Below, one piece after another: positions 1 to 64,000 of a stretch of 64,000 nucleotides of DNA; within the stretch, counting starts at the first letter, position 1; every line of letters begins with the position of its first letter. This stretch comes from an uncultured delta proteobacterium. GTDB lineage: Bacteria > Desulfobacterota > WTBG01. The notes below the pieces were generated by a model. That model saw only the letters and a program-made list of their open reading frames with translations. It was not told where the DNA came from and did no database searches. Location of the stretch: the NCBI GenBank assembly GCA_963751515.1, contig CAVVUR010000002.1:69888-133887 (forward strand), read 5' to 3'. The position numbers were made by a program, and so were the translations under genes.

Positions 1-115
1 TGCCCCACACCGACGGAAGGCTCTTCCCCGAAGTGAGCGCGAGGCTGTCTGCCGCCAAAAAAATATGCTGAACCTGTCGCCGGGGTGACGGGACGAAGGC
101 CCGGAGTACGCTTGC

Positions 116-901
116 ATGAGCACGGTTATCGCCATTGCCGGAAAAGGGGGGACAGGCAAGACCACCATTGCCGGGCTGATTATCAGGTATCTGCGCCGAA
201 GCGGCCGCGTGCCCATCCTGGCGGTTGATGCGGATCCCGACTCAAATCTGCCCCAGGCCATAGGCCTGGGCGCTGAAAAAAGCATCAGCACCATCGGCAG
301 GGCGCGGCAGGACTTTTTTGTAAGCAGGGGGGCGGTGCCGGCGGGCGTTCCCAAGGAAGCCTATCTGGAACTGCGCTTGAACGAGGCGCTGGTTGAGACG
401 TCGGACATAGACCTGCTGGTGATGGGCCGACCCGAAGGCGCGGGATGCTATTGCTACATCAACAATGTGTTGCGAAGCTTTCTTGAATCGCTGGGCAGGA
501 ATTACCCGTATGTGGTAATCGACAACGAGGCGGGGCTGGAGCACCTGAGCAGGCGCACCGCCCAGCGGATCGATATGCTGGTGGTTGTGTCCGACTATTC
601 GGTTAACGGGCTTCGCGCGGCGGGGAGGATTCGCCAGCTCTCGGAAGAGCTGGAGCTTGAGATCGGCAGGCGCTTTCTGGTGATTAACCGGGTGCCCGGC
701 GAGCTGGACGGGGCTTTCAGGAAGCGGGCCGAGGGGCAGGGCCTCGGCCTCCTGGGGGTGGTCCCGCTTGACGAAGGCATCAGCGAGGGCGACCTGGAGG
801 GGAGGGCGGTGATTGACCTGCCGGACGGGAACAGGGCGGTCGGGGCGGTGAATGACTTCATGCAAAAGATCATTGCCGCGGCCTCAAAACAGGGGGGATA
901 A
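116..901 (+). CDS. cooC: CODH/ACS nickel-insertion accessory ATPase (CooC/AcsF family)
   Basis: 261-aa ORF with N-terminal P-loop AIAGKGGTGKTT and a CooC-type GCYCY metal motif; sits directly upstream of the acs genes. Confidence 0.9.
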   Translation: MSTVIAIAGKGGTGKTTIAGLIIRYLRRSGRVPILAVDADPDSNLPQAIGLGAEKSISTIGRARQDFFVSRGAVPAGVPKEAYLELRLNEALVETSDIDLLVMGRPEGAGCYCYINNVLRSFLESLGRNYPYVVIDNEAGLEHLSRRTAQRIDMLVVVSDYSVNGLRAAGRIRQLSEELELEIGRRFLVINRVPGELDGAFRKRAEGQGLGLLGVVPLDEGISEGDLEGRAVIDLPDGNRAVGAVNDFMQKIIAAASKQGG

Positions 902-907
902 AGAGGG

Positions 908-1809
908 ATGACGGCAAAAATAATAAACGGAACGAGATCGCGCAGCAGATCCGGGAAGAACTGCGGCAGGAAGTTGCTGCCATGAAGGAAAAGCATAAGG
1001 TGGTGCCCGGCCTTGTGACCATACTGGTGGGTGAGAATCCCGCATCGGTGAGCTATGTAACGGCAAAGCAGAAGACCTCCCATGAGCTGGGTTTTTATTC
1101 CGTTCAGGACAACCAGCCCGCCGATGTTTCAGAAGAGCAGCTCTGAGCTGATCGAGCAGTATAACAGGACCGAAAATTCACGGCATACTGGTGCAGCTGC
1201 CCCTGCCCAAGCACATTGATGAAAAGAAGGTCTTCAATGCCATCGATCCGGACAAGGATGTGGACGCTTTTCATCCGGTCAATGTGGGCAGGCTCATGAT
1301 TGGCGGGGATGAGGCAAAGTTTCTGCCCTGCACGCCGGCAGGCATACAGGAGCTGATCGCGCGCTCGGGCTATGCAACCGACGGGGCCGAGGTGGTCGTG
1401 GTGGGCAGGTCAAATATCGTCGGCAAGCCCATTGCCAATATCCTGCTGCAAAAGGCCCAAGGCCAACGCCACGGTGACCATCGTGCATACCGGCACCAAA
1501 GACATGGCAAGCCACTGCAAGCGGGCGGATATTCTGATCGTGGCCGCGGGCGTGCCCGATCTGGTCAAGCCGGAATGGATAAAGCCGGGGGCCTGCGTCA
1601 TTGATGTGGGCGTGAACCGCGTGGGGGAAAAGATCAGCGAAAAGACCGGCAAAAAGATCGCCATGCTCAAAGGCGATGTTGATTTTGATGCTGCAAAAGA
1701 AATTGCCGGCGCCATTACGCCTGTGCCGGGCGGCGTGGGCCCCATGACCATCACCATGCTCATGGCAAACACGGTCAGGGCGGCAAAGTTCGCGCTCAAA
1801 ATTCCGTAA
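908..1809 (+). pseudogene. folD: Bifunctional methylene-THF dehydrogenase / methenyl-THF cyclohydrolase FolD, interrupted by 4 frameshifts (probably sequencing indels)
   Basis: FolD hallmarks spread over three reading frames: [95 protein letters not shown]. Frame order is 2>1>2>0>1. Each shift is repaired by adding bases to short homopolymers. Confidence 0.8.
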
Positions 1810-1835
1810 TGCAGTTTGTGCACAGGAGGTATTTC

Positions 1836-3362
1836 ATGGCAGTCACGATTTCACCCCAGAAATATGCCGGCAGCGTTCGGCCGATGCTCATCGGCTCGGG
1901 AGAAAAGGCATTCACGGTCGGCGGCGATACGGCCTATCCCTTTTTCACCTTTGAGGGTAAGATGCCCAACGTGCCCAGAATCGGAATACAGGTGCCGGAT
2001 TGCGCCCCTGACGACTGGGCGGAGGCCTGCCTTGAGCCCTACCGGGATGTGCTCAACGATCCGGTAGCCTGGGCCAAAAAAGCGCAGGATGAATACGGCG
2101 CTGATTTTATCCAGCTCTGGCTCAAGAGCACGGATCCCAACGGTCTCAACCGGAGCGCCGCGGATGCGGCGCAAACCGCGAAAGAGGTTGCCGCCGCCAT
2201 AAAGGTCCCGCTGCTGGTGTGGGGCTGCGCCAACGCGGCCAAGGACGCGGAGGTGCTGAGCAAGGTGGCCGAGGTGTGCGCCGGAAAGGATTTGATGATC
2301 GGGCCCGTCTGCGAGGACAACCACCGGCAGCTGGGCGCCCAGGCGCTGGCGTACAACCTGACCGTGGTCGCCAACAGCCCCATCGACATCAATCTGGCAA
2401 AGCAGCTCAACATCCTGCTCAACAATCTCGGCGTTCCCCTTGATAAAATCATTATAGACCCCACCACCGGCGGCCTCGGCTACGGCATTGAGTACACCTT
2501 TTCGGTAATGGAGCGCATACGGCAGGCCGCTTTAACCCAGGACGATGACAAGCTGCAGTGCCCTTTCATGAGCAACCTGGCGGACGAGGTGTGGAAGTGC
2601 AAGGAGGCAAAATTGCCCTCCGATGCCAAAATGGGTGATGCCGCCACACGGGGCGTGCTGATGGAGGCCATAACCGCCGTCACGCTTTTGAATGCCGGGG
2701 CTGAAATGCTGGTCATGCGGCACCCGGAGGCCATCAGCCGGGTGCGCGAGTACATTGCGGAGCTTGGCGGTTTCGCGCTGCCGGCACGGGCGAAGGCGAA
2801 AGTAACCCCCCTGCAGAAGGAGGCGGCGCCCGCATCGCGGCCCGCGGCTGCCGCCGGGACAGCCTCAGCGGTCATGGCTTCTCTCCGGGATGGCGGGCGC
2901 TGCAAAATCATGCAGTGCGTGGACACCCCGTCGGAGCTGGCCCCGGGATACGCCATGGCGCTCATCAGGATCATTGCGGACGACGAGGCAGCGGGGGATG
3001 ACCTGGTCCTGATGTCGGCACAGGCGGCCGCGGCTGAAACGGCCCCGGTTCTGGAAGCCGCTGAAGTTCCGGGAAGCCCATCGCAGGAGGCGGCCAAGCC
3101 CGCCTTTCAGCCGGCGCCGGCCTGGTCGCCGCTCGAGGATCCGACCGCGGGGTACAGCTATAGCCTCGAGGAAAAGAAGGATTTTGCCGGCCGTCAGGTT
3201 AAGCTCATTCAGAACAACTACGAGGCGGGCCGGGCGGAGGGAAAAGGCGACTGGCGCGGCACGCTTCAAGACAAGGAAGAGCTGATCCGGCAGGTGAAGA
3301 CCGGGCTGCATTACTGGTACGGCGAAGGATATGGCAGCGAGCGGCGCAAGAAGCCGGCGTAG
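1836..3362 (+). CDS. acsD: Corrinoid iron-sulfur protein small subunit (AcsD/CdhD) with ~190-aa C-terminal extension
   Basis: AGGAGG RBS before the ATG at 1836. The N-terminal ~310 aa look like AcsD/CdhD (TIM-barrel type, DPTTGGLGYGIEY). An Ala/Pro-rich linker and an extra C-terminal domain follow. Confidence 0.8.
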   Translation: MAVTISPQKYAGSVRPMLIGSGEKAFTVGGDTAYPFFTFEGKMPNVPRIGIQVPDCAPDDWAEACLEPYRDVLNDPVAWAKKAQDEYGADFIQLWLKSTDPNGLNRSAADAAQTAKEVAAAIKVPLLVWGCANAAKDAEVLSKVAEVCAGKDLMIGPVCEDNHRQLGAQALAYNLTVVANSPIDINLAKQLNILLNNLGVPLDKIIIDPTTGGLGYGIEYTFSVMERIRQAALTQDDDKLQCPFMSNLADEVWKCKEAKLPSDAKMGDAATRGVLMEAITAVTLLNAGAEMLVMRHPEAISRVREYIAELGGFALPARAKAKVTPLQKEAAPASRPAAAAGTASAVMASLRDGGRCKIMQCVDTPSELAPGYAMALIRIIADDEAAGDDLVLMSAQAAAAETAPVLEAAEVPGSPSQEAAKPAFQPAPAWSPLEDPTAGYSYSLEEKKDFAGRQVKLIQNNYEAGRAEGKGDWRGTLQDKEELIRQVKTGLHYWYGEGYGSERRKKPA

Positions 3363-3394
3363 CTTAATTATTAATCCCTCGAAGGAGGAGACCC

Positions 3395-5602
3395 GTGTCC
3401 AAGATCATATCATCCGCGGCCATTCGGGGCGCGCACAAGATTGCCCACCGTGTTGAGGAAAAGTACGCCGGGGCGCTGGCCAGGTATGGCCCCGACCAGA
3501 AGATCGGATTTCCCGACACCGCCTATTACCTTCCCATTATCTACTCCATGCTGGGCATCCCGGTGAAGAATCTGGGTGATTGCCAGCTGGTGTTCCGGCG
3601 GAGCCGGACGCTGCTCCCGCCGCTGGTAAAGGAAACCCATCACCTCCCCTACCTGGCCCCCGCCCTGGACGCGGGAATGGCCACCCTCTTCTACGAAGAA
3701 GTGGAGGAGGCGATCCGCTACCTGGAGCAGCCTGAATTTTACCTGACCGGGGAAGAGGTCTCGGACAAAAACATCTGGCTGGGCGCCGCCAATGACATTA
3801 TCCTGAGGAAGCGGGGGGTTGAATTTGTTGACGGCAGCGCGCCCGGCTTCGCCGCGGTGGTGGGCGCTGCCCCCGACAAGGAGACGGCCGCGAACATCGC
3901 CCACGAGCTGCAGCTCAAGAATCTCTATGTGTTCATGGCCTCCCACACCGACGGGGTCAGGTTTTCCGAGCAGCTGGTGGATGCGGGGGTGCAGATCGGC
4001 TGGAACACGCGGCTGGTTTCCTTCGGTCCCGACATCTCAGCGGCGGTGTTTGCGCTGGGGTTTGCGGCGCGCGCCGCCATGGCCTTCGGCGGCATCAAGC
4101 CGGGCGACTTCAGAAAAAACCTCATCTACAACAAGGATCGCATCTTCGCCTTTGTGCTCGCCCTGGGCTTTGTCTCCGATGAGTGGTATGCCAACGCCGC
4201 GGGCTGCATCAATTTCGGGTTTCCGGTCATCGCCGATACCCCCATACCGGAAGTGCTGCCCACGGGGATCTGCACCTATGAGCATGTGGTCTCCAATGTC
4301 CCCCATGACCAGATGGTGGCGCGGTCCATCGAAGTCAGGGGGCTCAAGGTAAGCGTCACCGAGGTTCCCATCCCCGTGGCCTACGGCCCCGCCTTCGAGG
4401 GAGAGCGGGTGCGCGGCGATGACATTTACCTCGAGTGCGGCGGGGGAAGGACGCAGATGATCGAGATCTCTGAGATGAAGGACATGTCGGAGGTCGAGGA
4501 CGGGAAAATCGAGCTGGTGGGCAAGGACATTACCGATGTTCCCGCCAAGAGCAGGCTGCCGCTGGCCATCTTCGTCGAGATTGCCGGCCGCCAGATGCAG
4601 GAGGACTTTCTTCCCATCCTGGAGCGCCAGATCCACCACCTGATCAACTATGCCCAGGGCCTGATGCATATCGGCCAGCGGGATATAGCCTGGATCAGGA
4701 TCGCCAAGCAGGCGGTGGAAAAAGGGCTGACCCTCAAGGACATCGGCAGGATCATCCATGCCATGTTCCACAAGGACTTCGGCGCCATCCTGGACAAGGT
4801 ACAAATCACCCTCTACACCGAGGAGGAGAAGGTGCAGGAAATCACCCGCCGGGCGCGGGAGGTGTTCAAAATCCGCGACGAGCGCATTGCCGGCATGACC
4901 GACGAGGATGAGCCGGTCTACTATTCCTGCACCCTCTGCCAGTCATTCGCCCCGTCCCATGTCTGCGTGGTGACGCCCGAGAGAACAGGGCTGTGCGGCG
5001 CCTACAACTGGCTTGACTGCAAGGCGTCGAACGAGATTAATCCCACCGGTCCCAACCAGCCCATTGAGAAGGGCGAGGTGCTCGACGGCCGCTACGGAAG
5101 CTGGACCGGTGTCAACGGCTTTATCAGGAAGGCCTCCCGCGGCAATGTGCAGTCGGCGAACGCCTACAGCATTATGTCCAATCCCATGACCTCCTGCGGA
5201 TGCTTTGAATGCATCGCCGCCTACCTGGACAAGTGCAACGGGGTGATGACCGTCGACCGGGACTTCAAGGGCGAGTCCACGCCCTGCGGCATGAAATTCA
5301 CCACCCTTGCCGGCACGGTGGGAGGCGGCAACCAGACACCAGGCTTTGTGGGCCACAGCAAGCATTACATCGGTTCAAAAAAGTTTCTCAGGGCCGAAGG
5401 GGGGATCAAGCGCCTGGTGTGGATACCCAGGCACCTCAAGGAAGAGCTTCGCGACAAAATCAATGAGCAGGGAAAGCTCCTGGGCGTGGAGAACCTGGCG
5501 GACCGCATTGCCGATGAAACGGTCGGCCTGACCCAGGAGGAGATACTGCCCTTCCTGAAGGAAAAGAAACATCCGGCACTGGAGATGGAGTCCATGATCT
5601 GA
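3395..5602 (+). CDS. acsB: Acetyl-CoA synthase catalytic subunit (A-cluster; AcsB/CdhC)
   Basis: 735 aa, GTG start after GAAGGAGG. Contains the A-cluster Cys motif SCGCFEC and CxxxxxxC upstream. Length and context are typical of bacterial AcsB. Confidence 0.9.
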   Translation: MSKIISSAAIRGAHKIAHRVEEKYAGALARYGPDQKIGFPDTAYYLPIIYSMLGIPVKNLGDCQLVFRRSRTLLPPLVKETHHLPYLAPALDAGMATLFYEEVEEAIRYLEQPEFYLTGEEVSDKNIWLGAANDIILRKRGVEFVDGSAPGFAAVVGAAPDKETAANIAHELQLKNLYVFMASHTDGVRFSEQLVDAGVQIGWNTRLVSFGPDISAAVFALGFAARAAMAFGGIKPGDFRKNLIYNKDRIFAFVLALGFVSDEWYANAAGCINFGFPVIADTPIPEVLPTGICTYEHVVSNVPHDQMVARSIEVRGLKVSVTEVPIPVAYGPAFEGERVRGDDIYLECGGGRTQMIEISEMKDMSEVEDGKIELVGKDITDVPAKSRLPLAIFVEIAGRQMQEDFLPILERQIHHLINYAQGLMHIGQRDIAWIRIAKQAVEKGLTLKDIGRIIHAMFHKDFGAILDKVQITLYTEEEKVQEITRRAREVFKIRDERIAGMTDEDEPVYYSCTLCQSFAPSHVCVVTPERTGLCGAYNWLDCKASNEINPTGPNQPIEKGEVLDGRYGSWTGVNGFIRKASRGNVQSANAYSIMSNPMTSCGCFECIAAYLDKCNGVMTVDRDFKGESTPCGMKFTTLAGTVGGGNQTPGFVGHSKHYIGSKKFLRAEGGIKRLVWIPRHLKEELRDKINEQGKLLGVENLADRIADETVGLTQEEILPFLKEKKHPALEMESMI

Positions 5603-5625
5603 TGTGCTCATGCAGTGACGTTGTT

Positions 5626-5926
5626 CTAGCAGGCTGTTGAAAAACACCCATCTGATTCGTGGCTCAAAGGGGAGGGGCTTTTGACGCCACAACAATTTGT
5701 CTTTAGACTTACGGCACGACCCGGTGCCTTCGACTTGAACCGAAAGCAGGCAGCTTTGCAGAGACTTCGATACGGCTGCTGCCATGCGGGTCTGTCGGAC
5801 AAAGTTAGAGAGATGCTGCCGTTCTACAGGTTCCGAATACTTTTGTTGTGGCTAAAAAGCCCTTCCCCCTTGAGCCACATACTTTTGAACAGCCTGAGGA
5901 AAGCTATTATTTCAACAGCCTGCTAG
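5626..5926 (+). repeat. Nested palindromic intergenic repeat, copy 1 (core 5659-5878 inside a CTA...TAG-flanked shell, variant A)
   Basis: Core has ~36-bp terminal inverted repeats, GTGGCTCAAAGGGGAGGGGCTTTTGACGCCACAACAA / TTGTTGTGGCTAAAAAGCCCTTCCCCCTTGAGCCAC. Outer inverted repeat is CTAGCAGGCTGTTGAAAAA ... TTTCAACAGCCTGCTAG. Five further copies occur in the window. Confidence 0.9.
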
Positions 5927-5968
5927 TGCGTGCAGGGAAGGGCTGCACCGCGTGCACAGGAGGTAACG

Positions 5969-7324
5969 ATGGCGCTTACCGGAATTGAAATTTTTAAATT
6001 GCTTCCCAAGACAAACTGCCAGGAATGCGGCGTTCCCACCTGCATGGCCTTCGCGGTGAAACTGGCGGCCGGGCAGGCGGAGCTGGACTCCTGTCCCTAT
6101 GTGAGCAAGGAATCGCGGGAGAAGCTGGAGGAGGCCTCCGCGCCGCCCATCCGTCCGGTGGTGATCGGCCCGGGTGAAGGAGCCCTGAAAGTCGGCGGTG
6201 AGACGGTGATGTTCCGGCACGAAAAGACCTTTGTCAACAAGCCCGGCATCGGCCTTCTCATCACCGATGCCATGGGCGATACCGAGCTGGAAGGCAGGCT
6301 GAAAACGTTCAGGGAGCTGGAGTACGAGCGGGTCGGCCTTCTTTTAAAAGCGGACATCGTGGCCGTAAAGGACACCACCGGGGATGCCCGGAAGTTTGCC
6401 GGGACGGTAGAAAAGGTGATAAAGGCGGGGATTAAAAACCTGGTTTTGATGAGCGATACAACCGGGGTCCTGAAGGCGGGGGTAACGGCGGCCGCGGATT
6501 GCAAACCGCTTCTCTATGCGGCAACAAACGAAAATCTCGAGGAACTGGGCAAACTGGCCCTTGAGCAGAGCTGCCCGCTGGCGGTAAAGGGGAACGGCCT
6601 GGAGGAGGTTGCCGCCATGACCGTCAAGCTCACCGAGATGAAGATCAAGGACATCGTTGTGGACACCGGCGCCAGGAAGCTGAGCCAGGCCTTTCAGGAC
6701 CACATCGCCATTCGCAGGGCGGCGCTGGTTGACCGGTTCCGCCCCCTGGGTTTTCCCACCATCGTCTTCCCCTGCGAGATGACCGACGACCCCGTCCAGG
6801 AGGCCATTATCGCCGCAACCTTCATACCCAAGTACGGCGGCATCATCATTCTGTCAACGGTTGAAGGGCACAATCTTTTCCCGCTGGCGCTGCAGCGGAT
6901 GAACATCTATACCGATCCCCAGCGGCCCATGGCCACCACGGAAGGCATTTACGAGATCAACAACCCCGACGAGAACTCGCCGGTGCTGATAACCAGCAAC
7001 TTCTCCCTCACCTATTTTATTGTATCGGGCGAGGTGGAGTCCAGCCGGGTTCCCGCCTGGCTGCTCATCAAGGACACCGAGGGACTTTCGGTGCTCACCG
7101 CCTGGGCGGCGGGAAAGTTTGTGGCCGATGCCATCGCCCCGTTTGTAAAAAAGTGCGGCATCGAGGGAAAGATCAAGCACAGAAAGCTCATCATACCGGG
7201 GGCGGCCGCAACCATCAGCGGAGAACTGGATGAAGAACTTAAGGACTGGGAGGTTCAAATCGGGCCGCGGGAAGCAGCCCACATTACGCCCTTCCTGAAA
7301 AACCTCGCCTCCGGGAAGGCATAA
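5969..7324 (+). CDS. acsC: Corrinoid iron-sulfur protein large subunit (AcsC/CdhE)
   Basis: AGGAGG RBS. N-terminal [4Fe-4S] motif CQECGVPTCMAF...CPY, then TIM-barrel and B12-binding-like regions; lies between acsB and acsE. Confidence 0.85.
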   Translation: MALTGIEIFKLLPKTNCQECGVPTCMAFAVKLAAGQAELDSCPYVSKESREKLEEASAPPIRPVVIGPGEGALKVGGETVMFRHEKTFVNKPGIGLLITDAMGDTELEGRLKTFRELEYERVGLLLKADIVAVKDTTGDARKFAGTVEKVIKAGIKNLVLMSDTTGVLKAGVTAAADCKPLLYAATNENLEELGKLALEQSCPLAVKGNGLEEVAAMTVKLTEMKIKDIVVDTGARKLSQAFQDHIAIRRAALVDRFRPLGFPTIVFPCEMTDDPVQEAIIAATFIPKYGGIIILSTVEGHNLFPLALQRMNIYTDPQRPMATTEGIYEINNPDENSPVLITSNFSLTYFIVSGEVESSRVPAWLLIKDTEGLSVLTAWAAGKFVADAIAPFVKKCGIEGKIKHRKLIIPGAAATISGELDEELKDWEVQIGPREAAHITPFLKNLASGKA

Positions 7325-7475
7325 GATTTCTCATGCCGGCGGGAGTCTGACTGAGTGACAACCGGCAGGAACGGCTTTAAGCCGCAAATGAATGGCATGA
7401 ATGCGCTCCTGCCGAAAGTTCGACCATGTTTGGTTTATTGTTAACGATTGTGACACACACGGGGGGATCAAAGCC

Positions 7476-8363
7476 ATGATAGTAGCCATCGCCGAGAGCA
7501 TTAACATCATGTCCAAGACCATAGGGCCGGCCATGCGGGAGAAAAACCCCAGGCCCATCCAGGAAATGGCCATCGCCGAGGCAGAGGCCGGTGCGCAGTT
7601 TCTCGACGTCAACATAGGGCCCGCGCGCAAGGGCGGCGCCGAGATGATGGAGTGGCTGGTCAGGACCATCCACGAGGTGGTGGATCTGCCCCTCTCGCTT
7701 GATACCACCAACCTGGAGGCCATGGAGGCGGGCTTGAAGGCCCACAAAAAAGGAGGGCGGCCGCTGGTCAATTCCGTTTCCTGTCAGCTTGACCGCATTG
7801 ATCCGGGGCTCGACCTGGTTAAAAAATACGGCGCGCTCATGGTGGGACTGCTTTGGGGAACCGACGGGATGCCGCGGGACGTGAATGAACGGGCGTCCCT
7901 GGCCGTGGATCTTATCATCAAGGCCAACGAAAAGGGGATTCCCAATGAGGATATTTTCATCGATCCCATTGCAACCCCCATCAGCGGAGAGATAAACCAG
8001 GTGAAGGCCTGTCTGGAGTTTATGGGCATGCTGCAGGATCTGGGCCCCGGCTGCAAATCGACTGTGGGATTGTCAAACGTCTCCAATGGCGCCCCTGACG
8101 CATTGCGCCCCTTTTTGAACCGTCCCTATCTCCTCATGCTCCACAAGCAGGGGCTCTACTCGGCTATTGTTGACGCGTACGATAAGGAAATGATGGCCCT
8201 CTGCAAAGGCGGGATGCCGGAACTGCGAGAGCTGGTTGCGAAGCTGATGGAAGGCCGGCCGGTTGATATGGCGGCCCTTTCAGAAAAAGAAAAGCAGTAT
8301 GCCAAATCAGTGAAAGTGCTTCAGGGGCAGGTGCTGTTCTCTAACTCCTGGCTGGACACCTAG
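7476..8363 (+). CDS. acsE: Methyl-THF:corrinoid/iron-sulfur protein methyltransferase
   Basis: Pterin-binding, DHPS-like sequence (FLDVNIGP, LSLDT, NSVS, IDPI, GLSNVS). Start chosen at the internal ATG 7476 of ORF 7401-8363. Confidence 0.85.
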   Translation: MIVAIAESINIMSKTIGPAMREKNPRPIQEMAIAEAEAGAQFLDVNIGPARKGGAEMMEWLVRTIHEVVDLPLSLDTTNLEAMEAGLKAHKKGGRPLVNSVSCQLDRIDPGLDLVKKYGALMVGLLWGTDGMPRDVNERASLAVDLIIKANEKGIPNEDIFIDPIATPISGEINQVKACLEFMGMLQDLGPGCKSTVGLSNVSNGAPDALRPFLNRPYLLMLHKQGLYSAIVDAYDKEMMALCKGGMPELRELVAKLMEGRPVDMAALSEKEKQYAKSVKVLQGQVLFSNSWLDT

Positions 8364-8696
8364 TGTAGTGCGTCATTGATTCCTTTATTTATATGTGGCT
8401 CAAGGGGGAGGGGCTTTTTAGCCACAACAAAATTATTCCGGATCCTGTAGAACGGCAGCGTCTCTCTAACTTTGTCCGACAGACCCGCGTGGCACCAGCC
8501 TGTATCGAAGCCTCTGCAAAGCTGCCTGTCTGCGGTTGAAGTCACAAGGCACCGGGTCGTGCCGTAAGCGTAAAGACACATTGTTGTGGCGTCAAAAGCC
8601 CCTCCCCTTTGAGCCACTGAACCTCTTCTACGGCATGGTATTCGCAACGCACAGGAGCCTTTCATAAGTAAAGATGTGTTGGACGCACTACACTAG
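8360..8696 (-). repeat. Nested palindromic intergenic repeat, copy 2 (core 8395-8617, inverted; shell variant B), followed by a half-copy of the variant-A shell at 8693-8735
   Basis: Same core as copy 1 in opposite orientation. Outer inverted repeat is CTAGTGTAGTGCGTC ... GACGCACTACACTAG. The left TAG (8361-8363) is the acsE stop codon. Confidence 0.9.
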
Positions 8697-8772
8697 CCGG
8701 CTGGTGAAAACACCCATCTGCTGTGTTACGTACAAGATGTGCTTCTCTGCCGGGCGTTAAAGGAGTAGTTGT

Positions 8773-9459
8773 ATGCAGATGCTGTATGAATTGGCCCGGG
8801 GACCGCTGGTGTGGATCTCGGCGCTTATTTTTATGTGCGGCATTGCCGTGCGGGCCCTGCAGCTGTTTTTAGTAACCAGGCGGAAGGAGCGCATCCTTTG
8901 TCCCGCCCGCCCTACCGGGGAAGCCCCTCCCGCGGCCGCAACAGGCGAAGAGAAAAAGATAAACATGATTGTTGCCTTTCAGAACACGCTCATCGGGAAA
9001 AACCCGGTCATGGCCATCGTGAGCGTGATATTCCACAGCTGTCTTTTTCTCGCCCCCCTTCTTGCCCTCGGCCACAGCCTCCTCATCTACGAGTCCTGGG
9101 GGATATCCCTCCCCAGCCTGCCTGACCGGTTGATCGATCTTTTAACCATGATCCTTGTGGCCTGTGCCTTCTTTTTTCTGATGCGCCGCATCGTGATTCC
9201 CCGGGTGCAGGCCATCTCCGGCGCCTATGATTATGCCGTGCTCTTCCTGACCGCCGCTCCGTTTCTGACCGGCCTTTTCGCCTATCATCAGTGGTTTGAT
9301 TACAAGACGGTCATTACCCTGCATATGCTTGCGGGCGAGGCAATGCTTATTGCCATTCCTTTCAGCAAGATCGGGCACATGGTCTTTTTCTTTTTTGTGC
9401 GGATGCTCATGGGCGGCGAATACGCTTTCGGGCGGGGCAACAGGACCTGGTCGCGGTAG
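8773..9459 (+). CDS. NarI/DsrM/HmcE-like integral membrane cytochrome b-type subunit
   Basis: 228 aa with ~5 predicted TM helices and conserved His residues in the helices. Resembles the nitrate reductase gamma / HmcE / DsrM family. AAGGAG RBS. Confidence 0.6.
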   Translation: MQMLYELARGPLVWISALIFMCGIAVRALQLFLVTRRKERILCPARPTGEAPPAAATGEEKKINMIVAFQNTLIGKNPVMAIVSVIFHSCLFLAPLLALGHSLLIYESWGISLPSLPDRLIDLLTMILVACAFFFLMRRIVIPRVQAISGAYDYAVLFLTAAPFLTGLFAYHQWFDYKTVITLHMLAGEAMLIAIPFSKIGHMVFFFFVRMLMGGEYAFGRGNRTWSR

Positions 9460-9477
9460 GAAGGAAAAGGAGACCCG

Positions 9478-9909
9478 ATGTCTGAACATGAGAAACCGGC
9501 GGCCGACACGGCGAAAATCAGGGAGCTGCTCGGGCAGAAAAAGAGCAGGATGAAGCTCTGTCTCGCCGCGTGCGCAAGCTGCAGCCTGTGCGCGGAGAGC
9601 TGTTTTCTTTTCATGAGCCATGACAAGGATCCCCGCTACATGCCCTCGTATAAAGTGGTGCGTTCCCTGGGGCGGCTTTACAAAAAACGCGGCAGGGTAA
9701 ACCGCGCCCAGCTTGAAGAGATGAAGGAGCTGGTCTTCAGGAACTGCGCGCTCTGCGGACGCTGCTATTGTCCCTTCGGCATTGATATTCCCAATATGAT
9801 TGCCTTTGCGCGGTCCATTTTGCGCTCGCAGGGCATTTACGGCATGTATCCGCATTCGGTGGGCGGCCCGGAGGCTGAGTACCGCGACAGCGCCGGGAAG
9901 CAGGAATGA
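9478..9909 (+). CDS. HdrC / HdrD-N-terminal-like 2x[4Fe-4S] protein (no CCG domain)
   Basis: 143 aa with two ferredoxin-type Cys clusters, CASCSLCAESC and CALCGRCYCP. No CCG-domain Cys motifs are visible in it or downstream. Confidence 0.6.
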   Translation: MSEHEKPAADTAKIRELLGQKKSRMKLCLAACASCSLCAESCFLFMSHDKDPRYMPSYKVVRSLGRLYKKRGRVNRAQLEEMKELVFRNCALCGRCYCPFGIDIPNMIAFARSILRSQGIYGMYPHSVGGPEAEYRDSAGKQE

Positions 9910-9951
9910 TGGGGGTGCAGCACGTCGAGCACGTTCGATGGCTAACCTTGT

Positions 9952-10081
9952 CACCCTGAATCCTTTGCTGTCATTCTGAGCGCAGCGAAGAATCTCATAG
10001 AATCAAATAAAATGGAGATTCTTCGGCTGATGCCTCAGAATGACATTATGACACAGTCTCACAAGGGAGAGGGTCAGGGTG
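9952..10081. repeat. Nested palindromic element carrying the GTCATTCTGAGCGCAGCGAAGAATCTC motif
   Basis: Inner inverted repeat GTCATTCTGAGCGCAGCGAAGAATCTC / GAGATTCTTCGGCTGATGCCTCAGAATGAC (9970-10044). Outer inverted repeat CACCCTGA / TCAGGGTG. The same motif recurs at 22617 and 23091. Confidence 0.8.
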
Positions 10082-10127
10082 AGGGGTAAGTGATGAGAAG
10101 TGAAATCCACGCAAGGGAGCGTAAGAC

Positions 10128-10805
10128 ATGGTTATAGCGGAGATTAAGCCACTGGAAGAGATAAAGGCGATGCTCAGGGGCTATGGGCAGGTGCTTACGG
10201 TGGGATGCGGAGGATGCGTCGCCGTCTGCCTGGCCGGGGGCCAGAAGGAAGTTGACAATTTGAACCTCCGTCTGTCGCTGTCATTCAAAGGGGAGGGGAT
10301 CCCCTTCAGCATCGGCGGGTATACAGTGGAGCGCCAGTGCGAGGTGCCCTTTTTGACCGAGCTTGACCGGATGGTCAAACCGTACGGGGCGCTTCTCTCC
10401 ATGGCCTGCGGTGCGGGCATTCAATTTCTGGCGGAGCGGTTTCCCGACCAGCCGGTTTTCCCGGCGGTCAACACCACCTTTGTGGGTGTCAACCGGGATA
10501 TCGGATGGTATGAAGAGCGCTGCAAGTGCTGCGGGGACTGCGTGCTGGACATGACCGCCGGAATTTGTCCGGTGACCATGTGCGCCAAATCCCTCTTTAA
10601 CGGGCCCTGCGGCGGGCCCAAAGACGGCCATTGCGAGGTAAGCGCGGACATCCCCTGCGCCTGGGTGAATATCTACGAACGGCTGAAGGCGCAGGGCAGG
10701 CTGGACGGCATTCATAAAATATACGCCCCCAGGGAGTGGCAGGACCAGATTCAGAGAAGCACTATTTTGGAAGAGTACCGGGAGAGATATACGCCGAAAT
10801 CCTGA
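10128..10805 (+). CDS. metV: Methylene-THF reductase accessory subunit MetV (MTHFR C-terminal-domain protein)
   Basis: 225 aa, Cys-rich. Carries the motif CPVTMCAKSLFNGPCGG typical of MetV-type proteins and lies immediately upstream of metF. Confidence 0.8.
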   Translation: MVIAEIKPLEEIKAMLRGYGQVLTVGCGGCVAVCLAGGQKEVDNLNLRLSLSFKGEGIPFSIGGYTVERQCEVPFLTELDRMVKPYGALLSMACGAGIQFLAERFPDQPVFPAVNTTFVGVNRDIGWYEERCKCCGDCVLDMTAGICPVTMCAKSLFNGPCGGPKDGHCEVSADIPCAWVNIYERLKAQGRLDGIHKIYAPREWQDQIQRSTILEEYRERYTPKS

Positions 10806-10874
10806 AAAGCCACATGCCCTGCCCTTCTGATTCAGCCGGGAGCCGGGGCACAGCATCCAAACGGGAGCCGCGAG

Positions 10875-11798
10875 ATGAAATCAGGAAGCAATTTGGAGAA
10901 GGTGCTCAGCGCGGGGAAATTCGCCGTAACCGGGGAGCTCGGCCCTCCCCGGGGGGCGGACGCGGAGGTGATACAGGAAAAGGCGAAGCATTTCAAAGCC
11001 ACGGTTGACGCCATCAATATTACCGACAACCAGACGGCGGTGGTGCGCATGGCCAGCTGGGCAGCCTGCACCCTGCTCATCAGGGAGGGGCTGGAGCCCA
11101 ATTACCAGATGGTCTGCAGGGACCGCAACCGCATTGCCATGCAATCCGACATCCTGGGGGCATATGCCCTGGGCATCAGGAACATGCTCTGCCTCTCCGG
11201 CGACCACCAGATCTTCGGCGACCACCCCAAAAGCAAGAAGGTGTTTGACATTGATTCAGTCCAGCTCATCGGCATGGTCAAAAAGATGCGCGACGAGAAG
11301 ACATTTTTAAACGGCGAGGCGCTTACCAAGGCCCCCGAAATGTTTATCGGTGCCGCCGCGAACCCTTTTGCCGAGCCCTACGAATTCAGGGTCCACCGGC
11401 TGGCCAAAAAGATAGCGGCGGGAGTCGACTTCATACAGACCCAGTGCATTTATAACATGGAGCGGTTCAGGGCGTGGATCACGCAGGCGCGCGACATGGG
11501 TCTCACCGAAAAGGTGTACATCCTGGCCGGGGTCACCCCCATGAAGTCGCTGGGCATGGCGCGCTACATGCAGAAAAACGTTCCCGGCATGGATGTCCCC
11601 GACTGGGTGATCAAGCGGATTGAGGGCGTTGAGAAAAAGGCCCAGGCGGCCGAGGGCATCGCCATCTGCTGCGAGCAGATCGAGGAATTCAAAACCATGA
11701 AAGGGGTGGCAGGGATCCACCTTATGGCCATCGAGTGGGAGCACCGCGTCCCGGAGATTGTCCAGAAGGCCGGGCTGCTGCCCCGCCCCGTTGCGTAA
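10875..11798 (+). CDS. metF: 5,10-methylenetetrahydrofolate reductase
   Basis: 307 aa with a MetF-like TIM barrel (AINITDN, LCLSGDH, FIGAAANP, DFIQTQ). Confidence 0.85.
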   Translation: MKSGSNLEKVLSAGKFAVTGELGPPRGADAEVIQEKAKHFKATVDAINITDNQTAVVRMASWAACTLLIREGLEPNYQMVCRDRNRIAMQSDILGAYALGIRNMLCLSGDHQIFGDHPKSKKVFDIDSVQLIGMVKKMRDEKTFLNGEALTKAPEMFIGAAANPFAEPYEFRVHRLAKKIAAGVDFIQTQCIYNMERFRAWITQARDMGLTEKVYILAGVTPMKSLGMARYMQKNVPGMDVPDWVIKRIEGVEKKAQAAEGIAICCEQIEEFKTMKGVAGIHLMAIEWEHRVPEIVQKAGLLPRPVA

Positions 11799-11830
11799 GA
11801 TCATACCGGTTTACAGGTCAGGGCACGTGA

Positions 11831-13594
11831 ATGAATAAGAAATGGTTGGCATTGGTGGTCATGGCGTCTTTTTGTATCTGTCTGGGGATCATCGGGAAGA
11901 AGTCAGGTGTTTCCTCGGAAGAAGCGGCGGTGGATGCGGTGGTTCAGGAAAGCGGCATCACCGAGGAGACGCTCGCGCCCGACGTGCAGCCTCCTGCAGT
12001 GGAAAAAAAGGAATTGCCGGAGCGGCCGCGCTTTATCACGCTGCCGGAACTGTTTAAGGAGCTTGAGAGGGCGCCGGTAAAGTTCAACCACGACAGGCAC
12101 GCGCGCAGGTTAGAAAAGGATGGGTGCACCCTCTGCCATGCCAAGAACGACGATGAAAAGCTCCTGTTTACCTTTCCCAAGGAGCGGGACGAGAGCGATA
12201 AAGACGCGCTGATGAATTCGTATCACGACACCTGCATCACCTGCCACCAGGAGAAAACCGGCGCGGGGGAGAAGGGGGGGCCGGTCACCTGCGGGGAATG
12301 TCATGTCATCGGCGGGGAGTATCTGAAGCGGGAATATCTCCCGGTCATGCCTGAGTACTACGAGGTATTGCGAGACACCTATCACAAGGACTGCATTTCC
12401 TGTCACCAGGAACCCGCCACGGCGGCGGAAGATGCCGGGGGCCTTGACTGGAAGGCCTTCTATGTGAAGGAACGCGCCCTGACCGAAGATGCCTGGCCCA
12501 AGGTTCTCTTTGACTACCTGATTCACGACAAGCACAGCAAAACGCTCGAAGAGAAATGCGAGCTCTGCCATTATATTTCCCCTGAGCGTAAAGCGCAGCT
12601 GGCGGCCGAGGGAAAAGAGCCCGCCTGCAAGGACTGGCTCAGGGAGATTGACGCAAAGAACAGCTTGACCGAGGAGGAGAGCGCACACTTCCGCTGCTTA
12701 AACTGCCATTTTGCGCGGAAAGAGAAACAGGAGAAGGGTGGGCCGCTTTACTGCAATGAATGCCACACGGGTACAGAGCGCACCATCGAAGAAATGGCCG
12801 CTGTTTCCCGCCAGGACTGTGAACAGGAGGAGAAGATCCTTATCATGATAGAAGAAGGGTCCCGGGCCAAGGGGGTGCCGTTCAACCACAAGGGACACCA
12901 GGAAAAAACCCGTTCCTGCCAGGACTGCCACCATCAAACCCTGCGGCCCTGTGTTGAATGCCATACGGTGGAGGGGTGCGACGAGGGTGAAGGCATCACC
13001 CTGGCAGAGGCATATCACCAGGCTTCATCGCCCTGGAGCTGCATCGGATGTCATGAAATTGAAAAGAAGAAGGCGGACTGCGCCGGCTGCCACCACCGCC
13101 TCAAGGGAGGACTGGTTGAATCCTCCTGCGGCACCTGCCACACAGGGGAGCTTGCAAGCCTTGAAACGGCCAAAAAACTTCCTGACCCGAAGGAGCTGTT
13201 CCCCGATGACCTTGAGGATGAGCTGGAGATCAAGGTCCTGGAAAACGAGTACCGGCCTTCAAAGGTAAAACACCTGCAGATCCTGAGGAAGCTCACTGAC
13301 ATTTCAAACGAAAGCAAGCTGGCACAGCATTTTCATGTTGAGGAGAACACCGTCTGCGCCGGCTGCCACCATCTGGGACCCCTGGAGAAGCGGGCACAGG
13401 TTCCGTCCTGCGCGACGTGCCACACCGTCCGCAAGGAACCCGAGTCTGCTACACCAACCCTGCTCGGCGCCTATCACCAGCAGTGCCTGGGCTGCCACAA
13501 GCAGATGGGCGGCAAGGAAGAAGACATGCCTCAGACCTGCACCGGCTGTCATGAGGAGAAGAAGGCAGAACAGGCTCAGGCGGTCAAAGAATAG
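11831..13594 (+). CDS. 16-haem periplasmic cytochrome c (HmcA-like)
   Basis: 587 aa with an N-terminal signal/anchor. I counted 16 CxxCH motifs, the number found in high-molecular-weight cytochrome HmcA. Confidence 0.85.
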   Translation: MNKKWLALVVMASFCICLGIIGKKSGVSSEEAAVDAVVQESGITEETLAPDVQPPAVEKKELPERPRFITLPELFKELERAPVKFNHDRHARRLEKDGCTLCHAKNDDEKLLFTFPKERDESDKDALMNSYHDTCITCHQEKTGAGEKGGPVTCGECHVIGGEYLKREYLPVMPEYYEVLRDTYHKDCISCHQEPATAAEDAGGLDWKAFYVKERALTEDAWPKVLFDYLIHDKHSKTLEEKCELCHYISPERKAQLAAEGKEPACKDWLREIDAKNSLTEEESAHFRCLNCHFARKEKQEKGGPLYCNECHTGTERTIEEMAAVSRQDCEQEEKILIMIEEGSRAKGVPFNHKGHQEKTRSCQDCHHQTLRPCVECHTVEGCDEGEGITLAEAYHQASSPWSCIGCHEIEKKKADCAGCHHRLKGGLVESSCGTCHTGELASLETAKKLPDPKELFPDDLEDELEIKVLENEYRPSKVKHLQILRKLTDISNESKLAQHFHVEENTVCAGCHHLGPLEKRAQVPSCATCHTVRKEPESATPTLLGAYHQQCLGCHKQMGGKEEDMPQTCTGCHEEKKAEQAQAVKE

Positions 13595-13612
13595 AAGGCA
13601 CACAAAGCATTC

Positions 13613-14536
13613 ATGAGAAGTTCCAGACGGACATTTTTACAAAGGACAGCGGGTGTTGCCGGTCTGCTCCTGCTGAGCGGCCGGAGAGAGTCCGAAGCAT
13701 CCCGTCTGCAGGTCAATCCGGATCAGTGCGGCGTGCTGGTTGACACAACGCGCTGCGTGGGATGCCGGAACTGCGAAAAGGCCTGTAATGAGATAAACGA
13801 AGACCTTCCCCGCAGGCCGGCGGAGTGGTTTAAGGATGAGTCGGCATTGATGGAGAAGCGGCGGATGGACTATGGAGCTTACACCGTGGTCAACCGCTAT
13901 GAAAGCACGCCGGGAAGCAAGCCCTATTTTACAAAATTTCAGTGCATGCACTGCCTATACCCTGCCTGCGTTTCCGCCTGCATCGTCGGCGCTTTTACCC
14001 GGGACCCCAGCGGGGCGGTCATCTATGACGCCTGGAAGTGCATTGGCTGCCGCTACTGCATGGCTGCCTGTCCTTTCCAGGTGCCCGCGTATGAATTCGG
14101 CAACGTACTGACGCCTCAGGTGAGAAAGTGCACTTTCTGCTTCCAGACACGGCTGGCGAAGGGCGGAGTGCCCGCCTGCGTGGAATCATGCCCCATGGAG
14201 GTTATGACCTTCGGGAAGCGGAATGACCTTATCATGCGGGGAAGAGAACTGATCCGGAAATACCCCGGCGTCTATGTCCCTCATATCTATGGTGAGCAGG
14301 AGGCGGGAGGAACTGCGTGGCTTTATTTATCAGGTGTTCCTTTCGGGGAAATAGATTTCCCCACCCTTGGATACCATCCCTCGCCGGGCTTTACCGAACC
14401 GATTCAGCATACTATTTTTAAATGGTTTCTCCCGCCGATGGGATTGTACGCAACCCTGGGCGGCATCATGTGGTACCTGCGGAACAGAAAAAAAAGTAAT
14501 AATCCCAACCAGGATGCGCAGGGGAAACGGGGCTGA
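13613..14536 (+). CDS. Periplasmic 4x[4Fe-4S] ferredoxin-like subunit with Tat signal (HmcB/HybA/PsrB-like)
   Basis: Twin-arginine signal SRRTFLQ, several CxxCxxCxxxC clusters and a C-terminal TM helix. Confidence 0.8.
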   Translation: MRSSRRTFLQRTAGVAGLLLLSGRRESEASRLQVNPDQCGVLVDTTRCVGCRNCEKACNEINEDLPRRPAEWFKDESALMEKRRMDYGAYTVVNRYESTPGSKPYFTKFQCMHCLYPACVSACIVGAFTRDPSGAVIYDAWKCIGCRYCMAACPFQVPAYEFGNVLTPQVRKCTFCFQTRLAKGGVPACVESCPMEVMTFGKRNDLIMRGRELIRKYPGVYVPHIYGEQEAGGTAWLYLSGVPFGEIDFPTLGYHPSPGFTEPIQHTIFKWFLPPMGLYATLGGIMWYLRNRKKSNNPNQDAQGKRG

Positions 14537-14538
14537 TC

Positions 14539-15750
14539 ATGGACGTTCACCAACACGCGGCACCGGTGCAGAAAAAGTTTTTTACCCGGGGCATGATAAT
14601 GCTGACCGCAATCATGCTCAGCGGGCTCGCGTTCGGCCTCTACCGCATGTTATTCGGCCTTAAGGCAGTCACCAATTTAAATGACCAGTATCCGCTGGGT
14701 CTCTGGATCGGGGTTGATGTGGCCACCGGTGTCGCGCTGGCGGCCGGCGGCTTTACTTCGGGCGCGCTGGTCTACGTTTTCAACCGCGAGAACTTTCACG
14801 CGGTCATCCGCCCTGCCCTGCTGACCGCCCTGCTCGGCTACACCTTTGTGGGTATCGGGCTCATGTTTGACCTGGGACGCTGGTATAACATCTGGCATCC
14901 GGCGGTTCCCTCCATGTGGCAGGGAAATTCCGTGCTGTTTGAAGTCGGCATGTGCGTGATGATCTATCTGACGGTCCTGTATATGGAGTTTGTCCCCGTT
15001 GTCTGCGAGCGTTTCATCGGTCGCGTCAAACTTCCCGGCCCGCTCGGCCGGTTTAATGACAGGGTGGACATTGCGCTCCGGTTCGCCGACCATATCCTGG
15101 GCCGGATCATGTTTCTCTTCATCATTGCCGGCATAACCCTCTCCTGCCTGCACCAGTCCTCCCTCGGCACCCTTATGGTCATTGCCCCTTACAAGATGCA
15201 CCCCCTCTACCGATCGCAACTGGGACCGCTCTTCTTCCTTACCTCCGCCTTCGCAGTGGGACTTTGCATGATCATCTTTGAATCGATGATTGCCGGCAGG
15301 GCCTTCGGGCGAAAACCGGAGATGCATGTGCTCACCCCGCTCGCAAAAATCATCCCCTGGCTGCTGGGTTTGTACATTGCCGTCAAGCTGGGAGATATGC
15401 TATGGAGGGGAAGTTACCTCTATCTTATGGATGACCATCCTGCAGTTATAATGTTCTGGATTGAATTCGGCCTCCTGACCGTGGCGCCGTTCTTCATGTT
15501 CATGTCATCGGATATCCGCCGCTCGCCCCGCTCTCTTTTTATCGCCGCCTCCATGTATATCGTCGGGATTCTGCTAAACCGGTCAACCGTCTTTTTCATT
15601 GCTTACCAGCCGCGCTACGCGGTTAAGGCCTATGTTCCCGCCATGGGTGAATTTGCCCTGACCATCGGACTCATTCTCACCGTTGTTTTTATCTACCGCG
15701 CCCTGGTATCCCTGCTGCCGGTGCTGCCCGCTCCGGAAAAAGAGAGCTGA
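14539..15750 (+). CDS. NrfD/PsrC-family quinone-interacting membrane subunit (HmcC-like)
   Basis: 403 aa, ~10 TM helices; translationally coupled to the preceding FeS subunit (2-nt gap). Confidence 0.75.
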   Translation: MDVHQHAAPVQKKFFTRGMIMLTAIMLSGLAFGLYRMLFGLKAVTNLNDQYPLGLWIGVDVATGVALAAGGFTSGALVYVFNRENFHAVIRPALLTALLGYTFVGIGLMFDLGRWYNIWHPAVPSMWQGNSVLFEVGMCVMIYLTVLYMEFVPVVCERFIGRVKLPGPLGRFNDRVDIALRFADHILGRIMFLFIIAGITLSCLHQSSLGTLMVIAPYKMHPLYRSQLGPLFFLTSAFAVGLCMIIFESMIAGRAFGRKPEMHVLTPLAKIIPWLLGLYIAVKLGDMLWRGSYLYLMDDHPAVIMFWIEFGLLTVAPFFMFMSSDIRRSPRSLFIAASMYIVGILLNRSTVFFIAYQPRYAVKAYVPAMGEFALTIGLILTVVFIYRALVSLLPVLPAPEKES

Positions 15751-15799
15751 AACAGCAGGGGTGTTTCAAGCCATTGTCCATATAAGTGCGACCGGCATC

Positions 15800-18700
15800 T
15801 TAAGGCACTGAACAGCCGGCGCAGTCGGCCCGCAAAAACTGCTCTTTCATGATTACCAGGTCGGCGAGGTTGACACTGCCGTCATTGTTGCCATCAGCCT
15901 CACAGGGGTTGCTGCCGCAGCCGGTGCTGAGGAACTCCCTCTTCATTATTACCAGGTCTGAAAGATCAACTTTGGCATCACAGTTACAATCTGCGTAACA
16001 CTCGCAGGCATCGCCGATCCCATTACCGGAAACATCACCCTGCCCCCGGTCACAGTAATGACCGTCTCCGCATGCAGGATCGCCGGTGCAGTCCCCCCCG
16101 GTCGCAATAACCACGCCGCTTGTTTCCTTCACGCACCTGCCCAACTCCGGGCCATTGGGAAGGTCAGGGCAGTTATCATCACAACCTTCGGTCAAGCCGC
16201 CTGAACAGAAATTATCGCCGGCGGTTCCGCTCGAGTCGCCGTCGGCCAGAACGCCGTCGCCATCCTCGTCCCCCGGATTTACACACCGGTCCAGTGGTTC
16301 ACTGCATACTAACGGGGGACAGGGATTCCCGGAGTGCTGGGAGCAACTGCCGGAGCTGCAGGTGTCGGCACCGTTGCAGAATGTACCGTCGTTACACACC
16401 GTGCCGTCGGCCCGGGGCCGGGAAATGCATTGATCAAGGGTGTCGTCACATACCCCCGCGGTGCACTGGTCGTCCAGGAACGAGCAGTCCCTGGCTGAAC
16501 CGGCCCCGCAGGTACCATCCGAACAGAAGTCTCCCACTGTGCAGTAGAGGCCATCTTCACACGGACTTCCGTTGGAGATGACGGTGTGTATGCAGGAGCC
16601 TGATCCGCTGCAGGTGTCGCTGGTACAGGAGTTGCCGTCATTGGAGCAGGGGGTTCCCGCCGGGTTATAGCAGCTGTCGGTGCCTTCCTGGCATTGCTTG
16701 CATTCCGTTTCCGGGCAGGGCGGTACGCCGGGGCGGCAATCGCCGACGGGATCGCACTGCTCGGGGCCATTGCAAAACAGGCCGTCACTGCAGAGGGCAT
16801 CGTCGGGTTCAAACCGGCAGCCGGTCAGCGGATCGCAGAAGTTATCGGTACAGCCGATACCATCATCACAGAGGGAATTGACGGGACTGTGCACGCAGGA
16901 CCTGCTGCCCTCAAGGCAGGAGTCTGCCGTGCAGTCAATGCCGTCGCTGCAATCAGGCGGACTGCCGCCATGGCAGATGCCGTCGGTTCCGCAGCTCTCC
17001 ACGCCGCTGCAGAAATATCCGTCATCGCACTCCCCGTCATCGCCGCACGCGGTGAAACAGAATTCCCCTGCCTGCACCGTGACAGCCAGCTGGAAAATTA
17101 AATCCTGCACCCCCACATTGATGGGAGTGAGCGTCCTGCACGCTCCCACCGGCGCCGAGGGTGAAACGCGATGCGCAAGGGTAAAGATGGGTCCGGCTCC
17201 GGGCTCAATGAGGTTCCCGATGAAAGAAACCAGGGACACCCGGCAGCAACCGTTGACTTCATTGGATGAACAGGTGAACCCCGCTGTGCGTTCCGTAGTC
17301 GTACAGCCGCTGCAGGTAAGGTAGTTATCTGTATCACAGATTTCCATCTGCATGCCTTTCACCTCACTGAAGGAGGTGGCAAGACTCACCTCAGCTTCGC
17401 CCCCGGCTGAGCCGGGAGGTCCCGTGCCGTCTTCCACGGTGATGGTGATCGGCTGACACTGGTCTGTCGCCTCATTGCAATCCCGGCCCCTGCAGGGGTA
17501 GTCATTGGGAAACTGAAACAGCAGATCGCAGACGCCGGTATCACAGGTTTCTGTCCCGTTGCAGAAGAGGCCGTCATTACAGTCTTCATCCTGTGTGCAG
17601 TTGCAGAGATCCTGCGACTCATTACAGACCGATCCCGATGGACAGGGATCGCCGGCGTGCAGCGAGCACATTCCGCCGCTGCAGGTGTCCTTGCCGTTGC
17701 AAAACGCCCCGTCATTACAGGAGGCGCTGTTGGGGAGCTGCACGCAGCCGCCCGACCCGTCACAGACATCGTCGGTACAGAGGTTTCCGTCATCACCGCA
17801 GCGGGTTCCGGCCGGGTCGAAACAGCTGTCGGATGCTTCCTGACAGGCGTTGCACTCCGTGCCGGGGCAGGGGGCTGTGCCGGGCTGACAGAATCCGCCC
17901 CCACAGGTCTCCAGTCCGTTGCAGAATAACCCATCGTCACAATCTTCGTCATCGGTGCAGGGGATGAGACAGATATCCTGTGCCTCGTCGCAGGTGGAAG
18001 CGGGAGCGCAGGGATCACCGCTGTGGGTGCACACATTGTTTGCCTCATCGCAACCCTCCGCGCCGTTGCAGAAGAATCCGTCGTTTCCGCAGGGAGGAGT
18101 GCCCGCACGGCAGATACCCTCGCACTGTTCTTCACCGTTGCAAAAAATACCGTCATCACAATCGGCATCGGAGGTGCATACGTAAAAGCAGAACGAACCC
18201 TTCCCGGTTATCACCGGGAGCTCGACGGGATTTCCGTTCACGTCCTCGCCCAATACCGATACCTCTTCGGGGTTGAGGTCCCTGCACCCGGAGGAGGGGG
18301 CGCCCCGCGATACCCGGTAGGCAAGCGCAAATACCGGGCCTTCGCCCGGCGGGATAGGATCGGCAGCGCCTGAATTTATGGCAATGACCCTGACGCAGCC
18401 GTTGGTCAGGTTTTCATAGAAGCAGGAAAAGCCGGCGGGGGTACGCCCGGCAGGCTGGCAGCCGGTGCAATCGAGATAGTTATCCACATCACAGACATCA
18501 ACCGAGATGGCCCGTACCGGATTGCCGGGATTGGTGAGGCTTATCTCTACGGGATTGTTGGATGAACCCGGCAGACCCGATCCCTCTCCCAGGGTGAGGA
18601 AAAGAGGAGCTTCTCCCTCCAGGCAGAGATCCGTTTCCTCATCGCAGACGAACAGGGGCGGGGTCTGACAGGGGTAGGAGCCGGCACGGCAGTTGCCGCT

Positions 18701-19867
18701 GCCGGTATCACACCGCTCCACGCCGTTGCAGAAGAGTCCGTCACTGCAGTTTGCATCGGTTGTGCAGCTCACGAAGCAGAATAATCCCGAGCCGGTTACT
18801 ACCGGGAGCTCGATGGGATTTCCGCTCACGTCCTCGCCCAATACCGATACCTCTTCGGGGTTGAGGTCCCTGCACCCGGAGGAGGGGGCGCCCCGCGATA
18901 CCCGGTAGGCAAGCGCAAATACCGGGCCTTCGCCCGGCGGGATAGGATCGGCAGCGCCTGAATTTATGGCAATGACCCTGACGCAGCCGTTGGTCAGGTT
19001 TTCATAGAAGCAGGAAAAGCCGGCGGGGGTACGCCCGGCAGGCTGGCAGCCGGTGCAATCGAGATAGTTATCCACATCACAGACATCAACCGAGATGGCC
19101 CGTACCGGATTGCCGGGATTGGTGAGGCTTATCTCTACGGGATTGTTGGATGAACCCGGCAGACCCGATCCCTCTCCCAGGGTGAGGAAAAGAGGAGCTT
19201 CTCCCTCCAGGCAGAGATCCGTTTCCTCATCGCAGACGAACAGGGGCGGGGTCTGACAGGGGTAGGAGCCGGCACGGCAGTTGCCGCTGCCGGTATCACA
19301 CCGCTCCACGCCGTTGCAGAAGAGTCCGTCACTGCAGTTTGCATCGGTTGTGCAGCTCACGAAGCAGAATAATCCCGAGCCGGTTACTACCGGGAGCTCG
19401 ATGGGATTTCCGCTCACGTCCTCGCCCAATACCAGCGCTTCTTCCAGATCCAGATCCTTGCACCCTGAGGAAGGGGCCCTCCCGGACACCGTATATGTAA
19501 GCTTAAGCACCGGGCCTTCGCCCGGCGGGATAGGATCGGCAGCGCCTGAATTTATGGCAATGATCCTGACGCAACCGTTGGTCAGGTTTTCGTAGAAGCA
19601 GGAAAAGCCGGAAGGGGTGCGCCCGGCAGGCTGGCAGCCGGTGCAGTCGAGATAGTTATCCACATCACAGACATCAACCGAGATGGCCCGTACCGGATTG
19701 CCGGGATTGGCGAGGCTTATCTCTACGGGATTGTTGGATGAGCCGGGCAGGCCCGATCCCTCTCCCGCAGTGATGGTCACCTGAGCATAGAGCCGGCATG
19801 AACATCCCCAGGCCAGGATTAAAAACATGGCTCGAATAAGAAGGTTTATCCGGGGTCCTTTTATCAT
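15800..19867 (-). CDS. Giant secreted Cys-rich scaffoldin-like protein: 4 cohesin-like modules, DGxFCNG-type Cys-rich repeats, TSP3-like Ca-binding stretch, C-terminal dockerin-like module
   Basis: Start moved to ATG 19867 (AAGGAAG RBS; signal peptide MIKGPRINLLIRAMFLILAWG). Four modules of type GEGSGLPGSSNNPVEISL..VRAISVDVCD..; many C.DG.FCNG..C units; DDNCPDLPN; C-terminal duplicated DLSDLVIMKREFL / DGSVNLADLVIMKEQFL. Confidence 0.65.
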   Translation of the reverse strand: MIKGPRINLLIRAMFLILAWGCSCRLYAQVTITAGEGSGLPGSSNNPVEISLANPGNPVRAISVDVCDVDNYLDCTGCQPAGRTPSGFSCFYENLTNGCVRIIAINSGAADPIPPGEGPVLKLTYTVSGRAPSSGCKDLDLEEALVLGEDVSGNPIELPVVTGSGLFCFVSCTTDANCSDGLFCNGVERCDTGSGNCRAGSYPCQTPPLFVCDEETDLCLEGEAPLFLTLGEGSGLPGSSNNPVEISLTNPGNPVRAISVDVCDVDNYLDCTGCQPAGRTPAGFSCFYENLTNGCVRVIAINSGAADPIPPGEGPVFALAYRVSRGAPSSGCRDLNPEEVSVLGEDVSGNPIELPVVTGSGLFCFVSCTTDANCSDGLFCNGVERCDTGSGNCRAGSYPCQTPPLFVCDEETDLCLEGEAPLFLTLGEGSGLPGSSNNPVEISLTNPGNPVRAISVDVCDVDNYLDCTGCQPAGRTPAGFSCFYENLTNGCVRVIAINSGAADPIPPGEGPVFALAYRVSRGAPSSGCRDLNPEEVSVLGEDVNGNPVELPVITGKGSFCFYVCTSDADCDDGIFCNGEEQCEGICRAGTPPCGNDGFFCNGAEGCDEANNVCTHSGDPCAPASTCDEAQDICLIPCTDDEDCDDGLFCNGLETCGGGFCQPGTAPCPGTECNACQEASDSCFDPAGTRCGDDGNLCTDDVCDGSGGCVQLPNSASCNDGAFCNGKDTCSGGMCSLHAGDPCPSGSVCNESQDLCNCTQDEDCNDGLFCNGTETCDTGVCDLLFQFPNDYPCRGRDCNEATDQCQPITITVEDGTGPPGSAGGEAEVSLATSFSEVKGMQMEICDTDNYLTCSGCTTTERTAGFTCSSNEVNGCCRVSLVSFIGNLIEPGAGPIFTLAHRVSPSAPVGACRTLTPINVGVQDLIFQLAVTVQAGEFCFTACGDDGECDDGYFCSGVESCGTDGICHGGSPPDCSDGIDCTADSCLEGSRSCVHSPVNSLCDDGIGCTDNFCDPLTGCRFEPDDALCSDGLFCNGPEQCDPVGDCRPGVPPCPETECKQCQEGTDSCYNPAGTPCSNDGNSCTSDTCSGSGSCIHTVISNGSPCEDGLYCTVGDFCSDGTCGAGSARDCSFLDDQCTAGVCDDTLDQCISRPRADGTVCNDGTFCNGADTCSSGSCSQHSGNPCPPLVCSEPLDRCVNPGDEDGDGVLADGDSSGTAGDNFCSGGLTEGCDDNCPDLPNGPELGRCVKETSGVVIATGGDCTGDPACGDGHYCDRGQGDVSGNGIGDACECYADCNCDAKVDLSDLVIMKREFLSTGCGSNPCEADGNNDGSVNLADLVIMKEQFLRADCAGCSVP
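18190..19790. repeat. 588-bp tandem repeat (~2.7 copies), in frame within the scaffoldin-like gene
   Basis: 18241-18790 and 18829-19378 look identical base for base; a third, diverged unit follows. Each 196-aa unit is a cohesin-like module plus a Cys-rich linker. Confidence 0.9.
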
Positions 19868-19880
19868 TGCGGCTTCCTTA

Positions 19881-20702
19881 TCATCTGCAGGCCTCACAAC
19901 AATTGGTCTTGCCCAGTGCCCTGTCCACAATCACCAGGAGGTCAAAGGTATCGAACGTACCATCGGTTTGGCAATTTGAGGAGTCAGAGGGGCTGCCGCA
20001 GAAAGGGGGCATTCCATTGGGTACATCTCCATGGAGTTGCTGACAGGAGTTCGCCGTCCTCCGCCCCGAAACCAGGTCAGCACCCTCCATCACGTCCAGA
20101 AGGTTAACCGTCCCATCACCGCAGGCGGTGCCTGCCGGGGAAATCCCCTGGGGGTAAATATCACCATACGAAGAAAGGCAGAACTCACCATCGGCGGTGG
20201 TTACATCAAGCGAGGCACCCGACTGATCCGATACATTCTCATGGTTAATGCTAAGTGTGGTGCATGCATCGTTCCAATTCTCCTCACCCACGGTGTAGCT
20301 GAGGGTGCACACCGGGCCGGTTCCCTCCTGGATGAGAAAACCCTGGAAAGAAATGAGCACCACCCGGGCACATCCATTATCCAGTTCACTGGCAAAGCAG
20401 GAAAAATGGGAGGCGCGGCTGGTAGTCTTGCAGCCTCCTTTATCTGCTATGGTGAGATGGTCTTCGGGATCGCACACCTCCATCTGAACGGCCTTTATTT
20501 TATTTCCCGTATTTGAGAGGTTTATATCAACCTTATTGTCTGATGAACCGGGAAGGCCTGATCCCGTGCCCGGGGCAAGCGTTACCTGAGAACAGGTGAT
20601 GGAGGGCACGCCTGCCAGGCATAGCAAGACCGTGCTAACGAATAAAAAAAGGCATCCGAATTTAGCTTGTATTCGGAGCGGCATTTCCATGCATCTATAC
20701 AC
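19881..20702 (-). CDS. Secreted cohesin-like + atypical dockerin-like protein
   Basis: Signal peptide, then the module GTGSGLPGSSDNKVDINL..IKAVQMEVCD. C-terminus GDGTVNLLDVMEGADLV ... GDVPNGMPPFCG ... DGTFDTFDLLVIVDRAL. Stop lies 13 nt before the start of the downstream giant gene. Exact start (20702 or 20684) is uncertain. Confidence 0.6.
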   Translation of the reverse strand: MYRCMEMPLRIQAKFGCLFLFVSTVLLCLAGVPSITCSQVTLAPGTGSGLPGSSDNKVDINLSNTGNKIKAVQMEVCDPEDHLTIADKGGCKTTSRASHFSCFASELDNGCARVVLISFQGFLIQEGTGPVCTLSYTVGEENWNDACTTLSINHENVSDQSGASLDVTTADGEFCLSSYGDIYPQGISPAGTACGDGTVNLLDVMEGADLVSGRRTANSCQQLHGDVPNGMPPFCGSPSDSSNCQTDGTFDTFDLLVIVDRALGKTNCCEACR

Positions 20703-20976
20703 CGGACCAGATCTCCTTAAAATAATTTTACGGAACCATTTCAGTTTCTTAGAGAAATTACAATATCAGGGGCATGTCTTATATTAACGGCCCAAAAAAT
20801 ATTTTGTCATTTATTATTAATAATACTATATATAACATAATTTAAGAAAGCAATCAACATGCCTCCATTCTGGTATGTGTGGCCTGCTTAAAAGTTAGTA
20901 ACTAAATAATATAATTGATGAAATAAAGGAATTGTTTGATTTGAAGCATATCCTGTGTGAAGCTCCCCCCTTTTTG

Positions 20977-21005
20977 TTGACGTTTAGCAGCGATGATTAT
21001 ATAAA
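20977..21005 (+). promoter_or_regulatory. Candidate sigma70-type promoter of pyrE
   Basis: TTGACG (20977-20982), 17-nt spacer, TATAAA (21000-21005), in an AT-rich gap ~30 nt upstream of pyrE. Confidence 0.45.
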
Positions 21006-21037
21006 TACTTTGTTCCCACATGAGAAAAGGAGATTAT

Positions 21038-21595
21038 ATGCTGGAAAAACTGATTGAAATGATTGCAGAGCGGTCTTTCCAGATGAGCGACGCACCAAGC
21101 TTCAAGCTTGCGTCAGGAAAGCTCAGTAAATATTATGTCAACTGCCGGTTGGTCACTATCGACCCCGAGGGAATGCATCTCATCGGCAACCTCGTCTATG
21201 ACAGAATAAAAGACATGGGCATTGATCTCATAGGCGGCCCCTCTCTGGGAGCCGTCCCCATTGTGGATGCCGTTTCCATGACGGCCTATCAAAAGGGAAA
21301 ATATATAAAGCCGTTTTACGTGCGCGAGCAGGCAAAAGACCACGGGATCGGCAAAAAGATAGAGGGCAATATCAAAAAGGGTGAGCGGGCGGTGATTGTG
21401 GATGATGTTATCACCACGGGTGCATCAACCATTCGCGCCATCGAGAGCGCGCGCAACGAAGGCCTCCTGGTAGTAAAGGTGATTACCCTGGTGGACCGGG
21501 AGGAAGGCGGAAGGGAAGAAATCAGGCGGCAGGTGGAAGATGTCGAAAGCCTGGTGAGCTTGAGCACGCTCATACAACTCGCCGGCAAGCGCTAG
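21038..21595 (+). CDS. pyrE: Orotate phosphoribosyltransferase
   Basis: PRPP-binding motif VIVDDVITTGAS with OPRTase-like N-terminal region. Start set at ATG 21038, preceded by AAAGGAGA. Confidence 0.85.
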   Translation: MLEKLIEMIAERSFQMSDAPSFKLASGKLSKYYVNCRLVTIDPEGMHLIGNLVYDRIKDMGIDLIGGPSLGAVPIVDAVSMTAYQKGKYIKPFYVREQAKDHGIGKKIEGNIKKGERAVIVDDVITTGASTIRAIESARNEGLLVVKVITLVDREEGGREEIRRQVEDVESLVSLSTLIQLAGKR

Positions 21596-21724
21596 CAGGC
21601 TGGTGAAAAACACCCATCTGCTGTGTTACGCTCATCCTTCGTCATTGCAGCGTACTCGCATGTACGCCTCATTCCTCAGGATTTCGCGTGCCTTGCATCT
21701 GGATGTTTTTGACCAGCCTGCTGG
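21592..21724. repeat. Stand-alone 133-bp variant-A-type shell element (no core)
   Basis: CTAGCAGGCTGGTGAAAAACACCCATCTG ... ATCTGGATGTTTTTGACCAGCCTGCTGG. The left TAG (21593-21595) is the pyrE stop codon. Confidence 0.75.
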
Positions 21725-21821
21725 AACCGTAGTAGGAACCAAAAAATCTTTTAGAAAAAAACCTACCAAGAGAAAAGAATATCCTGTAGAGCACTTCTGT
21801 ACCTGCTGAGAGTTCATCCCC

Positions 21822-22586
21822 ATGAGATACACGCTGGGCACCGATCGAACAGCCGCATTGCGGCTGGAACAATTGGCTTCCTTTTTCAATCCCTTTTCGC
21901 GTCAATTTATTCAGAAATATACATCAGCGTCGTTCCGATCGGCTGTAGACCTGGGCTGCGGTCCCGGTTTTACCACAGACATGCTTGCTGAAGCAACCGG
22001 CTGTCCCGCTGTCTATGGTATCGACAGCTCTGCCCGGTTTCTCAAAGCGGCAGCGGCCCGGTTTAAACAATACCGATTTTTCAAGCATGACGTTTCCCGG
22101 ACACCGTTTCCTGTGCGGGGAGATCTTATTTACACCCGGTTCCTGCTTACCCACCTGAAAAACCAGGCGGAACTGGTAAACCAGTGGGTGCAGCAGCTCA
22201 ATGTCAATGGCGTGCTGCTCATTGAAGAGACGGATGCTATTGATACCGAAATCGGGGTTTTCAAAAAATATGTGCAGGTAACCGAGGGATTGATTGCCTC
22301 GCAGGGGGGATTTTTGTATGCCGGCAGGCTGCTGGCTGATGCCCGCTATGATGCGGAGGTTGTTTGTAACCGGCCCGTGTCCATTCCTGTTCCCAATAGC
22401 ATATGCGCCTCATGGTATTACCCCAACACGGTCAGTGTCTGGGAACGGGAAGGATACATAAAGGAGCGGGTGTCGGAGAAGGAGCGCGGGAAGATAGCAG
22501 ACGAGATTCTGGAAATACAGGATTCAGGCGATATGACCCAGGGGATTACTTGGACGTTGCGAAGGCTGGTGTTGAGGAGAATATGA
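21822..22586 (+). CDS. Class I SAM-dependent methyltransferase
   Basis: 254 aa with motif I VDLGCGPGFTT; substrate not inferable. Confidence 0.6.
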   Translation: MRYTLGTDRTAALRLEQLASFFNPFSRQFIQKYTSASFRSAVDLGCGPGFTTDMLAEATGCPAVYGIDSSARFLKAAAARFKQYRFFKHDVSRTPFPVRGDLIYTRFLLTHLKNQAELVNQWVQQLNVNGVLLIEETDAIDTEIGVFKKYVQVTEGLIASQGGFLYAGRLLADARYDAEVVCNRPVSIPVPNSICASWYYPNTVSVWEREGYIKERVSEKERGKIADEILEIQDSGDMTQGITWTLRRLVLRRI

Positions 22587-22616
22587 TGGTGTGCTTAATA
22601 AACATTTGCTCTGGTT

Positions 22617-23055
22617 GTCATTCTGAGCGCAGCGAAGAATCTCATCACTCATTAAGATCTGGTACCGCAATAACCCTCAATTTTTACACCAGTGAAAAAC
22701 CAGATCATTTGTTTCACCAGGGATGACAAGCTCTACCAGCCATCACTCATATCTTTCCAATCAGGGTTATGTAACTCGATAAGTTCAATCTTCTTTTTTC
22801 TCAACCATCCTTTGATTTGTTTCTCACGTGCAATTGCAGCATGCACGTCAAATGTTTCCTCAAAGAACACTAACTTTTTCAAATTGTATTTACGTGTAAA
22901 ACCCGGCAGAATGTTCTCTTTATGTTCATAAACACGCCTAGTTAAATTATTCGTTATTCCAGTATAGAGCACGCCCCCTTTCCTGTTTGTCATTATATAA
23001 ACGAAATAATTTTTTTCCATAATAATATGAGATCCTTCGTTTCACTCAGGATGAC
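22617..23055. mobile_element. GIY-YIG gene enclosed by 29-bp imperfect inverted repeats of the GTCATTCTGAGCG motif
   Basis: Left arm GTCATTCTGAGCGCAGCGAAGAATCTCAT (22617-22645) and right arm ATGAGATCCTTCGTTTCACTCAGGATGAC (23027-23055) flank ORF 22733-23020. Confidence 0.5.
22733..23020 (-). CDS. Small GIY-YIG nuclease-family protein
   Basis: 95 aa: YFVYIMTN..GVLYTGITNNL..R..EHK. Confidence 0.8.
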   Translation of the reverse strand: MEKNYFVYIMTNRKGGVLYTGITNNLTRRVYEHKENILPGFTRKYNLKKLVFFEETFDVHAAIAREKQIKGWLRKKKIELIELHNPDWKDMSDGW

Positions 23056-23090
23056 AAACCCTCCATTCCACTGCGTTGAGCACTGAGGGT

Positions 23091-23159
23091 GTCATTCTAA
23101 GCCAGCGAAGAATCCCTTCTTTTAAAATAAACGAGACCCTTCACTCCATTCAGGGTGAC
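23091..23159. repeat. Third copy of the GTCATTCT..GAAGAATC palindromic element
   Basis: GTCATTCTAAGCCAGCGAAGAATCCCTTC ... GAGACCCTTCACTCCATTCAGGGTGAC. Confidence 0.7.
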
Positions 23160-23214
23160 AAGAACATGTAAAGAGCTGTCAGACACACCGCGCTAACCAA
23201 ATCTATTTGAACCT

Positions 23215-25398
23215 TCAGTGTCTGCGGTCGCGCCTCCGGTAGGACCGGCTTCGGCGCCGGGATTTTTCCTCTTCCAAGCCTTTCTTTTCCCTGCCCATCT
23301 CAGCCAGGGTAAGGTTGATTTCATTCAGTTCCGTGTTTACGCTGGCCACGGCCACTTTGACCGGGTCGCCCATCCTGAATATGCGGCCGGTGTGACGCCC
23401 GATGATCCGGTACTGCTTTTCATCGTAGTGATAGTAATCATCATCCACGGATGACAAGCGGACCATTCCCTCGGCGCCCAGGCTGGTGAGCCTCACAAAA
23501 AAGCCGGATGCCACTGTGCCGGATATAACTCCCTCGAACTCGTCTCCCACGTGCCTGGCCATGAAGGAGACCTGCTTGGTGCGCACCCCTTCCCGCTCGG
23601 CAGCCTCGGCCACCCGCTCCGTCTCAGAGCAGTGCCCGCTCACGCGGTCGATCAGCCCGGTTACGCGGCGCGCGAAAGGGGCCGGGTACTTACCCTGCCG
23701 CAGCTTGCGTATCAGCCGGTGTACCAGAAGATCGGGGTATCTTCTGATGGGCGACGTGAAGTGGGTGTAGTGGGTAAAGGCGAGGCCGAAGTGCCCTATG
23801 TTTTGCCCCTGGTAGAGCGCCTTTTGCATGGAGCGCAGCATGAGCTCGTTGATGAAATCCTCCTCGGGCCGGCCCTTGACCTGCTGAAGAAAGCGGGCAA
23901 ACTGAATCGGCTTGATGTGTTCAGATGCGTGGAAGGTGTGGCCGAGCCGCCCCATCATCTCCGAGAAAGCGGTCAGTTTCACCATGGCAGGCTTCCCATG
24001 AACCCGGTAGAGAAACGGCTGGTCCTTGCTGAAGGCCTCGAAAGCAACTGCCCGGTTGGCAGCCAGCATGAATTCCTCGATCAGCCGGTGTGATTCAAGC
24101 CGCACCCTGTCGCCCAGCTCGAGCACCTCTCCCTGCTTGTTCAAGATAATCTTTGCCTCGGGCAGGTCAAAATCAAGCGAGCCTTCAGCGGCACGCTGCC
24201 TGGTTAAAAGCGTTGCCAGTTCACGGGCCAGAAGGAGGCTGTCGGCAACCCGCTTTACCGCGGGCGCAGCAGGCTGGCCATTGTAAAAATCCTGGACCTC
24301 TTCGTAGGAGAGCTTTGCCTGCGAGCGTATGACCGTGTCCATGATCCGCCAGCCGAGCACTTTCCCATGCCGGTCAAAATCCATAATAATAGAGTGCGCA
24401 AGCCGCCGCCGGTTGGGACGCAATGAACAAACATCGTTTGACAACACCTCGGGAAGCATGGGTATGACCATGCCGGGAAGATAGACCGAATTGCCCCGCT
24501 CGAATGCCGCTGTGTCAAGGGCCGTCCCCTCATTGACATAAAACGAAACATCCGCAATATGCACCCCCAGGCGATAGCCCTGGGGAGTTCTTGCAATGGA
24601 AATGGCATCATCATGATCCTTGGCGTCAAAGGGATCTATGGTGTAAATGCATTCGTGGGTGAGGTCGGTACGGCGCGCCATTTCCCCGCCCGTGTCCATG
24701 GCGGCCGCCTTTTCCGCCTGGTTCATCACCTCATCCGAAAACCCTTCCGGAAGGTTATGGCTCTTGACGATGGCGAGCATGTCCACCCCCGGCGCCGTGG
24801 GAAGGCCGATACGTTCAGTCACCCTGCCGTAGGGGTTGGTATGCGGGTCATCCCAGGCGGTCAGATTTACCACCACCTTTTCCCCTTCCTGCGCGTGGAG
24901 AGAGTCCTGGCGGGAAATAGAGATATCGCGGTGAATGCGCGGATTATCGGGATGGACAAACAATAATTCGTTCTTTTTGCGGAGCACTCCGACAATGTTC
25001 CTGCTTGACCGCTCAAGAACTCTGATTACGGCGCCGGAAGGGCGCCCGGACCGCTCCCCCAGCAGCTTTACCATCACCCGGTCGCCGTCCAGGGCAGTAT
25101 GGAGCCCTGCGTCAACTATCATGATATCCTGCTCAACACCTTCAATCTCGAGAAATCCCCGGCCGGAGCGATTAATGGAAATCGTCCCCACGGCCATGTC
25201 CAGCTGGTCGGGCTGCCCGATCCTGCCCCGCTTGAGCATGATCAGTGAGCCGTCAGTGATGAGCTTTTTCACCAGCCGCCGGAATGTGGGATATTCCTCC
25301 TGGCTGATGTTCATCGCCCGGGCCAGTTCCTTGAGGCTCATGGGCCGGGCAGTTTCTGATTGAATAAATTGTAATATGGTATCCGATGTCAGTGGCAT
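23215..25398 (-). CDS. rnr: Ribonuclease R
   Basis: 727 aa with cold-shock-like N-terminal region, an RNB catalytic domain (DPFDAKDHDDAISI), an S1 domain and a basic C-terminal tail. Confidence 0.85.
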   Translation of the reverse strand: MPLTSDTILQFIQSETARPMSLKELARAMNISQEEYPTFRRLVKKLITDGSLIMLKRGRIGQPDQLDMAVGTISINRSGRGFLEIEGVEQDIMIVDAGLHTALDGDRVMVKLLGERSGRPSGAVIRVLERSSRNIVGVLRKKNELLFVHPDNPRIHRDISISRQDSLHAQEGEKVVVNLTAWDDPHTNPYGRVTERIGLPTAPGVDMLAIVKSHNLPEGFSDEVMNQAEKAAAMDTGGEMARRTDLTHECIYTIDPFDAKDHDDAISIARTPQGYRLGVHIADVSFYVNEGTALDTAAFERGNSVYLPGMVIPMLPEVLSNDVCSLRPNRRRLAHSIIMDFDRHGKVLGWRIMDTVIRSQAKLSYEEVQDFYNGQPAAPAVKRVADSLLLARELATLLTRQRAAEGSLDFDLPEAKIILNKQGEVLELGDRVRLESHRLIEEFMLAANRAVAFEAFSKDQPFLYRVHGKPAMVKLTAFSEMMGRLGHTFHASEHIKPIQFARFLQQVKGRPEEDFINELMLRSMQKALYQGQNIGHFGLAFTHYTHFTSPIRRYPDLLVHRLIRKLRQGKYPAPFARRVTGLIDRVSGHCSETERVAEAAEREGVRTKQVSFMARHVGDEFEGVISGTVASGFFVRLTSLGAEGMVRLSSVDDDYYHYDEKQYRIIGRHTGRIFRMGDPVKVAVASVNTELNEINLTLAEMGREKKGLEEEKSRRRSRSYRRRDRRH

Positions 25399-25407
25399 GA
25401 CTGCACT

Positions 25408-26756
25408 TTAACAGTTGGGAAAGCCTGTCCGTATAAACGGCTTCATCTGCGCTTCGACCGGCACGGTGGCCATCTTCTGCATCATGGCGATAATATCCGG
25501 GCGCTCTTTCTGGATGACATCCATTTTTCTCATAATGGATCCGTTGATGTTGTTCACCAGGTTGTAGGGATTGAGCGAGCAGGGAAGTATTTCGGTGACC
25601 AGCTTGTAGAGATAATTGGCCACATCCTCTCCCACCAGCCCCGCGCTCAGCAGGGTCAGGAATTCCCGGTAGTCCATAAATCCGGGTAAATTCTTCAACC
25701 ACCAGTCAATGTAGTGCTGCACTCCCTCCCGGTTGGGCTTGTTGTTGCGCAGCGCTTCGGTAATCGCGTTTGCGGCCCTGGAGCCGGTCATCATGGAGCC
25801 GGTGCATTCCGCCTCCACCGTCCAGCCGGCGTCCCCGGTGATGAGCACGTTGTCTTTAAACGGGATTGGCGCCGGCGACCAGATGTTGGCCACGTGCCCG
25901 TGCCGCCTGAGGATGGTGGCACCCTTGAACCAGCCTGAAAAAGGGCTGTCCTTGATGGTCCGGTCAATCACCTCCTGATAGTTGATCTCCGGGTGCGAAC
26001 ATCCCCCCGCGTATACCCAGGATTCGTCTTCCCCATAAGGGCTGAGGCCGACCCAGAGCATGATGGGCAGCCTGCCATTATGAAACACGATGGGATAATT
26101 TACCGCTTCTGGATAGGGCGGCCGTACCCCCTGCATGTAATAGCCGGCGCCGACGATGGTGCCGAAGAAGGAGCGCTGCTGGTTCAGGCCCAGAATTTTC
26201 ATCAGCCGCGAGTTGACGCCGTCAGCGGCTATGGTGAATGTCCCCTTGAAAATTTTCCCCTCGGCGGTGCTGATCTCATTGACCCCGTCGGCACGCCGGT
26301 GCCCGATGACATTCATGCCCGGGAACACCTTGACGCCGCTTTCCAGCGCTTCGCTCATCAGTCCATTGAGCAGCTCATGCTTGTTATAAAAGGCGGAAAG
26401 GCGGGTTTTGCTTCCACCCCGCTTGTTTTTTTCATAATCACCCAGCCGCACACAGTGCTTCCCGTCAGGGGTATAGACGTTCCAGGCATAGAAGTTCTTG
26501 AAAGGGCCGTCATAGCGCACCGAGAAGTTGTTGACCGGGAACACGATGCGGCGCTGCTTTTCATCGAAATACATCCGCTCCCCGAAGTAGTATTCGTCTT
26601 CAATTGCAACCATGGTCTGGCAGCTGCGCTGAATGGCGGTTACATTTTTCTTGCGTTCAATCAGGGCGACATCCAGGCCGTTCTGTCCCGCCACCTTTGC
26701 CGCCATCAGCCCCGCGGGGCCTCCCCGACAATTACCACATCAAACACTTTTGCCAT
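25408..26756 (-). pseudogene. FAD-dependent oxidoreductase (geranylgeranyl-reductase-like), one N-terminal frameshift
   Basis: The ORF lacks its dinucleotide-binding start. Upstream, MAKVFDVVIVG is in another frame, and adding one G to a G-run (~26715) restores VVIVGGGPAGLMAA. Confidence 0.65.
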
Positions 26757-26897
26757 ATGCCGCCCTTTCAGCTACAGGTTAGATAGTTTCATTATCAAAC
26801 CATTTTACATCGCCTGCAGTATAAAAATGTGCCCTTCGACTGTCAATAAAAAAATGGATTGCGGTACATCTCCGGCAGTGGTTGAGAAAGAGCGGAT

Positions 26898-27980
26898 TCA
26901 TTCCACCAGAAAATGCGTCTGTCGTGCGCAGTCTTCCATGTGGGCCATGATATCACCCGTAGCGGCGCGGTACATCTCCAGCGCGTCACCCCCCTCACGG
27001 AAAGCCCGTGCTATTGCCGTGCCGCACCGGTAGCCTGAATCCATGGCAGCGCTGATGCCCTCATCGTTGAGGTATATAAACCCGCCTGCCTGGCCGGTCA
27101 GCAGCACCCTGCCGCGGCCCAAGTCCGGGGGCCACATCTTTATGATGCACCCCTCCACACGCTCGTGCTGCGCGAGCAACACCCTGAAGTTTGCCCGGAG
27201 AAACTCCTTGAAGGTTTCCATGCCTGAGCGCACGGTACGGCCGTTAAAGGATCCGACGCACAGCACGAGGCAGTCATTCTTGCGGTGGACGCAGGAGAGC
27301 ATTTCCCCGACGCTTTTTTCAAAAAAAACATGCCAGCATCCCTCGCGCAGGGTTCCCATATCCGTAGCCGGGCAATACTCCTGATAGATGACAACTGCGG
27401 GCGTTGCGGCCCAAACGTCCGGCGTCAGCGCCCTGCGCACTGACGAGGCGCTGCCATCCGCTCCGACCAGGTAATCACATTGTATTGTACGGCTCGGGTC
27501 ACCCTTCCCGCCGGGTTCCAGTATCTCGGGATCACGCAGAAAAATGTCGACCCTGACCTGCTCCCCTTCAGCCGCACATCCCCGAAACAGGCAGTTTTCC
27601 CTGATTGCCGCTCCGCATTGTTTTACCAGCCAGTGGTCAAACTTGTCGCGATGGACATTATAATAAGTTTGGGGGAACACGTGGCCGTTTTTGGGTATCT
27701 CCCAGAAATACTGGGTAAAGTCCTGCCCGCCTTTCCACTCTATAATCTGCGAGGCCTGGATGGTCTTTGGCGCGCAGTAGATTTCCTCCGGTGGCAGCGA
27801 GCCGAAGAGCTTAGGCAGCAGTTCCTGGGTCTGTCCGAACAGAACGCCCGAACATGTTTTATGCCGCGGCAGCGACTCTACGTCGACAATCAGCGCCTCA
27901 ACCCCCGCGTCATGCAAGGCCCTGGCGCACGACGCGCCGGCAGGGCCGGCGCCGACAATGACAACCTGGTATTTTTCCAC
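26898..27980 (-). CDS. FAD-dependent oxidoreductase (geranylgeranyl-reductase-like paralogue)
   Basis: GTG start at 27980 after AAGGAG; VVIVGAGPAGASCA Rossmann motif. Confidence 0.65.
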   Translation of the reverse strand: MEKYQVVIVGAGPAGASCARALHDAGVEALIVDVESLPRHKTCSGVLFGQTQELLPKLFGSLPPEEIYCAPKTIQASQIIEWKGGQDFTQYFWEIPKNGHVFPQTYYNVHRDKFDHWLVKQCGAAIRENCLFRGCAAEGEQVRVDIFLRDPEILEPGGKGDPSRTIQCDYLVGADGSASSVRRALTPDVWAATPAVVIYQEYCPATDMGTLREGCWHVFFEKSVGEMLSCVHRKNDCLVLCVGSFNGRTVRSGMETFKEFLRANFRVLLAQHERVEGCIIKMWPPDLGRGRVLLTGQAGGFIYLNDEGISAAMDSGYRCGTAIARAFREGGDALEMYRAATGDIMAHMEDCARQTHFLVE

Positions 27981-28240
27981 AGAGACTCCTTTATGTGCAA
28001 TGTAAATCCAATCATATAGTGGTTTTTCCCTGCCTGCAAGTTTTTTTGGCACTCCCATGAATGGTCGGGAGTATTTCCCATAATGCAGGCCGTCCCGGCA
28101 TATAAAGTATTGACTCACCCGCGTCGTTTTCATATAGTGACTGCCTGTAATGAAGCAACAGTTCCGACGGCAGGCCACACAGCACTTCCGTCAGCACGTG
28201 AACGAGCATGGTTTTTATCCGCACATGAAAGGAGAATCGT

Positions 28241-28690
28241 ATGATGAAAATACTTGTCATTTACCACAGTCAGCAGAGCGGCAACACTGGGGGTTGGCGG
28301 AGGCCCTGGCTGACGGCGCCCGCACCGCCGGGGCTGAGGTTATGATCATTAATACCAATGAGCGCCGGGTGACACTTGATGATGTGCTGGGCGCTGACGC
28401 GGTTGCCATAGGCTCACCCGATTATTACGGCTATGTGGCGGGCACCATCAAGACATTTTTCGATGACATGTATATATGGGACAAAAGAAGGGAAGGCGGT
28501 AACCGGAAAACCAGCCGCCCTTTTTTATTCGCATGGCGGCGGCGGTACGGTCAGGCAGAGCCTGGAGAAATTTGGCAATCGATTCTTTAAGCAGGTGGGC
28601 GAAACCTTGGAGCGAAAGCCTTCCGATGCAGGTGAAGCGGCGGAAAAGTGCCGTGCCCTCGGCAAGGAGCTTGCTGGGAAAGCGGGTTAA
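28241..28690 (+). pseudogene. Flavodoxin-like / NADPH-dependent FMN reductase-like protein with 2 frameshifts
   Basis: MMKILVIYHSQQSGNT after AAAGGAGA, then LAEALADGARTAGAEV..IGSPDYYG.., then ALFYSHGGGG.. in different frames. Confidence 0.6.
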
Positions 28691-28839
28691 AATGGGCAAC
28701 CACCTATTGTGTTTCATGCGCTATTAAGAACAAATAAATTTTTAATATTTTACTTGACAATATTTGGATATTTTTGTTACGCTACAATATACGTTTATAG
28801 TTGTTAAAAAATTAAATAATTTAATTATGGAGAGGATTT

Positions 28840-31619
28840 ATGAGAAAGCTATCAATGATTTTGTCGGTTTTGTGTATTTCATTCCTGATTGCCTTTCCGG
28901 CCTTTCCGCTATCCTATCAGATTGATGTGGGACAGGATGGAATTGATACCGGCGGAGAGGTAGTCCTTTCTGGCCAAACAAACGTGAATATTGACCTTAT
29001 AGTCGATGACTATGACTGTCCGCCTGATGACAAACTCTTCGGCGTGCAGTCATATCTTTACATTGATGAGTCGATTGTCAAGGTAAACAGCTGCACACCG
29101 CGCACAGACCGCGGGTGTGATCTTTCGCTGAGCGGATGCACGCCTGCAGGAACCCAATGTGTACAGCGTGATCTGTAGTAACTTTCGTTTTATAACTGTT
29201 TCCCGGCGGCAGCCTGACTTTTGCCACTTTTAATGTTACGGTATTGGACAGGAACGACCGTAATGAGATTGGAGAATGACATTAGTGATCTTGATCCGGG
29301 TTATGGATCCTATGGTGATGGATATGTAGCCGACTGTACCCTGACAGGTCAAGTATTTCCTGCCGATGCAAGTCTCACGATTAATCCTTCACAAGCGGTC
29401 TGCGGCAACGGAAATCCCAGCCAGGAGAGCAGTGTGATGACGGCAATACCGTCGGTGGAGACTGCTGCAGCGCCACCTGTCAGTTCGAAGGGGCAGGCAA
29501 CCCATGCGGAGACGGCAATACCTGCAATGGCGCAGAAACCTGTAACGGTACCGGCATCTGCCAGGCCGGCGCGCCGATTAACTGCAATGACTCCAACGTC
29601 TGCACCACGGACACCTGTAATCCAGCATCCGGCTGTGTGAATACCCCGATCAGCTGCGATGACGCCAGTCTCTGCACCACGGATACTTGTAATCCAGCAT
29701 CCGGCTGCGTGAATACCCCGATCAGCTGCGATGACGCCAGTCTCTGCACCACGGACACCTGTAATCCAGCATCCGGCTGTGTGAATACCCCGATCAGCTG
29801 CGATGACGCCAGTCTCTGCACAACGGATACTTGTAATCCAGCATCCGGCTGTGTGAATACCGTCATCAGCTGCGATGACTCCAACCCCAACACCACGGAC
29901 ACTTGCGACCCGGCTACCGGCGAGTGCATCCACACTCCCCCGGGTTGCACAAATCCCTGTAGCGATAATAATGCATGTACAGAGAACGACGCGTGTGTCG
30001 GTGACGTATGCACAGGCGCTCCGGTCAATTGTGACGACGCCAGTCTCTGCACCACGGACACCTGTAATCCAGCATCCGGCTGTGTGAATACCCCGATCAG
30101 CTGCGATGACGCCAGTCTCTGCACCACGGACACCTGTAATCCAGCATCCGGCTGCGTGAATACCCCGATCAGCTGCGATGACGCCAGTCTCTGCACCACG
30201 GACACCTGTAATCCAGCATCCGGCTGTGTGAATACCCCGATCAGCTGCGATGACGCCAGTCTCTGCACCACGGATACTTGTAATCCAGCATCCGGCTGCG
30301 TGAATACCGTCATCAGCTGCGATGACTCCAACCCCAACACCACGGACACCTGCGACCCGGCTACCGGCGAGTGCATCCACACTCCTCCCCCGGGCTGTAC
30401 AGATCCCTGTAGTGATAATAATGCATGTACAGAGAACGACGTGTGTGTCGGTGACGTATGCACAGGCGCTCCGGTCAATTGTGACGACGCCAGTCTCTGC
30501 ACCACGGACACCTGTAATCCAGCATCCGGCTGTGTGAATACCCCGATCAGCTGCGATGACGCCAGTCTCTGCACCACGGACACCTGTAATCCAGCATCCG
30601 GCTGCGTGAATACCCCGATCAGCTGCGACGACGCCAATCCCTGCTCTACGGACACCTGCAACCCGGCTACCGGTTGCATGAATACACCAATCAATTGCGA
30701 CGACGGCGACCCCAATACCACGGATACCTGCGATCCGGCTACCGGTGAGTGCATCCACACCCCCCCGGGTTGCATAAATCCCTGTAGCGATAATAATGCG
30801 TGTACAGAGAACGACGTTTGTGTGGGTGACGTATGCACAGGAACTCCAGTCAATTGCAATGACTCCAACCTTTGCACCACGGATACATGCAACCCCGTAA
30901 CCGGCTGCGTGTATACCCCGATCAGTTGTGATGACGGAGTAAGCTGCACCGACGATACCTGCAACCCGGCTACCGGCTGTTCGAACACCCCCAATAACGC
31001 CAATTGCCAGGATGACGGTCTCTATTGCAACGGTGATGAGGTTTGCGACCCGATTAATGATTGTTTTTCAACCGGCAATCCCTGTCCGGATGGTTCCGTT
31101 TGCGATGAGATAAACGATGAATGCGATCCGGAAGCAGGCTTAACCGTTAAGGTTGATATCAAACCCGGGTCCTGTCCGAATCCGCTCAACCTAAAGAGTC
31201 GAGGCGTTGTATCGATTGCTATACTCGGGTCAATGGATTTTAAGGTGAATGATATCGATCCCATGACCGTTATGATAGGCAGAGCAAGCGTTCCAGGGAA
31301 GGTAGCTCCCATTCGCTACAGCTATGAAGATGTTGCCACGCCTTATGAAGGTGAACTCTGCGGATGTAATCGTTGCTCTGGCGATGGGTACAAGGACCTG
31401 GTTCTTAAATTCGAAATCGAGAAACTGGTTGATACCTTAATGCTTGGAGAGGCGGCCGGGCAAACAGTCCCGCTCATCATAACCGGCAATCTTAAGGAAA
31501 GAAAGGGTGGCACAGCATTCTCGGGCCAGGACTGCATGAAAATCCTTAAGAATACTTTAAAATTAAAAGATTTGATTGACCAGTTCAAGAAAGAGAAGGA
31601 TAACCGCGGCAAGAAGTAG
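28840..31619 (+). pseudogene. Secreted Cys-rich repeat protein (N-terminal beta-sandwich-like 'YxCxPxDxLFG' domain, CGNG..GEQCDDGN unit, ~15 CDDxxxCTxDxCNPxxGC repeats), at least 3 frameshifts near the 5' end
   Basis: ORFs 28840-29178, 29221-29640 and 29637-31619 align consecutively to the paralogues at 31911 and 43579. Signal peptide MRKLSMILSVLCISFLIAFPAF. Frameshifts at ~29150, ~29200-29250 and ~29415. Confidence 0.6.
29581..30960. repeat. Nested tandem repeats: 72-bp (24-aa) units organised in a 447-bp higher-order repeat
   Basis: The unit TGCGATGACGCCAGTCTCTGCACCACGGACACCTGTAATCCAGCATCCGGCTGTGTGAATACCCCGATCAGC recurs near-identically. Blocks start at 29581, 30028 and 30475 (period 447). 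Confidence 0.9.
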
Positions 31620-31910
31620 GGATATGCATGAGTAAGTGAAAAGCAAGTTTAAGAAGTTCAGCATCGGGGCTGATAGCAGAAGCTAGCAGCCCTTAGTTTA
31701 TTAATACAACCTGAACAAATAGACTTATCGCCTGCATAGAGGGCTGAAGCTGAATTTAATATGGAATTCACAGTTATCGAACAAGCCCTTTTTTGTTTGT
31801 TCAATTGATAAAATTACTTGCACAAATTGCTCATTTGAGATAAAAGCACATTGTTGAAAACAGGCTATGTCTTTATAAGTTTAATTTTAAAACTTTGAAA
31901 AGGAGGAAGT

Positions 31911-34900
31911 ATGAAAAAGCTATCATTGATTTTATCGGTTCTGTTAATCTCAACCCTCTTTGCCATTCCAGCCTTTCCGTTATCTTATGAAATTGATGTC
32001 GGCCAGAATGGGACCTTTGAAACAACTGGTGGCAATAATGATGGGACCATCGATCTTAATGTTAATGATTCTGTAACCATGGACATTTATGTGGACGGAT
32101 ATTCCTGTGCGCCAAATGATCAGCTGTTTGGAGTACAAGCATACATGTTTGTAGATGAATCACAGGTTTCGGTTAGCGGTTTCCCTTTTAGTGTCGCAAA
32201 TGGCGGGCCTTTTGATAATGGTTTGAGTGGATTTATACAGCAAGAAGCAAATGTGTATCTTTTGTCCGCCTCCAACTTTACTTTCGTAACTGTCACCGGT
32301 GGGAAACAAAAATTTGCCACGATGACTTTATCATGTATTTCAAGCGGTACGTTTACTCTGGCTATAGCAAATGACCTTACCTCTTATGGGTACTCATCGT
32401 ATTCCGACGGATTCGTTGCGGATTGTGGCTTAGTCTATTTGTTTCCCACTACTGCGTTATTTACAATTAATCAGAACCAGCCGACCGTCTTTCCGGAAGT
32501 CGCAACCACCTGTCCGGTAGTGGCAACGACCTGCCCGGCAGTAGCGACGACCTGCCCAGAAGCGGCAACCAGCTGTCCGGCAGATCCGACGAACTGTCCG
32601 ATTGCAGCCACCAGCTGTCCGGCAGATGCGACCTTCTGTCCTGAAATACCAACGGTATGTCCTGAAGGAGTGACTACCTGCCCAGAAATACCAACGACCT
32701 GTCCCACAGGTGCGACTTTCTGCCCAGAAAATCCAACCTTCTGCCCAGAAAATCCAACCTTCTGCCCTGAAATAGCAACCGTCTGTCCTGAATCAGTAAC
32801 CGCTTGTCCAATAGTGGCGACGGTTTGTCCTGAAGGCGTGACCCTCTGTCCTGCAAATCCAACCTTCTGCCCTGAAGGTGTAACTACCTGCCCCGAAATA
32901 CCAACTGCCTGTCCTGCAGTTGCAACCGTCTGTCCTGAATCAGTAACCAATTGTCCGGTGCAGGCAACCACTTGTCCGATAGAGGCAACTGTTTGTCCCG
33001 CAGGTGCGACCTTCTGTCCCGAAATACCAACTGTATGCCCCGAGGCGGCAACGATCTGCCCAGAAATATCAACGACCTGTCCCACAGGTGCGACTTTCTG
33101 CCCTGAAAATCCGACCTTCTGTCCTGAAATACCAACAACATGCCCTGAGACAGCAACTGTCTGTCCCGTAGAGGCAACGGTGTGTCCGGAGGAAGCAACG
33201 GTTTGTCCGGTAGAGGCAACAGTGTGCCCGGAGGAAGCAACTGTCTGTCCTATAGAGACAACAGTTTGTCCAGTAGGCGCGACCTTCTGCCCTGTAACTG
33301 AAACTGCCTGTCCTGAAACGGAAACGGTGTGCCCCGCCGCTGATTGTCCGTTAGCTTATAAGTTCGATTTTGATGGTGACAGGTACTGGGATACAGAATG
33401 GGAATTAACTCCTCCTGACCCACCTGCTGCCGGCGAGACAGTTCAAGTTGACATCTGGCTGAATGGATATGTGTGTCCGCCGAGTGACGATCTTTTTGGC
33501 ATACAGTTATACTTTTTGTATGATCCAAATGCCATGCAGGTGATCCAGGCCTATCCTAATAATAGCGATCACGGAGGACCTTTCGATCCGAGCCTAAGTG
33601 GATTTCTACCGCAGGCGCCCGGAATATATCAATTGATTGCCGCAAGTTTCGATTTTGTCTCAGTGATTGGTAACAGGATTTTAGTGGGAACGATTGAACT
33701 GCAGTGTACAGAGGCCGGCAGTAACATTGCGATTGTGGCTGCAGACGACCTGGGATTTGATCCATATAGAGATGGATTTGTTGCAGACTGCGAATCTGTT
33801 TCGCAATTTCCCATCGAAGCTATTGCAACAATATACCAACTGTGCAACTCAGATGCAGACTGCGATGACAGTAACCAGTGCACCACGGAATATTGCGACA
33901 CAGAAACAGACAGATGTGTTTATACTGTATTGGAAAATGACACACCCTGTGATGACGGTGTGTCCTGCAATGACCCTGATATTTGTGTTGACGGACAATG
34001 CGTGTTTCAGGGTGACCCCTGCTGCGAGATTGCCATCGACCCCAAAACTGCCGAAGCGTATTACGGCGAGACCATCCAATTTACGGTCTCTGAGAAAGGA
34101 GACTGCAACCCGACGCCTTGTTACACCTGGGAAGTGCTGGCCTCGGGCGGCACGGGGAACACCACAGAGAGATACAGCTGGGCGGCTGCGGCTGAGGCAG
34201 GCACAGGCAACACGGCGGGCGGTGGTGTGATAGACGAGAATGGCCTCTATACTGCCGGAGATTCTGTAGGTACCGACATCGTTAGGGTAACCGACAACTG
34301 CAGCACTGGCGCACCCTACGATGAGGCGGAAGTGACTGTTACCGGACCGCCTCCAACAACTACAACAACAAGCGTAAGACCGACAACCACCACTACGAGT
34401 ATAGAAACAGAATGTGATGAGGATATAGACTGTACTGATGAATTGTACTGCAACGGCGCCGAGACATGTGTAGGTGGAATTTGCCAGGACGGGACGCCGG
34501 TTGCCTGCACTGATGACGGACAATTCTGCAATGGCACGGAGAGCTGCAGCGAGCAGGCTGATGCGTGTGTCAGTTCCGGCAATCCCTGCGGGACCACACA
34601 ATCCTGCAATGAGACAACCGATGCATGCGAGCAGCTTGCCCGGATTGACGCGCTTTTGCCTCCTTCCTGGTATCAGTCAAGGTGGATACCCTTGATCAGG
34701 CCGCTGCGCATTGTCGGATCAGGCACCAGTTTTCAGGCTCGTGAATCAAAAGTTACCTTTGAGCCGAACATTGCCGTATTTCCGTTCTTTTCGAGAGTCG
34801 TGGATGAAGAAAATATCCTCATCTGGACCTATATCATGCCGCAGTGGCTGACCAGGCCGCTCGAGGGACCTGTACAGGTGACAGTCACTACCGGTTCTGA

Positions 34901-34973
34901 AGTAGTATCTGCCGACTGGGATATCAATTTGCTCCCCTTCCCACTTGATCAAGAAGGGGCGGATCTGGAGTAA
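31911..34973 (+). CDS. Secreted modular Cys-rich protein: two 'YxCxPxDxLFG' beta-sandwich-like domains, 40 PxxxTxC heptads, Cys-rich DG..C.. repeats, Ig-like region, Thr-rich linker
   Basis: 1020 aa; AAGGAGG RBS; signal peptide MKKLSLILSVLLISTLFAIPAF; paralogous to the N-termini of 28840 and 43579. Confidence 0.6.
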   Translation: MKKLSLILSVLLISTLFAIPAFPLSYEIDVGQNGTFETTGGNNDGTIDLNVNDSVTMDIYVDGYSCAPNDQLFGVQAYMFVDESQVSVSGFPFSVANGGPFDNGLSGFIQQEANVYLLSASNFTFVTVTGGKQKFATMTLSCISSGTFTLAIANDLTSYGYSSYSDGFVADCGLVYLFPTTALFTINQNQPTVFPEVATTCPVVATTCPAVATTCPEAATSCPADPTNCPIAATSCPADATFCPEIPTVCPEGVTTCPEIPTTCPTGATFCPENPTFCPENPTFCPEIATVCPESVTACPIVATVCPEGVTLCPANPTFCPEGVTTCPEIPTACPAVATVCPESVTNCPVQATTCPIEATVCPAGATFCPEIPTVCPEAATICPEISTTCPTGATFCPENPTFCPEIPTTCPETATVCPVEATVCPEEATVCPVEATVCPEEATVCPIETTVCPVGATFCPVTETACPETETVCPAADCPLAYKFDFDGDRYWDTEWELTPPDPPAAGETVQVDIWLNGYVCPPSDDLFGIQLYFLYDPNAMQVIQAYPNNSDHGGPFDPSLSGFLPQAPGIYQLIAASFDFVSVIGNRILVGTIELQCTEAGSNIAIVAADDLGFDPYRDGFVADCESVSQFPIEAIATIYQLCNSDADCDDSNQCTTEYCDTETDRCVYTVLENDTPCDDGVSCNDPDICVDGQCVFQGDPCCEIAIDPKTAEAYYGETIQFTVSEKGDCNPTPCYTWEVLASGGTGNTTERYSWAAAAEAGTGNTAGGGVIDENGLYTAGDSVGTDIVRVTDNCSTGAPYDEAEVTVTGPPPTTTTTSVRPTTTTTSIETECDEDIDCTDELYCNGAETCVGGICQDGTPVACTDDGQFCNGTESCSEQADACVSSGNPCGTTQSCNETTDACEQLARIDALLPPSWYQSRWIPLIRPLRIVGSGTSFQARESKVTFEPNIAVFPFFSRVVDEENILIWTYIMPQWLTRPLEGPVQVTVTTGSEVVSADWDINLLPFPLDQEGADLE
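32493..33332. repeat. 40 uninterrupted 21-bp (heptad) coding repeats, consensus P-[EV]-x-[AP]-T-x-C
   Basis: Counted in the translation from PEVATTC, PVVATTC ... to PETETVC; the register never slips. Confidence 0.9.
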
Positions 34974-35030
34974 GGATGAATTGTTTGTCAGACTGCGGAG
35001 CTTGAACAGTAATTAAGGGAAGCAGAAATC

Positions 35031-35082
35031 AAAACCACGAAGATGTGTGATTGAGAGCAAACACATCTTCGTGGTTTTTTTA
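35031..35082 (+). terminator. Rho-independent terminator after the 31911-34973 gene
   Basis: Perfect 18-bp stem AAAACCACGAAGATGTGT / ACACATCTTCGTGGTTTT, 12-nt loop, then a T-run. Confidence 0.85.
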
Positions 35083-35278
35083 TTGTTGAGCAAAGGCGGG
35101 GCATCCTTAACTTTTTTGAGCAGCAGCAGGTAGCGTTTGTTGAGAACACAAAAGGGATAATACGATTCAGGGTACTGAGGTGATAGATGGGGATAAGAAG
35201 CATCTGCGTGAGGGAGGGGAAGAGAAGGGGCTCTATTCAAGTCCGCATGTGAATAAGGCAAAAAACGTACTGACTGGC

Positions 35279-35311
35279 TTGAATTTACTGGTCGGGGCGA
35301 GAGGATTCGAA
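35279..35311. repeat. 33-bp direct duplicate of the tRNA-Pro 3' end plus 10 bp of downstream flank
   Basis: TTGAATTTACTGGTCGGGGCGAGAGGATTCGAA is identical at 35279-35311 and 35619-35651. Confidence 0.9.
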
Positions 35312-35348
35312 TGCGCCCGAGGCGCACAAGCCTCTTCAGAGGATTGCT

Positions 35349-35609
35349 TTATCCGCCTCTGGCGGACTCCGACATAAGCTCCCAACTATCAAGCCATTTG
35401 CGGCCTTGGCCGGATTTTAAGAATCTTTCTCTTGTGCGGGCGGTAGCGTAGTCTGGAAACTCTTCAGTAAAGAGCAAAACAAAACTGTCTAAAATCTGAC
35501 CACCTTTGGATTTTTTAACACGGTGTTCATTCATGCGTCGCGGTAAATCATTGGTTATACCTACATATCGCTTACTGTTTTTCCCCTTCAAAACGTATAA
35601 GGTGACCAT
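35349..35609 (-). CDS. Small GIY-YIG nuclease-family protein
   Basis: 86 aa: LYVLKGKNSKRYVGITNDLPRRMNEH; lies between the two 33-bp direct repeats. Confidence 0.75.
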   Translation of the reverse strand: MVTLYVLKGKNSKRYVGITNDLPRRMNEHRVKKSKGGQILDSFVLLFTEEFPDYATARTRERFLKSGQGRKWLDSWELMSESARGG

Positions 35610-35628
35610 GAATTCTTGTTGAATTTAC

Positions 35629-35706
<78 letters not shown>

Positions 35707-35974
35707 ACGTTGATTACACCGACGCTTTCTGACATGAGGCTTCGGCCGCAATGCGATGGGATAGCATATTGGTGACTGCCCCCAAACACATGAGATCGCA
35801 TCGTGCTTTCTAATACTTTTCAGTGTTTCTGTCAAGTAGTCATTGACAGCCGCCTCTTTCTCCTCTTCACATAAAAACAGAAAACCAATAAAATGGATTG
35901 ATTTAGAACAGGGTATTTTGTTTAATGAAAGTCCTCTGGATGATTATTCCATTTTTTATGGCAGGCGCCCACCT

Positions 35975-37561
35975 ATGCAAAAAAATTACGCTGCGGCAGG
36001 CAAGGATGTGATCTCCTGGAACTCTCTTGTTGACGCCCTGGTGCTGATCACAATTTTTTCCGTGCTGCTGCTTGACTTTAACGGTTACAGATGGCTGATG
36101 CCCATTGACGAGGGGCAATGGCTTTTTTATGCCGATCAACTGTTACAGGGTAAAGTTTTATACCGGGAGATATGGTATCAATTTGGTCCAATGGTGCTCT
36201 TTGGTCTGAAGTGGAGCATGCAGATTCTTGGCAAGACCCTGGCCACGGAGCGAATCTATTTCTGGTTCTTGTCTCTCATCGGTTTAGCGGCGTTGTATCT
36301 CTTTTCAAAGCAACTATTGGAAAGAAGAACAATCAAATTACTCCTTTGCCTCATCGCCTTGCTTAACAGCCTAACCTGCAAATTAATGATGGTCAATCCG
36401 GCTTTTCTTGCAAGGCAGTGTTTCGGCCTGTTGCCATTATATCTGCTGTTTGGCTCAAGCAGCGAAAAGGGGAGATGGAAATATTTTGCAGCCGGGTTTT
36501 TAAGCATGTTTTCAATACTGGTATCCCAGGAGACCGGCACTTTTTCGCTTGTCGCATCATTGACCTTTCTGGCTATGAAGCGATTTGAATCCCGAAGGAA
36601 TGCCCTGTGCTTAAAAGAACTCTCTTGGTTCGCGGCGGCATTTCTTCTCTGCCTGCTGATGTGGATGAGTTATTGCTTACATGAAGGATTTGTGAAGGAC
36701 TACTTTGTGATCAGCTTTGGCGAAATCTTTTCCATGGTGGGGAAATACCAGCATTCCCCGTTGCCTGTGCTTTCATCCCTGATTGAAAATTACCGGAACC
36801 TGGCCGCTTATTACCACATGGCGTTGACATACTTACCAATACTTGTCTCGCTGCTTACCATCACTTATGTGGCGGCCAGCAAAAAGTTGGATGCCAGGCT
36901 CGTTTCGATATCCGTGTACGGCATCTGTTGCTTCGGCATACTTCTGGGGCGATGTGATATTTACCATTCCACATTTGCGGGACTCCCCCTCCTTATTCTC
37001 ATTTCCTACTGGTTTGAAAGGGCCCTTTGCGTCAAAGGACGAACTGCACAATACTCTATGATCAGTGTGATTACGGGTTTCTGCTTATTGCTTCTCACAG
37101 CCAATGCGTCCAATCTCAGTAAGCTTTTTGCAAACTCCCGCATAGTGAAAAAGACGGCATATGCAGAAAAATTGTCCTATTTGGGAAGTGCCATGATTCC
37201 CATGGATCAATACGAAGCCATATGGAGTGCAAAAGGGGTTATCGAACATAATTCGCATGCATCGCAAGAATTTATTATTATACTGAATTCACCATTTTAC
37301 TACTTTTTCATAGATCGCCCCACCAGCACCAGGTTTGCCACACCCCTGTTTGCAAATAATGAAGAAGCAAAGCGGGAAATACTTCAGGAATTGCGTGAGG
37401 GAACATATTACTTTGTTCTCTATGACAATATTCGGTTTCCAGCTGTAGACTATGATTATTACTTTCGGGAAATCTTTGACGTTGTGAGGGCAGGATACAG
37501 CACTTTTTCCAAAACAGGCGATCATACTTTTGTCCTGAAAATCCGAAACCGCTCACGGTAA
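35975..37561 (+). CDS. Polytopic membrane protein of unknown function (low-GC gene)
   Basis: ORF 35843-37561 (first ATG at 35975) with at least 10 hydrophobic helices followed by a soluble C-terminal part. Visibly AT-richer than its surroundings. Function not assignable. Confidence 0.4.
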   Translation: MQKNYAAAGKDVISWNSLVDALVLITIFSVLLLDFNGYRWLMPIDEGQWLFYADQLLQGKVLYREIWYQFGPMVLFGLKWSMQILGKTLATERIYFWFLSLIGLAALYLFSKQLLERRTIKLLLCLIALLNSLTCKLMMVNPAFLARQCFGLLPLYLLFGSSSEKGRWKYFAAGFLSMFSILVSQETGTFSLVASLTFLAMKRFESRRNALCLKELSWFAAAFLLCLLMWMSYCLHEGFVKDYFVISFGEIFSMVGKYQHSPLPVLSSLIENYRNLAAYYHMALTYLPILVSLLTITYVAASKKLDARLVSISVYGICCFGILLGRCDIYHSTFAGLPLLILISYWFERALCVKGRTAQYSMISVITGFCLLLLTANASNLSKLFANSRIVKKTAYAEKLSYLGSAMIPMDQYEAIWSAKGVIEHNSHASQEFIIILNSPFYYFFIDRPTSTRFATPLFANNEEAKREILQELREGTYYFVLYDNIRFPAVDYDYYFREIFDVVRAGYSTFSKTGDHTFVLKIRNRSR

Positions 37562-37855
37562 TCGATCAGCTTCTGCATCAAGGTATTATTGTTCAGCTGT
37601 CAGTGCGGCACACCTTTTCACTGCACCATCTCCACGTATAGCACGTCCTGATTGCCACGACCTATCTGCTTGATTATTCCAGTTCCCTTTTGATTGCATT
37701 GTTTTAGAACCTACGTTCATTCCATTTCCGTCTAGACACTCCCGCCATACACCGGGAGGTTTCTTCTTAAGTTTTTTGAATAATTACCGAATCATTTGAA
37801 GAACACAACCGGCAGTGAGCCCTTTGTTTGCCAATGGTTTCGCACCGAGGAATGT

Positions 37856-39538
37856 ATGAAAGATGAATCCAAGACAAAAGAGCAGCTCGTTCAAGAACTG
37901 CGGGAACTCCGTCACAGGAATGCCACGTTAGAGGGGAGAGAGGCACAGCCGCAGCATGGCGGAGAAGAAGTCAAACAAACAAAAGACCACTTGGACAACA
38001 TCATAGAAAGCTCGCTGGACGGCATCGTTGTGGGGGACAGCACGGGAAACATTGTCAGGGTGAACAGGTCGTTTTTACAAATGATAGGCTACCAGCCTGA
38101 AGAGGTGTATGGAAAACATGTAATGGAGCTTTCGATAACAGAGGAGGGGGTGTACAAATCCACCACCGGGGAAACGGTCACGGTAGATGAGGAATTTTTT
38201 AATGATGCGCGAAAAGCCACCCATGAAAAATTACTCAAGGAAGGAAAAGTAGCCAACTGGGAGACCTATTATCTCCGGAAAGACGGGAAAATTGTTCCCG
38301 TGGAGATGAACCTGACTTTTATCTATAACGAGGAGGAGGAAGTCACCGGGTCGGTCGGCATAGTGAGAGACATCACCGAAAGGAAACGAGGCACTGCCTC
38401 ATTAAAAAAATCGGAACAGAAGTATCATAACCTCATCGAGCTCGCCAGCGCGGGTATTCTTGTTGCGGAAAACGATACCATAACCCAGGTGAATAAGACG
38501 GCTGAAGAAATATACGGCTATGGTAAAGATGAGCTTATCGGCCAGTCCCCCAGCGTTTTGTCTCCCGAGAAATACAAGGAGCATCACAGAAAAATCCTGC
38601 TTGATATTTTAACCTCGGGCAAGGCAGATAAGATGATTTTTGAGGAGGAGGGTTTAAGAAAAGACGGTTCCCTTGTTCCCATCGAAATTTCCTTTACCCT
38701 CGAGGTTGAAAAGGAGAACATGATCATCGCCGTGGTGCGGGACATTTCCGAGCGCCGGAAGGCGGAGGAAGAGCGCAGCCGTCTGCTTGATGAACTGAAG
38801 GACAAGAACAAGGAACTGGAACAGCTGGTGTACATAGCATCCCATGATCTTCGTTCACCGCTGGTGAACGTTCAGGGCTTCAGCAATGAACTGGAGCACG
38901 CCTTCAAGTACGTGCAGTCCATCCTGTTTCACAGCGAAGACGTCTCCGAGCGGGTGAAGGAGACGCTCGCCCCCACCCTGGACGAGGACATCCCCGAGGC
39001 CATTCATTATATTCTTACCAGCATTGCCAAGATGGATTCATTGCTCGCCGGTCTGCTGCGGCTCGCGCGCCTGGGCCGGGCGGCGCTCAACATCAAATCA
39101 CTCAACATGAACAAAATCCTGGGCGACATAACCAAATCCTTTGAATACCAGGCAAAGGAGGCGGGTGTGATCCTCACGGTTGAAACGCTTCCTCCCTGCA
39201 TGGGGGATGAAACACAGATCAACCAGGTCTTTTCCAACCTTATCGACAACGCCTTTAAATATCGCAAGCCCAGCCAGCCGGGCGTCATCGCCATAGGCGG
39301 CGGCAGGGAAAACGGGAACGCGGTTTATTACGTGAAAGACAATGGAATCGGCATCGCCCCCGAACATCAGGACAAGATCTACGAGCTGTTCCATCGCCTT
39401 GATCCCAAAGCCACCCAGGGGGAGGGGCTGGGTCTTGCCATCACCCGCAGAATCCTTGACCGGCACACCGGGAAAATATGGGTCAAATCTGAACAGGGCA
39501 GGGGGAGCACCTTTTTTGTGTCCCTGCCGGCCAATTAG
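37856..39538 (+). CDS. PAS-domain sensor histidine kinase
   Basis: Coiled-coil N-terminus, two PAS-like regions (VRDITERK), H-box ASHDLRSPL and N/G boxes (NLIDNAFKY, DNGIGI, GLGLAI). Confidence 0.8.
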   Translation: MKDESKTKEQLVQELRELRHRNATLEGREAQPQHGGEEVKQTKDHLDNIIESSLDGIVVGDSTGNIVRVNRSFLQMIGYQPEEVYGKHVMELSITEEGVYKSTTGETVTVDEEFFNDARKATHEKLLKEGKVANWETYYLRKDGKIVPVEMNLTFIYNEEEEVTGSVGIVRDITERKRGTASLKKSEQKYHNLIELASAGILVAENDTITQVNKTAEEIYGYGKDELIGQSPSVLSPEKYKEHHRKILLDILTSGKADKMIFEEEGLRKDGSLVPIEISFTLEVEKENMIIAVVRDISERRKAEEERSRLLDELKDKNKELEQLVYIASHDLRSPLVNVQGFSNELEHAFKYVQSILFHSEDVSERVKETLAPTLDEDIPEAIHYILTSIAKMDSLLAGLLRLARLGRAALNIKSLNMNKILGDITKSFEYQAKEAGVILTVETLPPCMGDETQINQVFSNLIDNAFKYRKPSQPGVIAIGGGRENGNAVYYVKDNGIGIAPEHQDKIYELFHRLDPKATQGEGLGLAITRRILDRHTGKIWVKSEQGRGSTFFVSLPAN

Positions 39539-39562
39539 CCATTCTATAAGGAGCATACGCCG

Positions 39563-40003
39563 ATGAATAAAGAAGTGGTCATACTTATCGCCGAGGACGA
39601 TGAGGGGCATGCCGCGCTGATAAAGAAAAACCTGAAGCGCGCGGGAATCTCCAATGAGATTGTGCACTTCAAGGACGGGGTGGAGGCGCTCGACTTCCTG
39701 ATGGGGAGCAACGGCGGCGTGCCGCACCGCAAACCAAACGCCGCCTACATGCTGCTGCTGGACATTCGCATGCCCAAGGTTGACGGAGTTGAAGTGCTGC
39801 GGCAGGTGAAGGGGCACGAACAATTGCGCAAGATGCCGGTGATCATGATAACCACCACCGACGACCCGCGCGAGGTGGAAAATTGCCACACCCTGGGCTG
39901 CAGCAATTACATTACCAAGCCCATTGATTATGAGAAATTTGTTGAATCCATCAGGCAGCTCGGACTCTTTCTGATGGTCGTGGAAGTGCCGCAACTCAAT
40001 TGA
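39563..40003 (+). CDS. Single-domain response regulator (receiver only)
   Basis: 146 aa: ILIAEDDEGH ... LLLDIRMPKVDG ... TKP. Confidence 0.8.
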   Translation: MNKEVVILIAEDDEGHAALIKKNLKRAGISNEIVHFKDGVEALDFLMGSNGGVPHRKPNAAYMLLLDIRMPKVDGVEVLRQVKGHEQLRKMPVIMITTTDDPREVENCHTLGCSNYITKPIDYEKFVESIRQLGLFLMVVEVPQLN

Positions 40004-40013
40004 GAAGCAGGTC

Positions 40014-42383
40014 ATGGAAGAACAGAAGCGCGCTGATGGCACGGCGAAGCATCAGCCAGGTACACGCCGGGTGATTTTTGTGGTGGAGGATGAGGCGGGT
40101 TTGTCGCACCTGCTCCAGAAAAACCTCCGCCGCGAAGGCTATCACACGGAAGGTGCGTCGAGCGGGGAGGCGGCCCTGGCCTTTGTTGCCGCCAACCGCA
40201 ACGCGCTAATGCTGCTGGACTACAGCCTGCCCGACATGTCGGGCAGGCGGGTGGTTGAAATCCTCACCGAGCGGCAGCTCAGCATACCCTTCATCATCAT
40301 GACCGGGCACGCTGACGTGAAAGTGGCCGTGGAAATGATGAAGCTCGGCGCGCGTGACTTCGTGGTGAAGGATGCGGAATTTCTCTCGGTATTGCCCGCC
40401 GTGGTCAAGCGGGTGGTGGAACAGCTGGAGGTAGCGGAGCGGCTGGCAGAGGTCGAATCGAAGCTGCTGAAGTCGGAGGAGCGCTATCACGACCTTATCG
40501 AGTTTGCCAACGCGGGAATTATCGTTGCCGAAGGGGATGTTATAACCGACATCAACAAAAGGGCCGAGGAGCTGTACGGCTATGAAAAGGACGAGCTGAT
40601 CGGCCAATCGCCCCGCCTGCTCACCCCCGAGCAGTACTGGGCGAAACATTACGAAGTGCTCGAAGAGGTGGCGACGTACGGCAGGTCAAAGACCTCAATG
40701 TTTGAGGAAGAAGGGATCAGGAAGGACGGCACGTTTTTTCCGCTCGAGATCTCCTTTTCGCTCACCGGAAAGAAAAACAAAACGGTCATCGGCGTAATCA
40801 GGGACCTTACCGAACGGAAGAAGCGGGAGAACGAAATCAGGGAGGCCAAGGAATTCCTGGAAAATCTCTTCCAAACCTCAACCGACGCGATCATGGTTAC
40901 CGACGCCGGGGGATACATCACCATGGTCAATGGCGCCATGGAAGGGATGGTGGGGTATGGGCGGGAGGAGCTGCTCGGAATGCATACCGGCCGGTTTACT
41001 CCCCGGGATGAGGGCGTCAAATCCCAGGCGCTTAAAATTATGGAACGGCTTTTCAACGAGGGGAAGGTCTACGGGCAGGAATCGCTCTGGCTGAAAAAAG
41101 ACGGGCAGCAGATATTTGTCGAGTTTAACCTCTCCCTTCTCAAAGAAAAAGACGGCACCATTGTGGGAGGGGTTAATTTCATCCGGGATGTCACGGAAAA
41201 AAAGAAGATGGAGCAGCAGCTTCTCCAGTCGGAAAAGCTTAAATCACTGGGCGAGCTGGCGGGAGGGGTCGCGCACGACTTCAATAATATTCTCGCCGCC
41301 ATTCTGGGACGGGTGCAGTTATTGCGAAAGCAGCTTGCCCCACCCATGGGGAAGACGGAAAAAAGGGGCTCGGCGATTGATCTGGAGAAAGGCCTGGAAA
41401 TTATTGAGCGGGCTTCACTGGATGGCGCGGAGACAGTCAGGCGAATCCAGGAGTTCTGCAGACGGAGAGGCGATCAAAAGGATTTTGTGCAGGTTGATCT
41501 CAATGAACTGATAGAAAACGCTCTGGAATTTACCAAGGTCAAATGGGCGGACGAGGTCCAGTCCAGGGGGATAAAAATCGAGATCAGCAAAGCGCTTTCC
41601 AGCCTTCCCCCCATCATGGGAAGCGCCTCGGAGCTCAGGGAGGTGTTTACCAATCTGATAAACAACGCCGTTGATGCCCTGCCCCGGGGCGGTGAAATAA
41701 GGGTCCAATCCTGCATGAATACTGAGTGGGCGGTAATCACCATTGAGGATACCGGGGGCGGTATTCCCCTCAGCATAAAAGACAGAATTTTTGACCCTTT
41801 CTTTACCACCAAAGGTCCTCAATCCACCGGGCTGGGATTGAGCGTGTCCTACGGAATCATCAACCGGCATCATGGCACCATTACCGCTGAAAGTATGGAG
41901 GGTAAAGGAACTGCCTTTACCCTCAAGCTGCCGCTCACCGGGACAGCAGATACAAAAGAAGATCACCGGGAAAAAGTTATACCCATGCAGGGCAAACATA
42001 AAAAAGCCAGGATTCTGGTGATCGATGATGAGGCGGATGTGCGCGAGCTGCTGCGTGACATTCTCAGCGATGCCGGCCATGATGTGGAAATGGCCCATAA
42101 TGGCTGCGAAGGCATAGAGATGTTTGAAAAGCAACCCTATGACCTTGTCCTTACCGACCTTGGTATGCCGGTGATGTCCGGCTGGGAGGTGGCGGGGAAG
42201 ATCAGGCAGATGAACAAATGCGTTCCCATTGCCCTCGTCACCGGGTGGAATGTGGTGCTGGATGATGCAGCCTTGCACAGCAGCGGCGTAAACCTTGTCG
42301 TTCACAAGCCGTTCCAGGTGGACCAGGTTCTTAATCTGGTCAAGGAAGGGGTAATTGTAAAGGACCGGCCCATGGCCGTCTGA
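40014..42383 (+). CDS. Hybrid sensor kinase: REC - 2-3 PAS - HisKA/HATPase - REC
   Basis: N-terminal receiver (VVEDE..LLDYSLPDMSG), PAS regions, GGVAHDFNN H-box, HATPase boxes and a C-terminal receiver (ILVIDDE..VLTDLGMPVMSG). Confidence 0.8.
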   Translation: MEEQKRADGTAKHQPGTRRVIFVVEDEAGLSHLLQKNLRREGYHTEGASSGEAALAFVAANRNALMLLDYSLPDMSGRRVVEILTERQLSIPFIIMTGHADVKVAVEMMKLGARDFVVKDAEFLSVLPAVVKRVVEQLEVAERLAEVESKLLKSEERYHDLIEFANAGIIVAEGDVITDINKRAEELYGYEKDELIGQSPRLLTPEQYWAKHYEVLEEVATYGRSKTSMFEEEGIRKDGTFFPLEISFSLTGKKNKTVIGVIRDLTERKKRENEIREAKEFLENLFQTSTDAIMVTDAGGYITMVNGAMEGMVGYGREELLGMHTGRFTPRDEGVKSQALKIMERLFNEGKVYGQESLWLKKDGQQIFVEFNLSLLKEKDGTIVGGVNFIRDVTEKKKMEQQLLQSEKLKSLGELAGGVAHDFNNILAAILGRVQLLRKQLAPPMGKTEKRGSAIDLEKGLEIIERASLDGAETVRRIQEFCRRRGDQKDFVQVDLNELIENALEFTKVKWADEVQSRGIKIEISKALSSLPPIMGSASELREVFTNLINNAVDALPRGGEIRVQSCMNTEWAVITIEDTGGGIPLSIKDRIFDPFFTTKGPQSTGLGLSVSYGIINRHHGTITAESMEGKGTAFTLKLPLTGTADTKEDHREKVIPMQGKHKKARILVIDDEADVRELLRDILSDAGHDVEMAHNGCEGIEMFEKQPYDLVLTDLGMPVMSGWEVAGKIRQMNKCVPIALVTGWNVVLDDAALHSSGVNLVVHKPFQVDQVLNLVKEGVIVKDRPMAV

Positions 42384-42443
42384 GCGCCGCCGGAAGAATA
42401 AGCCGCCGCATGTGAAGAGAATCAATTCATAGCTATGGCTGCT

Positions 42444-42477
42444 AAAAAAAGACAGGGTCACGTCCCTGTCTTTTTTT
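42444..42477. terminator. Bidirectional Rho-independent terminator between convergent genes
   Basis: A-run, stem AGACAGGG / CCCTGTCT with a 6-nt loop, then a T-run. Confidence 0.8.
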
Positions 42478-42510
42478 GGTAATGCTGCCGGTATGTCTAT
42501 AATGCAATGG

Positions 42511-43458
42511 TTAATAAATCTGGCCCGATAAGCAATAATCACAGCAGTTCATCTTATCCAGGGCCATGTCAATAATCACCAGAAGATCATATATGTCAAT
42601 GTTGCCGTTACGCTCACAGTTGGCAGCGCCGGGAGGATTTCCGCAGTAAGGCGGCATGCCGTTTGGAACGTCCCCATTATTACGCTGACATGCGGTAGGC
42701 GCCTGCAGACCCAGGACGATATCCACCATCTCCAAAATATCAAACAGATTGACGTCACCGTCGCCACAGGGAGCGCATCCCGGATCGAGACAGTCCTGCG
42801 GAAAGATATCGCCGCATACATTAAAGCACACCTCACCGGTATCCGTGCAGGCACACAGGGCTTCGTTGTACTGATCGGCTACCTGCACGTTCGTTGCCTT
42901 AAGGCATACGCAGTCAGGGCATGCTTCCGGATTTATCTGGTCATAAATCACCGTCGCTATCGGCCCCTCGCCCGGTGCGATCAGCCCGGCCGGCGAATAG
43001 AGCACCACCCTGCAGATGCCGTCAGGCTGTTCAGCTGCGATGCAGGTGAACCCCAAGGCCCGGTCCGGATCAGGGAAGCACCCGGTACAGGCAAGGTTGT
43101 CCTCCCCGTCCTGGCATTCGCCGATCTGAAAATCAAGCGCCTTTACCATGTGATCATTGTTGGTGAGACTTATGGCTGCCTCCAGGGAATCCGTATCAGG
43201 AGAAACAGTTGTTTCTCCTATGTCGAGGATGACCTTTCCGATCTGTATTGCAACCGCATCACGGCCACCATTCAATGGGTCAGTAGCGGTTACCGTACAT
43301 TCAACTACTTCTGCTATGTAGTTGCAGGTATCGCCAACGGTCAGCCGGGCACTGCAGTCACCGGTAGAAACGATAGTTGCCGCATCCGGCTTGGTGCACT
43401 TCACCGTCCATACAGGATAGGATATGCCCTCACAATCAGTACAAGTGTAGAAATCCAC
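42511..43458 (-). CDS. Cohesin-like + atypical dockerin-like Cys-rich protein segment; no signal peptide of its own, and probably the C-terminal part of one gene with 43579-44409
   Basis: Module SLEAAISLTNNDHMVKALDFQIGECQD...; C-terminus GDGDVNLFDILEMVDIVLG ... GDVPNGMPPYCG ... NGNIDIYDLLVIIDMAL. The same frame stays open upstream as far as the TGA at 43579-43581. Confidence 0.6.
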   Translation of the reverse strand: MDFYTCTDCEGISYPVWTVKCTKPDAATIVSTGDCSARLTVGDTCNYIAEVVECTVTATDPLNGGRDAVAIQIGKVILDIGETTVSPDTDSLEAAISLTNNDHMVKALDFQIGECQDGEDNLACTGCFPDPDRALGFTCIAAEQPDGICRVVLYSPAGLIAPGEGPIATVIYDQINPEACPDCVCLKATNVQVADQYNEALCACTDTGEVCFNVCGDIFPQDCLDPGCAPCGDGDVNLFDILEMVDIVLGLQAPTACQRNNGDVPNGMPPYCGNPPGAANCERNGNIDIYDLLVIIDMALDKMNCCDYCLSGQIY

Positions 43459-43546
43459 TATTTCACCGCAGGTCAGGGCGAGACCCCGTCTCCCCGGCCG
43501 GTTGTAAGGTGGGTCATCCAGGGGTGGTGGATCCTCGCAGCCATGT

Positions 43547-43565
43547 TCTACCCCTCCGAGGTAGA
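43547..43565 (-). promoter_or_regulatory. Hairpin 13 nt downstream of the in-frame UGA (SECIS-like candidate)
   Basis: Minus-strand RNA is UGA-N13-UCUACCUC-GGA-GGGGUAGA: an 8-bp stem (one G.U pair) with a G-rich triloop. Confidence 0.3.
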
Positions 43566-43578
43566 TCTCAATATCACA

Positions 43579-44409
43579 TCACGTGCATCCCTTAATTTCG
43601 ACCAGGGCACAGCACTGGGCCGGTTCGCCGGCATCACCCGTGTTAGCGGTATCGGTGGCACACACCGTGCAGGTCTCACCAATGAAGGTTTCCGGTACGC
43701 TCAAGAGACCCGTAACCGGATTGATGGTTGCTAAAGCACAATCTTCGGTCCAGACATAGGCCGGCGGGTTGTCACAGTAATTATTCGAGGGAGCGGCATT
43801 AAAATCCTGGGTGACCGTCGACCCGGTAACTGGCTGCACGACAGCCGTAGCCGGCGTTACCGCACATTCACAGGGCGGGATGAACTGGTTAACTGCCACC
43901 ACGGCATCGGTCGGGAAAATGCTGGCCAGATTGCAGTCCGCGATGAATCCGTCGTTGTAAGGACCGCCGATGTCGTTAGCCATAACGAGATTGAAATCCG
44001 TATCGTTATCACAGGTCAGTGTCGCGCTACCCATCTTGTACTTGTTGCCGGTAACCGTGATGAAGGTAAAGTTACTGCAGATCAGTGAAAGCACGCCCGG
44101 TTCCGGAGAGGTACATCCGCTCAGGCTGCCGTCGCACTGCGCTGCCGTGTTGGGAGAACAAGCGCTGATGGTAGCAGCTGTGTAGTCATAACTAATGTAA
44201 GGCGACACACCAAACAATTTATCATTAGGCGCACAGGAGTATGCTTCAATGTAAAAACCAAGGGTGACGGAGTCGCCAACCTCAATTGAAAGGGCGCTAT
44301 CACCGGTCCCATTTCCGTTCACGTCGACCGCATAGTTTACCGCCGATGCCGGACTGATCATGAGACCGACCATCAACAGCATACCGCAAAAAATTGAGAA
44401 CGGTTTCAT
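43579..44409 (-). CDS. Secreted Cys-rich protein, N-terminal 'YxCxPxDxLFG' domain + Ig-like region; ends at a UGA that is in frame with the next ORF
   Basis: Signal peptide MKPFSIFCGMLLMVGLMISPASA; paralogous to the N-termini of 28840 and 31911. Confidence 0.6.
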   Translation of the reverse strand: MKPFSIFCGMLLMVGLMISPASAVNYAVDVNGNGTGDSALSIEVGDSVTLGFYIEAYSCAPNDKLFGVSPYISYDYTAATISACSPNTAAQCDGSLSGCTSPEPGVLSLICSNFTFITVTGNKYKMGSATLTCDNDTDFNLVMANDIGGPYNDGFIADCNLASIFPTDAVVAVNQFIPPCECAVTPATAVVQPVTGSTVTQDFNAAPSNNYCDNPPAYVWTEDCALATINPVTGLLSVPETFIGETCTVCATDTANTGDAGEPAQCCALVEIKGCT

Positions 44410-44452
44410 TGCTTCAACTCATTACATAGCGGATAATATTTAATCGTATTGT

Positions 44453-44480
44453 ATTATATCAATATAATCAATAAAGTCAA
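44453..44480 (-). promoter_or_regulatory. Candidate sigma70-type promoter for the 44409 gene
   Basis: On the minus strand: TTGACT, 16-nt spacer, TATAAT, ~40 nt upstream of the ATG in an AT-rich gap. Confidence 0.5.
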
Positions 44481-44528
44481 TATATTTTCTTGCCGTTGTG
44501 CGAGGGCACATTTTTTTGGGAACCGTAC

Positions 44529-46201
44529 CTAATGCACCACCGGCAGCAGCACGTGCGAGGGATAGGTGCTGTTATAGTAGATGGTGTTGGCGGCGGTTAT
44601 CATGTTCTCCTTGTCAAAGGTATCCCCCCCGGTGTTGGGATTGACGTCAAACCGGGGGTTGTTGCTGCTGGATACGGCAAGGCGGAGGCGGTGGCCGGTG
44701 TTGACGATGATGCTGGTGGCCCAGAGATCAATCTCAAACCGGTACACGGTCCCCGGCGTCATAAGCTCGGGGGTGGTGAAGGTGTTGCGATAGCGGGCTC
44801 GAATAATGCCGTCGGCTATGAGCATGGATTGACCTTCAGGGTAGACGTCAGTGAGCTTGGCGGTAAAATCGGTGTCAAGGGCATCGGATGAAGCATATAA
44901 AATAACTTTCAGGTCACCGGTCACTTCCAGCGGCGCCTCAAGGATCGCGGTTGAAAAGACCACCACATCCGGGCGGCCTTCAAGATCCGACTGGTCATAA
45001 GGTCCTGCTGCTATGGTGAGATCGAGATTTGTGCCGCCCCTCGAAGGAACGGGATCTTCGGGGTCGAAGCGATAGGAGGAAGAAAAAGCTCCCCCGGCGG
45101 CCGCATCGGGCGAGAGGACACCCTCCGGGTGCAGGTAGTAGGCGGTCGGGGGCACCTCAAACGGCGGCCAGGTTGGCGCGTACCTCCACTCGTGGCCCGG
45201 CGCCTCATAATCCCGGGCATCTCCCATGACGTAGTAGTAAACGGGATCCGTTTCCATAATGCCTGTATCTTCACCTTTGAGCCAGTAGTCAATCCAACTT
45301 TCGAACAACTCATTCTGATCGAGGACCGAGCTCGGCGGGAAGGTAATCTCTCCCTGCTCCCTTGAACTGTATCCTGAATGGGTCCAGGGGCCGATGACAA
45401 GCCTCTGGTTTCCTCGTGCGCCCCGGCCCCCTCATCTTGACGGGTGAGAAATCCATTGATGGCCCCCTTCAGTGCCATGTCGTACCAGCCTCCCACGTGC
45501 AGCGCCGGCGCCCTGACCACGTTTGCCCTGATTTCAACGTTTCCCAAATCCCAGAAGGAGTCGTAGGAGGGGTGCATTTTATAGGTTTCGAGAAAAAAGC
45601 TTGCCCCCTGCCGGTCCAACCAGCCGGTAACCTGGGCCTGGTTAAAGGCGCCGCCCTGAAAAACAATCTGCGAGTAATTGTCTGTGGGCGTAAAGCGGAT
45701 GAACTGACAGGCAAGGCCGGGCGGCGCTGTTCCCGCCATCAGATGCTGGGTAATGCCTTCAGCGGACTGACCGGCGGTTCCTATCTTCCCGTTGCACCAG
45801 GTCTGTCTGCGTATCCAGGCCACCGTATCGTATCCGTCCTGGTTGTCTCCCCAGCCATCGTCCAGGAAAGGCCGGTACTCACCCTCGGAGTCAAAGCGTC
45901 CCCGCACATCCTGTATGACAATGGCGTACTCGTCAGCGAACCTGAACAGCGACTCGCTTTCCTCCCTGCCGTAGGGTGTCCTGATCAGGAGCACCGGCCA
46001 GGCGCCCCTGCCGTTGGGCGGCAGGTATACATCAGTGGCCAGCTTGACCTTGTCTCTCATGGGAACCATGTAGGTTTCGCTGACCGAACAGCCGGACAGC
46101 ACAAGGCCGAGCGCAAGAACCAGCAGGGGCACAAAGCAGTTCAGAAACGTCCATGTTTTTGGCAGATAGGAAGATCCGAATGTGTCAGTAGTGTTTCGCA
46201 T
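44529..46201 (-). pseudogene. CocE/NonD-family (X-Pro dipeptidyl-peptidase S15-like) hydrolase, lipoprotein signal, one frameshift (~45420)
   Basis: LVLSGC lipobox and LLIRTPYGRE. The two ORFs 45011-46201 and 44529-45308 join as ...RGNQRLVIGPWTHSG... in the second frame. Confidence 0.65.
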
Positions 46202-46224
46202 ATGTCCTCTGTATCTGTGAAAGG

Positions 46225-46851
46225 TTAGCGGTAGCTCTTGAGCCCCTGTCGGATAAAGACGGCGCGCTGTATCTGCTGGAAGAGATACTGATAGCGCGCC
46301 GGATCTTCCACTATACGGGACTGCTCTTTGCCGCCGGAGGTTACAATGTTCTGCTTATCCTTTTTCTTCTCGGCATAGCTGAAGGTGTTGGTGGGAAGAG
46401 AGCCGAATGCGGTAATGGTCATCCGTTGCCGGATCCGGTTTTCACCCCAGGCTTCGATATGGCAGGTGAGCTGCTCCCACCGGTTCCACTCGGACAGGGT
46501 CATTTTCCGGTCCTTCGATTCTTTTAGTATATCATCCCGGTAGCCGGCATCCTTCTCCGCATACCAGTCTTCATGCGGGCCTATGATGTCCTGGTGCTTG
46601 AGGGAAACGGCCTGGATAATCCCGCTTGATTTGTCGACCACTTCAATTTGCCAGCCCTCGTCCTGCAATACGGAAATGGTCGCGGCGAACCCCGTGTCAA
46701 AGTCGCCTTCCAGTTCCTTGGTCTGCATGGCCGCACGCTGCTGGACCGAGAGCGGCGGAGGGGGCTGCAAACGGGACTTGCCCTGGCCGCAGCCTGAAGC
46801 AAAGGACATGCTTATCAGAACCAGCAGGAGAAGGTGATAGATCGTTTTCAT
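46225..46851 (-). CDS. Hypothetical lipoprotein
   Basis: Signal peptide with lipobox FASGC; no recognisable domain. Confidence 0.5.
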   Translation of the reverse strand: MKTIYHLLLLVLISMSFASGCGQGKSRLQPPPPLSVQQRAAMQTKELEGDFDTGFAATISVLQDEGWQIEVVDKSSGIIQAVSLKHQDIIGPHEDWYAEKDAGYRDDILKESKDRKMTLSEWNRWEQLTCHIEAWGENRIRQRMTITAFGSLPTNTFSYAEKKKDKQNIVTSGGKEQSRIVEDPARYQYLFQQIQRAVFIRQGLKSYR

Positions 46852-46870
46852 CGCGGCAGCGGGATCCTCT

Positions 46871-47352
46871 TTAAAACTGGGTTGCCATCATGCGATAGTC
46901 CCTGACCAGGTCTTTGTCATCAAACTGAATCATCAGGGTGAAGGTGGCGCTGCTGACCTGCCCGGCAGAACTGCTCTTGCCCGAGGAACCACCAACGGTT
47001 GCGCCGCCGCCGATGGCCACGTCACCCGCCAGTCCTCCGGCAATGGCGCCGGCCCCCCCGGAGGCGTTCCATTCAGCGACTTCTGACGCTGAAGCCATGC
47101 TCTGCCTGTCGTATGTCCACACCTCGTGGCCGTCCTTGTCCCGGGTGATGATGTTGGGGGCACCGAAGACCGAGATAATCTCGGTCTGGGTGGCGACTCC
47201 GACCTTGACGTACTTCTTGACCATGCCGGCGGTCAGGTTGCTCTTCTGCTGATTGCTGTAAGGTAATTCAGGCGATCGGGCACGGACGCAGCTCAATACA
47301 GATATGCAGGAGAAAAGAATGAGTAGCGCGAAAGGGAATGCTCTTGTGGCCA
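46871..47352 (-). CDS. Hypothetical lipoprotein with BamE/SmpA-OmlA-like segment and Gly-rich region
   Basis: Start at ATG 47352 (MATRAFPFALLILFSCISVLSC lipobox); G.T..EIISVFG.P......DG.EVWTYD. Confidence 0.45.
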
Positions 47353-47463
47353 TGGCTCCTCCCGATGAAGCGGTTAATTCGGTTTGTATTATAAACCTAG
47401 GACATAATTTCCGAACTGTCAATGGAAATGGCAGGGGGGTTATAAGGACGTGAAGTGCCATCC

Positions 47464-47503
47464 AAATAGAAAAGGGGAACCGGGCAATGCCGGCTCCCCT
47501 TTG
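47464..47503 (-). terminator. Rho-independent terminator downstream of nfnB
   Basis: Minus strand: GGGGAGCCGGC-ATT-GCCCGGTTCCCC hairpin followed by TTTTCTATTT. Confidence 0.65.
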
Positions 47504-47530
47504 ATGTGGATCGGATGGTAGCGTGTTATC

Positions 47531-48951
<1,421 letters not shown>

Positions 48952-49018
48952 GAGTTTCTCCTTTTAATCGCTGGTGATCACGGTCGATTCACGCTTGATG
49001 CCCATGCCCCTCATCCTC

Positions 49019-49338
49019 GTGTAGTGCGTCCAAGACATCTGGCTCCTGTGCGTTGCGAATACCATGCTCTAGAAGAGGTGCAGTGGCTCAAAGGGGAGGG
49101 GCTTTTGACGCCACAACAATTTGTCTGTACGCTTACGGCACGACCCGGTGCCTTACGACTCAAACCGCAGACAGGCAGCTTTGCAGAGGCTTCGATACAG
49201 GCTGTTGCCATGCGGGTCTGTCGGACATAGTTTGAGATTCGCTGCCGTTCTACAGGCTCCGAATAATTTTGTTGTGGCTAAAAAGCCCCTCCCCTTGAGC
49301 CACATATAAATAAAGAAATCAATGACGCACGACACTAG
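49019..49338 (+). repeat. Nested palindromic intergenic repeat, copy 3 (core 49083-49303; shell variant B)
   Basis: Shares core and shell with copy 2. The right-hand CTAG (49335-49338) contains the nfnA stop codon (minus strand). Confidence 0.9.
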
Positions 49339-50156
49339 CCCTCTATGGCTGCAAGAGAGATTTTTTCTTCTGCCAGATATTGCTGGAGTCGATTGATCAG
49401 CAGGTCAAAATCCACTTTGTGGCCGTCAAACTCCGGGCCGTCCACGCAGCCGAACTTGGTTTCACCACCCACCAGAACCCTGCACACACCGCACATGCCG
49501 GTGGCGTCCAGCATGATGGGATTCAGGCTGACGATGGTCTTGACCTTGAAGGGCTCGGTGGTCTTGCAGACGAACTTCATCATCACGGCAGGACCGATGG
49601 CGATAACGCGATCGATCTTTTCCCCGCTCTCCAGGATCTCCTTGAGGGGGTCGGTGACCAGGCCGTGTCTGCCCATGGATCCGTCATCGGTGGTGATGAT
49701 AAGCCGGGTGGTGACCGCCTCCATCTCCCCGGTGAAGGTGAGCAGGTCTTTGGTGCGGGCGCCGACGATGCCGGTTACCTCGTTTCCCGCCTGGTGGAGG
49801 GCCCGGGTGACGGGATAAATGACCGCCGTCCCCACGCCCCCGCCGATGCAGATGACTTTCCCGAATTTTTCAATTTCCGTATGCTTGCCCAGCGGGCCCA
49901 CCAGGTCGGTTACGCTGTCGCCGATGCTGAGCCTGCCCAGCAGTTTTGTCGTCTTGCCCACCTCCTGGAACACAATGGTTATGGTACCCACCTCCCGGTC
50001 AAAATCATTGACCGTGAGGGGAATGCGTTCACCCGGCTCATTCAATCGTATGATGACAAATTGGCCCGGCCTGACCTTTTTGGCGATTTCCGGCGCCTGC
50101 AGTTTAAGCAGGGTAACCGTGGATGCCAGCTTCTGCTTGTCAAGTACCTTGTACAC
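49335..50156 (-). CDS. nfnA: NfnA-like FAD/[2Fe-2S] ferredoxin-NADP reductase-type subunit
   Basis: 273 aa, GTG start after AAAGGAGG. PyrK/SudB-like: RIPLT, GPLG, GGGVG, and C-terminal Cys cluster CGVCRV...C. Confidence 0.7.
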   Translation of the reverse strand: MYKVLDKQKLASTVTLLKLQAPEIAKKVRPGQFVIIRLNEPGERIPLTVNDFDREVGTITIVFQEVGKTTKLLGRLSIGDSVTDLVGPLGKHTEIEKFGKVICIGGGVGTAVIYPVTRALHQAGNEVTGIVGARTKDLLTFTGEMEAVTTRLIITTDDGSMGRHGLVTDPLKEILESGEKIDRVIAIGPAVMMKFVCKTTEPFKVKTIVSLNPIMLDATGMCGVCRVLVGGETKFGCVDGPEFDGHKVDFDLLINRLQQYLAEEKISLAAIEG

Positions 50157-50445
50157 AGCCTGCCTCCTTTACATTGGGTAATAGAGCGGGAAAGTGTTGA
50201 CGCCGCGTTGCGGCCATCAGCCCCGGCATTGATTTCAGTGGCCATTCACACCCGTTCTAAAACGATACAGTCAGCTTCTCTGCCGCGGTTGTAATCACAG
50301 AGGAAATGCCTTGACAGGGAAATATACATATGCTAGAAATTTTCATCCATTTTTCAGGGTTTTATTATACATCCGCTATTTTTTCAAGCTGAAAATTTTT
50401 ACTCGGCAGAGAGATTTTTTCTCGGGTAATGATGCCATAAAACGC

Positions 50446-51126
50446 ATGGACACGCGCAATGCGGGAAGCAACCCTGCCGGATCACCGTACGACCATGCTT
50501 TTACATTGGCCTGCGAGGTTTTAAGAAGGGCCGACATAGAGGAGCGGGCAGGAAAAAGCGGGGCTTTTTTTAAGAAAGAAGATGACGGGCGCTGCCTGAT
50601 CAAGCTCACTTTTTTAAATCAATATTGCCTCATACATTTTCCCGACATAACGGTAACCTATCAAAGCGAAGGAGGGGAGGTTCCCCTCTGGAGCAGGCTC
50701 GTCATTCTGCATTACCTTATACAGGCGCAGGGCGGCCCGCTTGCCGGCGAGTGGATAAGCTTTCGACAATTGTCCGGCGGGGACATGTATTACCCGGCTT
50801 TCGACAGGAGATCACAAAAGCCGCTGCTCGACTTTTTTGCGCAGCGGGATGATCTTTTTGAAGAGGCCGGTCGCGCCCTGGGAGGAACAAAGGCTCCCGC
50901 GGGTGACCGGGGTGTCATCATTTCCGCTCTCCCGAAAGTTCCCATGGCTTTTCTTTTCTGGAACGGGGATGAGGAATTTCCGCCTGAGGCGCGGATCCTG
51001 TTCGATGCCAGCCTGCCCGCCTATCTTCCCACGGAAGATGCCGTGGTGCTGGCGCAGCAGGCGGCCTTCCGGCTCATCGACCGGGGGCGGGAACTGGCCC
51101 GTAAGCACGGTACCATTCATTACTAG
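50446..51126 (+). CDS. Hypothetical protein, DUF3786-like (recalled from memory, unverified)
   Basis: ORF 50311-51126 with the first plausible ATG at 50446; no catalytic motif recognised. Confidence 0.35.
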   Translation: MDTRNAGSNPAGSPYDHAFTLACEVLRRADIEERAGKSGAFFKKEDDGRCLIKLTFLNQYCLIHFPDITVTYQSEGGEVPLWSRLVILHYLIQAQGGPLAGEWISFRQLSGGDMYYPAFDRRSQKPLLDFFAQRDDLFEEAGRALGGTKAPAGDRGVIISALPKVPMAFLFWNGDEEFPPEARILFDASLPAYLPTEDAVVLAQQAAFRLIDRGRELARKHGTIHY

Positions 51127-51417
51127 CAGGCTGTTGAAAAACACCCATCTGATTCGTGGCTCAAAGGGGAGGGGCTTTTGACGCCACAACAATGTGTCTT
51201 TACGCTTACGGCACGACCCGGTGCCTTCGACGCGAACCGAAAGCAGGCAGCTTTGCAGAGGCTTCGATAGAGGCTGTTGCCATGCGGGTCTGTCTGACAA
51301 AGTTAGAAAGTCGCTGCCGTTCTACCGGTTCCGAATAGTTTTGTTGTGGCTCAAAAGCCCCTTCCCTTTGAGCCTTTGAACGGCCTGAGGAAAACTACTT
51401 TTTCAACAACCTGCTAG
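51123..51417 (+). repeat. Nested palindromic intergenic repeat, copy 4 (core 51156-51374; shell variant A)
   Basis: Near-identical to copy 1. The left TAG (51124-51126) is the stop codon of the preceding ORF. Confidence 0.9.
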
Positions 51418-51426
51418 AGCGAGGAC

Positions 51427-51798
51427 ATGGCCATGGCTGAAGGATACACGCCGCTGATCATTTTTCTTTTCCTGTCGGTTCTCTTCGCGGGGGCTGTCAT
51501 CGCTCTGTCGGCCCTTTTCGGACGGAAGGCAGCGACCCGGGAAAAGCTTATGCCCTACGAATGCGGCCTTGACCCGGTGGGCAATGCGCGAACGAGGTTC
51601 TCGGTCAAGTTTTTCATCATTGCCATGCTGTTTATCGTCTTCGACGTGGAGGCGATGTTTTTATACCCCTGGGCGATTGTCTTCCGGCAGTTTAACCAGT
51701 TTAAAGGCTTTGTCTTTTTAGAAATGGCTGTTTTTATCGGTATCCTGCTGGTCGGCTTTATATATGTGTGGAAGAAGGGGGCTCTGGAATGGGAGTAG
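51427..51798 (+). CDS. nuoA: NADH-quinone oxidoreductase subunit A
   Basis: 123 aa, 3 TM helices, YECG motif, FDVE. Confidence 0.85.
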
Positions 51799-52274
51799 AA
51801 AGCTATCTTGGTGATACCATTATCACCACCACCCTTGAGAAAGTAGTCAACTGGGCCCGAAAATCATCGCTCTGGCCCGCGACCTTCGGGCTGGCCTGCT
51901 GCGCCCTCGAAATGATGGCCACCGCCGCCGCCCGCTACGATATTGCCCGCTTTGGCGCCGAGGTCTTCAGGGCCTCGCCGCGGCAGGCAGACCTGATGAT
52001 TGTTGCCGGCACCCTGACCAGAAAAATGGCGCCCGTGGCCAGGAGGATCTACAATCAGATGCCCAATCCCAAGTGGGTCATTGCCATGGGCGCCTGCGCA
52101 TGCTCGGGCGGAATCTTTGACACCTACGCCGTGGTGCAGGGGGTGGATGAGATTATCCCCGTGGATGTGTATATGCCCGGATGCCCGCCCCGGCCGGAAG
52201 CATTGCTCTACGCCATCATGCAGCTTCAGAAAAAGATAGAAAAGGAACACTTAAGGGAAAAGAACCATGGCTAG
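51789..52274 (+). CDS. nuoB: NADH-quinone oxidoreductase subunit B
   Basis: GLACCA..., GACA.SGG and PGCPP cluster-N2 motifs. Start ATG 51789 overlaps the nuoA stop. Confidence 0.85.
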
Positions 52275-52728
52275 TATGGAAGAGTTGGTCGGGAAAATAA
52301 AGGAAACCTTTCCCCAGGCCATCGAAGAAACGGCAGTCTATAAGGATGAGCATACCATACGGGTCAAGCTGTCATACCTGCTCGAGGTCTCGCGCTTCCT
52401 CAAGGAAGACACGTCATGCGGCTTTGACTTCCTCTCCGACCTCTGCGGCGTCGACTACATGGGCCGGGTGCCCCGCTTTGAGGTGGTCTATCACCTGTAT
52501 TCCCTGAAACACCGGCACCGGCTGCGCATGAAAATCTCCCCCTCGGACGAGGACCTTACCGTGCCTTCCGTGGTTTCTGTCTGGAAGACGGCGGACTGGC
52601 ACGAGCGGGAGTGCTACGATCTTTTCGGCATAACCTTCAGGGATCATCCTGATTTGAGGAGAATTCTCACTCCTGACGGGTTTACAGGGTATCCGCTCAG
52701 AAAAGATTTTCCGCTGCGGGGAAGATAA
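52267..52728 (+). CDS. nuoC: NADH-quinone oxidoreductase subunit C
   Basis: 153 aa, 30-kDa subunit motifs (W.ERE..D.FGI.F..HPD). Confidence 0.85.
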
Positions 52729-52737
52729 ACGGGGGCA

Positions 52738-53934
52738 TTGCATAGCATGGAAACGGCGTCTGACATCAGGACAGAGTTGGTAACCCTGAACATGGGGCCC
52801 CAGCACCCAAGCACCCACGGGGTGCTGCGGGTGGTGCTGGAGCTCGACGGCGAGGTGGTCACCAAGGCAACCCCGGTGCTGGGGTATCTGCACCGGGGCA
52901 TCGAGAAGCTGGCCGAGCATAAAACCTACCACCAGTTCATTACCCTCACCGACCGGCTGGATTATACCTCGCCCTTTATCAACAACCTTGCCTACGTGCT
53001 TACGGTTGAGAAGCTTCTCGACCTGGAGGTTCCGCTCCGGGCCCAGTATATCAGGGTGCTGCTCGCAGAGCTTACCAGGATCCAGAGCCACCTCATCTGG
53101 CTGGGAACCCATGCCCTGGACATCGGGGCCATGTCGCCGCTGCTCTACTGCTTCCGCGAGCGGGAAGAGACCCTGGACATGTTTGAAATGGTGGGCGGGG
53201 CCCGGATGAACCAGAGCTACTTTCGCATCGGGGGCCTTGCCGCCGACCTGCCCGACGGGTTTGAAGAAAAGGTGAAGGCGTTCTGTGAGGTGCTGCCCTC
53301 GCGGATTGACGGGTACGAGCGCCTGCTGACGGAAAATAAGATCTGGCTCAACCGGACAAAGGGCGTGGGCGTCATTTCAGCGGAAGAGGGGATCGCCCTG
53401 GGACTTTCCGGTCCCTGCCTGAGGGGCTGCGGGGTACAGTGGGACCTGCGCAAGGCCAACCCCTATTCGTCCTACGATCACTTTGATTTCGAGATACCCA
53501 CCGGCCGGTACGGGGATTCGTATGACCGCTACCTGGTGCGGCTGGAGGAGATGCGCCAGAGCAACCGGATCATCAGGCAGGCCCTGGAGCGGCTGCCCTC
53601 GGGCCCGTTCAACGCCGTGAGCCCCAAGGTGGTGCCTCCGCCGAAGGAACTGGTGCAGGAAAATATTGAGTCATTGATCATCCACTTCCACCTCATGACC
53701 GAAGGTTTTAATGTGCCCAAAGGTGAGGCGTATTGCAGCGTGGAGTCGTCAAAAGGCGAGCTGGGCTTTTATATTGTGAGCGATGGGGGCAGCAAGCCCT
53801 ACCGGGTGAAGATCCGCACCCCCTCGTTTGTGAACATGGAATCGTTCTCCACCATGGCGCAGGGGCGTATGATGGCGGACATCGTTGCCATTATCGGCAG
53901 CATTGACATCTGCCTGGGAGAGGTGGATCGCTAG
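52738..53934 (+). CDS. nuoD: NADH-quinone oxidoreductase subunit D
   Basis: NMGPQHPSTHGVLR and the 49-kDa subunit pattern. Confidence 0.9.
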   Translation: MHSMETASDIRTELVTLNMGPQHPSTHGVLRVVLELDGEVVTKATPVLGYLHRGIEKLAEHKTYHQFITLTDRLDYTSPFINNLAYVLTVEKLLDLEVPLRAQYIRVLLAELTRIQSHLIWLGTHALDIGAMSPLLYCFREREETLDMFEMVGGARMNQSYFRIGGLAADLPDGFEEKVKAFCEVLPSRIDGYERLLTENKIWLNRTKGVGVISAEEGIALGLSGPCLRGCGVQWDLRKANPYSSYDHFDFEIPTGRYGDSYDRYLVRLEEMRQSNRIIRQALERLPSGPFNAVSPKVVPPPKELVQENIESLIIHFHLMTEGFNVPKGEAYCSVESSKGELGFYIVSDGGSKPYRVKIRTPSFVNMESFSTMAQGRMMADIVAIIGSIDICLGEVDR

Positions 53935-53963
53935 GCAGTGTTGAACAGGGAGACAACAAGCGC

Positions 53964-54338
53964 ATGACCTTTAGAGAGTTGGCGAATATTTTAGGAGCTG
54001 AGGTTCTGGTCGGGGACGAACGCATGGATAGTACGATTAGGGACGCCTTTGCCGCCGACCTCTTAAGCGATGTTCTGGCCTTTGCCAAGGAGGGTACGCT
54101 CCTGATAACCGGGATCACCAATCCGCAGGTGGTGCGCACCGCTGAAATGCTCGAGCTGCTGGGCATTGTATTCGTGAGGGGCAAAAGGCCTGACGAGGAA
54201 GCAGTCAAGCTCGCCCGGGCGAAAAAGATACCGCTTTTGTGCACCCGTTACATCATGTTTGAAACCTGCGGCAGGCTGTTCTCAAGCGGTATGGTCGGTT
54301 GTATTGAAAGAGTGGAAAATGCAGGAAAAACAGGCTGA
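53964..54338 (+). CDS. DRTGG-domain protein
   Basis: 124 aa: DLLSDVL...LITG..N.Q.VRTA. Paralogue at 56103. Confidence 0.55.
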   Translation: MTFRELANILGAEVLVGDERMDSTIRDAFAADLLSDVLAFAKEGTLLITGITNPQVVRTAEMLELLGIVFVRGKRPDEEAVKLARAKKIPLLCTRYIMFETCGRLFSSGMVGCIERVENAGKTG

Positions 54339-54762
54339 GCCCCTGTTGGAGCAGGAATTCATTGTGCAGGGTGGTGATTTCATCCATGCCGGCGAGGTTT
54401 CAAGCAGCATTAAGGCCATCTTAAAAGAGATCGGCATAAGCCACGACGTCATCAGGCGGGCTGCCATTGCCACCTACGAAGCGGAGATGAACGTCGTGTG
54501 CTACGCGCGGCGGGCTGCCTTTCATCTGGCCATTACCCCTGACCGGCTGACGGTTATTGCCGAGGACGAAGGGCAGGGCATTGCCGATCTCGAGCGGGCC
54601 ATGCAGGAAGGGTTTTCAACCTCCTCCAGGGAAATCAAGGAAATGGGTTTCGGGGCGGGCATGGGGCTGCCCAACATCAAGAAGAACACCGATGAATTGC
54701 GCATCAGTTCGGTGGTGGGGGAAGGCACGCGTCTGGAAATGGTTATCTTTACCCGGAAATAA
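54319..54762 (+). CDS. Anti-sigma-factor-like Ser-kinase / HATPase_c-fold ATP-binding protein
   Basis: Start at internal ATG 54319; EDEGQGI...GFGAGMGL G-box-like motifs. Confidence 0.5.
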   Translation: MQEKQAEPLLEQEFIVQGGDFIHAGEVSSSIKAILKEIGISHDVIRRAAIATYEAEMNVVCYARRAAFHLAITPDRLTVIAEDEGQGIADLERAMQEGFSTSSREIKEMGFGAGMGLPNIKKNTDELRISSVVGEGTRLEMVIFTRK

Positions 54763-54771
54763 AGACGATCC

Positions 54772-56085
54772 ATGAGCAAATATTATCACTCCATTGAAGT
54801 GGAAACCGATAAATGCACCGGCTGCATGCAGTGCATGCGGGCATGCCCCACCGAGGCCATGCGCATCCGTGAGGGCAAGGCCCTCATCCTGGAGGACCGG
54901 TGCATTGACTGCGGTGACTGCATCCGGGTGTGTCCCGCCCGGGCGGTCCGATCCATGACCGGGTCGTTCGAAGACTTGACCAGGTTTAAATACACCATCG
55001 CCATACCTTCTCCCGTCCTTTACTCCCAGTACGGCATGGGGATTACCCCCAACCATATTTTAAACGGTCTTAAGGGCCTGGGTTTTAACGAGGCCTATGA
55101 TGTGGGCAAGGCCTGTGAAATTTATTCGGCGGTGCTCAAAGAACACCTCCACAGCTATTCTCAAAACAAGCCCTACATCTCAACCGTCTGCCTGGCCGTT
55201 GTCAGGCTCATCCAGATAAACTTTCCCGATCTCATGGGAAATCTGCTTTCCATGGAGGCGCCCAGCGCCATCGCCGGAGCTTACAAGATGGCCAAGGCCA
55301 AAATACTGGGAATAAGCCCCCAGGATGTCGGGGCCATTTTTATCACCCCCTGCCCCGCCAAGATGATCGCCGTAAATCACCCCATCTTCAAATCGGATCC
55401 GACCCTGGACGGGGCCATTGCCATTTCGGATATCTACGGGGTTCTCTTCAGCGCCATCCGCAAGATCAAGGCGCTTGAGCCGCTTCACGACTCGGGCGGC
55501 TTCGGTGTGGCTACGGGGATCCCCGGCGCGTGCATTGCCGGCCTCGAAATCGAGAATGCCATAGCCGTGGACGGGGTTAAAAATGTAATCAACATACTGG
55601 AGGACGTGGAGCGCGGCAAAATCACCAATGTAAACTATCTGGAATTATGGGCCTGCCCGGGCGGGTGCGTGGGGGGCCCCCTTGCGGTGGATAATCGCTT
55701 TCTGGCCAAGATCAAGGCCATGAAACTGATTCAGCAGATGGGGAGGAATTTAAACATTAACCTCGCTGAAGTGGAGCGGATGCGCGCCCACCTGTCATGC
55801 GATGTTGAGCTGTCCACCTATCCCGTGCAGCCGCTGAGCACGGATGCCAGGGAGGCGATCAGGAAAGTAAAGGAGCGGGAATCCATTTTAGAGAGCCTCC
55901 CGCGCATTAATTGCGGGGCATGCGGCGCCCCAAACTGCAAATCCTTTGCCGAGGATGTCGTTCAGGGAAGGGGTGAGGTCACTGATTGCGTGTTCAAGCT
56001 CAAGGAGGCGACCATGGAATCGCTCCGCAGGGGACTTGAAATAGCTCAGAAAGCCCCTCTTTCGATTCGCAAGCGGGGAGCATAA
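54772..56085 (+). CDS. [FeFe]-hydrogenase-like protein (putative sensory, HydS/Hfs-type): 2x[4Fe-4S] + H-cluster-domain-like + C-terminal Cys cluster
   Basis: CTGCMQCMRACP and CIDCGDCIRVCP; H-domain-like TPCPAK and WACPGGCVGGP; C-terminal CGACGAPNC....C. Confidence 0.6.
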   Translation: MSKYYHSIEVETDKCTGCMQCMRACPTEAMRIREGKALILEDRCIDCGDCIRVCPARAVRSMTGSFEDLTRFKYTIAIPSPVLYSQYGMGITPNHILNGLKGLGFNEAYDVGKACEIYSAVLKEHLHSYSQNKPYISTVCLAVVRLIQINFPDLMGNLLSMEAPSAIAGAYKMAKAKILGISPQDVGAIFITPCPAKMIAVNHPIFKSDPTLDGAIAISDIYGVLFSAIRKIKALEPLHDSGGFGVATGIPGACIAGLEIENAIAVDGVKNVINILEDVERGKITNVNYLELWACPGGCVGGPLAVDNRFLAKIKAMKLIQQMGRNLNINLAEVERMRAHLSCDVELSTYPVQPLSTDAREAIRKVKERESILESLPRINCGACGAPNCKSFAEDVVQGRGEVTDCVFKLKEATMESLRRGLEIAQKAPLSIRKRGA

Positions 56086-56102
56086 GCAGCAGGGGAGCAG
56101 GC

Positions 56103-56444
56103 ATGAAGCTGAAGGAAATCATTGACCGGTTGGAGCTGAAGGTGGCGGCCGGGGAGAACCTGGACCGGGAAGTGGCCGGGGGGTACGCGAGCGACCTCTT
56201 AAGCGATGTCATGGCCAACAGCAGGGAGGGGGATATCTGGGTGACCCTGCAGGCACATCCCAATATCATCGCCGTTGCCTCCCTCAAGGGCATGGCCGGC
56301 GTGGTTATTGTGCAGGGCAGAACCCCCGAGGCACAAACGGTGGACAAGGCCCGGCAGGAAGACATTCCCCTTATGGTCACCGGGCTGCAGACCTTTGAGC
56401 TCGTCGGCAGGTTATACGGCCTCGGCATTTCCGGAATGAGGTGA
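56103..56444 (+). CDS. DRTGG-domain protein
   Basis: 113 aa; DLLSDVMA...VTLQAHPN; paralogue of 53964. Confidence 0.55.
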   Translation: MKLKEIIDRLELKVAAGENLDREVAGGYASDLLSDVMANSREGDIWVTLQAHPNIIAVASLKGMAGVVIVQGRTPEAQTVDKARQEDIPLMVTGLQTFELVGRLYGLGISGMR

Positions 56445-57193
56445 TGCTCAGAGCATATCGGGCTGATTTGCATATCCATTCCATCCTTTCTCCCTGCACC
56501 GAACCTGCCGAGATGTCGCCCCGCGCCATTGTAAAGCGGGCAGGGGATGCGGGTTTGCATCTGATAGCCGTGTGCGATCATAACTCCTGTGAGAATCTTC
56601 CCGCGCTTCAAAAGGCGGCAGAGGCGACCAGTCTGGCGGTGCTGGCAGGTATGGAGATAACCACTCGGGAAGAAATTCATATTCTGGGCCTTTTTGATAC
56701 GGAGGCGCATGCCTTTGAGGTGCAGAAGGTTGTGTACGAGCATCTCTCCGGCGAAAACGATGAAAAAGCCTTCGGCTGCCAGGTGGTGGTCAACGAGCAT
56801 GAGGAGGTAGTTTCCTTTAATAAAAAATTGCTGATCGGGGCAACCACGCTTTCCCTGGAAGCGGTGGTTGAACTCATTCATTCCCGCGGCGGCATAGCCA
56901 TTGCTTCGCACATTGATCGCGAGGCATACAGCATCATAAGCCAGCTCGGCTTTGTTCCGCCGGGGCTGGCGCTGGATGCGCTGGAGGTTTCGCCGGCCAC
57001 GGGCCTGGATGAGGCGCGCCGGCGTTTCCCCGGGCTTGATCACCTTCCCTTCATCAGCTCATCGGACGCCCACTCCCTTGACGGGATCGGGAGTAGTTCA
57101 ACCGTCTTTCTGATGGAAGCTGCAGGCATCGACGAAGTGAAGCTGGCGCTTGCCGGAAGGGAGGGCAGAAAGGTGCTCGGGGGACAGGGATAG
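56441..57193 (+). CDS. PHP-domain (polymerase/histidinol-phosphatase-like) phosphoesterase
   Basis: DLHIHS.LSPC...AVCDHN...ASHIDR...SDAH metal-binding His/Asp pattern. Confidence 0.6.
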   Translation: MMLRAYRADLHIHSILSPCTEPAEMSPRAIVKRAGDAGLHLIAVCDHNSCENLPALQKAAEATSLAVLAGMEITTREEIHILGLFDTEAHAFEVQKVVYEHLSGENDEKAFGCQVVVNEHEEVVSFNKKLLIGATTLSLEAVVELIHSRGGIAIASHIDREAYSIISQLGFVPPGLALDALEVSPATGLDEARRRFPGLDHLPFISSSDAHSLDGIGSSSTVFLMEAAGIDEVKLALAGREGRKVLGGQG

Positions 57194-57194
57194 C

Positions 57195-57740
57195 GTGCAG
57201 GATTTCTCCCTCCACATTCTGGATCTGGTTGAGAATTCCATAACTGCCGGGGCAACGCGGATCGAGATCGGGATAGACGAGGACAGCAGCAGGGATCTGC
57301 TCAGCATAGAGATTACCGACGACGGCAAGGGCATGAGCAGGGAGATGGCGGGCAGGGTGCTGGATCCTTTTGTGACAACGCGGACGACCAGAAAGGTGGG
57401 CCTGGGGTTGCCGCTCTTTGCCCAGGCGGCCCGGGCGTGCAATGGCGGGGTTCACATAGAATCCGCGCCGGGCCGGGGGACGAAGCTGACCGGTACCTTT
57501 CAGGCAAGCCATATTGATCGCAAGCCCTGGGGAAGCATGGTTGAGACCCTGATCACCCTCATCGCAGGCAATCCCGGGATCAGCTTTTATTATCATCATC
57601 GCAAGGATGACCGAACCTACCGCCTTGACACAGCGGCGATCGGGAAGGAGCTGGGCGAGGTCCCCGTTTCCGATCCCCGGGTGATCGGGCTGATCAGGGG
57701 CGATCTCGAGGAGGGCCTGGCGCAATTAGGCGTGCAATGA
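57195..57740 (+). CDS. HATPase_c-fold ATP-binding protein
   Basis: GTG start at 57195; LVENSITAGA...DDGKGM...GLGLP.. N/G1/G2-like boxes. Confidence 0.5.
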   Translation: MQDFSLHILDLVENSITAGATRIEIGIDEDSSRDLLSIEITDDGKGMSREMAGRVLDPFVTTRTTRKVGLGLPLFAQAARACNGGVHIESAPGRGTKLTGTFQASHIDRKPWGSMVETLITLIAGNPGISFYYHHRKDDRTYRLDTAAIGKELGEVPVSDPRVIGLIRGDLEEGLAQLGVQ

Positions 57741-57849
57741 ACAATGTTATATGGTGAGTGAGGGCCGTTTGCGCCACAACACCCATAATTTGATAATTGG
57801 CCTGCGGGGTCAGAATAATTTTGATTACATCCCATGGTAGCGGGGACAC

Positions 57850-58070
57850 GTGGCTCACGGGGAGGGGGTTTTTAAAGCCACAACAATTTGTCCCTTGGCT
57901 TACGTCACGACCCCGTGCCTTACGAATTAAGCCGCGGACAGGCAGTTTCCACGGGCTTCAACGAAGGCTGTTGCCATGGGGTCTGTCGGTACGAATTTAC
58001 AAGGCATCTGCCGTTCTACAGGTTCCGAATAATTTTGTTGTGGCTTTAAAACCCCCTCCCCGTGAGCCAC
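57850..58070 (+). repeat. Palindromic intergenic repeat core, copy 5 (diverged subfamily C)
   Basis: GTGGCTCACGGGGAGGGGGTTTTTAAAGCCACAACAA ... TTGTTGTGGCTTTAAAACCCCCTCCCCGTGAGCCAC; no CTAG shell. Confidence 0.85.
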
Positions 58071-58190
58071 TTATGAAAACCTGGTATAGGGGAAGGTGGC
58101 TTACGGCATGGCCCGATACTTACAAATGCGTTCCTTTACCTTTAAGGTTAACGCCAAGCGGATTGCAGCAGAGTGGAGGTATTCTAAGTA

Positions 58191-58700
58191 ATGACCGCAG
58201 AATCAGCGCAGAAGCAGCAGGAAGTTACCGTGGAGATAACCGCGGAACAGTGGGAAAAGGTTGACCGGGTCATCGATGACCACGTCGGCAAGCCCGGTTC
58301 GCTCATACCCGTTCTCCAGCAGTGTCAGGACGTGTGCGGCTTTCTGCCCGCCGAGGTGCAGCGCAGAATTGCCGAAGGCCTGAACATATCGCCCAGCCTG
58401 GTGTACGGGGTGGTATCCTTCTACTCCTATTTTACCATGAAGCCCCGGGGCAAGTACAATGTCCGCGTCTGCCTGGGAACGGCCTGCTTCGTCAAGCGGA
58501 GCGAGGAAATATACAAGCGGCTGCAGCAGGAGCTGGGCATCCACGAAGGCGAGGTGACGCCGGACATGAAATTTTCCCTGGAGGGCGTGCGCTGCATCGG
58601 GTGCTGCGGCCTTGCGCCGGCCATGATGGTCAACGAGGACACCTATGGCCTGCTGGAGCCGGCGACGGCTCTGGACACCATAAAGAAAAATTATTATTAG
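58191..58700 (+). CDS. nuoE: NuoE/HndA-type [2Fe-2S] subunit
   Basis: 169 aa; thioredoxin-like [2Fe-2S] pattern CLGTAC....CIGCCGLAP. Confidence 0.8.
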   Translation: MTAESAQKQQEVTVEITAEQWEKVDRVIDDHVGKPGSLIPVLQQCQDVCGFLPAEVQRRIAEGLNISPSLVYGVVSFYSYFTMKPRGKYNVRVCLGTACFVKRSEEIYKRLQQELGIHEGEVTPDMKFSLEGVRCIGCCGLAPAMMVNEDTYGLLEPATALDTIKKNYY

Positions 58701-58728
58701 GAAGCGATGCACGCGGGAGGGATGACAA

Positions 58729-59112
58729 ATGCCGAAACTGACGCTCGATGACTTAAAACGGATAAAGGAAGAATCAAAAGCCGCGACCACCCTCCGGGAA
58801 GGCGGCCAGCGCGTCAAGATAACCGTCCACATGGGCACCTGCGGAATCGCGTCCGGGGCGCGGGCGGTCATGAGCGCCTTTATGGATGAGATTGCCAAGC
58901 GGCAGGTCACGGATGTCATCGTTACCACCTCCGGATGCGCGGGGCTATGCAGCCGCGAGCCCATGGCCACGGTTGAGCTTCTCGGCGAAGCGCCGGTCAA
59001 GTACGTGGATCTGGATGACGGGAAGAGCAGGGAGATTCTGGTGGAGCACGTTATCGGCGGCAGGATGGTGGAAAAATATGCCCTGGCGGTGGGCAGTGAA
59101 ACGACCTATTAA
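58729..59112 (+). CDS. Thioredoxin-like [2Fe-2S] ferredoxin (HndB-like)
   Basis: 127 aa; C..G.. and TSGCAGLC motifs; sits between the nuoE-like and nuoF-like genes, as in Hnd/HydABC-type loci. Confidence 0.6.
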   Translation: MPKLTLDDLKRIKEESKAATTLREGGQRVKITVHMGTCGIASGARAVMSAFMDEIAKRQVTDVIVTTSGCAGLCSREPMATVELLGEAPVKYVDLDDGKSREILVEHVIGGRMVEKYALAVGSETTY

Positions 59113-59133
59113 GCTGCAGGAAGGAACGGGCAG

Positions 59134-60921
59134 ATGAAAACCTTTCGCTCACATGCGTTGATTTGCGCCGGAACCGGCTGTGTGTCCAACAAGTCGCTAC
59201 AAGTACGAACGGCGCTTGAAGAAGAGCTCAAGAAGTGCGGACTGGAGGAAGAGGTGCAGGTGGTCATCACCGGGTGCAACGGCTTCTGCGCCGTCGGCCC
59301 GGTCATGGTGGTCTACCCCGAGGGGATCTTTTATCAAAAGCTCACCCGGGAGGACATCCCCCTGCTGGTGTCGGAGCATTTCCTCAAGGGAAGGCCGGTC
59401 GAGAAGCTCATGTACCGGGAGGAGGAAAAGAAGGCGACGGTGCCCCGCATGCAGGACATCTCCTTCTTCGGGCTGCAGGTGCTCCGCGCCTTACGGAACC
59501 GCGGCATCATCGACGCTGAAAAGATTGATGAGTACATCGCCCGCGACGGATACCAGGCCCTGGGAAAAGCGCTTACCGAGCTGACGCCCGAGGGCATCGT
59601 CGAGGAGGTCAAGATTTCCGGGCTTCGGGGCCGCGGCGGCGCCGGTTTCCCCACCGGGCTGAAGTGGGAGTTCTGCGCCAAGGCCAGGGGCGAGGTGAAG
59701 TATGTTTTGTGCAATGGGGATGAGGGTGACCCCGGCGCGTTCATGGACCGCAGCATCCTGGAGGCGGACCCGCATTCGGTTTTGGAGGGGATGACCATCG
59801 CGGCCAGGGCCATCGGCGCCCATCAGGGCTACATTTACGTGCGCGCGGAATATCCGCTCGCCGTTTCCCGGCTCAAGGTGGCCATCCGGCAGGCGCGGGA
59901 CTACGGCCTGCTCGGAAAGAACATTCTTAACTCGGGCTTCGATTTTGACATTGACATTTACCAGGGAGCCGGGGCGTTTGTCTGCGGCGAGGAAACGGCC
60001 CTGATGACCTCCATTGAAGGGAAGCGGGGCATGCCGCGGCCGCGGCCGCCGTTCCCCGCGTACAAGGGGCTGTGGAGAAAGCCGACCATTTTAAACAACG
60101 TGGAGACCTACGCCAATGTTCCGCCCATCATCCTGCACGGCGGCAGCTGGTACAGCGAGCTGGGAACGGAAAAGAGCAAGGGCACCAAGGTCTTTGCCGT
60201 GACCGGCGCGGTCAACAACATCGGCCTGGTTGAAGTGCCCATGGGCACCAGCCTGCGCTCCATCATCTATGATATCGGCGGCGGCATCAAGGGCAAGCGC
60301 AAGTTCAAGGCGGTGCAGATGGGCGGCCCGTCGGGCGGGTGCATTCCCGAGTCGCTGGTTGACACCCCGGTGGATTATGAGTCGATCAGTCAGACCGGTG
60401 CCATCATGGGGTCCGGCGGCATGGTGGTGATGGATGAAACCACCTGCATGGTCGATATCGCCAAGTTCTTCCTGGGCTTTACCCAGGAGGAATCATGCGG
60501 AAAGTGCATTCCCTGCCGGGTGGGAACCAAGATGATGCTTGATATCCTGACCCGGATAACCGCGGGCGAGGGGAAGGAAGAAGACCTGGAGACGCTCAGC
60601 GACCTGGCAGGCACTATCAAGGCCACGGCCCTCTGCGGCCTGGGCAATACCGCGCCCAACCCGGTGCTCACCACCCTGCGCTATTTTCGTGATGAATATG
60701 AGGCGCATGTGCGGGAAAAGCGCTGCCCGGCGCACTCCTGCATTTCCCTCATCAAGTTCACGGTCAACCCCGAGCTCTGCAAGCGGTGCGGCCAGTGCTT
60801 CAAGGCCTGTCCCGCCGGGGCGGTTGCCTGGGAAAAGAAGCAGGTGGCCACAATCGACCGGGAGAAGTGCGTCAAGTGCAAGAACTGCATCATGGCCTGT
60901 AAGTTCAATGCCATTGAGTAG
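59134..60921 (+). CDS. nuoF: NuoF/HydB/HndC-type NAD(H)-, FMN- and FeS-binding subunit with extra N-terminal [2Fe-2S] and C-terminal 2x[4Fe-4S] domains
   Basis: 595 aa: GLRGRGGAGFPTG, NGDEGDPGAF, ESCGKCIPCR; N-terminal CAGTGC...GCNGFC; C-terminal CKRCGQCFKACP / CVKCKNCIMAC. Confidence 0.8.
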   Translation: MKTFRSHALICAGTGCVSNKSLQVRTALEEELKKCGLEEEVQVVITGCNGFCAVGPVMVVYPEGIFYQKLTREDIPLLVSEHFLKGRPVEKLMYREEEKKATVPRMQDISFFGLQVLRALRNRGIIDAEKIDEYIARDGYQALGKALTELTPEGIVEEVKISGLRGRGGAGFPTGLKWEFCAKARGEVKYVLCNGDEGDPGAFMDRSILEADPHSVLEGMTIAARAIGAHQGYIYVRAEYPLAVSRLKVAIRQARDYGLLGKNILNSGFDFDIDIYQGAGAFVCGEETALMTSIEGKRGMPRPRPPFPAYKGLWRKPTILNNVETYANVPPIILHGGSWYSELGTEKSKGTKVFAVTGAVNNIGLVEVPMGTSLRSIIYDIGGGIKGKRKFKAVQMGGPSGGCIPESLVDTPVDYESISQTGAIMGSGGMVVMDETTCMVDIAKFFLGFTQEESCGKCIPCRVGTKMMLDILTRITAGEGKEEDLETLSDLAGTIKATALCGLGNTAPNPVLTTLRYFRDEYEAHVREKRCPAHSCISLIKFTVNPELCKRCGQCFKACPAGAVAWEKKQVATIDREKCVKCKNCIMACKFNAIE

Positions 60922-61021
60922 CAAGGGGGCATTAGGCATCTGTCATAATAAGTAAATGATGTTTAAAGAGCGGCCTGCGGGAAGGGGGTTTTTCAAGCCA
61001 CATACACGTCATTGATACGGG

Positions 61022-61237
61022 GTCTGTGGGAGGGGGATTTTTTAAGCCACAACAAAATTATTCGGAGCCTGTAGAACGGCAGCTGCCTTGTAAATTCACT
61101 CCGACAGACCCCATGGCAAGAGCCTTTGTTGAAGTCCGTGGAAGCTGCCTGTTCGCGGCTTAATACGTAAGGCACGGGGTCGTGACGTAAGCTGACAGAC
61201 AAATTGTTGTGGCTTTAAAAACCCCCTCCCCGCAGAC
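61022..61237 (-). repeat. Palindromic intergenic repeat core, copy 6 (subfamily C, inverted), plus an extra half-arm at 60975-61003
   Basis: GTCTGTGGGAGGGGGATTTTTTAAGCCACAACAAAA ... TTGTTGTGGCTTTAAAAACCCCCTCCCCGCAGAC; the centre matches copy 5 in reverse complement. Confidence 0.85.
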
Positions 61238-61370
61238 TCCTGATTGTATGAGCTATAAAAAAATTTAAAACCTTTAGAACAGCAAATGCCATGTCAATGT
61301 AACCTGAAAATCCCACGGCACCGATATATATTTATTAAACAGGCGATACCATCGAGGTTGAAGGCGTATT

Positions 61371-63980
61371 ATGATTAGTTTGACCATTGACGATCGGGAA
61401 ATAGAGGTAGCGGATGGCTCCACCATCCTCGAGGCCGCGGAGGCTGCCGGGGTTTTTATTCCCACCTTTTGCTACCACAAGCGCCTGATGCCCTTCGGGG
61501 CGTGCCGCATGTGCGTGGTTGAGGTTGAGCAGATGAAAGGCCGGCTGGTCCCTTCCTGCTCCACGCCGGCCGCCAACGGTATGGTGGTGAACACCAACAC
61601 CCCCGCGGTGCGAAGCGCCCGCAAAACCCTGCTTGAGCTGCTGCTGGTTCACCATCCCCTGGATTGTCCCGTGTGCGACAAGGGGGGCGAGTGCAAGCTG
61701 CAGGACCTGGTGTATGAATACGAGGTGAGCAGCAACCGCTTTCTTGACCGGAAGCTCAGCCAGCCGGCTGAAACCGCCTCGCACCTGATAGAAAGGAATG
61801 TGAACCGCTGCGTGCTCTGCGGGATGTGCGCGCGGGTGTGCGAGGAGATGGTGGGCGTAGCCGAAATCAGCTTTGTCAACCGGGGATTCAAGACCAGGAT
61901 CGGCACCGACTTTGACCGGGTGCTGGACTGCGAGTTCTGCGGCGAGTGTGTTAACATCTGCCCGGTGGGCGCCCTGACCGACAAGCTTTTCAAATACAAG
62001 GCCCGTTCCTGGGAGCTTGTCAGGACGGACACCGTCTGTTCCTATTGCAGCACCGGCTGCACCATCACCCTGGGGGTAAAGAACAACCGAATCTACCGGG
62101 TGATCGGGGATGACAGCATCGGGGCCAACCGGGGGAGCCTCTGCGCGAAGGGCCGGTTCGGCTACGGGTATGTCTCCAGCCCTGAGCGGATGAACAGCCC
62201 CCTGGTGAGAAAGGGCGCCGAGGGGCTGGTGCGGGCGACCTGGGCGGAGGCGATGGAGAAAATAGCGGAAGGTCTGGGCGCGGTCAAACAGAAATACGGG
62301 CCCGACGGGATCGGCGGCATCTGCTCCGGCCGCCTGACCAACGAGGAGGCCTACCTGTTTCAGAAATTTCTGCGCGCTGCCATAGGCACCAACAACATCG
62401 ACCATGCCGGGGGATACAGCTACTCGGGGCTGATGAAGGGACTGAGGCCCGCACTGGGCTTGACCGCGGGCACCGCCACGCTGAACGACATACGCAATGC
62501 GGACACCGTGTTCCTGCTGCGCTGCCACCTCTCCGAGACGCATCCGGTGGTGGGATACCAGGTTACCATGGCGGTAAAGCGGGATGAACGGAAGCTGGTT
62601 GTCGCCAGCGAGCGGCCGATCAAGCACAGCCGGCTGGCCAGCTGCGCGCTCATCCACCGGCCCGAAACCGAGCTGGTCCTGCTGCAGGGCATGATCAATA
62701 TCATTATCAGCGAGGGGCTGTACGACAGGGAGTTTGTCTCTTCCTCCACCGCCGGTCTTGAAAATCTTAAGCATTCGGTAGCCCGGTACACCCCGGAGCA
62801 CTGTGAAGGGGTGACCGGCGTTGGCCGGGATGACCTCGTGCAGGCAGCCCGACTGATTGCAGGCAGCAAGCGGCTGTGCATCCTCCTTTCCACCGGCCTG
62901 GGGATTCCCGCGGATGATGAAAAGCTGGGTCTGGCGGTGGCCAACCTCGCCCTGCTGACCGGCATGGTGAAGCGGGAGGGATGCGGCATCGCCTTCCTGG
63001 GGGAGAAGTGCAATGCCCAGGGCACACTGGACATGGGAGTGCTTCCCGGTTTTCTGCCCGGATTCGATGAAGTGGGTGATGACAAGACGCGGGGCCGCTT
63101 TGAAGAAGCGTGGAAGGTGACCCTTCCCGCGCGGCCCGGCCACAACGCCATGGAAATGATCACCAGCGCGGCGGAAGGCAGGCTGCACGCGCTGTACCTG
63201 GCAGGGGAAAATCCGCTGCTGAACTATCCTGAGAGCGAATACACCCGGAAGGCCCTGGAGTCCCTGGATTTCCTGGTGGTGCAGGACATGTTTTTAACCC
63301 CCACCGCCCGGCAGGCCGACGTCGTGCTGCCGGTGGCCAGCTTTGCCGAGAAAAGAGGAACTTATACCAGCTTCGAGCGGAGGGTGCAGGCGCTGTCCCC
63401 GGCGCTGCCGGTGCTGGAAGGGGTCAAAACAGACCTGGAAATTTTCTGCGAGCTGTCCCGCAGAATGGGGCATGCCATGAAGGCAACCGGGCCCGAGGAT
63501 GTGATGAAGGAGATCGGCTCGCTGGTTCCTCTCTACGCGGGCGTCAGCTGCGAATCCCTCGGAGCGGGAGGCCGGCTTGTGCCGTCCCCGCCGGCCGGCC
63601 CGAGGACGAGCTACAGCTTTTTCCCGCTCGAGCATGTCGAACCGGCCCGCGGGACTGATGGTGACTATCCGCTGCTGCTGCGCACCGGCAGCATGCTTTT
63701 TCATTCCGGTTCCCTGTCAACCCACGCCCCGGCGTTGAACGAGCTCGGGTCCGGCGGCAGGGTGGATGTGTCTCCTGCCGATGCCAGGGCATACGGCCTT
63801 GGGGATGGAGAGAAGGTGCTGGTTACATCAAGGATGGGGTCACTGGAGGCAAAGGTGAAAATCAGCAGAAAGCAGGCGAAGGGAATGGTGTATATTCCCT
63901 GCCACTTCGCAGCCCACCCCGTCAACCGGCTGACCAGCAGGGAGCTTGTCCCGACCCGGGTTAAGCTGGAAAAGATGTAG
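61371..63980 (+). CDS. nuoG: NuoG-type 75-kDa subunit ([2Fe-2S] + [4Fe-4S] clusters + molybdopterin-oxidoreductase-like domain lacking an obvious Cys/Sec Mo ligand)
   Basis: 869 aa: CYHKRL..GACRMCVVE, HPLDCPVCDKGGEC, CVLCGMCARVC, CGECVNICP, CSYCSTGC. The formate-dehydrogenase active-site position reads HAGGYSYSG, with no C/U-H. Confidence 0.75.
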   Translation: MISLTIDDREIEVADGSTILEAAEAAGVFIPTFCYHKRLMPFGACRMCVVEVEQMKGRLVPSCSTPAANGMVVNTNTPAVRSARKTLLELLLVHHPLDCPVCDKGGECKLQDLVYEYEVSSNRFLDRKLSQPAETASHLIERNVNRCVLCGMCARVCEEMVGVAEISFVNRGFKTRIGTDFDRVLDCEFCGECVNICPVGALTDKLFKYKARSWELVRTDTVCSYCSTGCTITLGVKNNRIYRVIGDDSIGANRGSLCAKGRFGYGYVSSPERMNSPLVRKGAEGLVRATWAEAMEKIAEGLGAVKQKYGPDGIGGICSGRLTNEEAYLFQKFLRAAIGTNNIDHAGGYSYSGLMKGLRPALGLTAGTATLNDIRNADTVFLLRCHLSETHPVVGYQVTMAVKRDERKLVVASERPIKHSRLASCALIHRPETELVLLQGMINIIISEGLYDREFVSSSTAGLENLKHSVARYTPEHCEGVTGVGRDDLVQAARLIAGSKRLCILLSTGLGIPADDEKLGLAVANLALLTGMVKREGCGIAFLGEKCNAQGTLDMGVLPGFLPGFDEVGDDKTRGRFEEAWKVTLPARPGHNAMEMITSAAEGRLHALYLAGENPLLNYPESEYTRKALESLDFLVVQDMFLTPTARQADVVLPVASFAEKRGTYTSFERRVQALSPALPVLEGVKTDLEIFCELSRRMGHAMKATGPEDVMKEIGSLVPLYAGVSCESLGAGGRLVPSPPAGPRTSYSFFPLEHVEPARGTDGDYPLLLRTGSMLFHSGSLSTHAPALNELGSGGRVDVSPADARAYGLGDGEKVLVTSRMGSLEAKVKISRKQAKGMVYIPCHFAAHPVNRLTSRELVPTRVKLEKM

Positions 63981-64000
63981 CAGGCATAATTAAAATTAAA

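Follow-up and report, generated by a model that had tools for sequence, protein, structure and literature searches.

In clostridial scaffoldins the Pro/Thr linkers bear O-glycans, and plant extensins are Hyp-rich polyproline-II rods that carry periodic Tyr cross-link motifs. The human IgG3 hinge is built of tandem CPRCP-containing units whose polyproline helices are linked to each other by inter-chain disulfides. The BAD-1 adhesin of Blastomyces contains 41 tandem 17-residue disulfide-closed loops (PMC3708853), and YTV cysteine-rich cell-wall proteins are reported in Planctomycetales alone and not in early-branching lineages (PMC8567305). Here we analyse a heptad repeat, C-P-x-x-x-T-x, which places a cysteine at every seventh residue over a long stretch of a secreted bacterial protein and which recurs in many other proteins.

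Host gene and heptad array

The array lies between two related domains, D1 and D2, of a protein encoded at 31911..34973 of the window (the whole stretch of DNA that was analysed, 64,000 nucleotides). The gene and its segments are given below, with the basis for an assignment in brackets.

31911..34973, + strand: whole gene, encoding a 1020-aa secreted modular protein with the heptad array (open reading frame and orthologs)
31911..31979, + strand: Sec-type signal peptide, MKKLSLILSVLLISTLFAIPAFP (hydrophobic core after a basic n-region, by reading the sequence)
31980..32492, + strand: D1, a beta-rich domain of ~170 aa (SYEIDVG...DGFVADC...PTVF), immediately 5' of the array
32493..33332, + strand: heptad array, 40 units of P-x-x-x-T-x-C (equivalent to C-P-x-x-x-T-x), residues 195-474
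33333..33347, + strand: degenerate closing unit PAADC, which holds the 41st cysteine
33348..33842, + strand: D2, a second copy of the D1-type domain (38% identity to D1)
33843..34016, + strand: cysteine-rich module 1, with 9 Cys, Dicty_CTDC-like (sub-cut-off Pfam match)
34017..34346, + strand: beta-rich domain (AlphaFold2 strands; no Pfam match)
34347..34412, + strand: ordinary Pro/Thr linker of 22 residues without cysteine, PPPTTTTTSVRPTTTTTSIETE (read from the sequence)
34413..34631, + strand: cysteine-rich module 2, with 12 Cys, kept in orthologs
34632..34970, + strand: C-terminal beta-rich domain, kept in orthologs

The ortholog alignment indicates that the signal peptide is also retained, and the orthologs' version of the closing PAADC unit is PAA[DV]C or PADVC. 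Within cysteine-rich module 1 (residues 645-702), the Pfam model Dicty_CTDC (PF00526) matches residues 650-672 at 18.3 bits, below its 27-bit cut-off. The domain at 34017..34346 is the best-predicted part of the protein, with AlphaFold2 pLDDT values of 74-82 in blocks 711-730 and 771-810, all of them strands, and from a reading of these predicted strands it may be Ig-like; the full-length model, made with 4 orthologs, has a pLDDT of 35. The mature protein contains 73 Cys in all.

Translation of 32493-33332 (+) gives exactly 280 residues, from PEVATTC to PETETVC, which bears out the forty phased heptads described in the sequence-only reading of this DNA. The invariance claimed there for three residues is exact, as 40/40 heptads begin with Pro, carry Thr as the fifth residue and end in Cys, and the proposed consensus P-[EV]-x-[AP]-T-x-C likewise fits the counts at position 2 (E 22, V 6, A 6, I 4, T 2) and position 4 (A 21, P 10, V 5). 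Thr accounts for 55/280 residues of the array, Pro for 50/280 and Ser for 5/280, whereas K, R, H, M, W and Y are absent and the net charge is -32. The Cys-Pro dipeptide that a heme-regulatory motif requires is found at 39/39 internal junctions. In Tandem Repeats Finder the array interval has periods of 21, 42 and 105 nt, with the 42-nt period in parts of it. The array is not simply a recent amplification, as had been argued from its variable positions: 38/40 DNA units are distinct (32/40 at the peptide level), their mean pairwise identity is 62%, and the third positions of the invariant codons are scrambled. Pairwise identity at these third positions is 0.26, 0.29 and 0.52 for Pro, Thr and Cys, which is essentially random, and the first and second positions of the same codons are 100% identical between units. 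Set against the composition, three residues that stay fixed through 40 successive units exclude, as a back-of-envelope inference, a chance origin of the array.

Orthologs and purifying selection

Three orthologs (P0019, P0069 and P0082), 64-68% identical to the 31911 protein at full length, align across both flanks and contain the same repeat, so the frame assigned earlier is correct. The minus-strand open reading frames over the array are shadows of the repeat. Comparison of the array with that of P0019 (locus L007) over 90 aligned Pro, Thr and Cys codons gave pN = 0 and pS = 0.79, and identity at the variable positions is only 34%. The three residues are kept without amino-acid change while synonymous sites are saturated, which shows that purifying selection on them is absolute; the 7-residue spacing is likewise under absolute purifying selection. 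Heptad number varies within the orthologous set (40, 29, ~19 and ~15) with the flanks conserved, and the junctions around the array read ...PT[VI]FPEVAT.CP and ...CPAA[DV]CPLAYKF, the version in P0069 being CPADVCPLAYKF.

Recurrence of the module and family status

The repeat had been taken as a peculiarity of one protein, a view that does not survive database searches: it is instead a mobile module present in well over 100 protein clusters and in many architectures, mainly in Planctomycetota. A HMMER scan of proteins grouped at 50% identity matched 541 clusters at E <= 1e-3 and at least 131 at E <= 1e-10. We defined membership in the module as at least five tandem heptads with Cys, Pro (+1) and Thr (+5), together with extracellular-type partner domains, and signal peptides were checked in a few members. 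Runs of at least five C-P-x-x-x-T-x units occur in 166/216 retrieved proteins, the longest having 87, and the 31911 protein belongs to the module with 40 units. The named matches fall without exception in Planctomycetota (Phycisphaerae, Sedimentisphaerales), whereas the window itself has a Zixibacteria-like appearance. Arrays in the 166 proteins are C-terminal in 87, internal in 43 and N-terminal in 22, and their partner domains include GEVED with DUF7901, subtilase S8, cohesin/CARDB/BACON, laminin-G/PA14, discoidin, dockerin and DUF1566. A search of genome contigs for related loci matched only Cys-rich modules, in unrelated proteins of Myxococcota and Acidobacteriota, and was uninformative on the array.

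Among 4445 heptads family-wide, Pro is conserved in 90% and Thr in 96%, with Ser at the Thr position in 1%, and the Cys-Cys spacing within arrays is exactly 7 in 85%. A two-heptad (14-residue) periodicity is absent across the family (even minus odd lag identity 0.0, 44% of 91 runs, p = 0.46). Array Cys counts lean toward even numbers (88:57, p = 0.012; odd in 39% of arrays), a weakly positive parity test that reflects related proteins and a fuzzy definition of array edges.

The impression that this was no described repeat class is upheld, as neither Pfam-A nor NCBIfam matches the 31911 array or arrays of up to 87 heptads. In hmmscan of the whole 31911 protein at E <= 0.1, Dicty_CTDC and Cohesin alone were returned and the PT repeat (PF04886) was absent, and a full-text literature search did not find a description of a C-P-x-x-x-T-x repeat. 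The PT repeat, or a generic Pro-Thr linker, was rejected as an identity for the array on its period of 7, its invariant Cys and the lack of a model match. The RNA polymerase II CTD heptads, the sole sequence match in the PDB (phmmer, E 1.8e-4), were also set aside: the match is compositional, and the array has no Tyr, has invariant Cys and is secreted. YTV proteins (PF07639) were discarded because the model matched neither the 31911 protein nor 8 heptad proteins, and the array has no Tyr.

Predicted structure and flanking domains

Structure prediction, suggested earlier as a check, did not return a confident fold for the array. AlphaFold2 gave the array a pLDDT of ~25 in the full-length model and, when it was modelled with a 36-sequence alignment, a pLDDT of 40 with no secondary structure, low scores that are also expected from an unmodelled oligomer or a modified structure. 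At the level of these models, the array is shown to lack a predicted compact fold.

The proposal that the array separates two beta-sandwich domains stands in part. D1 and D2 are indeed two homologous, beta-rich domains with 38% identity, but 'beta-sandwich' corresponds to low-confidence strands, such as those AlphaFold2 models in D1, and to sub-threshold Cohesin matches. Cohesin (PF00963) scores 13.4 bits on the 31911 protein against a gathering threshold of 24.1 bits, the weak match spanning residues 497-555 within D2, and 3/8 copies of the domain match it below threshold (best E 0.012). Alignment of D1/D2 with the true cohesin segment of P0033 by hhalign was negative, and a D1/D2 profile search of the PDB gave no match. 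Two Cys are invariant among 8 aligned instances of the D1-type domain (alignment A3).

Gene neighbourhoods

The genes around 31911 in the window encode cysteine-rich secreted proteins, one of which carries a dockerin. The gene upstream of 31911 matches Dicty_CTDC at 277.9 bits with 15 repeats; this gene appears frameshifted. A polytopic membrane protein at 35843-37561, adjoining the 31911 gene, has no Pfam match and is missing from the ortholog locus. Across the 10 neighbouring window ORFs and 8 other contexts, no maturase, glycosyltransferase or Dsb system is conserved beside the heptad module. A DsbA-like protein with a signal peptide (CAHC) adjoins the heptad protein P0040 at L011, in 1/8 distinct contexts. 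A DUF4350 gene pair goes mainly with GEVED proteins and not with the heptad module itself.

Discussion

We favour, with slightly better than even confidence, the view that C-P-x-x-x-T-x arrays are an undescribed extracellular module that acts as a long, non-globular stalk or linker of variable length, in which each heptad supplies a cross-linking cysteine. In the 31911 protein, a secreted protein of scaffold type, the array would hold the weakly cohesin-like modules D1 and D2 a long way from each other and would probably adopt an extended, polyproline-II-like conformation. The polyproline-II helix rises ~0.31 nm per residue; an array of 280 residues, if extended in this way, would reach up to ~87 nm. 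The invariant cysteines most likely form covalent disulfide cross-links that stiffen the stalk, join chains or do both, and an inter-chain ladder could join chains in register. Such a regular ladder is favoured over alternating intra-chain closed loops because all heptads look equivalent. Loops that alternate between closed and open were rejected, as 91 runs show no two-heptad periodicity, with Cys-count parity weakly positive. Since 39% of arrays have an odd number of Cys and the mature 31911 protein has 73, complete pairing within a chain is not general. The DsbA-like neighbour, the even-count lean and the Cys-rich secreted neighbours lend circumstantial support to thiol chemistry. That the array exceeds an ordinary linker is seen in the 31911 protein itself, which holds a separate, plain 22-residue PT linker without Cys. 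A pure cross-linking model leaves the strict choice of Thr over Ser unexplained. The Sedimentisphaerales, which are among the named hosts, are anaerobes, and extracellular thiols of anaerobic hosts may stay reduced, which would favour ligand or free-thiol roles.

An alternative that overlaps in part with the stalk is a mucin-like scaffold in which O-glycans on the invariant Thr give stiffness and protease resistance and the Cys are secondary. The Thr and Pro content (55/280 and 50/280), the linker placement and variable length of the arrays, and the nucleotide-sugar genes (an NTP_transferase and two epimerases) upstream of P0064 on two related metagenome contigs that both bear this gene (L009, L010) are all consistent with such a scaffold. 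We nevertheless consider it unlikely, for it leaves the 100% Cys and the exact 7-residue spacing unexplained, O-glycosylation sites usually accept Ser whereas the family has Ser in 1% and Thr in 96%, and neither the window nor 8 further contexts have a conserved glycosyltransferase beside the module. The cysteines could instead remain reduced, with Cys-Pro sites that bind a metal ion, an iron-sulfur species or heme, in the manner of heme-regulatory motifs; the array would then be a filament that sequesters metals, adheres to minerals or is redox-active. Of the 4445 heptads, 90% have Pro directly after Cys and 26% have K or R directly before it, the named hosts belong to anaerobic lineages, the number of Cys is odd in 39% of arrays and all heptads look equivalent, each of which would suit a series of thiolate ligands. 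This ligand role is decidedly improbable in our estimate, given that there is one ligand per 7 residues, that the 31911 array has neither His nor Met, that the surroundings in the window and 8 contexts include no conserved gene for handling metal or heme, and that the DsbA-like neighbour at L011 suggests oxidation; we know of no metal site built from isolated Cys at 7-residue spacing. In its most specific form, to which we give very little credence, Cys left unoxidised under anoxia would line up as 40-100 Cys-Pro thiolate sites with a pitch of ~2 nm that would bind heme, iron-sulfur species or chalcophile metals, and the flanking modules would dock the array to other surface proteins. If true, this would be a filament outside the cell, redox-active or metal-harvesting, of a previously undescribed kind.

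The regularity of the array could also reflect a disulfide-braced beta-solenoid with 2-3 heptads per coil of a narrow beta-helix, the Thr stacked and the Cys internal, for which insect antifreeze proteins such as that of Tenebrio, with its 12-residue TCT repeat, provide a model. The exact periodicity, the invariant Thr, the beta-branched residues at position 4 (V/I/T 51%, family logo) and the 42-nt periods in portions of the 31911 array would be expected of a solenoid. Yet AlphaFold2, which in our experience usually finds solenoids readily, places zero strands in the array even with the 36-sequence alignment; 91 runs show no family-wide 14-residue periodicity; and Pro every 7 residues, with extra Pro at positions 3 and 5 (20% and 14%, family), disfavours regular sheets. 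We regard this fold as very unlikely. The Cys(i)-Thr(i+5) spacing of the heptads recalls thermocellin and raises the idea of enzyme-made Cys-Thr cross-links, lanthionine-type or radical-SAM thioethers, along a large protein. Such links have just two features in their favour, Cys and Thr invariant together at a fixed spacing and the strictness of Thr over Ser, and we find them highly implausible: LanB/C/M and radical-SAM/SPASM genes are missing from the 10 neighbouring ORFs of the window and are not conserved in 8 contexts, a single radical-SAM gene occurs at a distance, at the edge of L014 only, and the heptad proteins are Sec substrates of 0.6-1.8 kaa, unlike the leader-peptide substrates of cytoplasmic maturases. 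That the array is an artefact of a wrong frame, of assembly collapse or of non-coding low-complexity DNA is scarcely credible. The apparently frameshifted upstream gene would fit an artefact, but 1020 codons are open, orthologs match the array and both of its sides, and codon-level selection is clear; collapse in assembly is unlikely because the DNA units are only 62% alike.

If the stalk interpretation is correct, the arrays represent a new and widespread repeat class, a measured, covalently cross-linkable stalk that uncultured anaerobic Planctomycetota, and at least one further lineage, would use in their surface proteins. The strict phasing of invariant Cys, Pro and Thr over 7 residues points to a regular structure, perhaps a polyproline-type ladder, that has no solved precedent. 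The module merits a curated family model, which would improve the annotation of many large 'hypothetical' proteins, and it may bear on the Cys- and Pro-rich envelope layers of early-branching planctomycetes that have no YTV proteins. A simple, protease-poor, tunable rod may also interest protein engineers.

Comparison with known systems

The Pro/Thr linkers of cellulosomal scaffoldins and secreted glycoside hydrolases, whose nearest curated model is PF04886, resemble the heptad arrays in being extracellular, Pro/Thr-rich, variable in length and non-globular, and the arrays are similarly placed between binding modules or ahead of dockerins. Scaffoldin linkers are Cys-free and have no fixed period, whereas the heptads have Cys every 7 residues (85-100% exact) in arrays of 280-700 residues. 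The IgG3 hinge likewise repeats Cys-Pro in an extended, Pro/Thr-rich domain spacer, and its cysteines form an inter-chain disulfide ladder; however, the hinge unit has 15 residues and three Cys (EPKSCDTPPPCPRCP), occurs in few copies, is eukaryotic and has no sequence kinship with the heptads, for which a ladder is hypothetical. YTV proteins (PMC8567305) are Cys-rich envelope proteins of the same phylum as the named heptad proteins and are thought to build a cross-linked layer, but the YTV motif is missing from the heptad proteins scanned. The RNA polymerase II CTD (YSPTSPS) shares a period of 7 with Pro and Thr; unlike the array, it is nuclear, Cys-free and Tyr/Ser-containing and is located at the C-terminus of RPB1. 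BAD-1 also bears dozens of short tandem repeats with conserved cysteines in each on a surface protein, though its repeats have two Cys and a folded WxxWxxW loop, in contrast to the single Cys per heptad and the alternating loops that were not seen here. Extensins are eukaryotic and tyrosine-cross-linked, with heavily arabinosylated Hyp, and differ from the array in these respects; the two would have in common a proline-rich extended rod with a periodic cross-linking residue and, possibly, a covalent extracellular network.

Heptad array and its conservation

Translation of positions 32493-33332 (+) gives 280 residues that form 40 unbroken heptads, from PEVATTC to PETETVC, with Pro at position 1, Thr at position 5 and Cys at position 7 in 40 of 40 units; both the register and the reading frame proposed in the sequence-only reading are right. 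The ORF to which the array belongs has a typical Sec signal peptide at its start.

Residues 195-474 of the 1020-aa ORF 31911..34973 (+): heptad array

Among the variable positions, position 2 is chiefly Glu (22 units), whilst position 4 has Ala in 21 units and Pro in 10. Only 14 amino-acid types are used, Lys, Arg, His, Met, Trp and Tyr being absent from the 280 residues, and the net charge is -32. By Tandem Repeats Finder, the array shows periods of 21, 42 and 105 nt. Minus-strand ORFs overlapping it are repeat shadows.

At the DNA level 38 of the 40 units are distinct (mean pairwise identity 62%). Every unit has the same bases 1 and 2 in its Pro, Thr and Cys codons; the third bases of these codons are near-random, with pairwise identities of 0.26, 0.29 and 0.52. 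Comparison with the ortholog P0019 (locus L007) revealed zero non-synonymous change in 90 aligned Pro/Thr/Cys codons, saturated synonymous sites (pS 0.79) and just 34% identity at the four variable heptad positions, indicating that selection has preserved these three residues and the distances between them. Divergent units, scrambled third bases and saturation without Pro/Thr/Cys replacement uphold the earlier statement that the array is not simply a recent amplification.

A widespread repeat family

A word-indexed search with the window array matched 85 proteins. When 1.84 billion cluster representatives were scanned in full with HMMER, 131 matched at E <= 1e-10 and 541 at E <= 1e-3, the latter an upper bound because the low-identity matches ranked last belong to other repeats. 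The sequence-only reading had proposed a search for the pattern, and the repeat, written from its cysteine as C-P-x-x-x-T-x, recurs widely: 166 of 216 retrieved proteins contain at least five units. The longest unbroken runs reach 87 heptads (P0004) and 59 (P0002), and Cys-Cys spacing within family arrays is exactly 7 in 85%.

Table. Family logo computed over 4445 heptads
Position 1: C
Position 2: P 90%
Position 3: P, A or V
Position 4: V, I or T (51%)
Position 5: E, P or A
Position 6: T 96% (S 1%)
Position 7: Q, K, R or E

The heptad arrays fall outside every Pfam-A and NCBIfam model, and we found no description of the heptad in the literature, in keeping with the initial impression that this is not a described repeat class. 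The window array is one instance of an extracellular repeat module that is widespread yet undescribed. Six proteins (P0120, P0144, P0152, P0171, P0178 and P0190) carry one Cys per 7 residues in consensus units quite unlike the heptad (CREQWTL x23; CPNYMVE/CPNNLGQ; CSESGVT x21; the 14-mer CIETPKVCQEEHTQ; CCPEEMT; CPSVSSD), and Cys-every-7 arrays may be a broader phenomenon.

All organism-named family matches are Planctomycetota (Phycisphaerae, Phycisphaeraceae and Sedimentisphaerales MAGs). The RNase R of the window's organism has closest sequences 93% identical and best named relatives, mostly Zixibacteria, at 61-65%; this one gene tentatively suggests a Zixibacteria-like placement, distinct from the Planctomycetota hosts. 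The same genome encodes a paralog on another contig.

L002 1123-3429 (contig C7:44497-44925 region): paralogous heptad protein

DUF1566-like segments occur in it repeatedly, followed by two segments that resemble dockerin, one D1-type domain, ~22 heptads and finally a C-terminal domain. Some of its heptads are broken as CVVTxC, and it resembles the retrieved protein P0072.

Architecture and gene neighbourhoods

Placement of 166 arrays is C-terminal in 87, internal in 43 and N-terminal in 22. The majority are partnered by GEVED+DUF7901; other partners include subtilase S8, cohesin/CARDB/BACON, laminin-G/PA14, discoidin, dockerin, LTD and TSP3. The window array links an upstream (D1) and a downstream (D2) homologous beta-rich domain of ~170 aa, 38% identical to each other. 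The array had been described as separating two beta-sandwich domains; the separation stands. D1 and D2 give Cohesin matches below threshold only, and a cohesin fold was not confirmed. Three orthologs keep the same junctions around ~29, 19 and 15 units, versus 40 in the window protein. Elsewhere the window protein has a conventional Pro/Thr linker of 22 residues that lacks cysteine, which argues that the heptad array is a separate kind of device.

In GEVED-type proteins (P0002, P0004, P0007, P0010, P0012, P0020, P0044, P0055 and others) the array is followed by a 40-60-aa spacer and, at the extreme C-terminus, a conserved tail of approximate form CP[AVI][IV][DE]xxC[PL][TS]V..[DE]Y....[KR], which may serve as a signal for sorting or anchoring. 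This tail is missing from the window protein.

Gene neighbours were compared in the window and eight other loci, and neither a maturase (radical SAM or lanthionine enzymes) nor a glycosyltransferase is conserved beside the heptad genes.

L008 15615-19768: DUF4350 / ABC_transp_aux-like gene pair, first gene 525 aa
L009 13448-18588: DUF4350 / ABC_transp_aux-like gene pair
L010 7251-12391: DUF4350 / ABC_transp_aux-like gene pair
L013 14848-19958: DUF4350 / ABC_transp_aux-like gene pair
L011 1800-7347: DUF4350 / ABC_transp_aux-like gene pair, here upstream of another heptad protein, P0040
L011 7660-9240: DsbA-like signal-peptide protein, 526 aa, Thioredoxin_4/DSBA domains, CAHC active site
L014 7118-14002: tandem pair of GEVED+DUF7901+heptad genes, 867 + 1333 aa, 20 + 25 heptads

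In Planctomycetota loci a GEVED+DUF7901+heptad gene is followed by the DUF4350 pair, each product ~820-870 aa except the first in L008; together they look like a conserved, uncharacterised cassette. In L014 the corresponding region contains a GATase1_like gene. The DsbA-like gene lies directly upstream of that for P0040 and was seen in this one locus.

In the window, an upstream Cys-rich gene (28840-29640) opens in one frame with a signal peptide and a D1-type domain, runs into stops, and resumes in another frame before 15 Dicty_CTDC repeats (29637-31619); an assembly indel probably explains the break. Adjoining the heptad gene, a gene for a polytopic membrane protein (35843-37561) has no Pfam match at E <= 0.01. 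Ortholog locus L007 has no such gene, and a PAS kinase gene directly follows there.

Predicted structure and the role of the cysteines

AlphaFold2 gave the full window protein (4 sequences) a mean pLDDT of 35, with the array at ~25, and the array alone (36 aligned family members) a pLDDT of 40, in both cases without secondary structure in the array. This outcome fits a predicted non-globular, extended segment; an oligomeric or modified structure, neither of which a monomer prediction can model, would give the same result.

The number of cysteines per array leans even (88 even versus 57 odd, p = 0.012). It is nevertheless odd in 39% of arrays, and the mature window protein has 73 Cys, so that complete pairing within the chain is no rule. 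Pairing of neighbouring cysteines within a chain would make closed and open heptads alternate and leave a 14-residue signature. This signature is absent across 91 long runs (identity at even minus odd lags 0.0; 44% of runs; p = 0.46), and every heptad thus looks equivalent. Judged from these sequence patterns, a ladder that joins chains in register, or a series of free ligands, would fit better than alternating loops. As the most likely role of the array we lean slightly toward a stalk or linker, long and variable in length, with one putative cross-linking cysteine per heptad.

Comparison with known systems

The sole PDB sequence match to the array, the RNA polymerase II CTD, was rejected as compositional. 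Within the phylum Planctomycetota the nearest analogue is the YTV cysteine-rich wall proteins, reported from Planctomycetales only and not from early-branching lineages (PMC8567305); the Pfam YTV model has no match in the window protein or the heptad proteins scanned. In function, the array comes closest to scaffoldin Pro/Thr linkers, the IgG3 hinge and plant extensins, and we rate the heptad array among the Pro/Thr extracellular linkers.

Follow-up and report, generated by a model that had tools for sequence, protein, structure and literature searches.

The in-frame UGA that separates two open reading frames of a secreted Cys-rich protein gene has a slightly better than even chance of being a plain stop that arose from a consensus error in an error-prone, probably long-read, assembly, and we infer this in preference to a recent mutation. 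The stop is read as an error or a very recent mutation because the site is variable, because neither Cys nor UGA occupies it in relatives, and because several genes nearby are broken. Either one wrong base or a pair of close, mutually compensating indels could account for such an error, and the locus lies in a stretch of poor local quality. On the sequence as it stands, residue 276 would be the last to be translated and the product would lack the C-terminal module; the living organism probably has an unbroken gene with a normal sense codon at this point. A preliminary description had proposed selenocysteine or read-through, and this proposal is not sustained, the site being variable and never TGA or Cys in relatives and the downstream hairpin being unconserved.

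The interrupted gene and its homologues

The window, that is, the whole 64-kb stretch of DNA that was analyzed, carries ORFs 43579–44409 and 42511–43458 on its minus strand, and these share one frame with a single TGA (43579–43581) between them, as had been described. The 276-codon ORF is opened by ATG at 44409 and ends in ...VEIKGCT-TGA (43581–43579). Past the TGA the frame continues for 355 codons (CDIEIYLGG...) with no further stop until the TAA at 42513–42511, and the sequence across residue 277 reads …VEIK/GCT[U/X]CDIEIYLGGVEHGCEDPPPLDDPPYNR. The start listed for ORF 42511–43458 is an internal GTG, which encodes the Val within the conserved ...LTCGEIVDF... sequence. Inspection of the second half shows no start codon ahead of the conserved PGRRGLALTC motif, and neither a ribosome site nor a signal peptide that would serve it separately. 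The only signal peptide, again as described, is on ORF 43579–44409, where the translated N-terminus MKPFSIFCGMLLMVGLMISPASA, followed by VNY, looks like a Sec-type signal peptide with AxA at the cleavage site. The joined gene has one promoter-like site upstream and one terminator hairpin downstream, the latter missed by the terminator scanner, probably as its A/T runs pair into the stem. Base composition in and near the locus is unremarkable. The features are as follows.

44453–44480, minus strand: promoter-like site TTGACT-16-TATAAT, the second hexamer preceded by TG, ~45 nt 5' of the ATG, identified by 11/12 consensus matches only
44341–44409, minus strand: start codon and predicted signal peptide MKPFSIFCGMLLMVGLMISPASA, from translation; homologues have an N-terminus of the same kind
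43582–44409, minus strand: N-terminal 276 codons with signal peptide, a ~150-aa domain and a second beta-rich segment (PPCEC...CTVCATDTANT)
43579–43581, minus strand: in-frame TGA, read as a premature stop, overlapping the palindrome CACGTG; the aligned codon is ACC in loci L011–L013
43547–43565, minus strand: 8-bp hairpin UCUACCUC-GGA-GGGGUAGA within the codons for I-Y-L-G-G-V-E, probably fortuitous
42514–43578, minus strand: conserved C-terminal module of 355 codons, beginning with a nearly invariant Cys and including EIYLGG, PGRRGLALTC and an Ig-like part
about 42823–43266, minus strand: cohesin-like domain of the C-terminal module, from fold search
about 42514–42771, minus strand: two dockerin-like segments of the C-terminal module
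within 42514–43578, minus strand: tail of the C-terminal module, NCCDYCLSGQIY
42511–42513, minus strand: true stop TAA of the gene; homologues end at the same ...G.IY/F residue
42444–42477, unstranded: terminator hairpin AAAAAAAGACAGGG-ACGTGA-CCCTGTCTTTTTTT, read directly and common to the convergent kinase gene 40014–42383

The search gave 26 homologues, several of them uninterrupted at 617–649 aa with 100% coverage of the fused query. Uncultured Thermodesulfobacteriota have unbroken proteins of ~630 aa across the junction, the best with 69% identity, and all homologues seen are continuous over it. Both flanks of the in-frame UGA are thus homologous to one protein family. These alignments place the link between the ORFs well outside what chance would produce and show that the ORFs make up a single gene; its secreted product is rich in Cys and has cohesin-like and dockerin-like parts, and the full-length uninterrupted homologues bear out what had been suggested from the ORFs. 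The deduced product has ~632 aa and ~66 kDa, with a signal peptide, variable N-terminal domains and a conserved module of ~355 aa. This C-terminal module retains 90 of the 97 columns that are highly conserved in the family and 61 of the 62 that are invariant, which argues that the stop is artefactual or very recent. With protein identity to orthologues at 55–69%, synonymous substitution is saturated, and dN/dS would miss a recent event.

The codon at the stop and the downstream hairpin

The codon that aligns with the TGA was compared over 33 non-redundant loci of homologous DNA; it specifies Leu (eight loci), Ala, Glu, Ser or Thr (four each), Val or Ile (three each), Gln (two) or Pro (one), and it is Cys or TGA in none of them. 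DNA-level scans of genome and metagenome collections gave no homologue bearing TGA at the site. Neither Cys nor selenocysteine was found at the position in orthologues; the three closest ones with DNA (L011–L013) have ACC (Thr), reading ...ACC TGC... against ACG TGA TGT in the window. The TGA falls on the final residue of the linker, a variable one, just ahead of the conserved C-terminal module; only in P0009 does a Cys lie near it, in an ambiguous alignment. The C-T-U-C context that had been likened to a redox motif has no counterpart, relatives having A-I-T-C, G-E-T-C or G-A-T-C. A published screen for selenoproteins kept only candidates for which two or more homologues had Cys and TGA/Cys pairs exceeded 50% (PMC1088965), and Cys homologues exist for nearly all selenoproteins (PMC13188914); the present site lacks such pairs. 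Conservation of the stop and its context among orthologues, by which read-through may be recognized, was likewise not found, every homologue having a sense codon.

The hairpin that had been noted is present: UCUACCUC-GGA-GGGGUAGA (43565–43547) begins 13 nt past the UGA and has 8 pairs, including one G-U, at −9.0 kcal/mol. Its 3-nt loop starting GG, 8-bp stem, 21-nt spacing and energy fall within the published constraints for bacterial SECIS (bSECIS) elements (PMC13188914). When these constraints were applied in simplified form to the about 2270 TGA triplets of the window, 7.2% passed (3.9% at −9.0 kcal/mol or better), and so did none of the 16 genuine terminal TGAs. A perfect downstream stem of at least 8 bp follows 11% of the triplets, a 50-nt downstream fold as stable or more follows 56%, and the 101-nt fold around the site has z = −0.27. 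The hairpin is not present in the DNA of the three closest orthologues, and an Rfam search near the UGA at E <= 10 returned no SECIS, only snoRNA-like noise (E > 0.2). The spacing and loop are therefore SECIS-compatible, as had been claimed, but stems of this kind occur at 4–11% of TGAs and do not recur in orthologues, and the bSECIS match is weak evidence only. Caution is warranted in general, as a TGA with a small G-loop hairpin is this frequent by chance here; a selenocysteine call in error-prone assemblies needs a Cys/Sec alignment and TGA-bearing homologues.

At gathering thresholds, Rfam recovered only a tRNA-Pro and no tRNA-Sec from the 64-kb window, and no sel gene is among the ORFs scanned there. 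The FDH-alpha-like gene 61371–63980 was considered as a marker of selenocysteine use and set aside; it has Ser at the Sec/Cys site, is NuoG-like and is uninformative on the trait. The window also codes for a NuoF-like protein and RNase R; look-ups of identical proteins for these two and for the N-terminal ORF gave no match. A reading of UGA as sense (codes 4 and 25) was rejected, TGA being an ordinary terminator that ends 18 of the 55 long ORFs in the window; in the ACS beta-subunit gene, the Pfam match reaches the last residue before the TGA.

Local sequence quality and the possible readings of the stop

Between 42.5 and 48.9 kb, three of five consecutive genes are broken. The next gene, an S15 peptidase (44529–46201), is split by a frameshift at G-runs (near 45440), and a gltA-like gene (47520–48951) has two frameshifts (near 47660 and 48105). 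In a paralogue at 28840–31619, the reading frame shifts at least three times and is broken by three in-frame stops. Most of the other conserved genes of the window match profiles end to end, so the damage is local. The preliminary description held that errors in this sequence are indels and that a miscalled base is less likely. The visible errors are all indels, but a miscalled base is not thereby unlikely: in long-read assemblies that contain indels, substitutions are about as numerous (PMC12007338, Table 1), which makes this argument weak. Such assemblies also show frameshifts and premature stops that pseudogenize genes (PMC12007338). Against the error reading, the site is not a homopolymer, where long-read errors classically fall, no substitution error is demonstrable elsewhere in the window, and the hairpin fits the loose bSECIS consensus, as none of the 16 genuine terminal TGAs does. 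Systematic miscalling at the palindrome CACGTG gave no clear signal over its 10 window sites. The sequence fits a 3-nt insertion, a slip in a 5-nt tandem GTGAT-GTGAT, or a +1/−1 indel pair, and the indel pair (GG[A]TGCACGTGA[-]TGT) would give G-A-R-D/E-C, matching the G-A of orthologues.

A true, very recent nonsense mutation would predict exactly the same sequence as an error, and its probability is appreciable while well short of even. The organism would then make only a 276-aa secreted fragment, from a young pseudogene or truncated variant of a multi-copy family. Loss of one copy of such a modular family would be tolerable, other copies look degraded (28840–31619, a second copy in L006 and the orthologue fragment P0030), and the absence of a homopolymer fits a mutation. 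However, 355 downstream codons without decay require the event to be very recent, and damage also affects the adjacent genes for the S15 peptidase and the gltA-like protein, which have no relation to this family; a poor local consensus is a simpler account of this than three independent pseudogenes. Programmed or leaky read-through of the UGA by a near-cognate tRNA, with the short secreted form as the main product beside some full-length protein, is very unlikely. The intact downstream frame and the position of the stop exactly at a domain boundary, where both products could fold, are consistent with it, and low-level read-through occurs at any UGA. No sign of selection is seen, however, as the stop is conserved in none of the 33 homologous loci and no downstream structure is conserved; the base after the stop is U, which in E. 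coli termination makes an efficient and not a leaky context.

The conserved module would open with a vicinal Sec-Cys pair if SelB and tRNA-Sec decoded UGA-277 as selenocysteine with the hairpin 43547–43565 as guide, but this reading is very unlikely indeed. It can draw on the agreement with bSECIS constraints that genuine terminal TGAs lack, on the intact frame downstream and on the resemblance of the host to Desulfobacterota-type anaerobes, which often use selenocysteine. It is opposed by the lack of a Cys/Sec pair in the 33 loci, with Thr in the closest orthologues, by two collection scans without a TGA-containing homologue, and by the location of the site at a variable linker boundary and not in an active site. 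The unconserved hairpin, the lack of an Rfam SECIS match and of tRNA-Sec or sel genes in the window, and a protein of extracellular structural type, not an oxidoreductase, also weigh against it. Just as little credence is due to the idea of a selenocysteine specific to this lineage, one that evolved anew where relatives have no Cys, directly ahead of the module's invariant first Cys, and that is decoded with the help of a minimal SECIS (8 bp, GGA loop). If either were true, the product would be an unusual selenoprotein: secreted, non-enzymatic, extracellular and structural, with no Cys-containing counterpart. We regard the idea of two distinct genes, like that of a genetic code in which UGA is sense, as effectively refuted on the sequence. 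Neighbors in one frame with one stop between them do arise by chance elsewhere in the window, and a stand-alone gene with cohesin-like and dockerin-like parts exists at 19881–20702. Yet the second half has neither a start before PGRRGLALTC nor a signal peptide, every homologue is continuous over the junction, and TGA ends long ORFs of the window at positions that fit the profile ends.

The protein family and comparison with known systems

The family is multi-copy and modular, with at least six copies in one MAG and N-terminal parts swapped among copies; paralogous copies of the N-domain lie at 31956–32531, 33357–33842 and 28840–29385. In the predicted fold, the central part of the C-terminal module has cohesins as top matches (6kgf, 6kgd, 2jh2, 2vo8, 2xdh, 4ums and 5nrm), with E of 4e-8 to 4e-6 and TM on target of 0.62–0.74 (model pLDDT 77). 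For 6kgf, 2jh2 and 2xdh, TM is about 0.7 and rmsd 3.3–3.9 A over ~140–149 columns. This fold search upholds the cohesin-like assignment made earlier and supports the presence, in the model, of a cohesin-like nine-stranded beta-sandwich (jelly-roll) fold. The tail has two putative dockerin segments of F-hand type, GDGDVNLFDILE and NGNIDIYDLLV, with a helix after each. A Pfam scan of the fused protein gave no significant family; the sole Dockerin_1 match (E = 0.54) covers N-terminal residues 24–38 and none covers the C-terminus, while homologue P0014 has a precomputed PF00404 match. A profile search of PDB sequences with the protein gave no match. Elsewhere in the window, a separate gene has a Pfam Dockerin_1 match, and the stand-alone gene at 19881–20702 has its own signal peptide. 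The family offers a modest lead for annotation. It lacks a Pfam model and comprises secreted proteins, Cys-rich and cohesin/dockerin-like, that uncultured Thermodesulfobacteriota encode in multiple copies.

Bacterial selenoprotein genes share with this locus an in-frame UGA in a conserved ORF and a small hairpin with a G-starting loop at permitted spacing and energy. Here, in contrast, no relative has Cys or selenocysteine at the aligned position, no homologue with TGA was found, the stop falls within a variable linker, conservation of the hairpin is lacking and there is no redox enzyme context. Long-read consensus errors are also comparable, in that one stop interrupts a well-conserved gene whose neighbors are split at G-runs; the locus differs from the classic errors in that the site is no homopolymer and holds an in-frame stop, not a frameshift. 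The protein itself resembles bacterial and archaeal non-cellulosomal cohesin- and dockerin-like modules in its cohesin-type fold and, putatively, in the F-hand-like segments of its tail. Unlike those modules, its C-terminal part has no Pfam or PDB match at the sequence level, and a long insert containing Cys sets its two F-hand-like segments apart. It is further distinguished from cohesin- and dockerin-like modules by being very Cys-rich and by ending in a conserved CCDYC motif.

The interrupted gene and its protein family

Our reading of the minus strand between 42400 and 44600 agrees with the ORFs, stop codon and hairpin of the preliminary description. An ATG at 44409 starts an ORF of 276 codons, which has a signal peptide of typical kind at its N-terminus (MKPFSIFCGMLLMVGLMISPASA/VNY) and ends with ...VEIKGCT-TGA, the TGA being at 43581-43579. 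Past this TGA the same frame is open for 355 codons (CDIEIYLGGVEHGCEDPPPLDDPPYNRPGRRGLALTCGEIVDF...), until a TAA at 42513-42511. The first start of the ORF listed at 42511-43458 is an internal GTG in the conserved ...LTCGEIVDF..., and, as read, this second ORF lacks its own start, ribosome site and signal peptide.

Elements of the interrupted gene, as read from the sequence
44480-44453, minus strand: strong promoter-like site, TTGACT-16-TATAAT, upstream of the first ATG
43565-43547, minus strand: hairpin UCUACCUC-GGA-GGGGUAGA, 13 nt past the UGA, -9.0 kcal/mol
42444-42477, after the TAA: 14-bp, A/T-flanked hairpin terminator

The fused sequence, used as query, gave 26 homologues, and 39 further loci came from scanning one-genome-per-species and JGI metagenome collections at the DNA level. 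Uninterrupted proteins of 617-649 aa with 100% query cover are found among the homologues (P0001, P0002, P0003, P0010, P0012, P0015, P0017, P0018), P0001 having 69% identity to the fused query. In the alignment the N-terminal half is variable and the C-terminal module of ~355 aa (C-module; 42514-43578, minus strand, in the window) is strongly conserved; its first conserved residue is a nearly invariant Cys right after the window's UGA, within start motifs xC..EIYLGG or EIALGR that are followed by PGRRGLALTC. Two independent genes are excluded by these continuous homologues together with the missing start and signal peptide of the second half, and, taken together with a reading of UGA as a sense codon, we give this arrangement a negligible probability.

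MAGs of uncultured Thermodesulfobacteriota or 'delta proteobacterium' carry the family in multiple copies, one of them at least six. Copies that share the C-module have swapped N-terminal parts, which are Thr/Ser-rich linkers, Cys-rich Dicty_CTDC-type repeats or the ~150-aa N-terminal domain of the target (N-domain). As modelled by AlphaFold (pLDDT 77), the C-module has a beta-sandwich at its centre, and the best PDB fold matches are cohesins (6kgf, 2jh2, 2vo8, 2xdh, 4ums and 5nrm; TM on target 0.62-0.74). The tail contains two dockerin-like F-hand segments (GDGDVNLFDILE and NGNIDIYDLLV), each followed by a helix, and had no match in Pfam or PDB sequence searches; the family tail motif is NCCDYCxxGxIY. 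Because of the homologues, the fold matches and the tail segments, the earlier picture of a secreted, Cys-rich, cohesin- and dockerin-like protein is essentially right. Judged from sequence and predicted structure, this is an unannotated, multi-copy family of secreted Cys-rich proteins whose fold is cohesin-like and whose dockerin-like tail ends in CCDYC. The family has neither a Pfam model nor a PDB sequence match, and is a reasonable yet ordinary annotation lead.

Other family members are also interrupted. P0030 (180 aa, 92-kb contig), from the closest orthologue cluster, that of P0001, starts within the PGRRG region and ends out-of-frame, so an orthologue in another MAG is frameshift-broken as well. 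Locus L021 (about 38-50) has a TGA in a Thr-rich linker, 12 codons ahead of the conserved Cys and at the very edge of its contig, and locus L006 (about 3500-3720) has a stop-filled stretch ahead of a second family copy; neither interruption is at the position of the window's TGA.

The window encodes several secreted proteins of cohesin/dockerin type, a small set in all. A 1376-aa protein (15800-19930, minus strand) combines cohesin-like repeats, four in number, with a Pfam Dockerin_1 domain at its end; a related small, intact, stand-alone gene (19881-20702, minus strand) does carry its own signal peptide, besides its cohesin-like domain and dockerin-like tail; and 31911-34973 contains two copies of the target's N-domain. 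Genes in 1-15750 and 51400-64000 encode CODH/ACS subunits, a corrinoid protein methyltransferase, MTHFR with its C-terminal-domain partner, a multihaem cytochrome c3-type protein with a 4Fe-4S and NrfD-like membrane complex, Nuo A-D, and a NuoE/F/G-like module with an [FeFe]-hydrogenase-like protein, a predicted content that points to a Wood-Ljungdahl anaerobe of Desulfobacterota type.

The UGA and its hairpin as a selenocysteine signal

Published screens call for Cys/Sec pairs. Cys homologues exist for nearly all selenoproteins, with TGA-bearing homologues and published bacterial SECIS constraints (bSECIS) as further filters (PMC13188914), and a TGA-containing ORF is retained only when it has two or more Cys homologues and its TGA is paired with Cys in over 50% of homologues (PMC1088965). 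Of the orthologues with DNA, the three closest (L011, L012, L013) have ACC (Thr) aligned with the TGA, and the conserved TGC or TGT comes next. Among 33 non-redundant family loci none has Cys or TGA at this codon, the residue ahead of the conserved Cys being L (8), A, E, S or T (4 each), V or I (3 each), Q (2) or P (1). The UGA site is the final residue of a variable linker and no catalytic position. The C-T-U-C context had been likened to a redox Cys/Sec motif; relatives instead read A-I-T-C, G-E-T-C or G-A-T-C.

The hairpin is present, at the stability listed, and falls within the published bSECIS constraints (PMC13188914): its loop of 3 nt opens with GG, the stem has 8 bp and the spacing is 21 nt. 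Several results speak against taking it for a SECIS. It sits in the codons of the conserved peptide I-Y-L-G-G, does not form in the orthologues' sequences (ATT TAC CTG GGT GGA GCC GAA), and no SECIS-type Rfam match was obtained even at E <= 10. A simplified version of the published bSECIS test, run on all 2270 TGA triplets of the window, was passed by 7.2% of them (3.9% at -9.0 kcal/mol or better) and by none of the 16 genuine terminal TGAs. Of the window's TGAs, 11% are followed within 50 nt by a perfect stem of 8 bp or longer and 56% by a 50-nt fold of at least equal stability; the 101-nt fold at the UGA has z = -0.27. The small G-loop hairpin is weak positive evidence for selenocysteine, with a likelihood ratio of perhaps 10, and is outweighed by the failed Cys/Sec and TGA-homologue tests.

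The only tRNA in the 64-kb window is tRNA-Pro. An FDH-alpha/NuoG-like protein (61371-63980, plus strand, 869 aa), adjoined by NuoF-like and NuoE-like genes, has Ser in place of the FdhF Sec/Cys (NNIDHAGGYSYSGL) and is probably a non-catalytic NuoG-type subunit. With Ser at this site and its NuoG-like character, the gene is uninformative on Sec machinery.

Damaged neighbours and the origin of the stop

Broken genes in the window cluster round the target locus.

Broken genes of the window, by position
44529-46201, minus strand: S15-family X-Pro dipeptidyl peptidase/CocE-NonD-type hydrolase, next gene upstream of the target, frame-split in a G-run
47520-48951, minus strand: glutamate-synthase-small-subunit-like gene (NADPH-dependent, gltA/gltD-like), two frame changes needed
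28840-31619, plus strand: paralogue of the target N-domain with nine Dicty_CTDC-type Cys repeats, broken

In the hydrolase gene, Peptidase_S15 lies in ORF 45011-46201 and PepX_C in the overlapping ORF 44529-45308, with a G-rich frameshift near 45430-45450. The frame changes of the glutamate-synthase-like gene are near 48105 and near 47660, and each may be one extra G after CC (CCC-G-CAG, ACC-G-ACC). The N-domain paralogue is hit within ~800 nt by at least three frameshifts, plus three in-frame stops (TAG, TAA); it represents either a copy in decay or a repeat region with poor polishing. Most other conserved genes have end-to-end profile matches (CODH/ACS subunits, MTHFR, cytochromes, RNase R, NuoA-D/F/G-like). 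Of the five consecutive genes from 42.5 to 48.9 kb, three are damaged, for which a locally poor consensus is the simplest explanation.

Past the UGA the C-module retains 61 of 62 homologue-invariant columns and 90 of 97 columns that are at least 90% conserved; the stop is therefore unreal or very recent. We favor a consensus error in a locally poor stretch, which would have broken one gene, at roughly even probability; a true, recent nonsense mutation is a serious candidate of lower standing. A miscalled base had been thought unlikely on the ground that errors here are indels. This does not hold, since in indel-bearing long-read assemblies substitution errors are reported to be about as numerous, and premature stops are an acknowledged artefact (PMC12007338). 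As speculation, a +1/-1 indel pair within 10 nt (GG[A]TGCACGTGA[-]TGT) would restore G-A-R-D/E-C, matching the orthologues' G-A. The TGA overlaps the palindrome CACGTG inside a 5-nt tandem repeat, GTGAT-GTGAT (43570-43587, minus strand), a context that could give systematic miscalling or slippage; among 10 CACGTG sites in the window there was no clear miscalling signal.

The readings that keep the UGA as a translated codon fare poorly. UGA terminates 18 of 55 long ORFs, including genes with profile matches to the final residue, and as it is the normal terminator here a genetic code with UGA as sense is excluded. Programmed read-through would predict a conserved stop, and none was found among the homologous loci; leaky or programmed read-through is improbable. 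Selenocysteine, which the hairpin favors and the aligned position speaks against, is less probable still. Very doubtful, though of interest were it true, is a Sec specific to this lineage that makes a vicinal Sec-Cys pair within an extracellular cohesin/dockerin-like protein. As a recoding site, the UGA is no real feature.

In comparison with known systems, the target resembles bacterial selenoprotein genes only in its in-frame UGA and small G-loop hairpin, and differs from them in the Cys/Sec and TGA-homologue tests by which they are defined. The target locus behaves like the gene-fragmenting errors and premature stops of long-read assemblies.

Follow-up and report, generated by a model that had tools for sequence, protein, structure and literature searches.

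A Conserved Six-gene Cassette with a Putative Sensory [FeFe]-Hydrogenase Homolog inside the Nuo-Bfu Complex I Operon of an Uncultured Delta Proteobacterium

Results

Organization of the Complex I Operon

The ORF list of the window, i.e. the whole 64,000-nt stretch of DNA analyzed here, contains downstream of nuoD six ORFs, all on the + strand between positions 53964 and 57740 (Table 1), which is the gene set that a preliminary description made from the sequence had placed there. The gaps across nuoD and the six genes range from -20 to +29 nt, revealing a tight packing 3' of nuoD. The HATP1 ORF opens at 54259, but the ATG at 54319 is the likely start and gives the 147 aa found in its relatives; an overlap of 4 nt joins the start of the PHP gene to the DRTGG2 stop. 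The cassette is single-copy in the genome, despite the presence of at least six further NuoF paralogs.

Table 1. Features of the complex I operon and its cassette in the window
Feature	Position	Strand	Description
nuoA	51427-51798	+	first gene of the complex I operon; ORF
nuoB	51768-52274	+	ORF upstream of the cassette
nuoC	52267-52728	+	ORF upstream of the cassette
nuoD	52738-53934	+	ORF directly 5' of the cassette
DRTGG1	53964-54338	+	124 aa; PF07085, E 2e-10; stand-alone DRTGG fold
HATP1	54319-54762	+	147 aa; putative RsbW/SpoIIAB-like GHKL ATPase or serine kinase; HATPase_c_2, E 4e-9
HydS-like protein	54772-56085	+	437 aa; assigned to group D (M2e); Fe_hyd_lg_C, E 9e-26; two Fer4 motifs; PF04060
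DRTGG2	56103-56444	+	113 aa; DRTGG1 paralog; weak Pfam match, 7e-5
PHP-family metal-dependent phosphoesterase	56441-57193	+	250 aa; PF02811, E 5e-9; PHP_C
HATP2	57195-57740	+	about 181 aa; stand-alone GHKL ATPase; HATPase_c, E 9e-16; ORF opens at 57150
MITE-like repeat, copy 1	57858-58061	+	204 nt; between HATP2 and nuoE; secondary, outside the conserved operon
nuoE / BfuC	58191-58700	+	169 aa; HydC-type 2Fe-2S subunit; PF01257, E 7e-48; best NCBIfam HoxE, 153 bits
Small 2Fe-2S protein (HydD/HndB equivalent)	58729-59112	+	127 aa; NF041612, 34 bits
nuoF / BfuB	59134-60921	+	595 aa; extra N-terminal 2Fe-2S domain, C-terminal 2x[4Fe-4S] domain
MITE-like repeat, copy 2	61029-61232	-	in the nuoF-nuoG gap; opposite orientation to copy 1
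nuoG / BfuA	61371-63980	+	869 aa; FdsA-like overall; TIGR01973, 465 bits (cut-off 470); TIGR01591, 543 (cut-off 666)

The nuoA-D orthologs of related bacteria match the Pfam families Oxidored_q4, Oxidored_q6, Complex1_30kDa and Complex1_49kDa, the genome holds one set only of nuoA, nuoC and nuoI, and nuoH-N lie just past the end of the window; the operon comprises the complete nuoA-N set of 14 subunits. When compared with solved structures, NuoF scored 867 and 834 bits with the bifurcating HydB chains 7t2r_B and 7q4v_B, respectively, versus 417 bits with Nqo1. Because nuoE, the small 2Fe-2S protein and nuoF resemble HydC, HydD and HydB, respectively, and are thus of the Bfu type, the operon encodes a Nuo-Bfu complex I, which Schut et al. 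2022 had predicted (PMC9304861). Hence, the cassette does lie between nuoD and nuoE as proposed, but its description as an insertion is too narrow, the surrounding operon not being an ordinary nuo operon. In agreement with the domain organization of the Nuo-Bfu complexes, in which BfuABC replaces NuoEFG, e.g. in Geobacter sulfurreducens, the operon studied here is a cluster of 14 genes, nuoA-N, in which NuoE and NuoF are of the HydC/HydB type, BfuB has extra 2Fe-2S and 2x[4Fe-4S] domains, and a NuoG-like BfuA lies in the middle. In contrast, that paper nowhere mentions kinases or sensors, whereas a HydD-like 2Fe-2S protein and six genes of regulatory type are embedded in the present operon; moreover, the BfuB of sister genera is a 1016-aa, StnC-like fusion with a GltD/NfnB-like domain, and these genera additionally have an inserted Cache kinase/sigma-54 regulator pair. 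The active-site Cys-His of nuoG is replaced by Ser-Tyr in an alignment to 6tg9_A/9wxb_B, and BfuA is not catalytic.

The 127-aa 2Fe-2S protein is 55-67% identical to the products of the genes at the same position in loci of Aminicenantes, Acidobacteria and Ignavibacteria, and it invariably accompanies the cassette and BfuB. The sister species lacks copy 1 of the MITE-like repeat at the equivalent spot, leaving a gap of about 35 nt, and likewise lacks copy 2, the nuoF-nuoG gap being about 65 nt; the repeat-bearing gaps are recent MITE insertions. A promoter-like site was also observed at 57790-57819.

The HydS-like Protein Belongs to the Putative Sensory Hydrogenases

The HydS-like protein has two N-terminal [4Fe-4S] motifs, an H-domain with Cys140, Cys194, Cys295 and Cys299, and a C-terminal Cx2Cx4Cx16C cluster, and it lacks a PAS domain. 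The H-domain-like and C-terminal Cys motifs that had been noticed previously were recovered as ITPCPAK, WACPGGCVGG and C381-x2-C384-x4-C389-x16-C406. Its score with TIGR02512 was 82 bits (cut-off 406) and with a second catalytic family 129 (cut-off 450); neither the relay Cys nor a small-subunit domain is present, the proton-transfer pathway is missing, and a Thr occupies the M353 position. Since the lack of the relay Cys, the Thr at M353, the Cx2Cx4Cx16C cluster and the absence of a PAS domain fit the published definition (PMC8163306, PMC13104023), the sequence of the 437-aa protein places it in group D (M2e, TamHydS-type), among the putative sensory [FeFe] hydrogenases and not the catalytic ones. 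Thus, the sensory-type reading of the preliminary description, as opposed to a catalytic group A enzyme, holds, but its Hfs/HydS-type label does not, the protein being neither Hfs nor a group C HydS.

The reference protein of this group, TamHydS from Thermoanaerobacter mathranii, whose gene adjoins that of a histidine-kinase-like ATPase (PMC8163306, PMC13104023), shows the same succession of 2x[4Fe-4S], H-domain and Cx2Cx4Cx16C without a PAS domain, lacks the C299 relay Cys, carries a hydroxyl residue at the M353 position, and has GHKL ATPase genes and a NuoE/NuoF-type module as genomic neighbors; its residues R30/R32 and E392/D393 correspond to the conserved R31/R33 and E394/D395. However, the protein of the window is only about 38-40% identical to the Firmicutes clade and falls in a separate clade of the tree, its partner is complex I rather than HydABC, and its host lineage lacks HydG, HydF and a catalytic [FeFe] hydrogenase. 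The surroundings of the putative cofactor also differ, since the order of the window has T, M or L at the position of W248, a residue aligned with CpI F417 and conserved at 97% elsewhere, and in the genus of the window P141 (CpI P301 position) is changed to L and G253 to A. The four H-cluster Cys and K197 (K358 equivalent) are still conserved in the nuo-linked clade. The group C HydS/HfsB proteins (Thermotoga maritima TmHydS, Ruminococcus albus HydS, Thermoanaerobacterium hfsABCD) are similarly hydrogenase-like without a proton pathway, with an extra C-terminal cluster and with phospho-signaling genes alongside, but they have a PAS domain and PP2C-type phosphatases or Ser/Thr kinases, whereas the protein of the window has another partner set.

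The Other Proteins of the Cassette

The AlphaFold model of DRTGG1 (pLDDT 93.6) had as top structural matches DRTGG domains (2ioj, TM 0.79-0.81; 3l2b) and the HPr kinase N-terminal domain. DRTGG1 has an invariant D32-L-x-S35-D36-V37 motif, and DRTGG2, 35% identical to it, shares the DLxSDV (as SDLxSDV). The best named matches of HATP1 were the anti-sigma F factor SpoIIAB and RsbW, its only sequence match among solved structures was the serine-protein kinase RsbW (6m36, E 7e-4), and its N-box, G1 box and G2 box are conserved; TIGR01925 (spoIIAB) gave 45 bits, under its cut-off. The PHP protein matched by sequence the solved structures 3e0f and 7ug9 (YciV/RNase AM-type), and the residues kept in at least 90% of 76 aligned orthologs include H11, H13, D46, H47, E72, H80, H157, D209 and H211. 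The best full-length structural matches of the HATP2 model (pLDDT 86.7) were the MutL/PMS2 and Topo VI-B ATPase domains, and histidine-kinase catalytic domains matched over only about 105 residues, which suggests a fold nearer to the MutL/Topo VI-B clamp ATPases than to the kinases.

The Cassette Travels with the BfuBC Core

Each of the nine cassette-bearing genomes in the window's order keeps the succession from nuoD into the cassette, as does a more remote lineage (L109) whose HydS is only 49% identical, so that the adjacency, for which a check of synteny had been proposed, is conserved and not due to chance. All six genes have intact frames in the nine genomes and dN/dS values of 0.09-0.24, compared with 0.11 for nuoF, and are under purifying selection. 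The cassette and nuoE are about 5.7 kb apart in other genera of the family, with other genes in between.

The same six genes accompany nuoE, the 2Fe-2S protein and nuoF (the BfuBC core) in 80 other genomes or loci, including, as anticipated, those of bifurcating HydABC-type enzymes. The partner is a true HydA in Firmicutes (L025), a BfuA of about 590 aa with MvhD and the [NiFe] small and large subunits (L004, L034), a GltD-fused, Nfn-type BfuA (L028), a molybdopterin-type BfuA (L067, L077) or complex I (window, L003, L083-L109). The six genes thus constitute the conserved accessory set that goes with a "sensory" [FeFe]-hydrogenase homolog of group D (TamHydS-type), and this cassette belongs to the BfuBC core, i.e. 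the HydC/HydB-type NADH-FMN/ferredoxin module with its small 2Fe-2S protein, and not to hydrogenases as such. Because this core is the electron-input module of the 14-subunit Nuo-Bfu complex I, the cassette is found between nuoD and nuoE. The nuo-linked sequences group together in the HydS tree as a single clade (SH-aLRT 99), which therefore has a single origin; the clade sister to it takes in the two [NiFe]-linked loci that were examined (L004, L034). In a related Nuo-Bfu operon (L111; NuoF 76% identical) the 2Fe-2S protein is present but the cassette is not, indicating that the enzyme as such can do without the cassette.

Capacity of the Order to Assemble an H-cluster

The search covered 11 genomes from the order, of which three reach a completeness of at least 90% and one is 98% complete in 10 contigs. 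In these, neither HydG (best 43 bits, cut-off 312) nor HydF (best 99 bits, cut-off 325, GTPase domain only) was found, nor any second Fe_hyd_lg_C protein or other [FeFe] hydrogenase, and control genomes were positive in these searches. Because of these absences and of the change at the position equivalent to CpI F417, an intact H-cluster, and hence H2 sensing, is unlikely in the order, which makes the suggested H2-responsive control doubtful. [NiFe] hydrogenase genes are located on contigs C6 and C15 of the genome.

Discussion

The cassette is somewhat more probably than not a redox-responsive switch acting post-translationally on the BfuBC module, for which we infer the following mechanism. 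Lacking HydG and HydF, the HydS homolog would hold only [4Fe-4S] clusters, and it would report the redox poise of the ferredoxin or NADH pool rather than H2. Eukaryotic Nar1/NARFL is likewise thought to carry only [4Fe-4S] clusters. HATP1, the RsbW-like GHKL kinase, would receive the signal together with the pair of DRTGG proteins, whose shared DLxSDV may be a phosphate acceptor or ligand site, the PHP phosphoesterase would reset the switch, and HATP2 would act beside BfuC and BfuB, the net outcome being a post-translational switching or tuning of electron entry via BfuBC. Several findings count against such a switch: the DRTGG fold differs from STAS in structure comparison, the PHP relatives of known function act on nucleotides (pAp, RNA 5' ends) and not on proteins, HATP2 resembles a clamp ATPase more than a kinase, operon L111 operates without the cassette, and other genes part it from nuoE in other genera of the family. 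The conserved Cys and K197 count against the cofactor-free reading, being compatible with a functional H-cluster.

Known systems resemble parts of this arrangement. As in the partner-switching modules (SpoIIAB-SpoIIAA-SpoIIE; RsbW-RsbV-RsbU), a small RsbW/SpoIIAB-like GHKL protein occurs with small single-domain partners and a phosphoesterase, but the partner has the DRTGG instead of the STAS fold, the phosphoesterase belongs to the PHP rather than the PP2C type, the cassette encodes neither a sigma factor nor any other DNA-binding output, and HATP1 lies far below the family-model cut-offs. In the Acetobacterium woodii hydC-hydE-hydD-hydB-hydA1 cluster, 'HydE' is a histidine-kinase-like ATPase outside the purified enzyme (PMC3315566); HATP2 corresponds to it and the 127-aa protein to HydD, and the Firmicutes order nuoE-HATP2-fdx-nuoF-hydA was seen among the loci analyzed. 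However, its partner is a true hydrogenase, and only hydA1-hydE were described, the DRTGG, RsbW-like, HydS and PHP genes not being listed.

A genuine H2 sensor, in which a HydS homolog with a full H-cluster makes the Nuo-Bfu complex I respond to the hydrogen partial pressure, would agree with the conserved Cys ligands, Lys and Thr, with the high affinity and low turnover with which TamHydS binds H2 (PMC8163306), with the [NiFe] hydrogenase genes, according to which H2 matters physiologically, and with the [NiFe]-linked sister clade. It is nevertheless improbable given that none of the 11 genomes, not even the nearly complete one, yielded HydG, HydF or a further [FeFe] hydrogenase, and given the order-wide loss of the F417-equivalent aromatic residue and the loss of the P301 equivalent in the genus. 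Still more doubtful is that the HydS homolog is a weak but real hydrogenase or other redox enzyme docked on Nuo-Bfu that passes H2 electrons into complex I; although TamHydS shows measurable H2/H+ turnover (PMC8163306), the homolog has a ferredoxin-like N-terminal cluster relay and its gene lies inside the structural operon, we regard this as very unlikely in view of the missing HydG, HydF and proton-transfer pathway, the catalytic-family scores far under the cut-offs, the location of the same protein beside enzymes that already contain a hydrogenase, and its constant company of kinase-like and phosphoesterase genes.

The six proteins could alternatively be chaperones or cofactor-insertion/quality-control factors for the cluster-rich BfuBC instead of signaling components. 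H-domain proteins without the 2Fe subcluster (Nar1/NARFL) act in Fe-S assembly, the cassette is strictly linked to BfuB, BfuC and the 2Fe-2S protein whichever the partner enzyme, HATP2 has a fold like the dimerizing clamp ATPases of the MutL/Hsp90/Topo VI-B type, and a role "in assembly or signalling" was suggested for A. woodii HydE (PMC3315566). We consider a maturation role distinctly unlikely, however, because operon L111 retains the 2Fe-2S protein without the cassette, the Geobacter-type Nuo-Bfu needs no such genes (PMC9304861), and the combination of an RsbW-like kinase and a phosphoesterase more typically marks a reversible switch. As a further reading, the cassette might be a decaying relic left by a hydrogenase operon, or an independent unit that happens to lie next to nuo, given a lineage that lost or never had [FeFe] hydrogenases and their maturases, and given the 450-nt repeat-bearing gaps and the promoter-like site, which might split the operon in this genome; this is largely refuted by conservation and hardly tenable, as the intact frames under purifying selection, the identical order after nuoD across genera and in L109, and the recent insertion of the repeats, absent from the sister species, argue against it.

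Taken together, these results suggest that the cassette, given that its host bacteria seem unable to build the hydrogenase cofactor, probably controls the NADH/ferredoxin input module of complex I rather than hydrogen metabolism.

The cassette lies within a complete complex I operon

The six open reading frames that the preliminary description had placed between nuoD and nuoE, i.e. those for two DRTGG proteins (DRTGG1 and DRTGG2), two GHKL ATPases (HATP1 and HATP2), an [FeFe]-hydrogenase-like protein (HydS-like) and a PHP phosphoesterase, were all found at the reported positions on the + strand, and Pfam and NCBIfam upheld the domain assignments of all six genes. From nuoD through the successive cassette genes, the intergenic spacing is +29, -20, +9, +17, -4 and about 0 nt, and these gaps, ranging from +29 to -20 nt, indicate an operon-like packing. 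The nuoA-D genes precede the cassette, and on the contig nuoG is succeeded by nuoH, I, J, K, L, M and N and then by unrelated genes. The cassette, with nuoA-D before it and nuoE-N after it, therefore lies within a complete complex I operon, whose nuoA/nuoC/nuoI set is the single one in the assembly.

Features of the operon region (window positions, except where a locus is named)
Feature	Position	Strand	Remark
DRTGG1	53964-54338	+	124 aa
HATP1	54319-54762 with ATG as likely start (ORF open from 54259)	+	147 aa, matching relatives
HydS-like	54772-56085	+	437 aa
DRTGG2	56103-56444	+	113 aa
PHP	56441-57193	+	250 aa
HATP2	57150/57195-57740	+	~181 aa
nuoE	58191-58700		downstream of the cassette
fdx (2Fe-2S protein gene)	58729-59112		127 aa, after nuoE
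nuoF	59134-60921		after fdx
nuoG	61371-63980		869 aa, after nuoF
MITE-like copies	57858-58061, 61029-61232, 51166-51366, 49093-49294, 5669-5868, 8405-8607
MITE-like copies, locus L002	2833-3016, 3663-3863
Sigma-70-like promoter match	57790-57819		TTGATA-18-AATAAT, 10/12
NfnB/GltD-like gene	47670-48951	-	Fer4_20 + Pyr_redox_2; 330-aa ORF and overlapping 136-aa ORF

The genome contains one copy of the cassette despite at least six other NuoF paralogues, and none of the at least six further NuoE/NuoF-type loci, located on contigs C1, C4, C10, C15 (two loci), C16 and C17 of the same assembly, carries it. Several of these loci continue with proteins that match only residues 1-205 of NuoG, and near the C1 locus are an MvhD-like gene and Fdh-like genes. 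Upstream of the operon, the NfnB/GltD-like gene is split into two ORFs; because relatives have a single 473-aa gene, the split probably reflects a frameshift or an error in the consensus. The arrangement NfnA-like (-), NfnB-like (-), DUF3786 (+) and nuoA is found family-wide.

The operon has two 450-nt gaps, between HATP2 and nuoE and between nuoF and nuoG, each of which holds a 204-nt MITE-like element that ends in terminal inverted repeats of 26-28 nt. The 2.96-Mb assembly contains at least 93 near-full copies of this element, and six of them are in or adjoin the nuo operon (upstream of nuoA and within HATP2/nuoE, nuoF/nuoG, nuoI/nuoJ and nuoJ/nuoK). No copy was found in the operon of the sister species (genome G005), whose proteins are 80-99% identical, or in the other relatives examined, and its absence from the sister operon suggests that the element spread in a very recent burst. 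The repeat-free gaps of the sister species measure about 35 nt (HATP2/nuoE) and 65 nt (nuoF/nuoG). Since each 450-nt gap carries a MITE-like repeat that the sister species lacks, we rejected, as a primary feature, the idea that the gaps mark operon boundaries or that they delimit a transposed block of nuoE-fdx-nuoF. Just before the MITE-like copy in the gap after HATP2 lies the sigma-70-like promoter match that scored best in the region; in this genome nuoE-N could have a secondary start there.

The operon encodes a Nuo-Bfu complex I

NuoF carries an N-terminal 2Fe-2S domain (2Fe-2S_thioredx, residues 7-79) and a C-terminal 2x[4Fe-4S] domain (Fer4, residues 542-594) as extra domains, and among solved structures it matched the B subunits of bifurcating hydrogenases (7t2r_B, 867 bits; 7q4v_B, 834 bits), with Thermus Nqo1 scoring 417 bits. 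This HydB-like NuoF, together with a HoxE/HydC-like NuoE and a HydD/HndB-like 2Fe-2S protein, identifies the input module as a BfuBC core. The nuoA-D, nuoE/fdx/nuoF/nuoG and nuoH-N genes make up a full nuoA-N set with BfuABC-type genes for nuoEFG, i.e. the composition of the Nuo-Bfu clusters described by Schut et al. (2022), 14-gene complex I clusters, for example in Geobacter, in which BfuABC replaces NuoEFG (PMC9304861). Such complexes are predicted to confurcate NADH and reduced ferredoxin onto menaquinone, and kinases or sensors are nowhere mentioned in that work (PMC9304861).

Overall, NuoG is nearer to FdsA of NAD-dependent formate dehydrogenase (475 bits) than to NuoG proteins of solved structure (313 bits at best), which raised a formate-driven complex I as a candidate. 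In the alignment with 6tg9_A/9wxb_B, however, the catalytic Cys-His of FdsA is replaced by Ser-Tyr, a change for which we rejected an active formate dehydrogenase and which makes the protein a non-catalytic NuoG/BfuA; the four Cys residues of the Molybdop_Fe4S4 domain are kept.

The hydrogenase-like protein matches group D

The HydS-like protein contains two N-terminal [4Fe-4S] motifs (C15/C18/C21/C25 and C44/C47/C50/C54) with Fer4 family matches, an H-domain whose H-cluster ligands C140, C194, C295 and C299 (motifs P1, P2 and P3) are all invariant, and a C-terminal cluster of the form C381-x2-C384-x4-C389-x16-C406 that matches PF04060. The alignment of the group D profile with that of group A HydA had a probability of 99.8%. 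Motif P1 reads S-T-V-C140, and its one Cys means that the proton-relay Cys (CpI C299) is absent; P2 reads T192-P-C194, with Thr192 at the position of CpI M353. As published, group D, or M2e, lacks the relay Cys and has Ser or Thr in place of M353 (PMC8163306), and its model enzyme is TamHydS (PMC8163306, PMC13104023). Slow binding or turnover of H2 at high affinity would also be expected of a group D protein. The set of motifs and the domain plan of the HydS-like protein thus match the published definition of group D/M2e. In the window's genus the first ferredoxin motif is a full CxxCxxCxxxC, and residue 18 is Ser or another residue in most other group D proteins, including those of the family's other genera.

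Catalytic group A, the alternative that the preliminary description had itself raised, can be set aside: the protein scored 82 bits with TIGR02512 (cut-off 406), it lacks the TSCCP relay Cys, and no Fe_hyd_SSU (small-subunit) domain was matched. Two other catalytic models also scored below their cut-offs (TIGR04105, 129 bits against 450; NF040763, 71 against 765). The earlier interpretation is supported in part. A sensory-type protein outside group A stands, but the Hfs or group C HydS label does not, because no PAS domain (Pfam) follows the C-terminal cluster, the protein ending 31 residues past C406, and group D is closer.

HydG and HydF were not found in the order of the window

A complete H-cluster was taken to need the maturases HydE, HydF and HydG. 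HydG was found in none of the 11 genomes of the window's order (best score 43 bits; cut-off 312), nor was HydF, whose best match (99 bits; cut-off 325) covered only the GTPase domain, so this search argues against the complete H-cluster that belongs to the definition of group D. The same 11 genomes encode no Fe_hyd_lg_C protein besides the HydS homologue. As a control, the searches for HydG, HydF and Fe_hyd_lg_C went over the cut-off in 2 of 14 control genomes. With a true HydA as query, no other H-domain was found in the window's genome, and contigs C6 and C15 carry genes for [NiFe] hydrogenase large subunits together with HycI.

CpI F417 packs against the 2Fe subcluster. The position equivalent to it (W248) is conserved in 97% of the other 79 sequences, and a profile alignment places T, M or L there in the window's order. 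Moreover, P141 (the CpI P301 position) is replaced by L in the window's genus, G253 is replaced by A, and in one relative the K358 position is occupied by E. A functional 2Fe site would also fit the conserved Lys and Cys residues of the protein, and all cluster cysteines (16/16) are retained. Nevertheless, from the missing HydG and HydF and the altered pocket we infer that the HydS homologue of this order has probably retained its Fe-S clusters and lost the 2Fe site.

The complex I context is conserved in the order

The order comprises 11 species genomes, which belong to seven genera of a single family. A HydS homologue is encoded in nine of them, and in all nine nuoD is directly followed by the cassette. 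The sister species (98% complete) shares the window's nuoA-N operon. In other genera (L106, 3970-13493; also L083, L085 and L103), four extra genes lie between HATP2 and nuoE, coding for a Cache histidine kinase, a sigma-54 response regulator, an M54 peptidase and a 310-aa GCV_H-domain protein, and NuoF, fused to a GltD/NfnB-like (Fer4_20 and Pyr_redox_2) domain, has 1016 aa and is followed by nuoG and nuoH-L. This fused NuoF resembles StnC of the Sporomusa-type Nfn, and the fusion could make NADPH a further substrate of complex I. A metagenome contig with a HydS of 49% identity shows a compact order of nuoBCD, the six genes, nuoE, fdx, nuoF, nuoG and nuoH.

One Thermodesulfobacteriota genome has the cassette and BfuBC and no nuo genes, and a Nuo-Bfu operon at locus L111 (NuoF 76% identical) has the fdx gene and no cassette. 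The window's NuoF is 72-76% identical to those of both this cassette-free Nuo-Bfu and a non-nuo BfuBC with the cassette (L112). The occurrence of the cassette without nuo genes, and of Nuo-Bfu without the cassette, indicates that the cassette is an accessory of BfuBC open to gain and loss. Within the genus, dN/dS was 0.09-0.24 for all six cassette genes, so none of them is decaying, and 0.11 for nuoF. Between the window and the sister species (locus L101), HydS, HATP2 and nuoF have dS values of 0.12-0.15 (amino acid identity 91-97%), and DRTGG1, HATP1, DRTGG2 and PHP have values of 0.41-0.62 (identity 80-89%), a mosaic divergence that suggests recombination inside the cassette.

The cassette accompanies BfuBC in other loci

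The window's proteins were mapped onto 80 fetched genomic loci encoding HydS-like relatives. Most loci of sufficient length have the same ordered block, i.e. DRTGG1, HATP1, HydS, DRTGG2, PHP, HATP2, nuoE, fdx and nuoF. In Firmicutes the order is PHP, nuoE, HATP2, fdx and nuoF, which matches the A. woodii cluster hydC-hydE-hydD-hydB; the 'HydE' of that cluster, a histidine-kinase-like ATPase, does not belong to the purified enzyme (PMC3315566). In a few loci nuoE precedes the cassette, and in others nuoE-fdx-nuoF is upstream, on the opposite strand or not near.

Partner enzymes encoded downstream of the cassette were assigned by Pfam scans. The Firmicutes locus L025 encodes a true HydA (Fe_hyd_lg_C, 355 bits), and those of Aminicenantes and Acidobacteria (L004, L034) encode a BfuA of about 590 aa without an H-domain, followed by MvhD, the [NiFe] small and large subunits and HycI. 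A GltD-fused BfuA was found in L028, a molybdopterin-type BfuA in L067 and L077, and nothing recognisable in L010 and L112. An invariable tie between the cassette and [FeFe] HydABC was therefore rejected, since the downstream proteins of about 590 aa examined outside Firmicutes lack an H-domain. The nuo-linked sequences grouped as one clade in the HydS tree (SH-aLRT 99); its sister clade has 42 loci, the [NiFe]-linked ones among them, and the Firmicutes clade is well apart. A literature search for the combination of DRTGG, PHP, hydrogenase and kinase genes found no report.

A model for the cassette

Of the cassette proteins, HATP1 alone has a relative that is kinase-like and of known function, its best NCBIfam matches being spoIIAB (45 bits; cut-off 135) and RsbW (RsbW structure 6m36, E 7e-4). 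In RsbW/RsbV/RsbU partner-switching, the partners are a STAS antagonist and a PP2C phosphatase, whereas the cassette has DRTGG-fold partners and a PHP phosphoesterase. For both DRTGG proteins the DRTGG fold is confident (pLDDT 93.6; TM 0.8 to AF1212), the N-terminal domain of HPr kinase being similar too, and the fold search led us to reject a disguised STAS domain. DRTGG1 and DRTGG2 share an invariant D-L-x-S-D-V motif. The PHP protein keeps the metal-binding His and Asp residues, and nucleotides are the substrates of its closest characterised relatives. HATP2, a GHKL ATPase, has a small additional domain and finds its best full-length structural matches in the MutL and Topo VI-B ATPase domains.

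The most economical model for the cassette would be an ATP-driven, redox-gated switch that acts via phosphorylation or ligand binding at the DRTGG proteins, with PHP resetting the switch and BfuBC as its target. A more specific reading, which we regard as possible but rather unlikely, is that purifying selection keeps a group D 'hydrogenase' without an H-cluster as a sensor of ferredoxin/NADH redox poise that gates a confurcating complex I post-translationally through the device of DRTGG proteins, RsbW-like kinase, PHP and GHKL ATPase.

Implications

Both Nuo-Bfu and group D HydS accompanied by its companion genes were already known; what is new is that a single operon unites them, in a lineage in which the H-cluster maturases HydF and HydG were not found. 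Those who study group D 'sensory' hydrogenases describe the transmission of their signal and the regulated target as open questions (PMC8163306, PMC13104023). The present lineage provides a natural experiment, in which the sensor and its five companions are under selection in bacteria without [FeFe] hydrogenases, HydF or HydG, and inside a respiratory complex I operon with a bifurcating-type NADH module. This combination is an argument for regulation of the BfuBC input module by the cassette, in this case the module of complex I. The BfuBC core is thus the likely target of the cassette, which may work without H2 chemistry and may not sense H2. These data also suggest that some anaerobes control the entry of electrons into complex I after translation, a form of control not described for bacterial complex I in the literature searched. 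If the reading of a redox-poise sensor without an H-cluster is true, the cassette would serve the BfuBC flavin/FeS core as a general, portable switch and would not be a system for hydrogen signalling, and group D 'sensory [FeFe] hydrogenases' would not always be H2 sensors.
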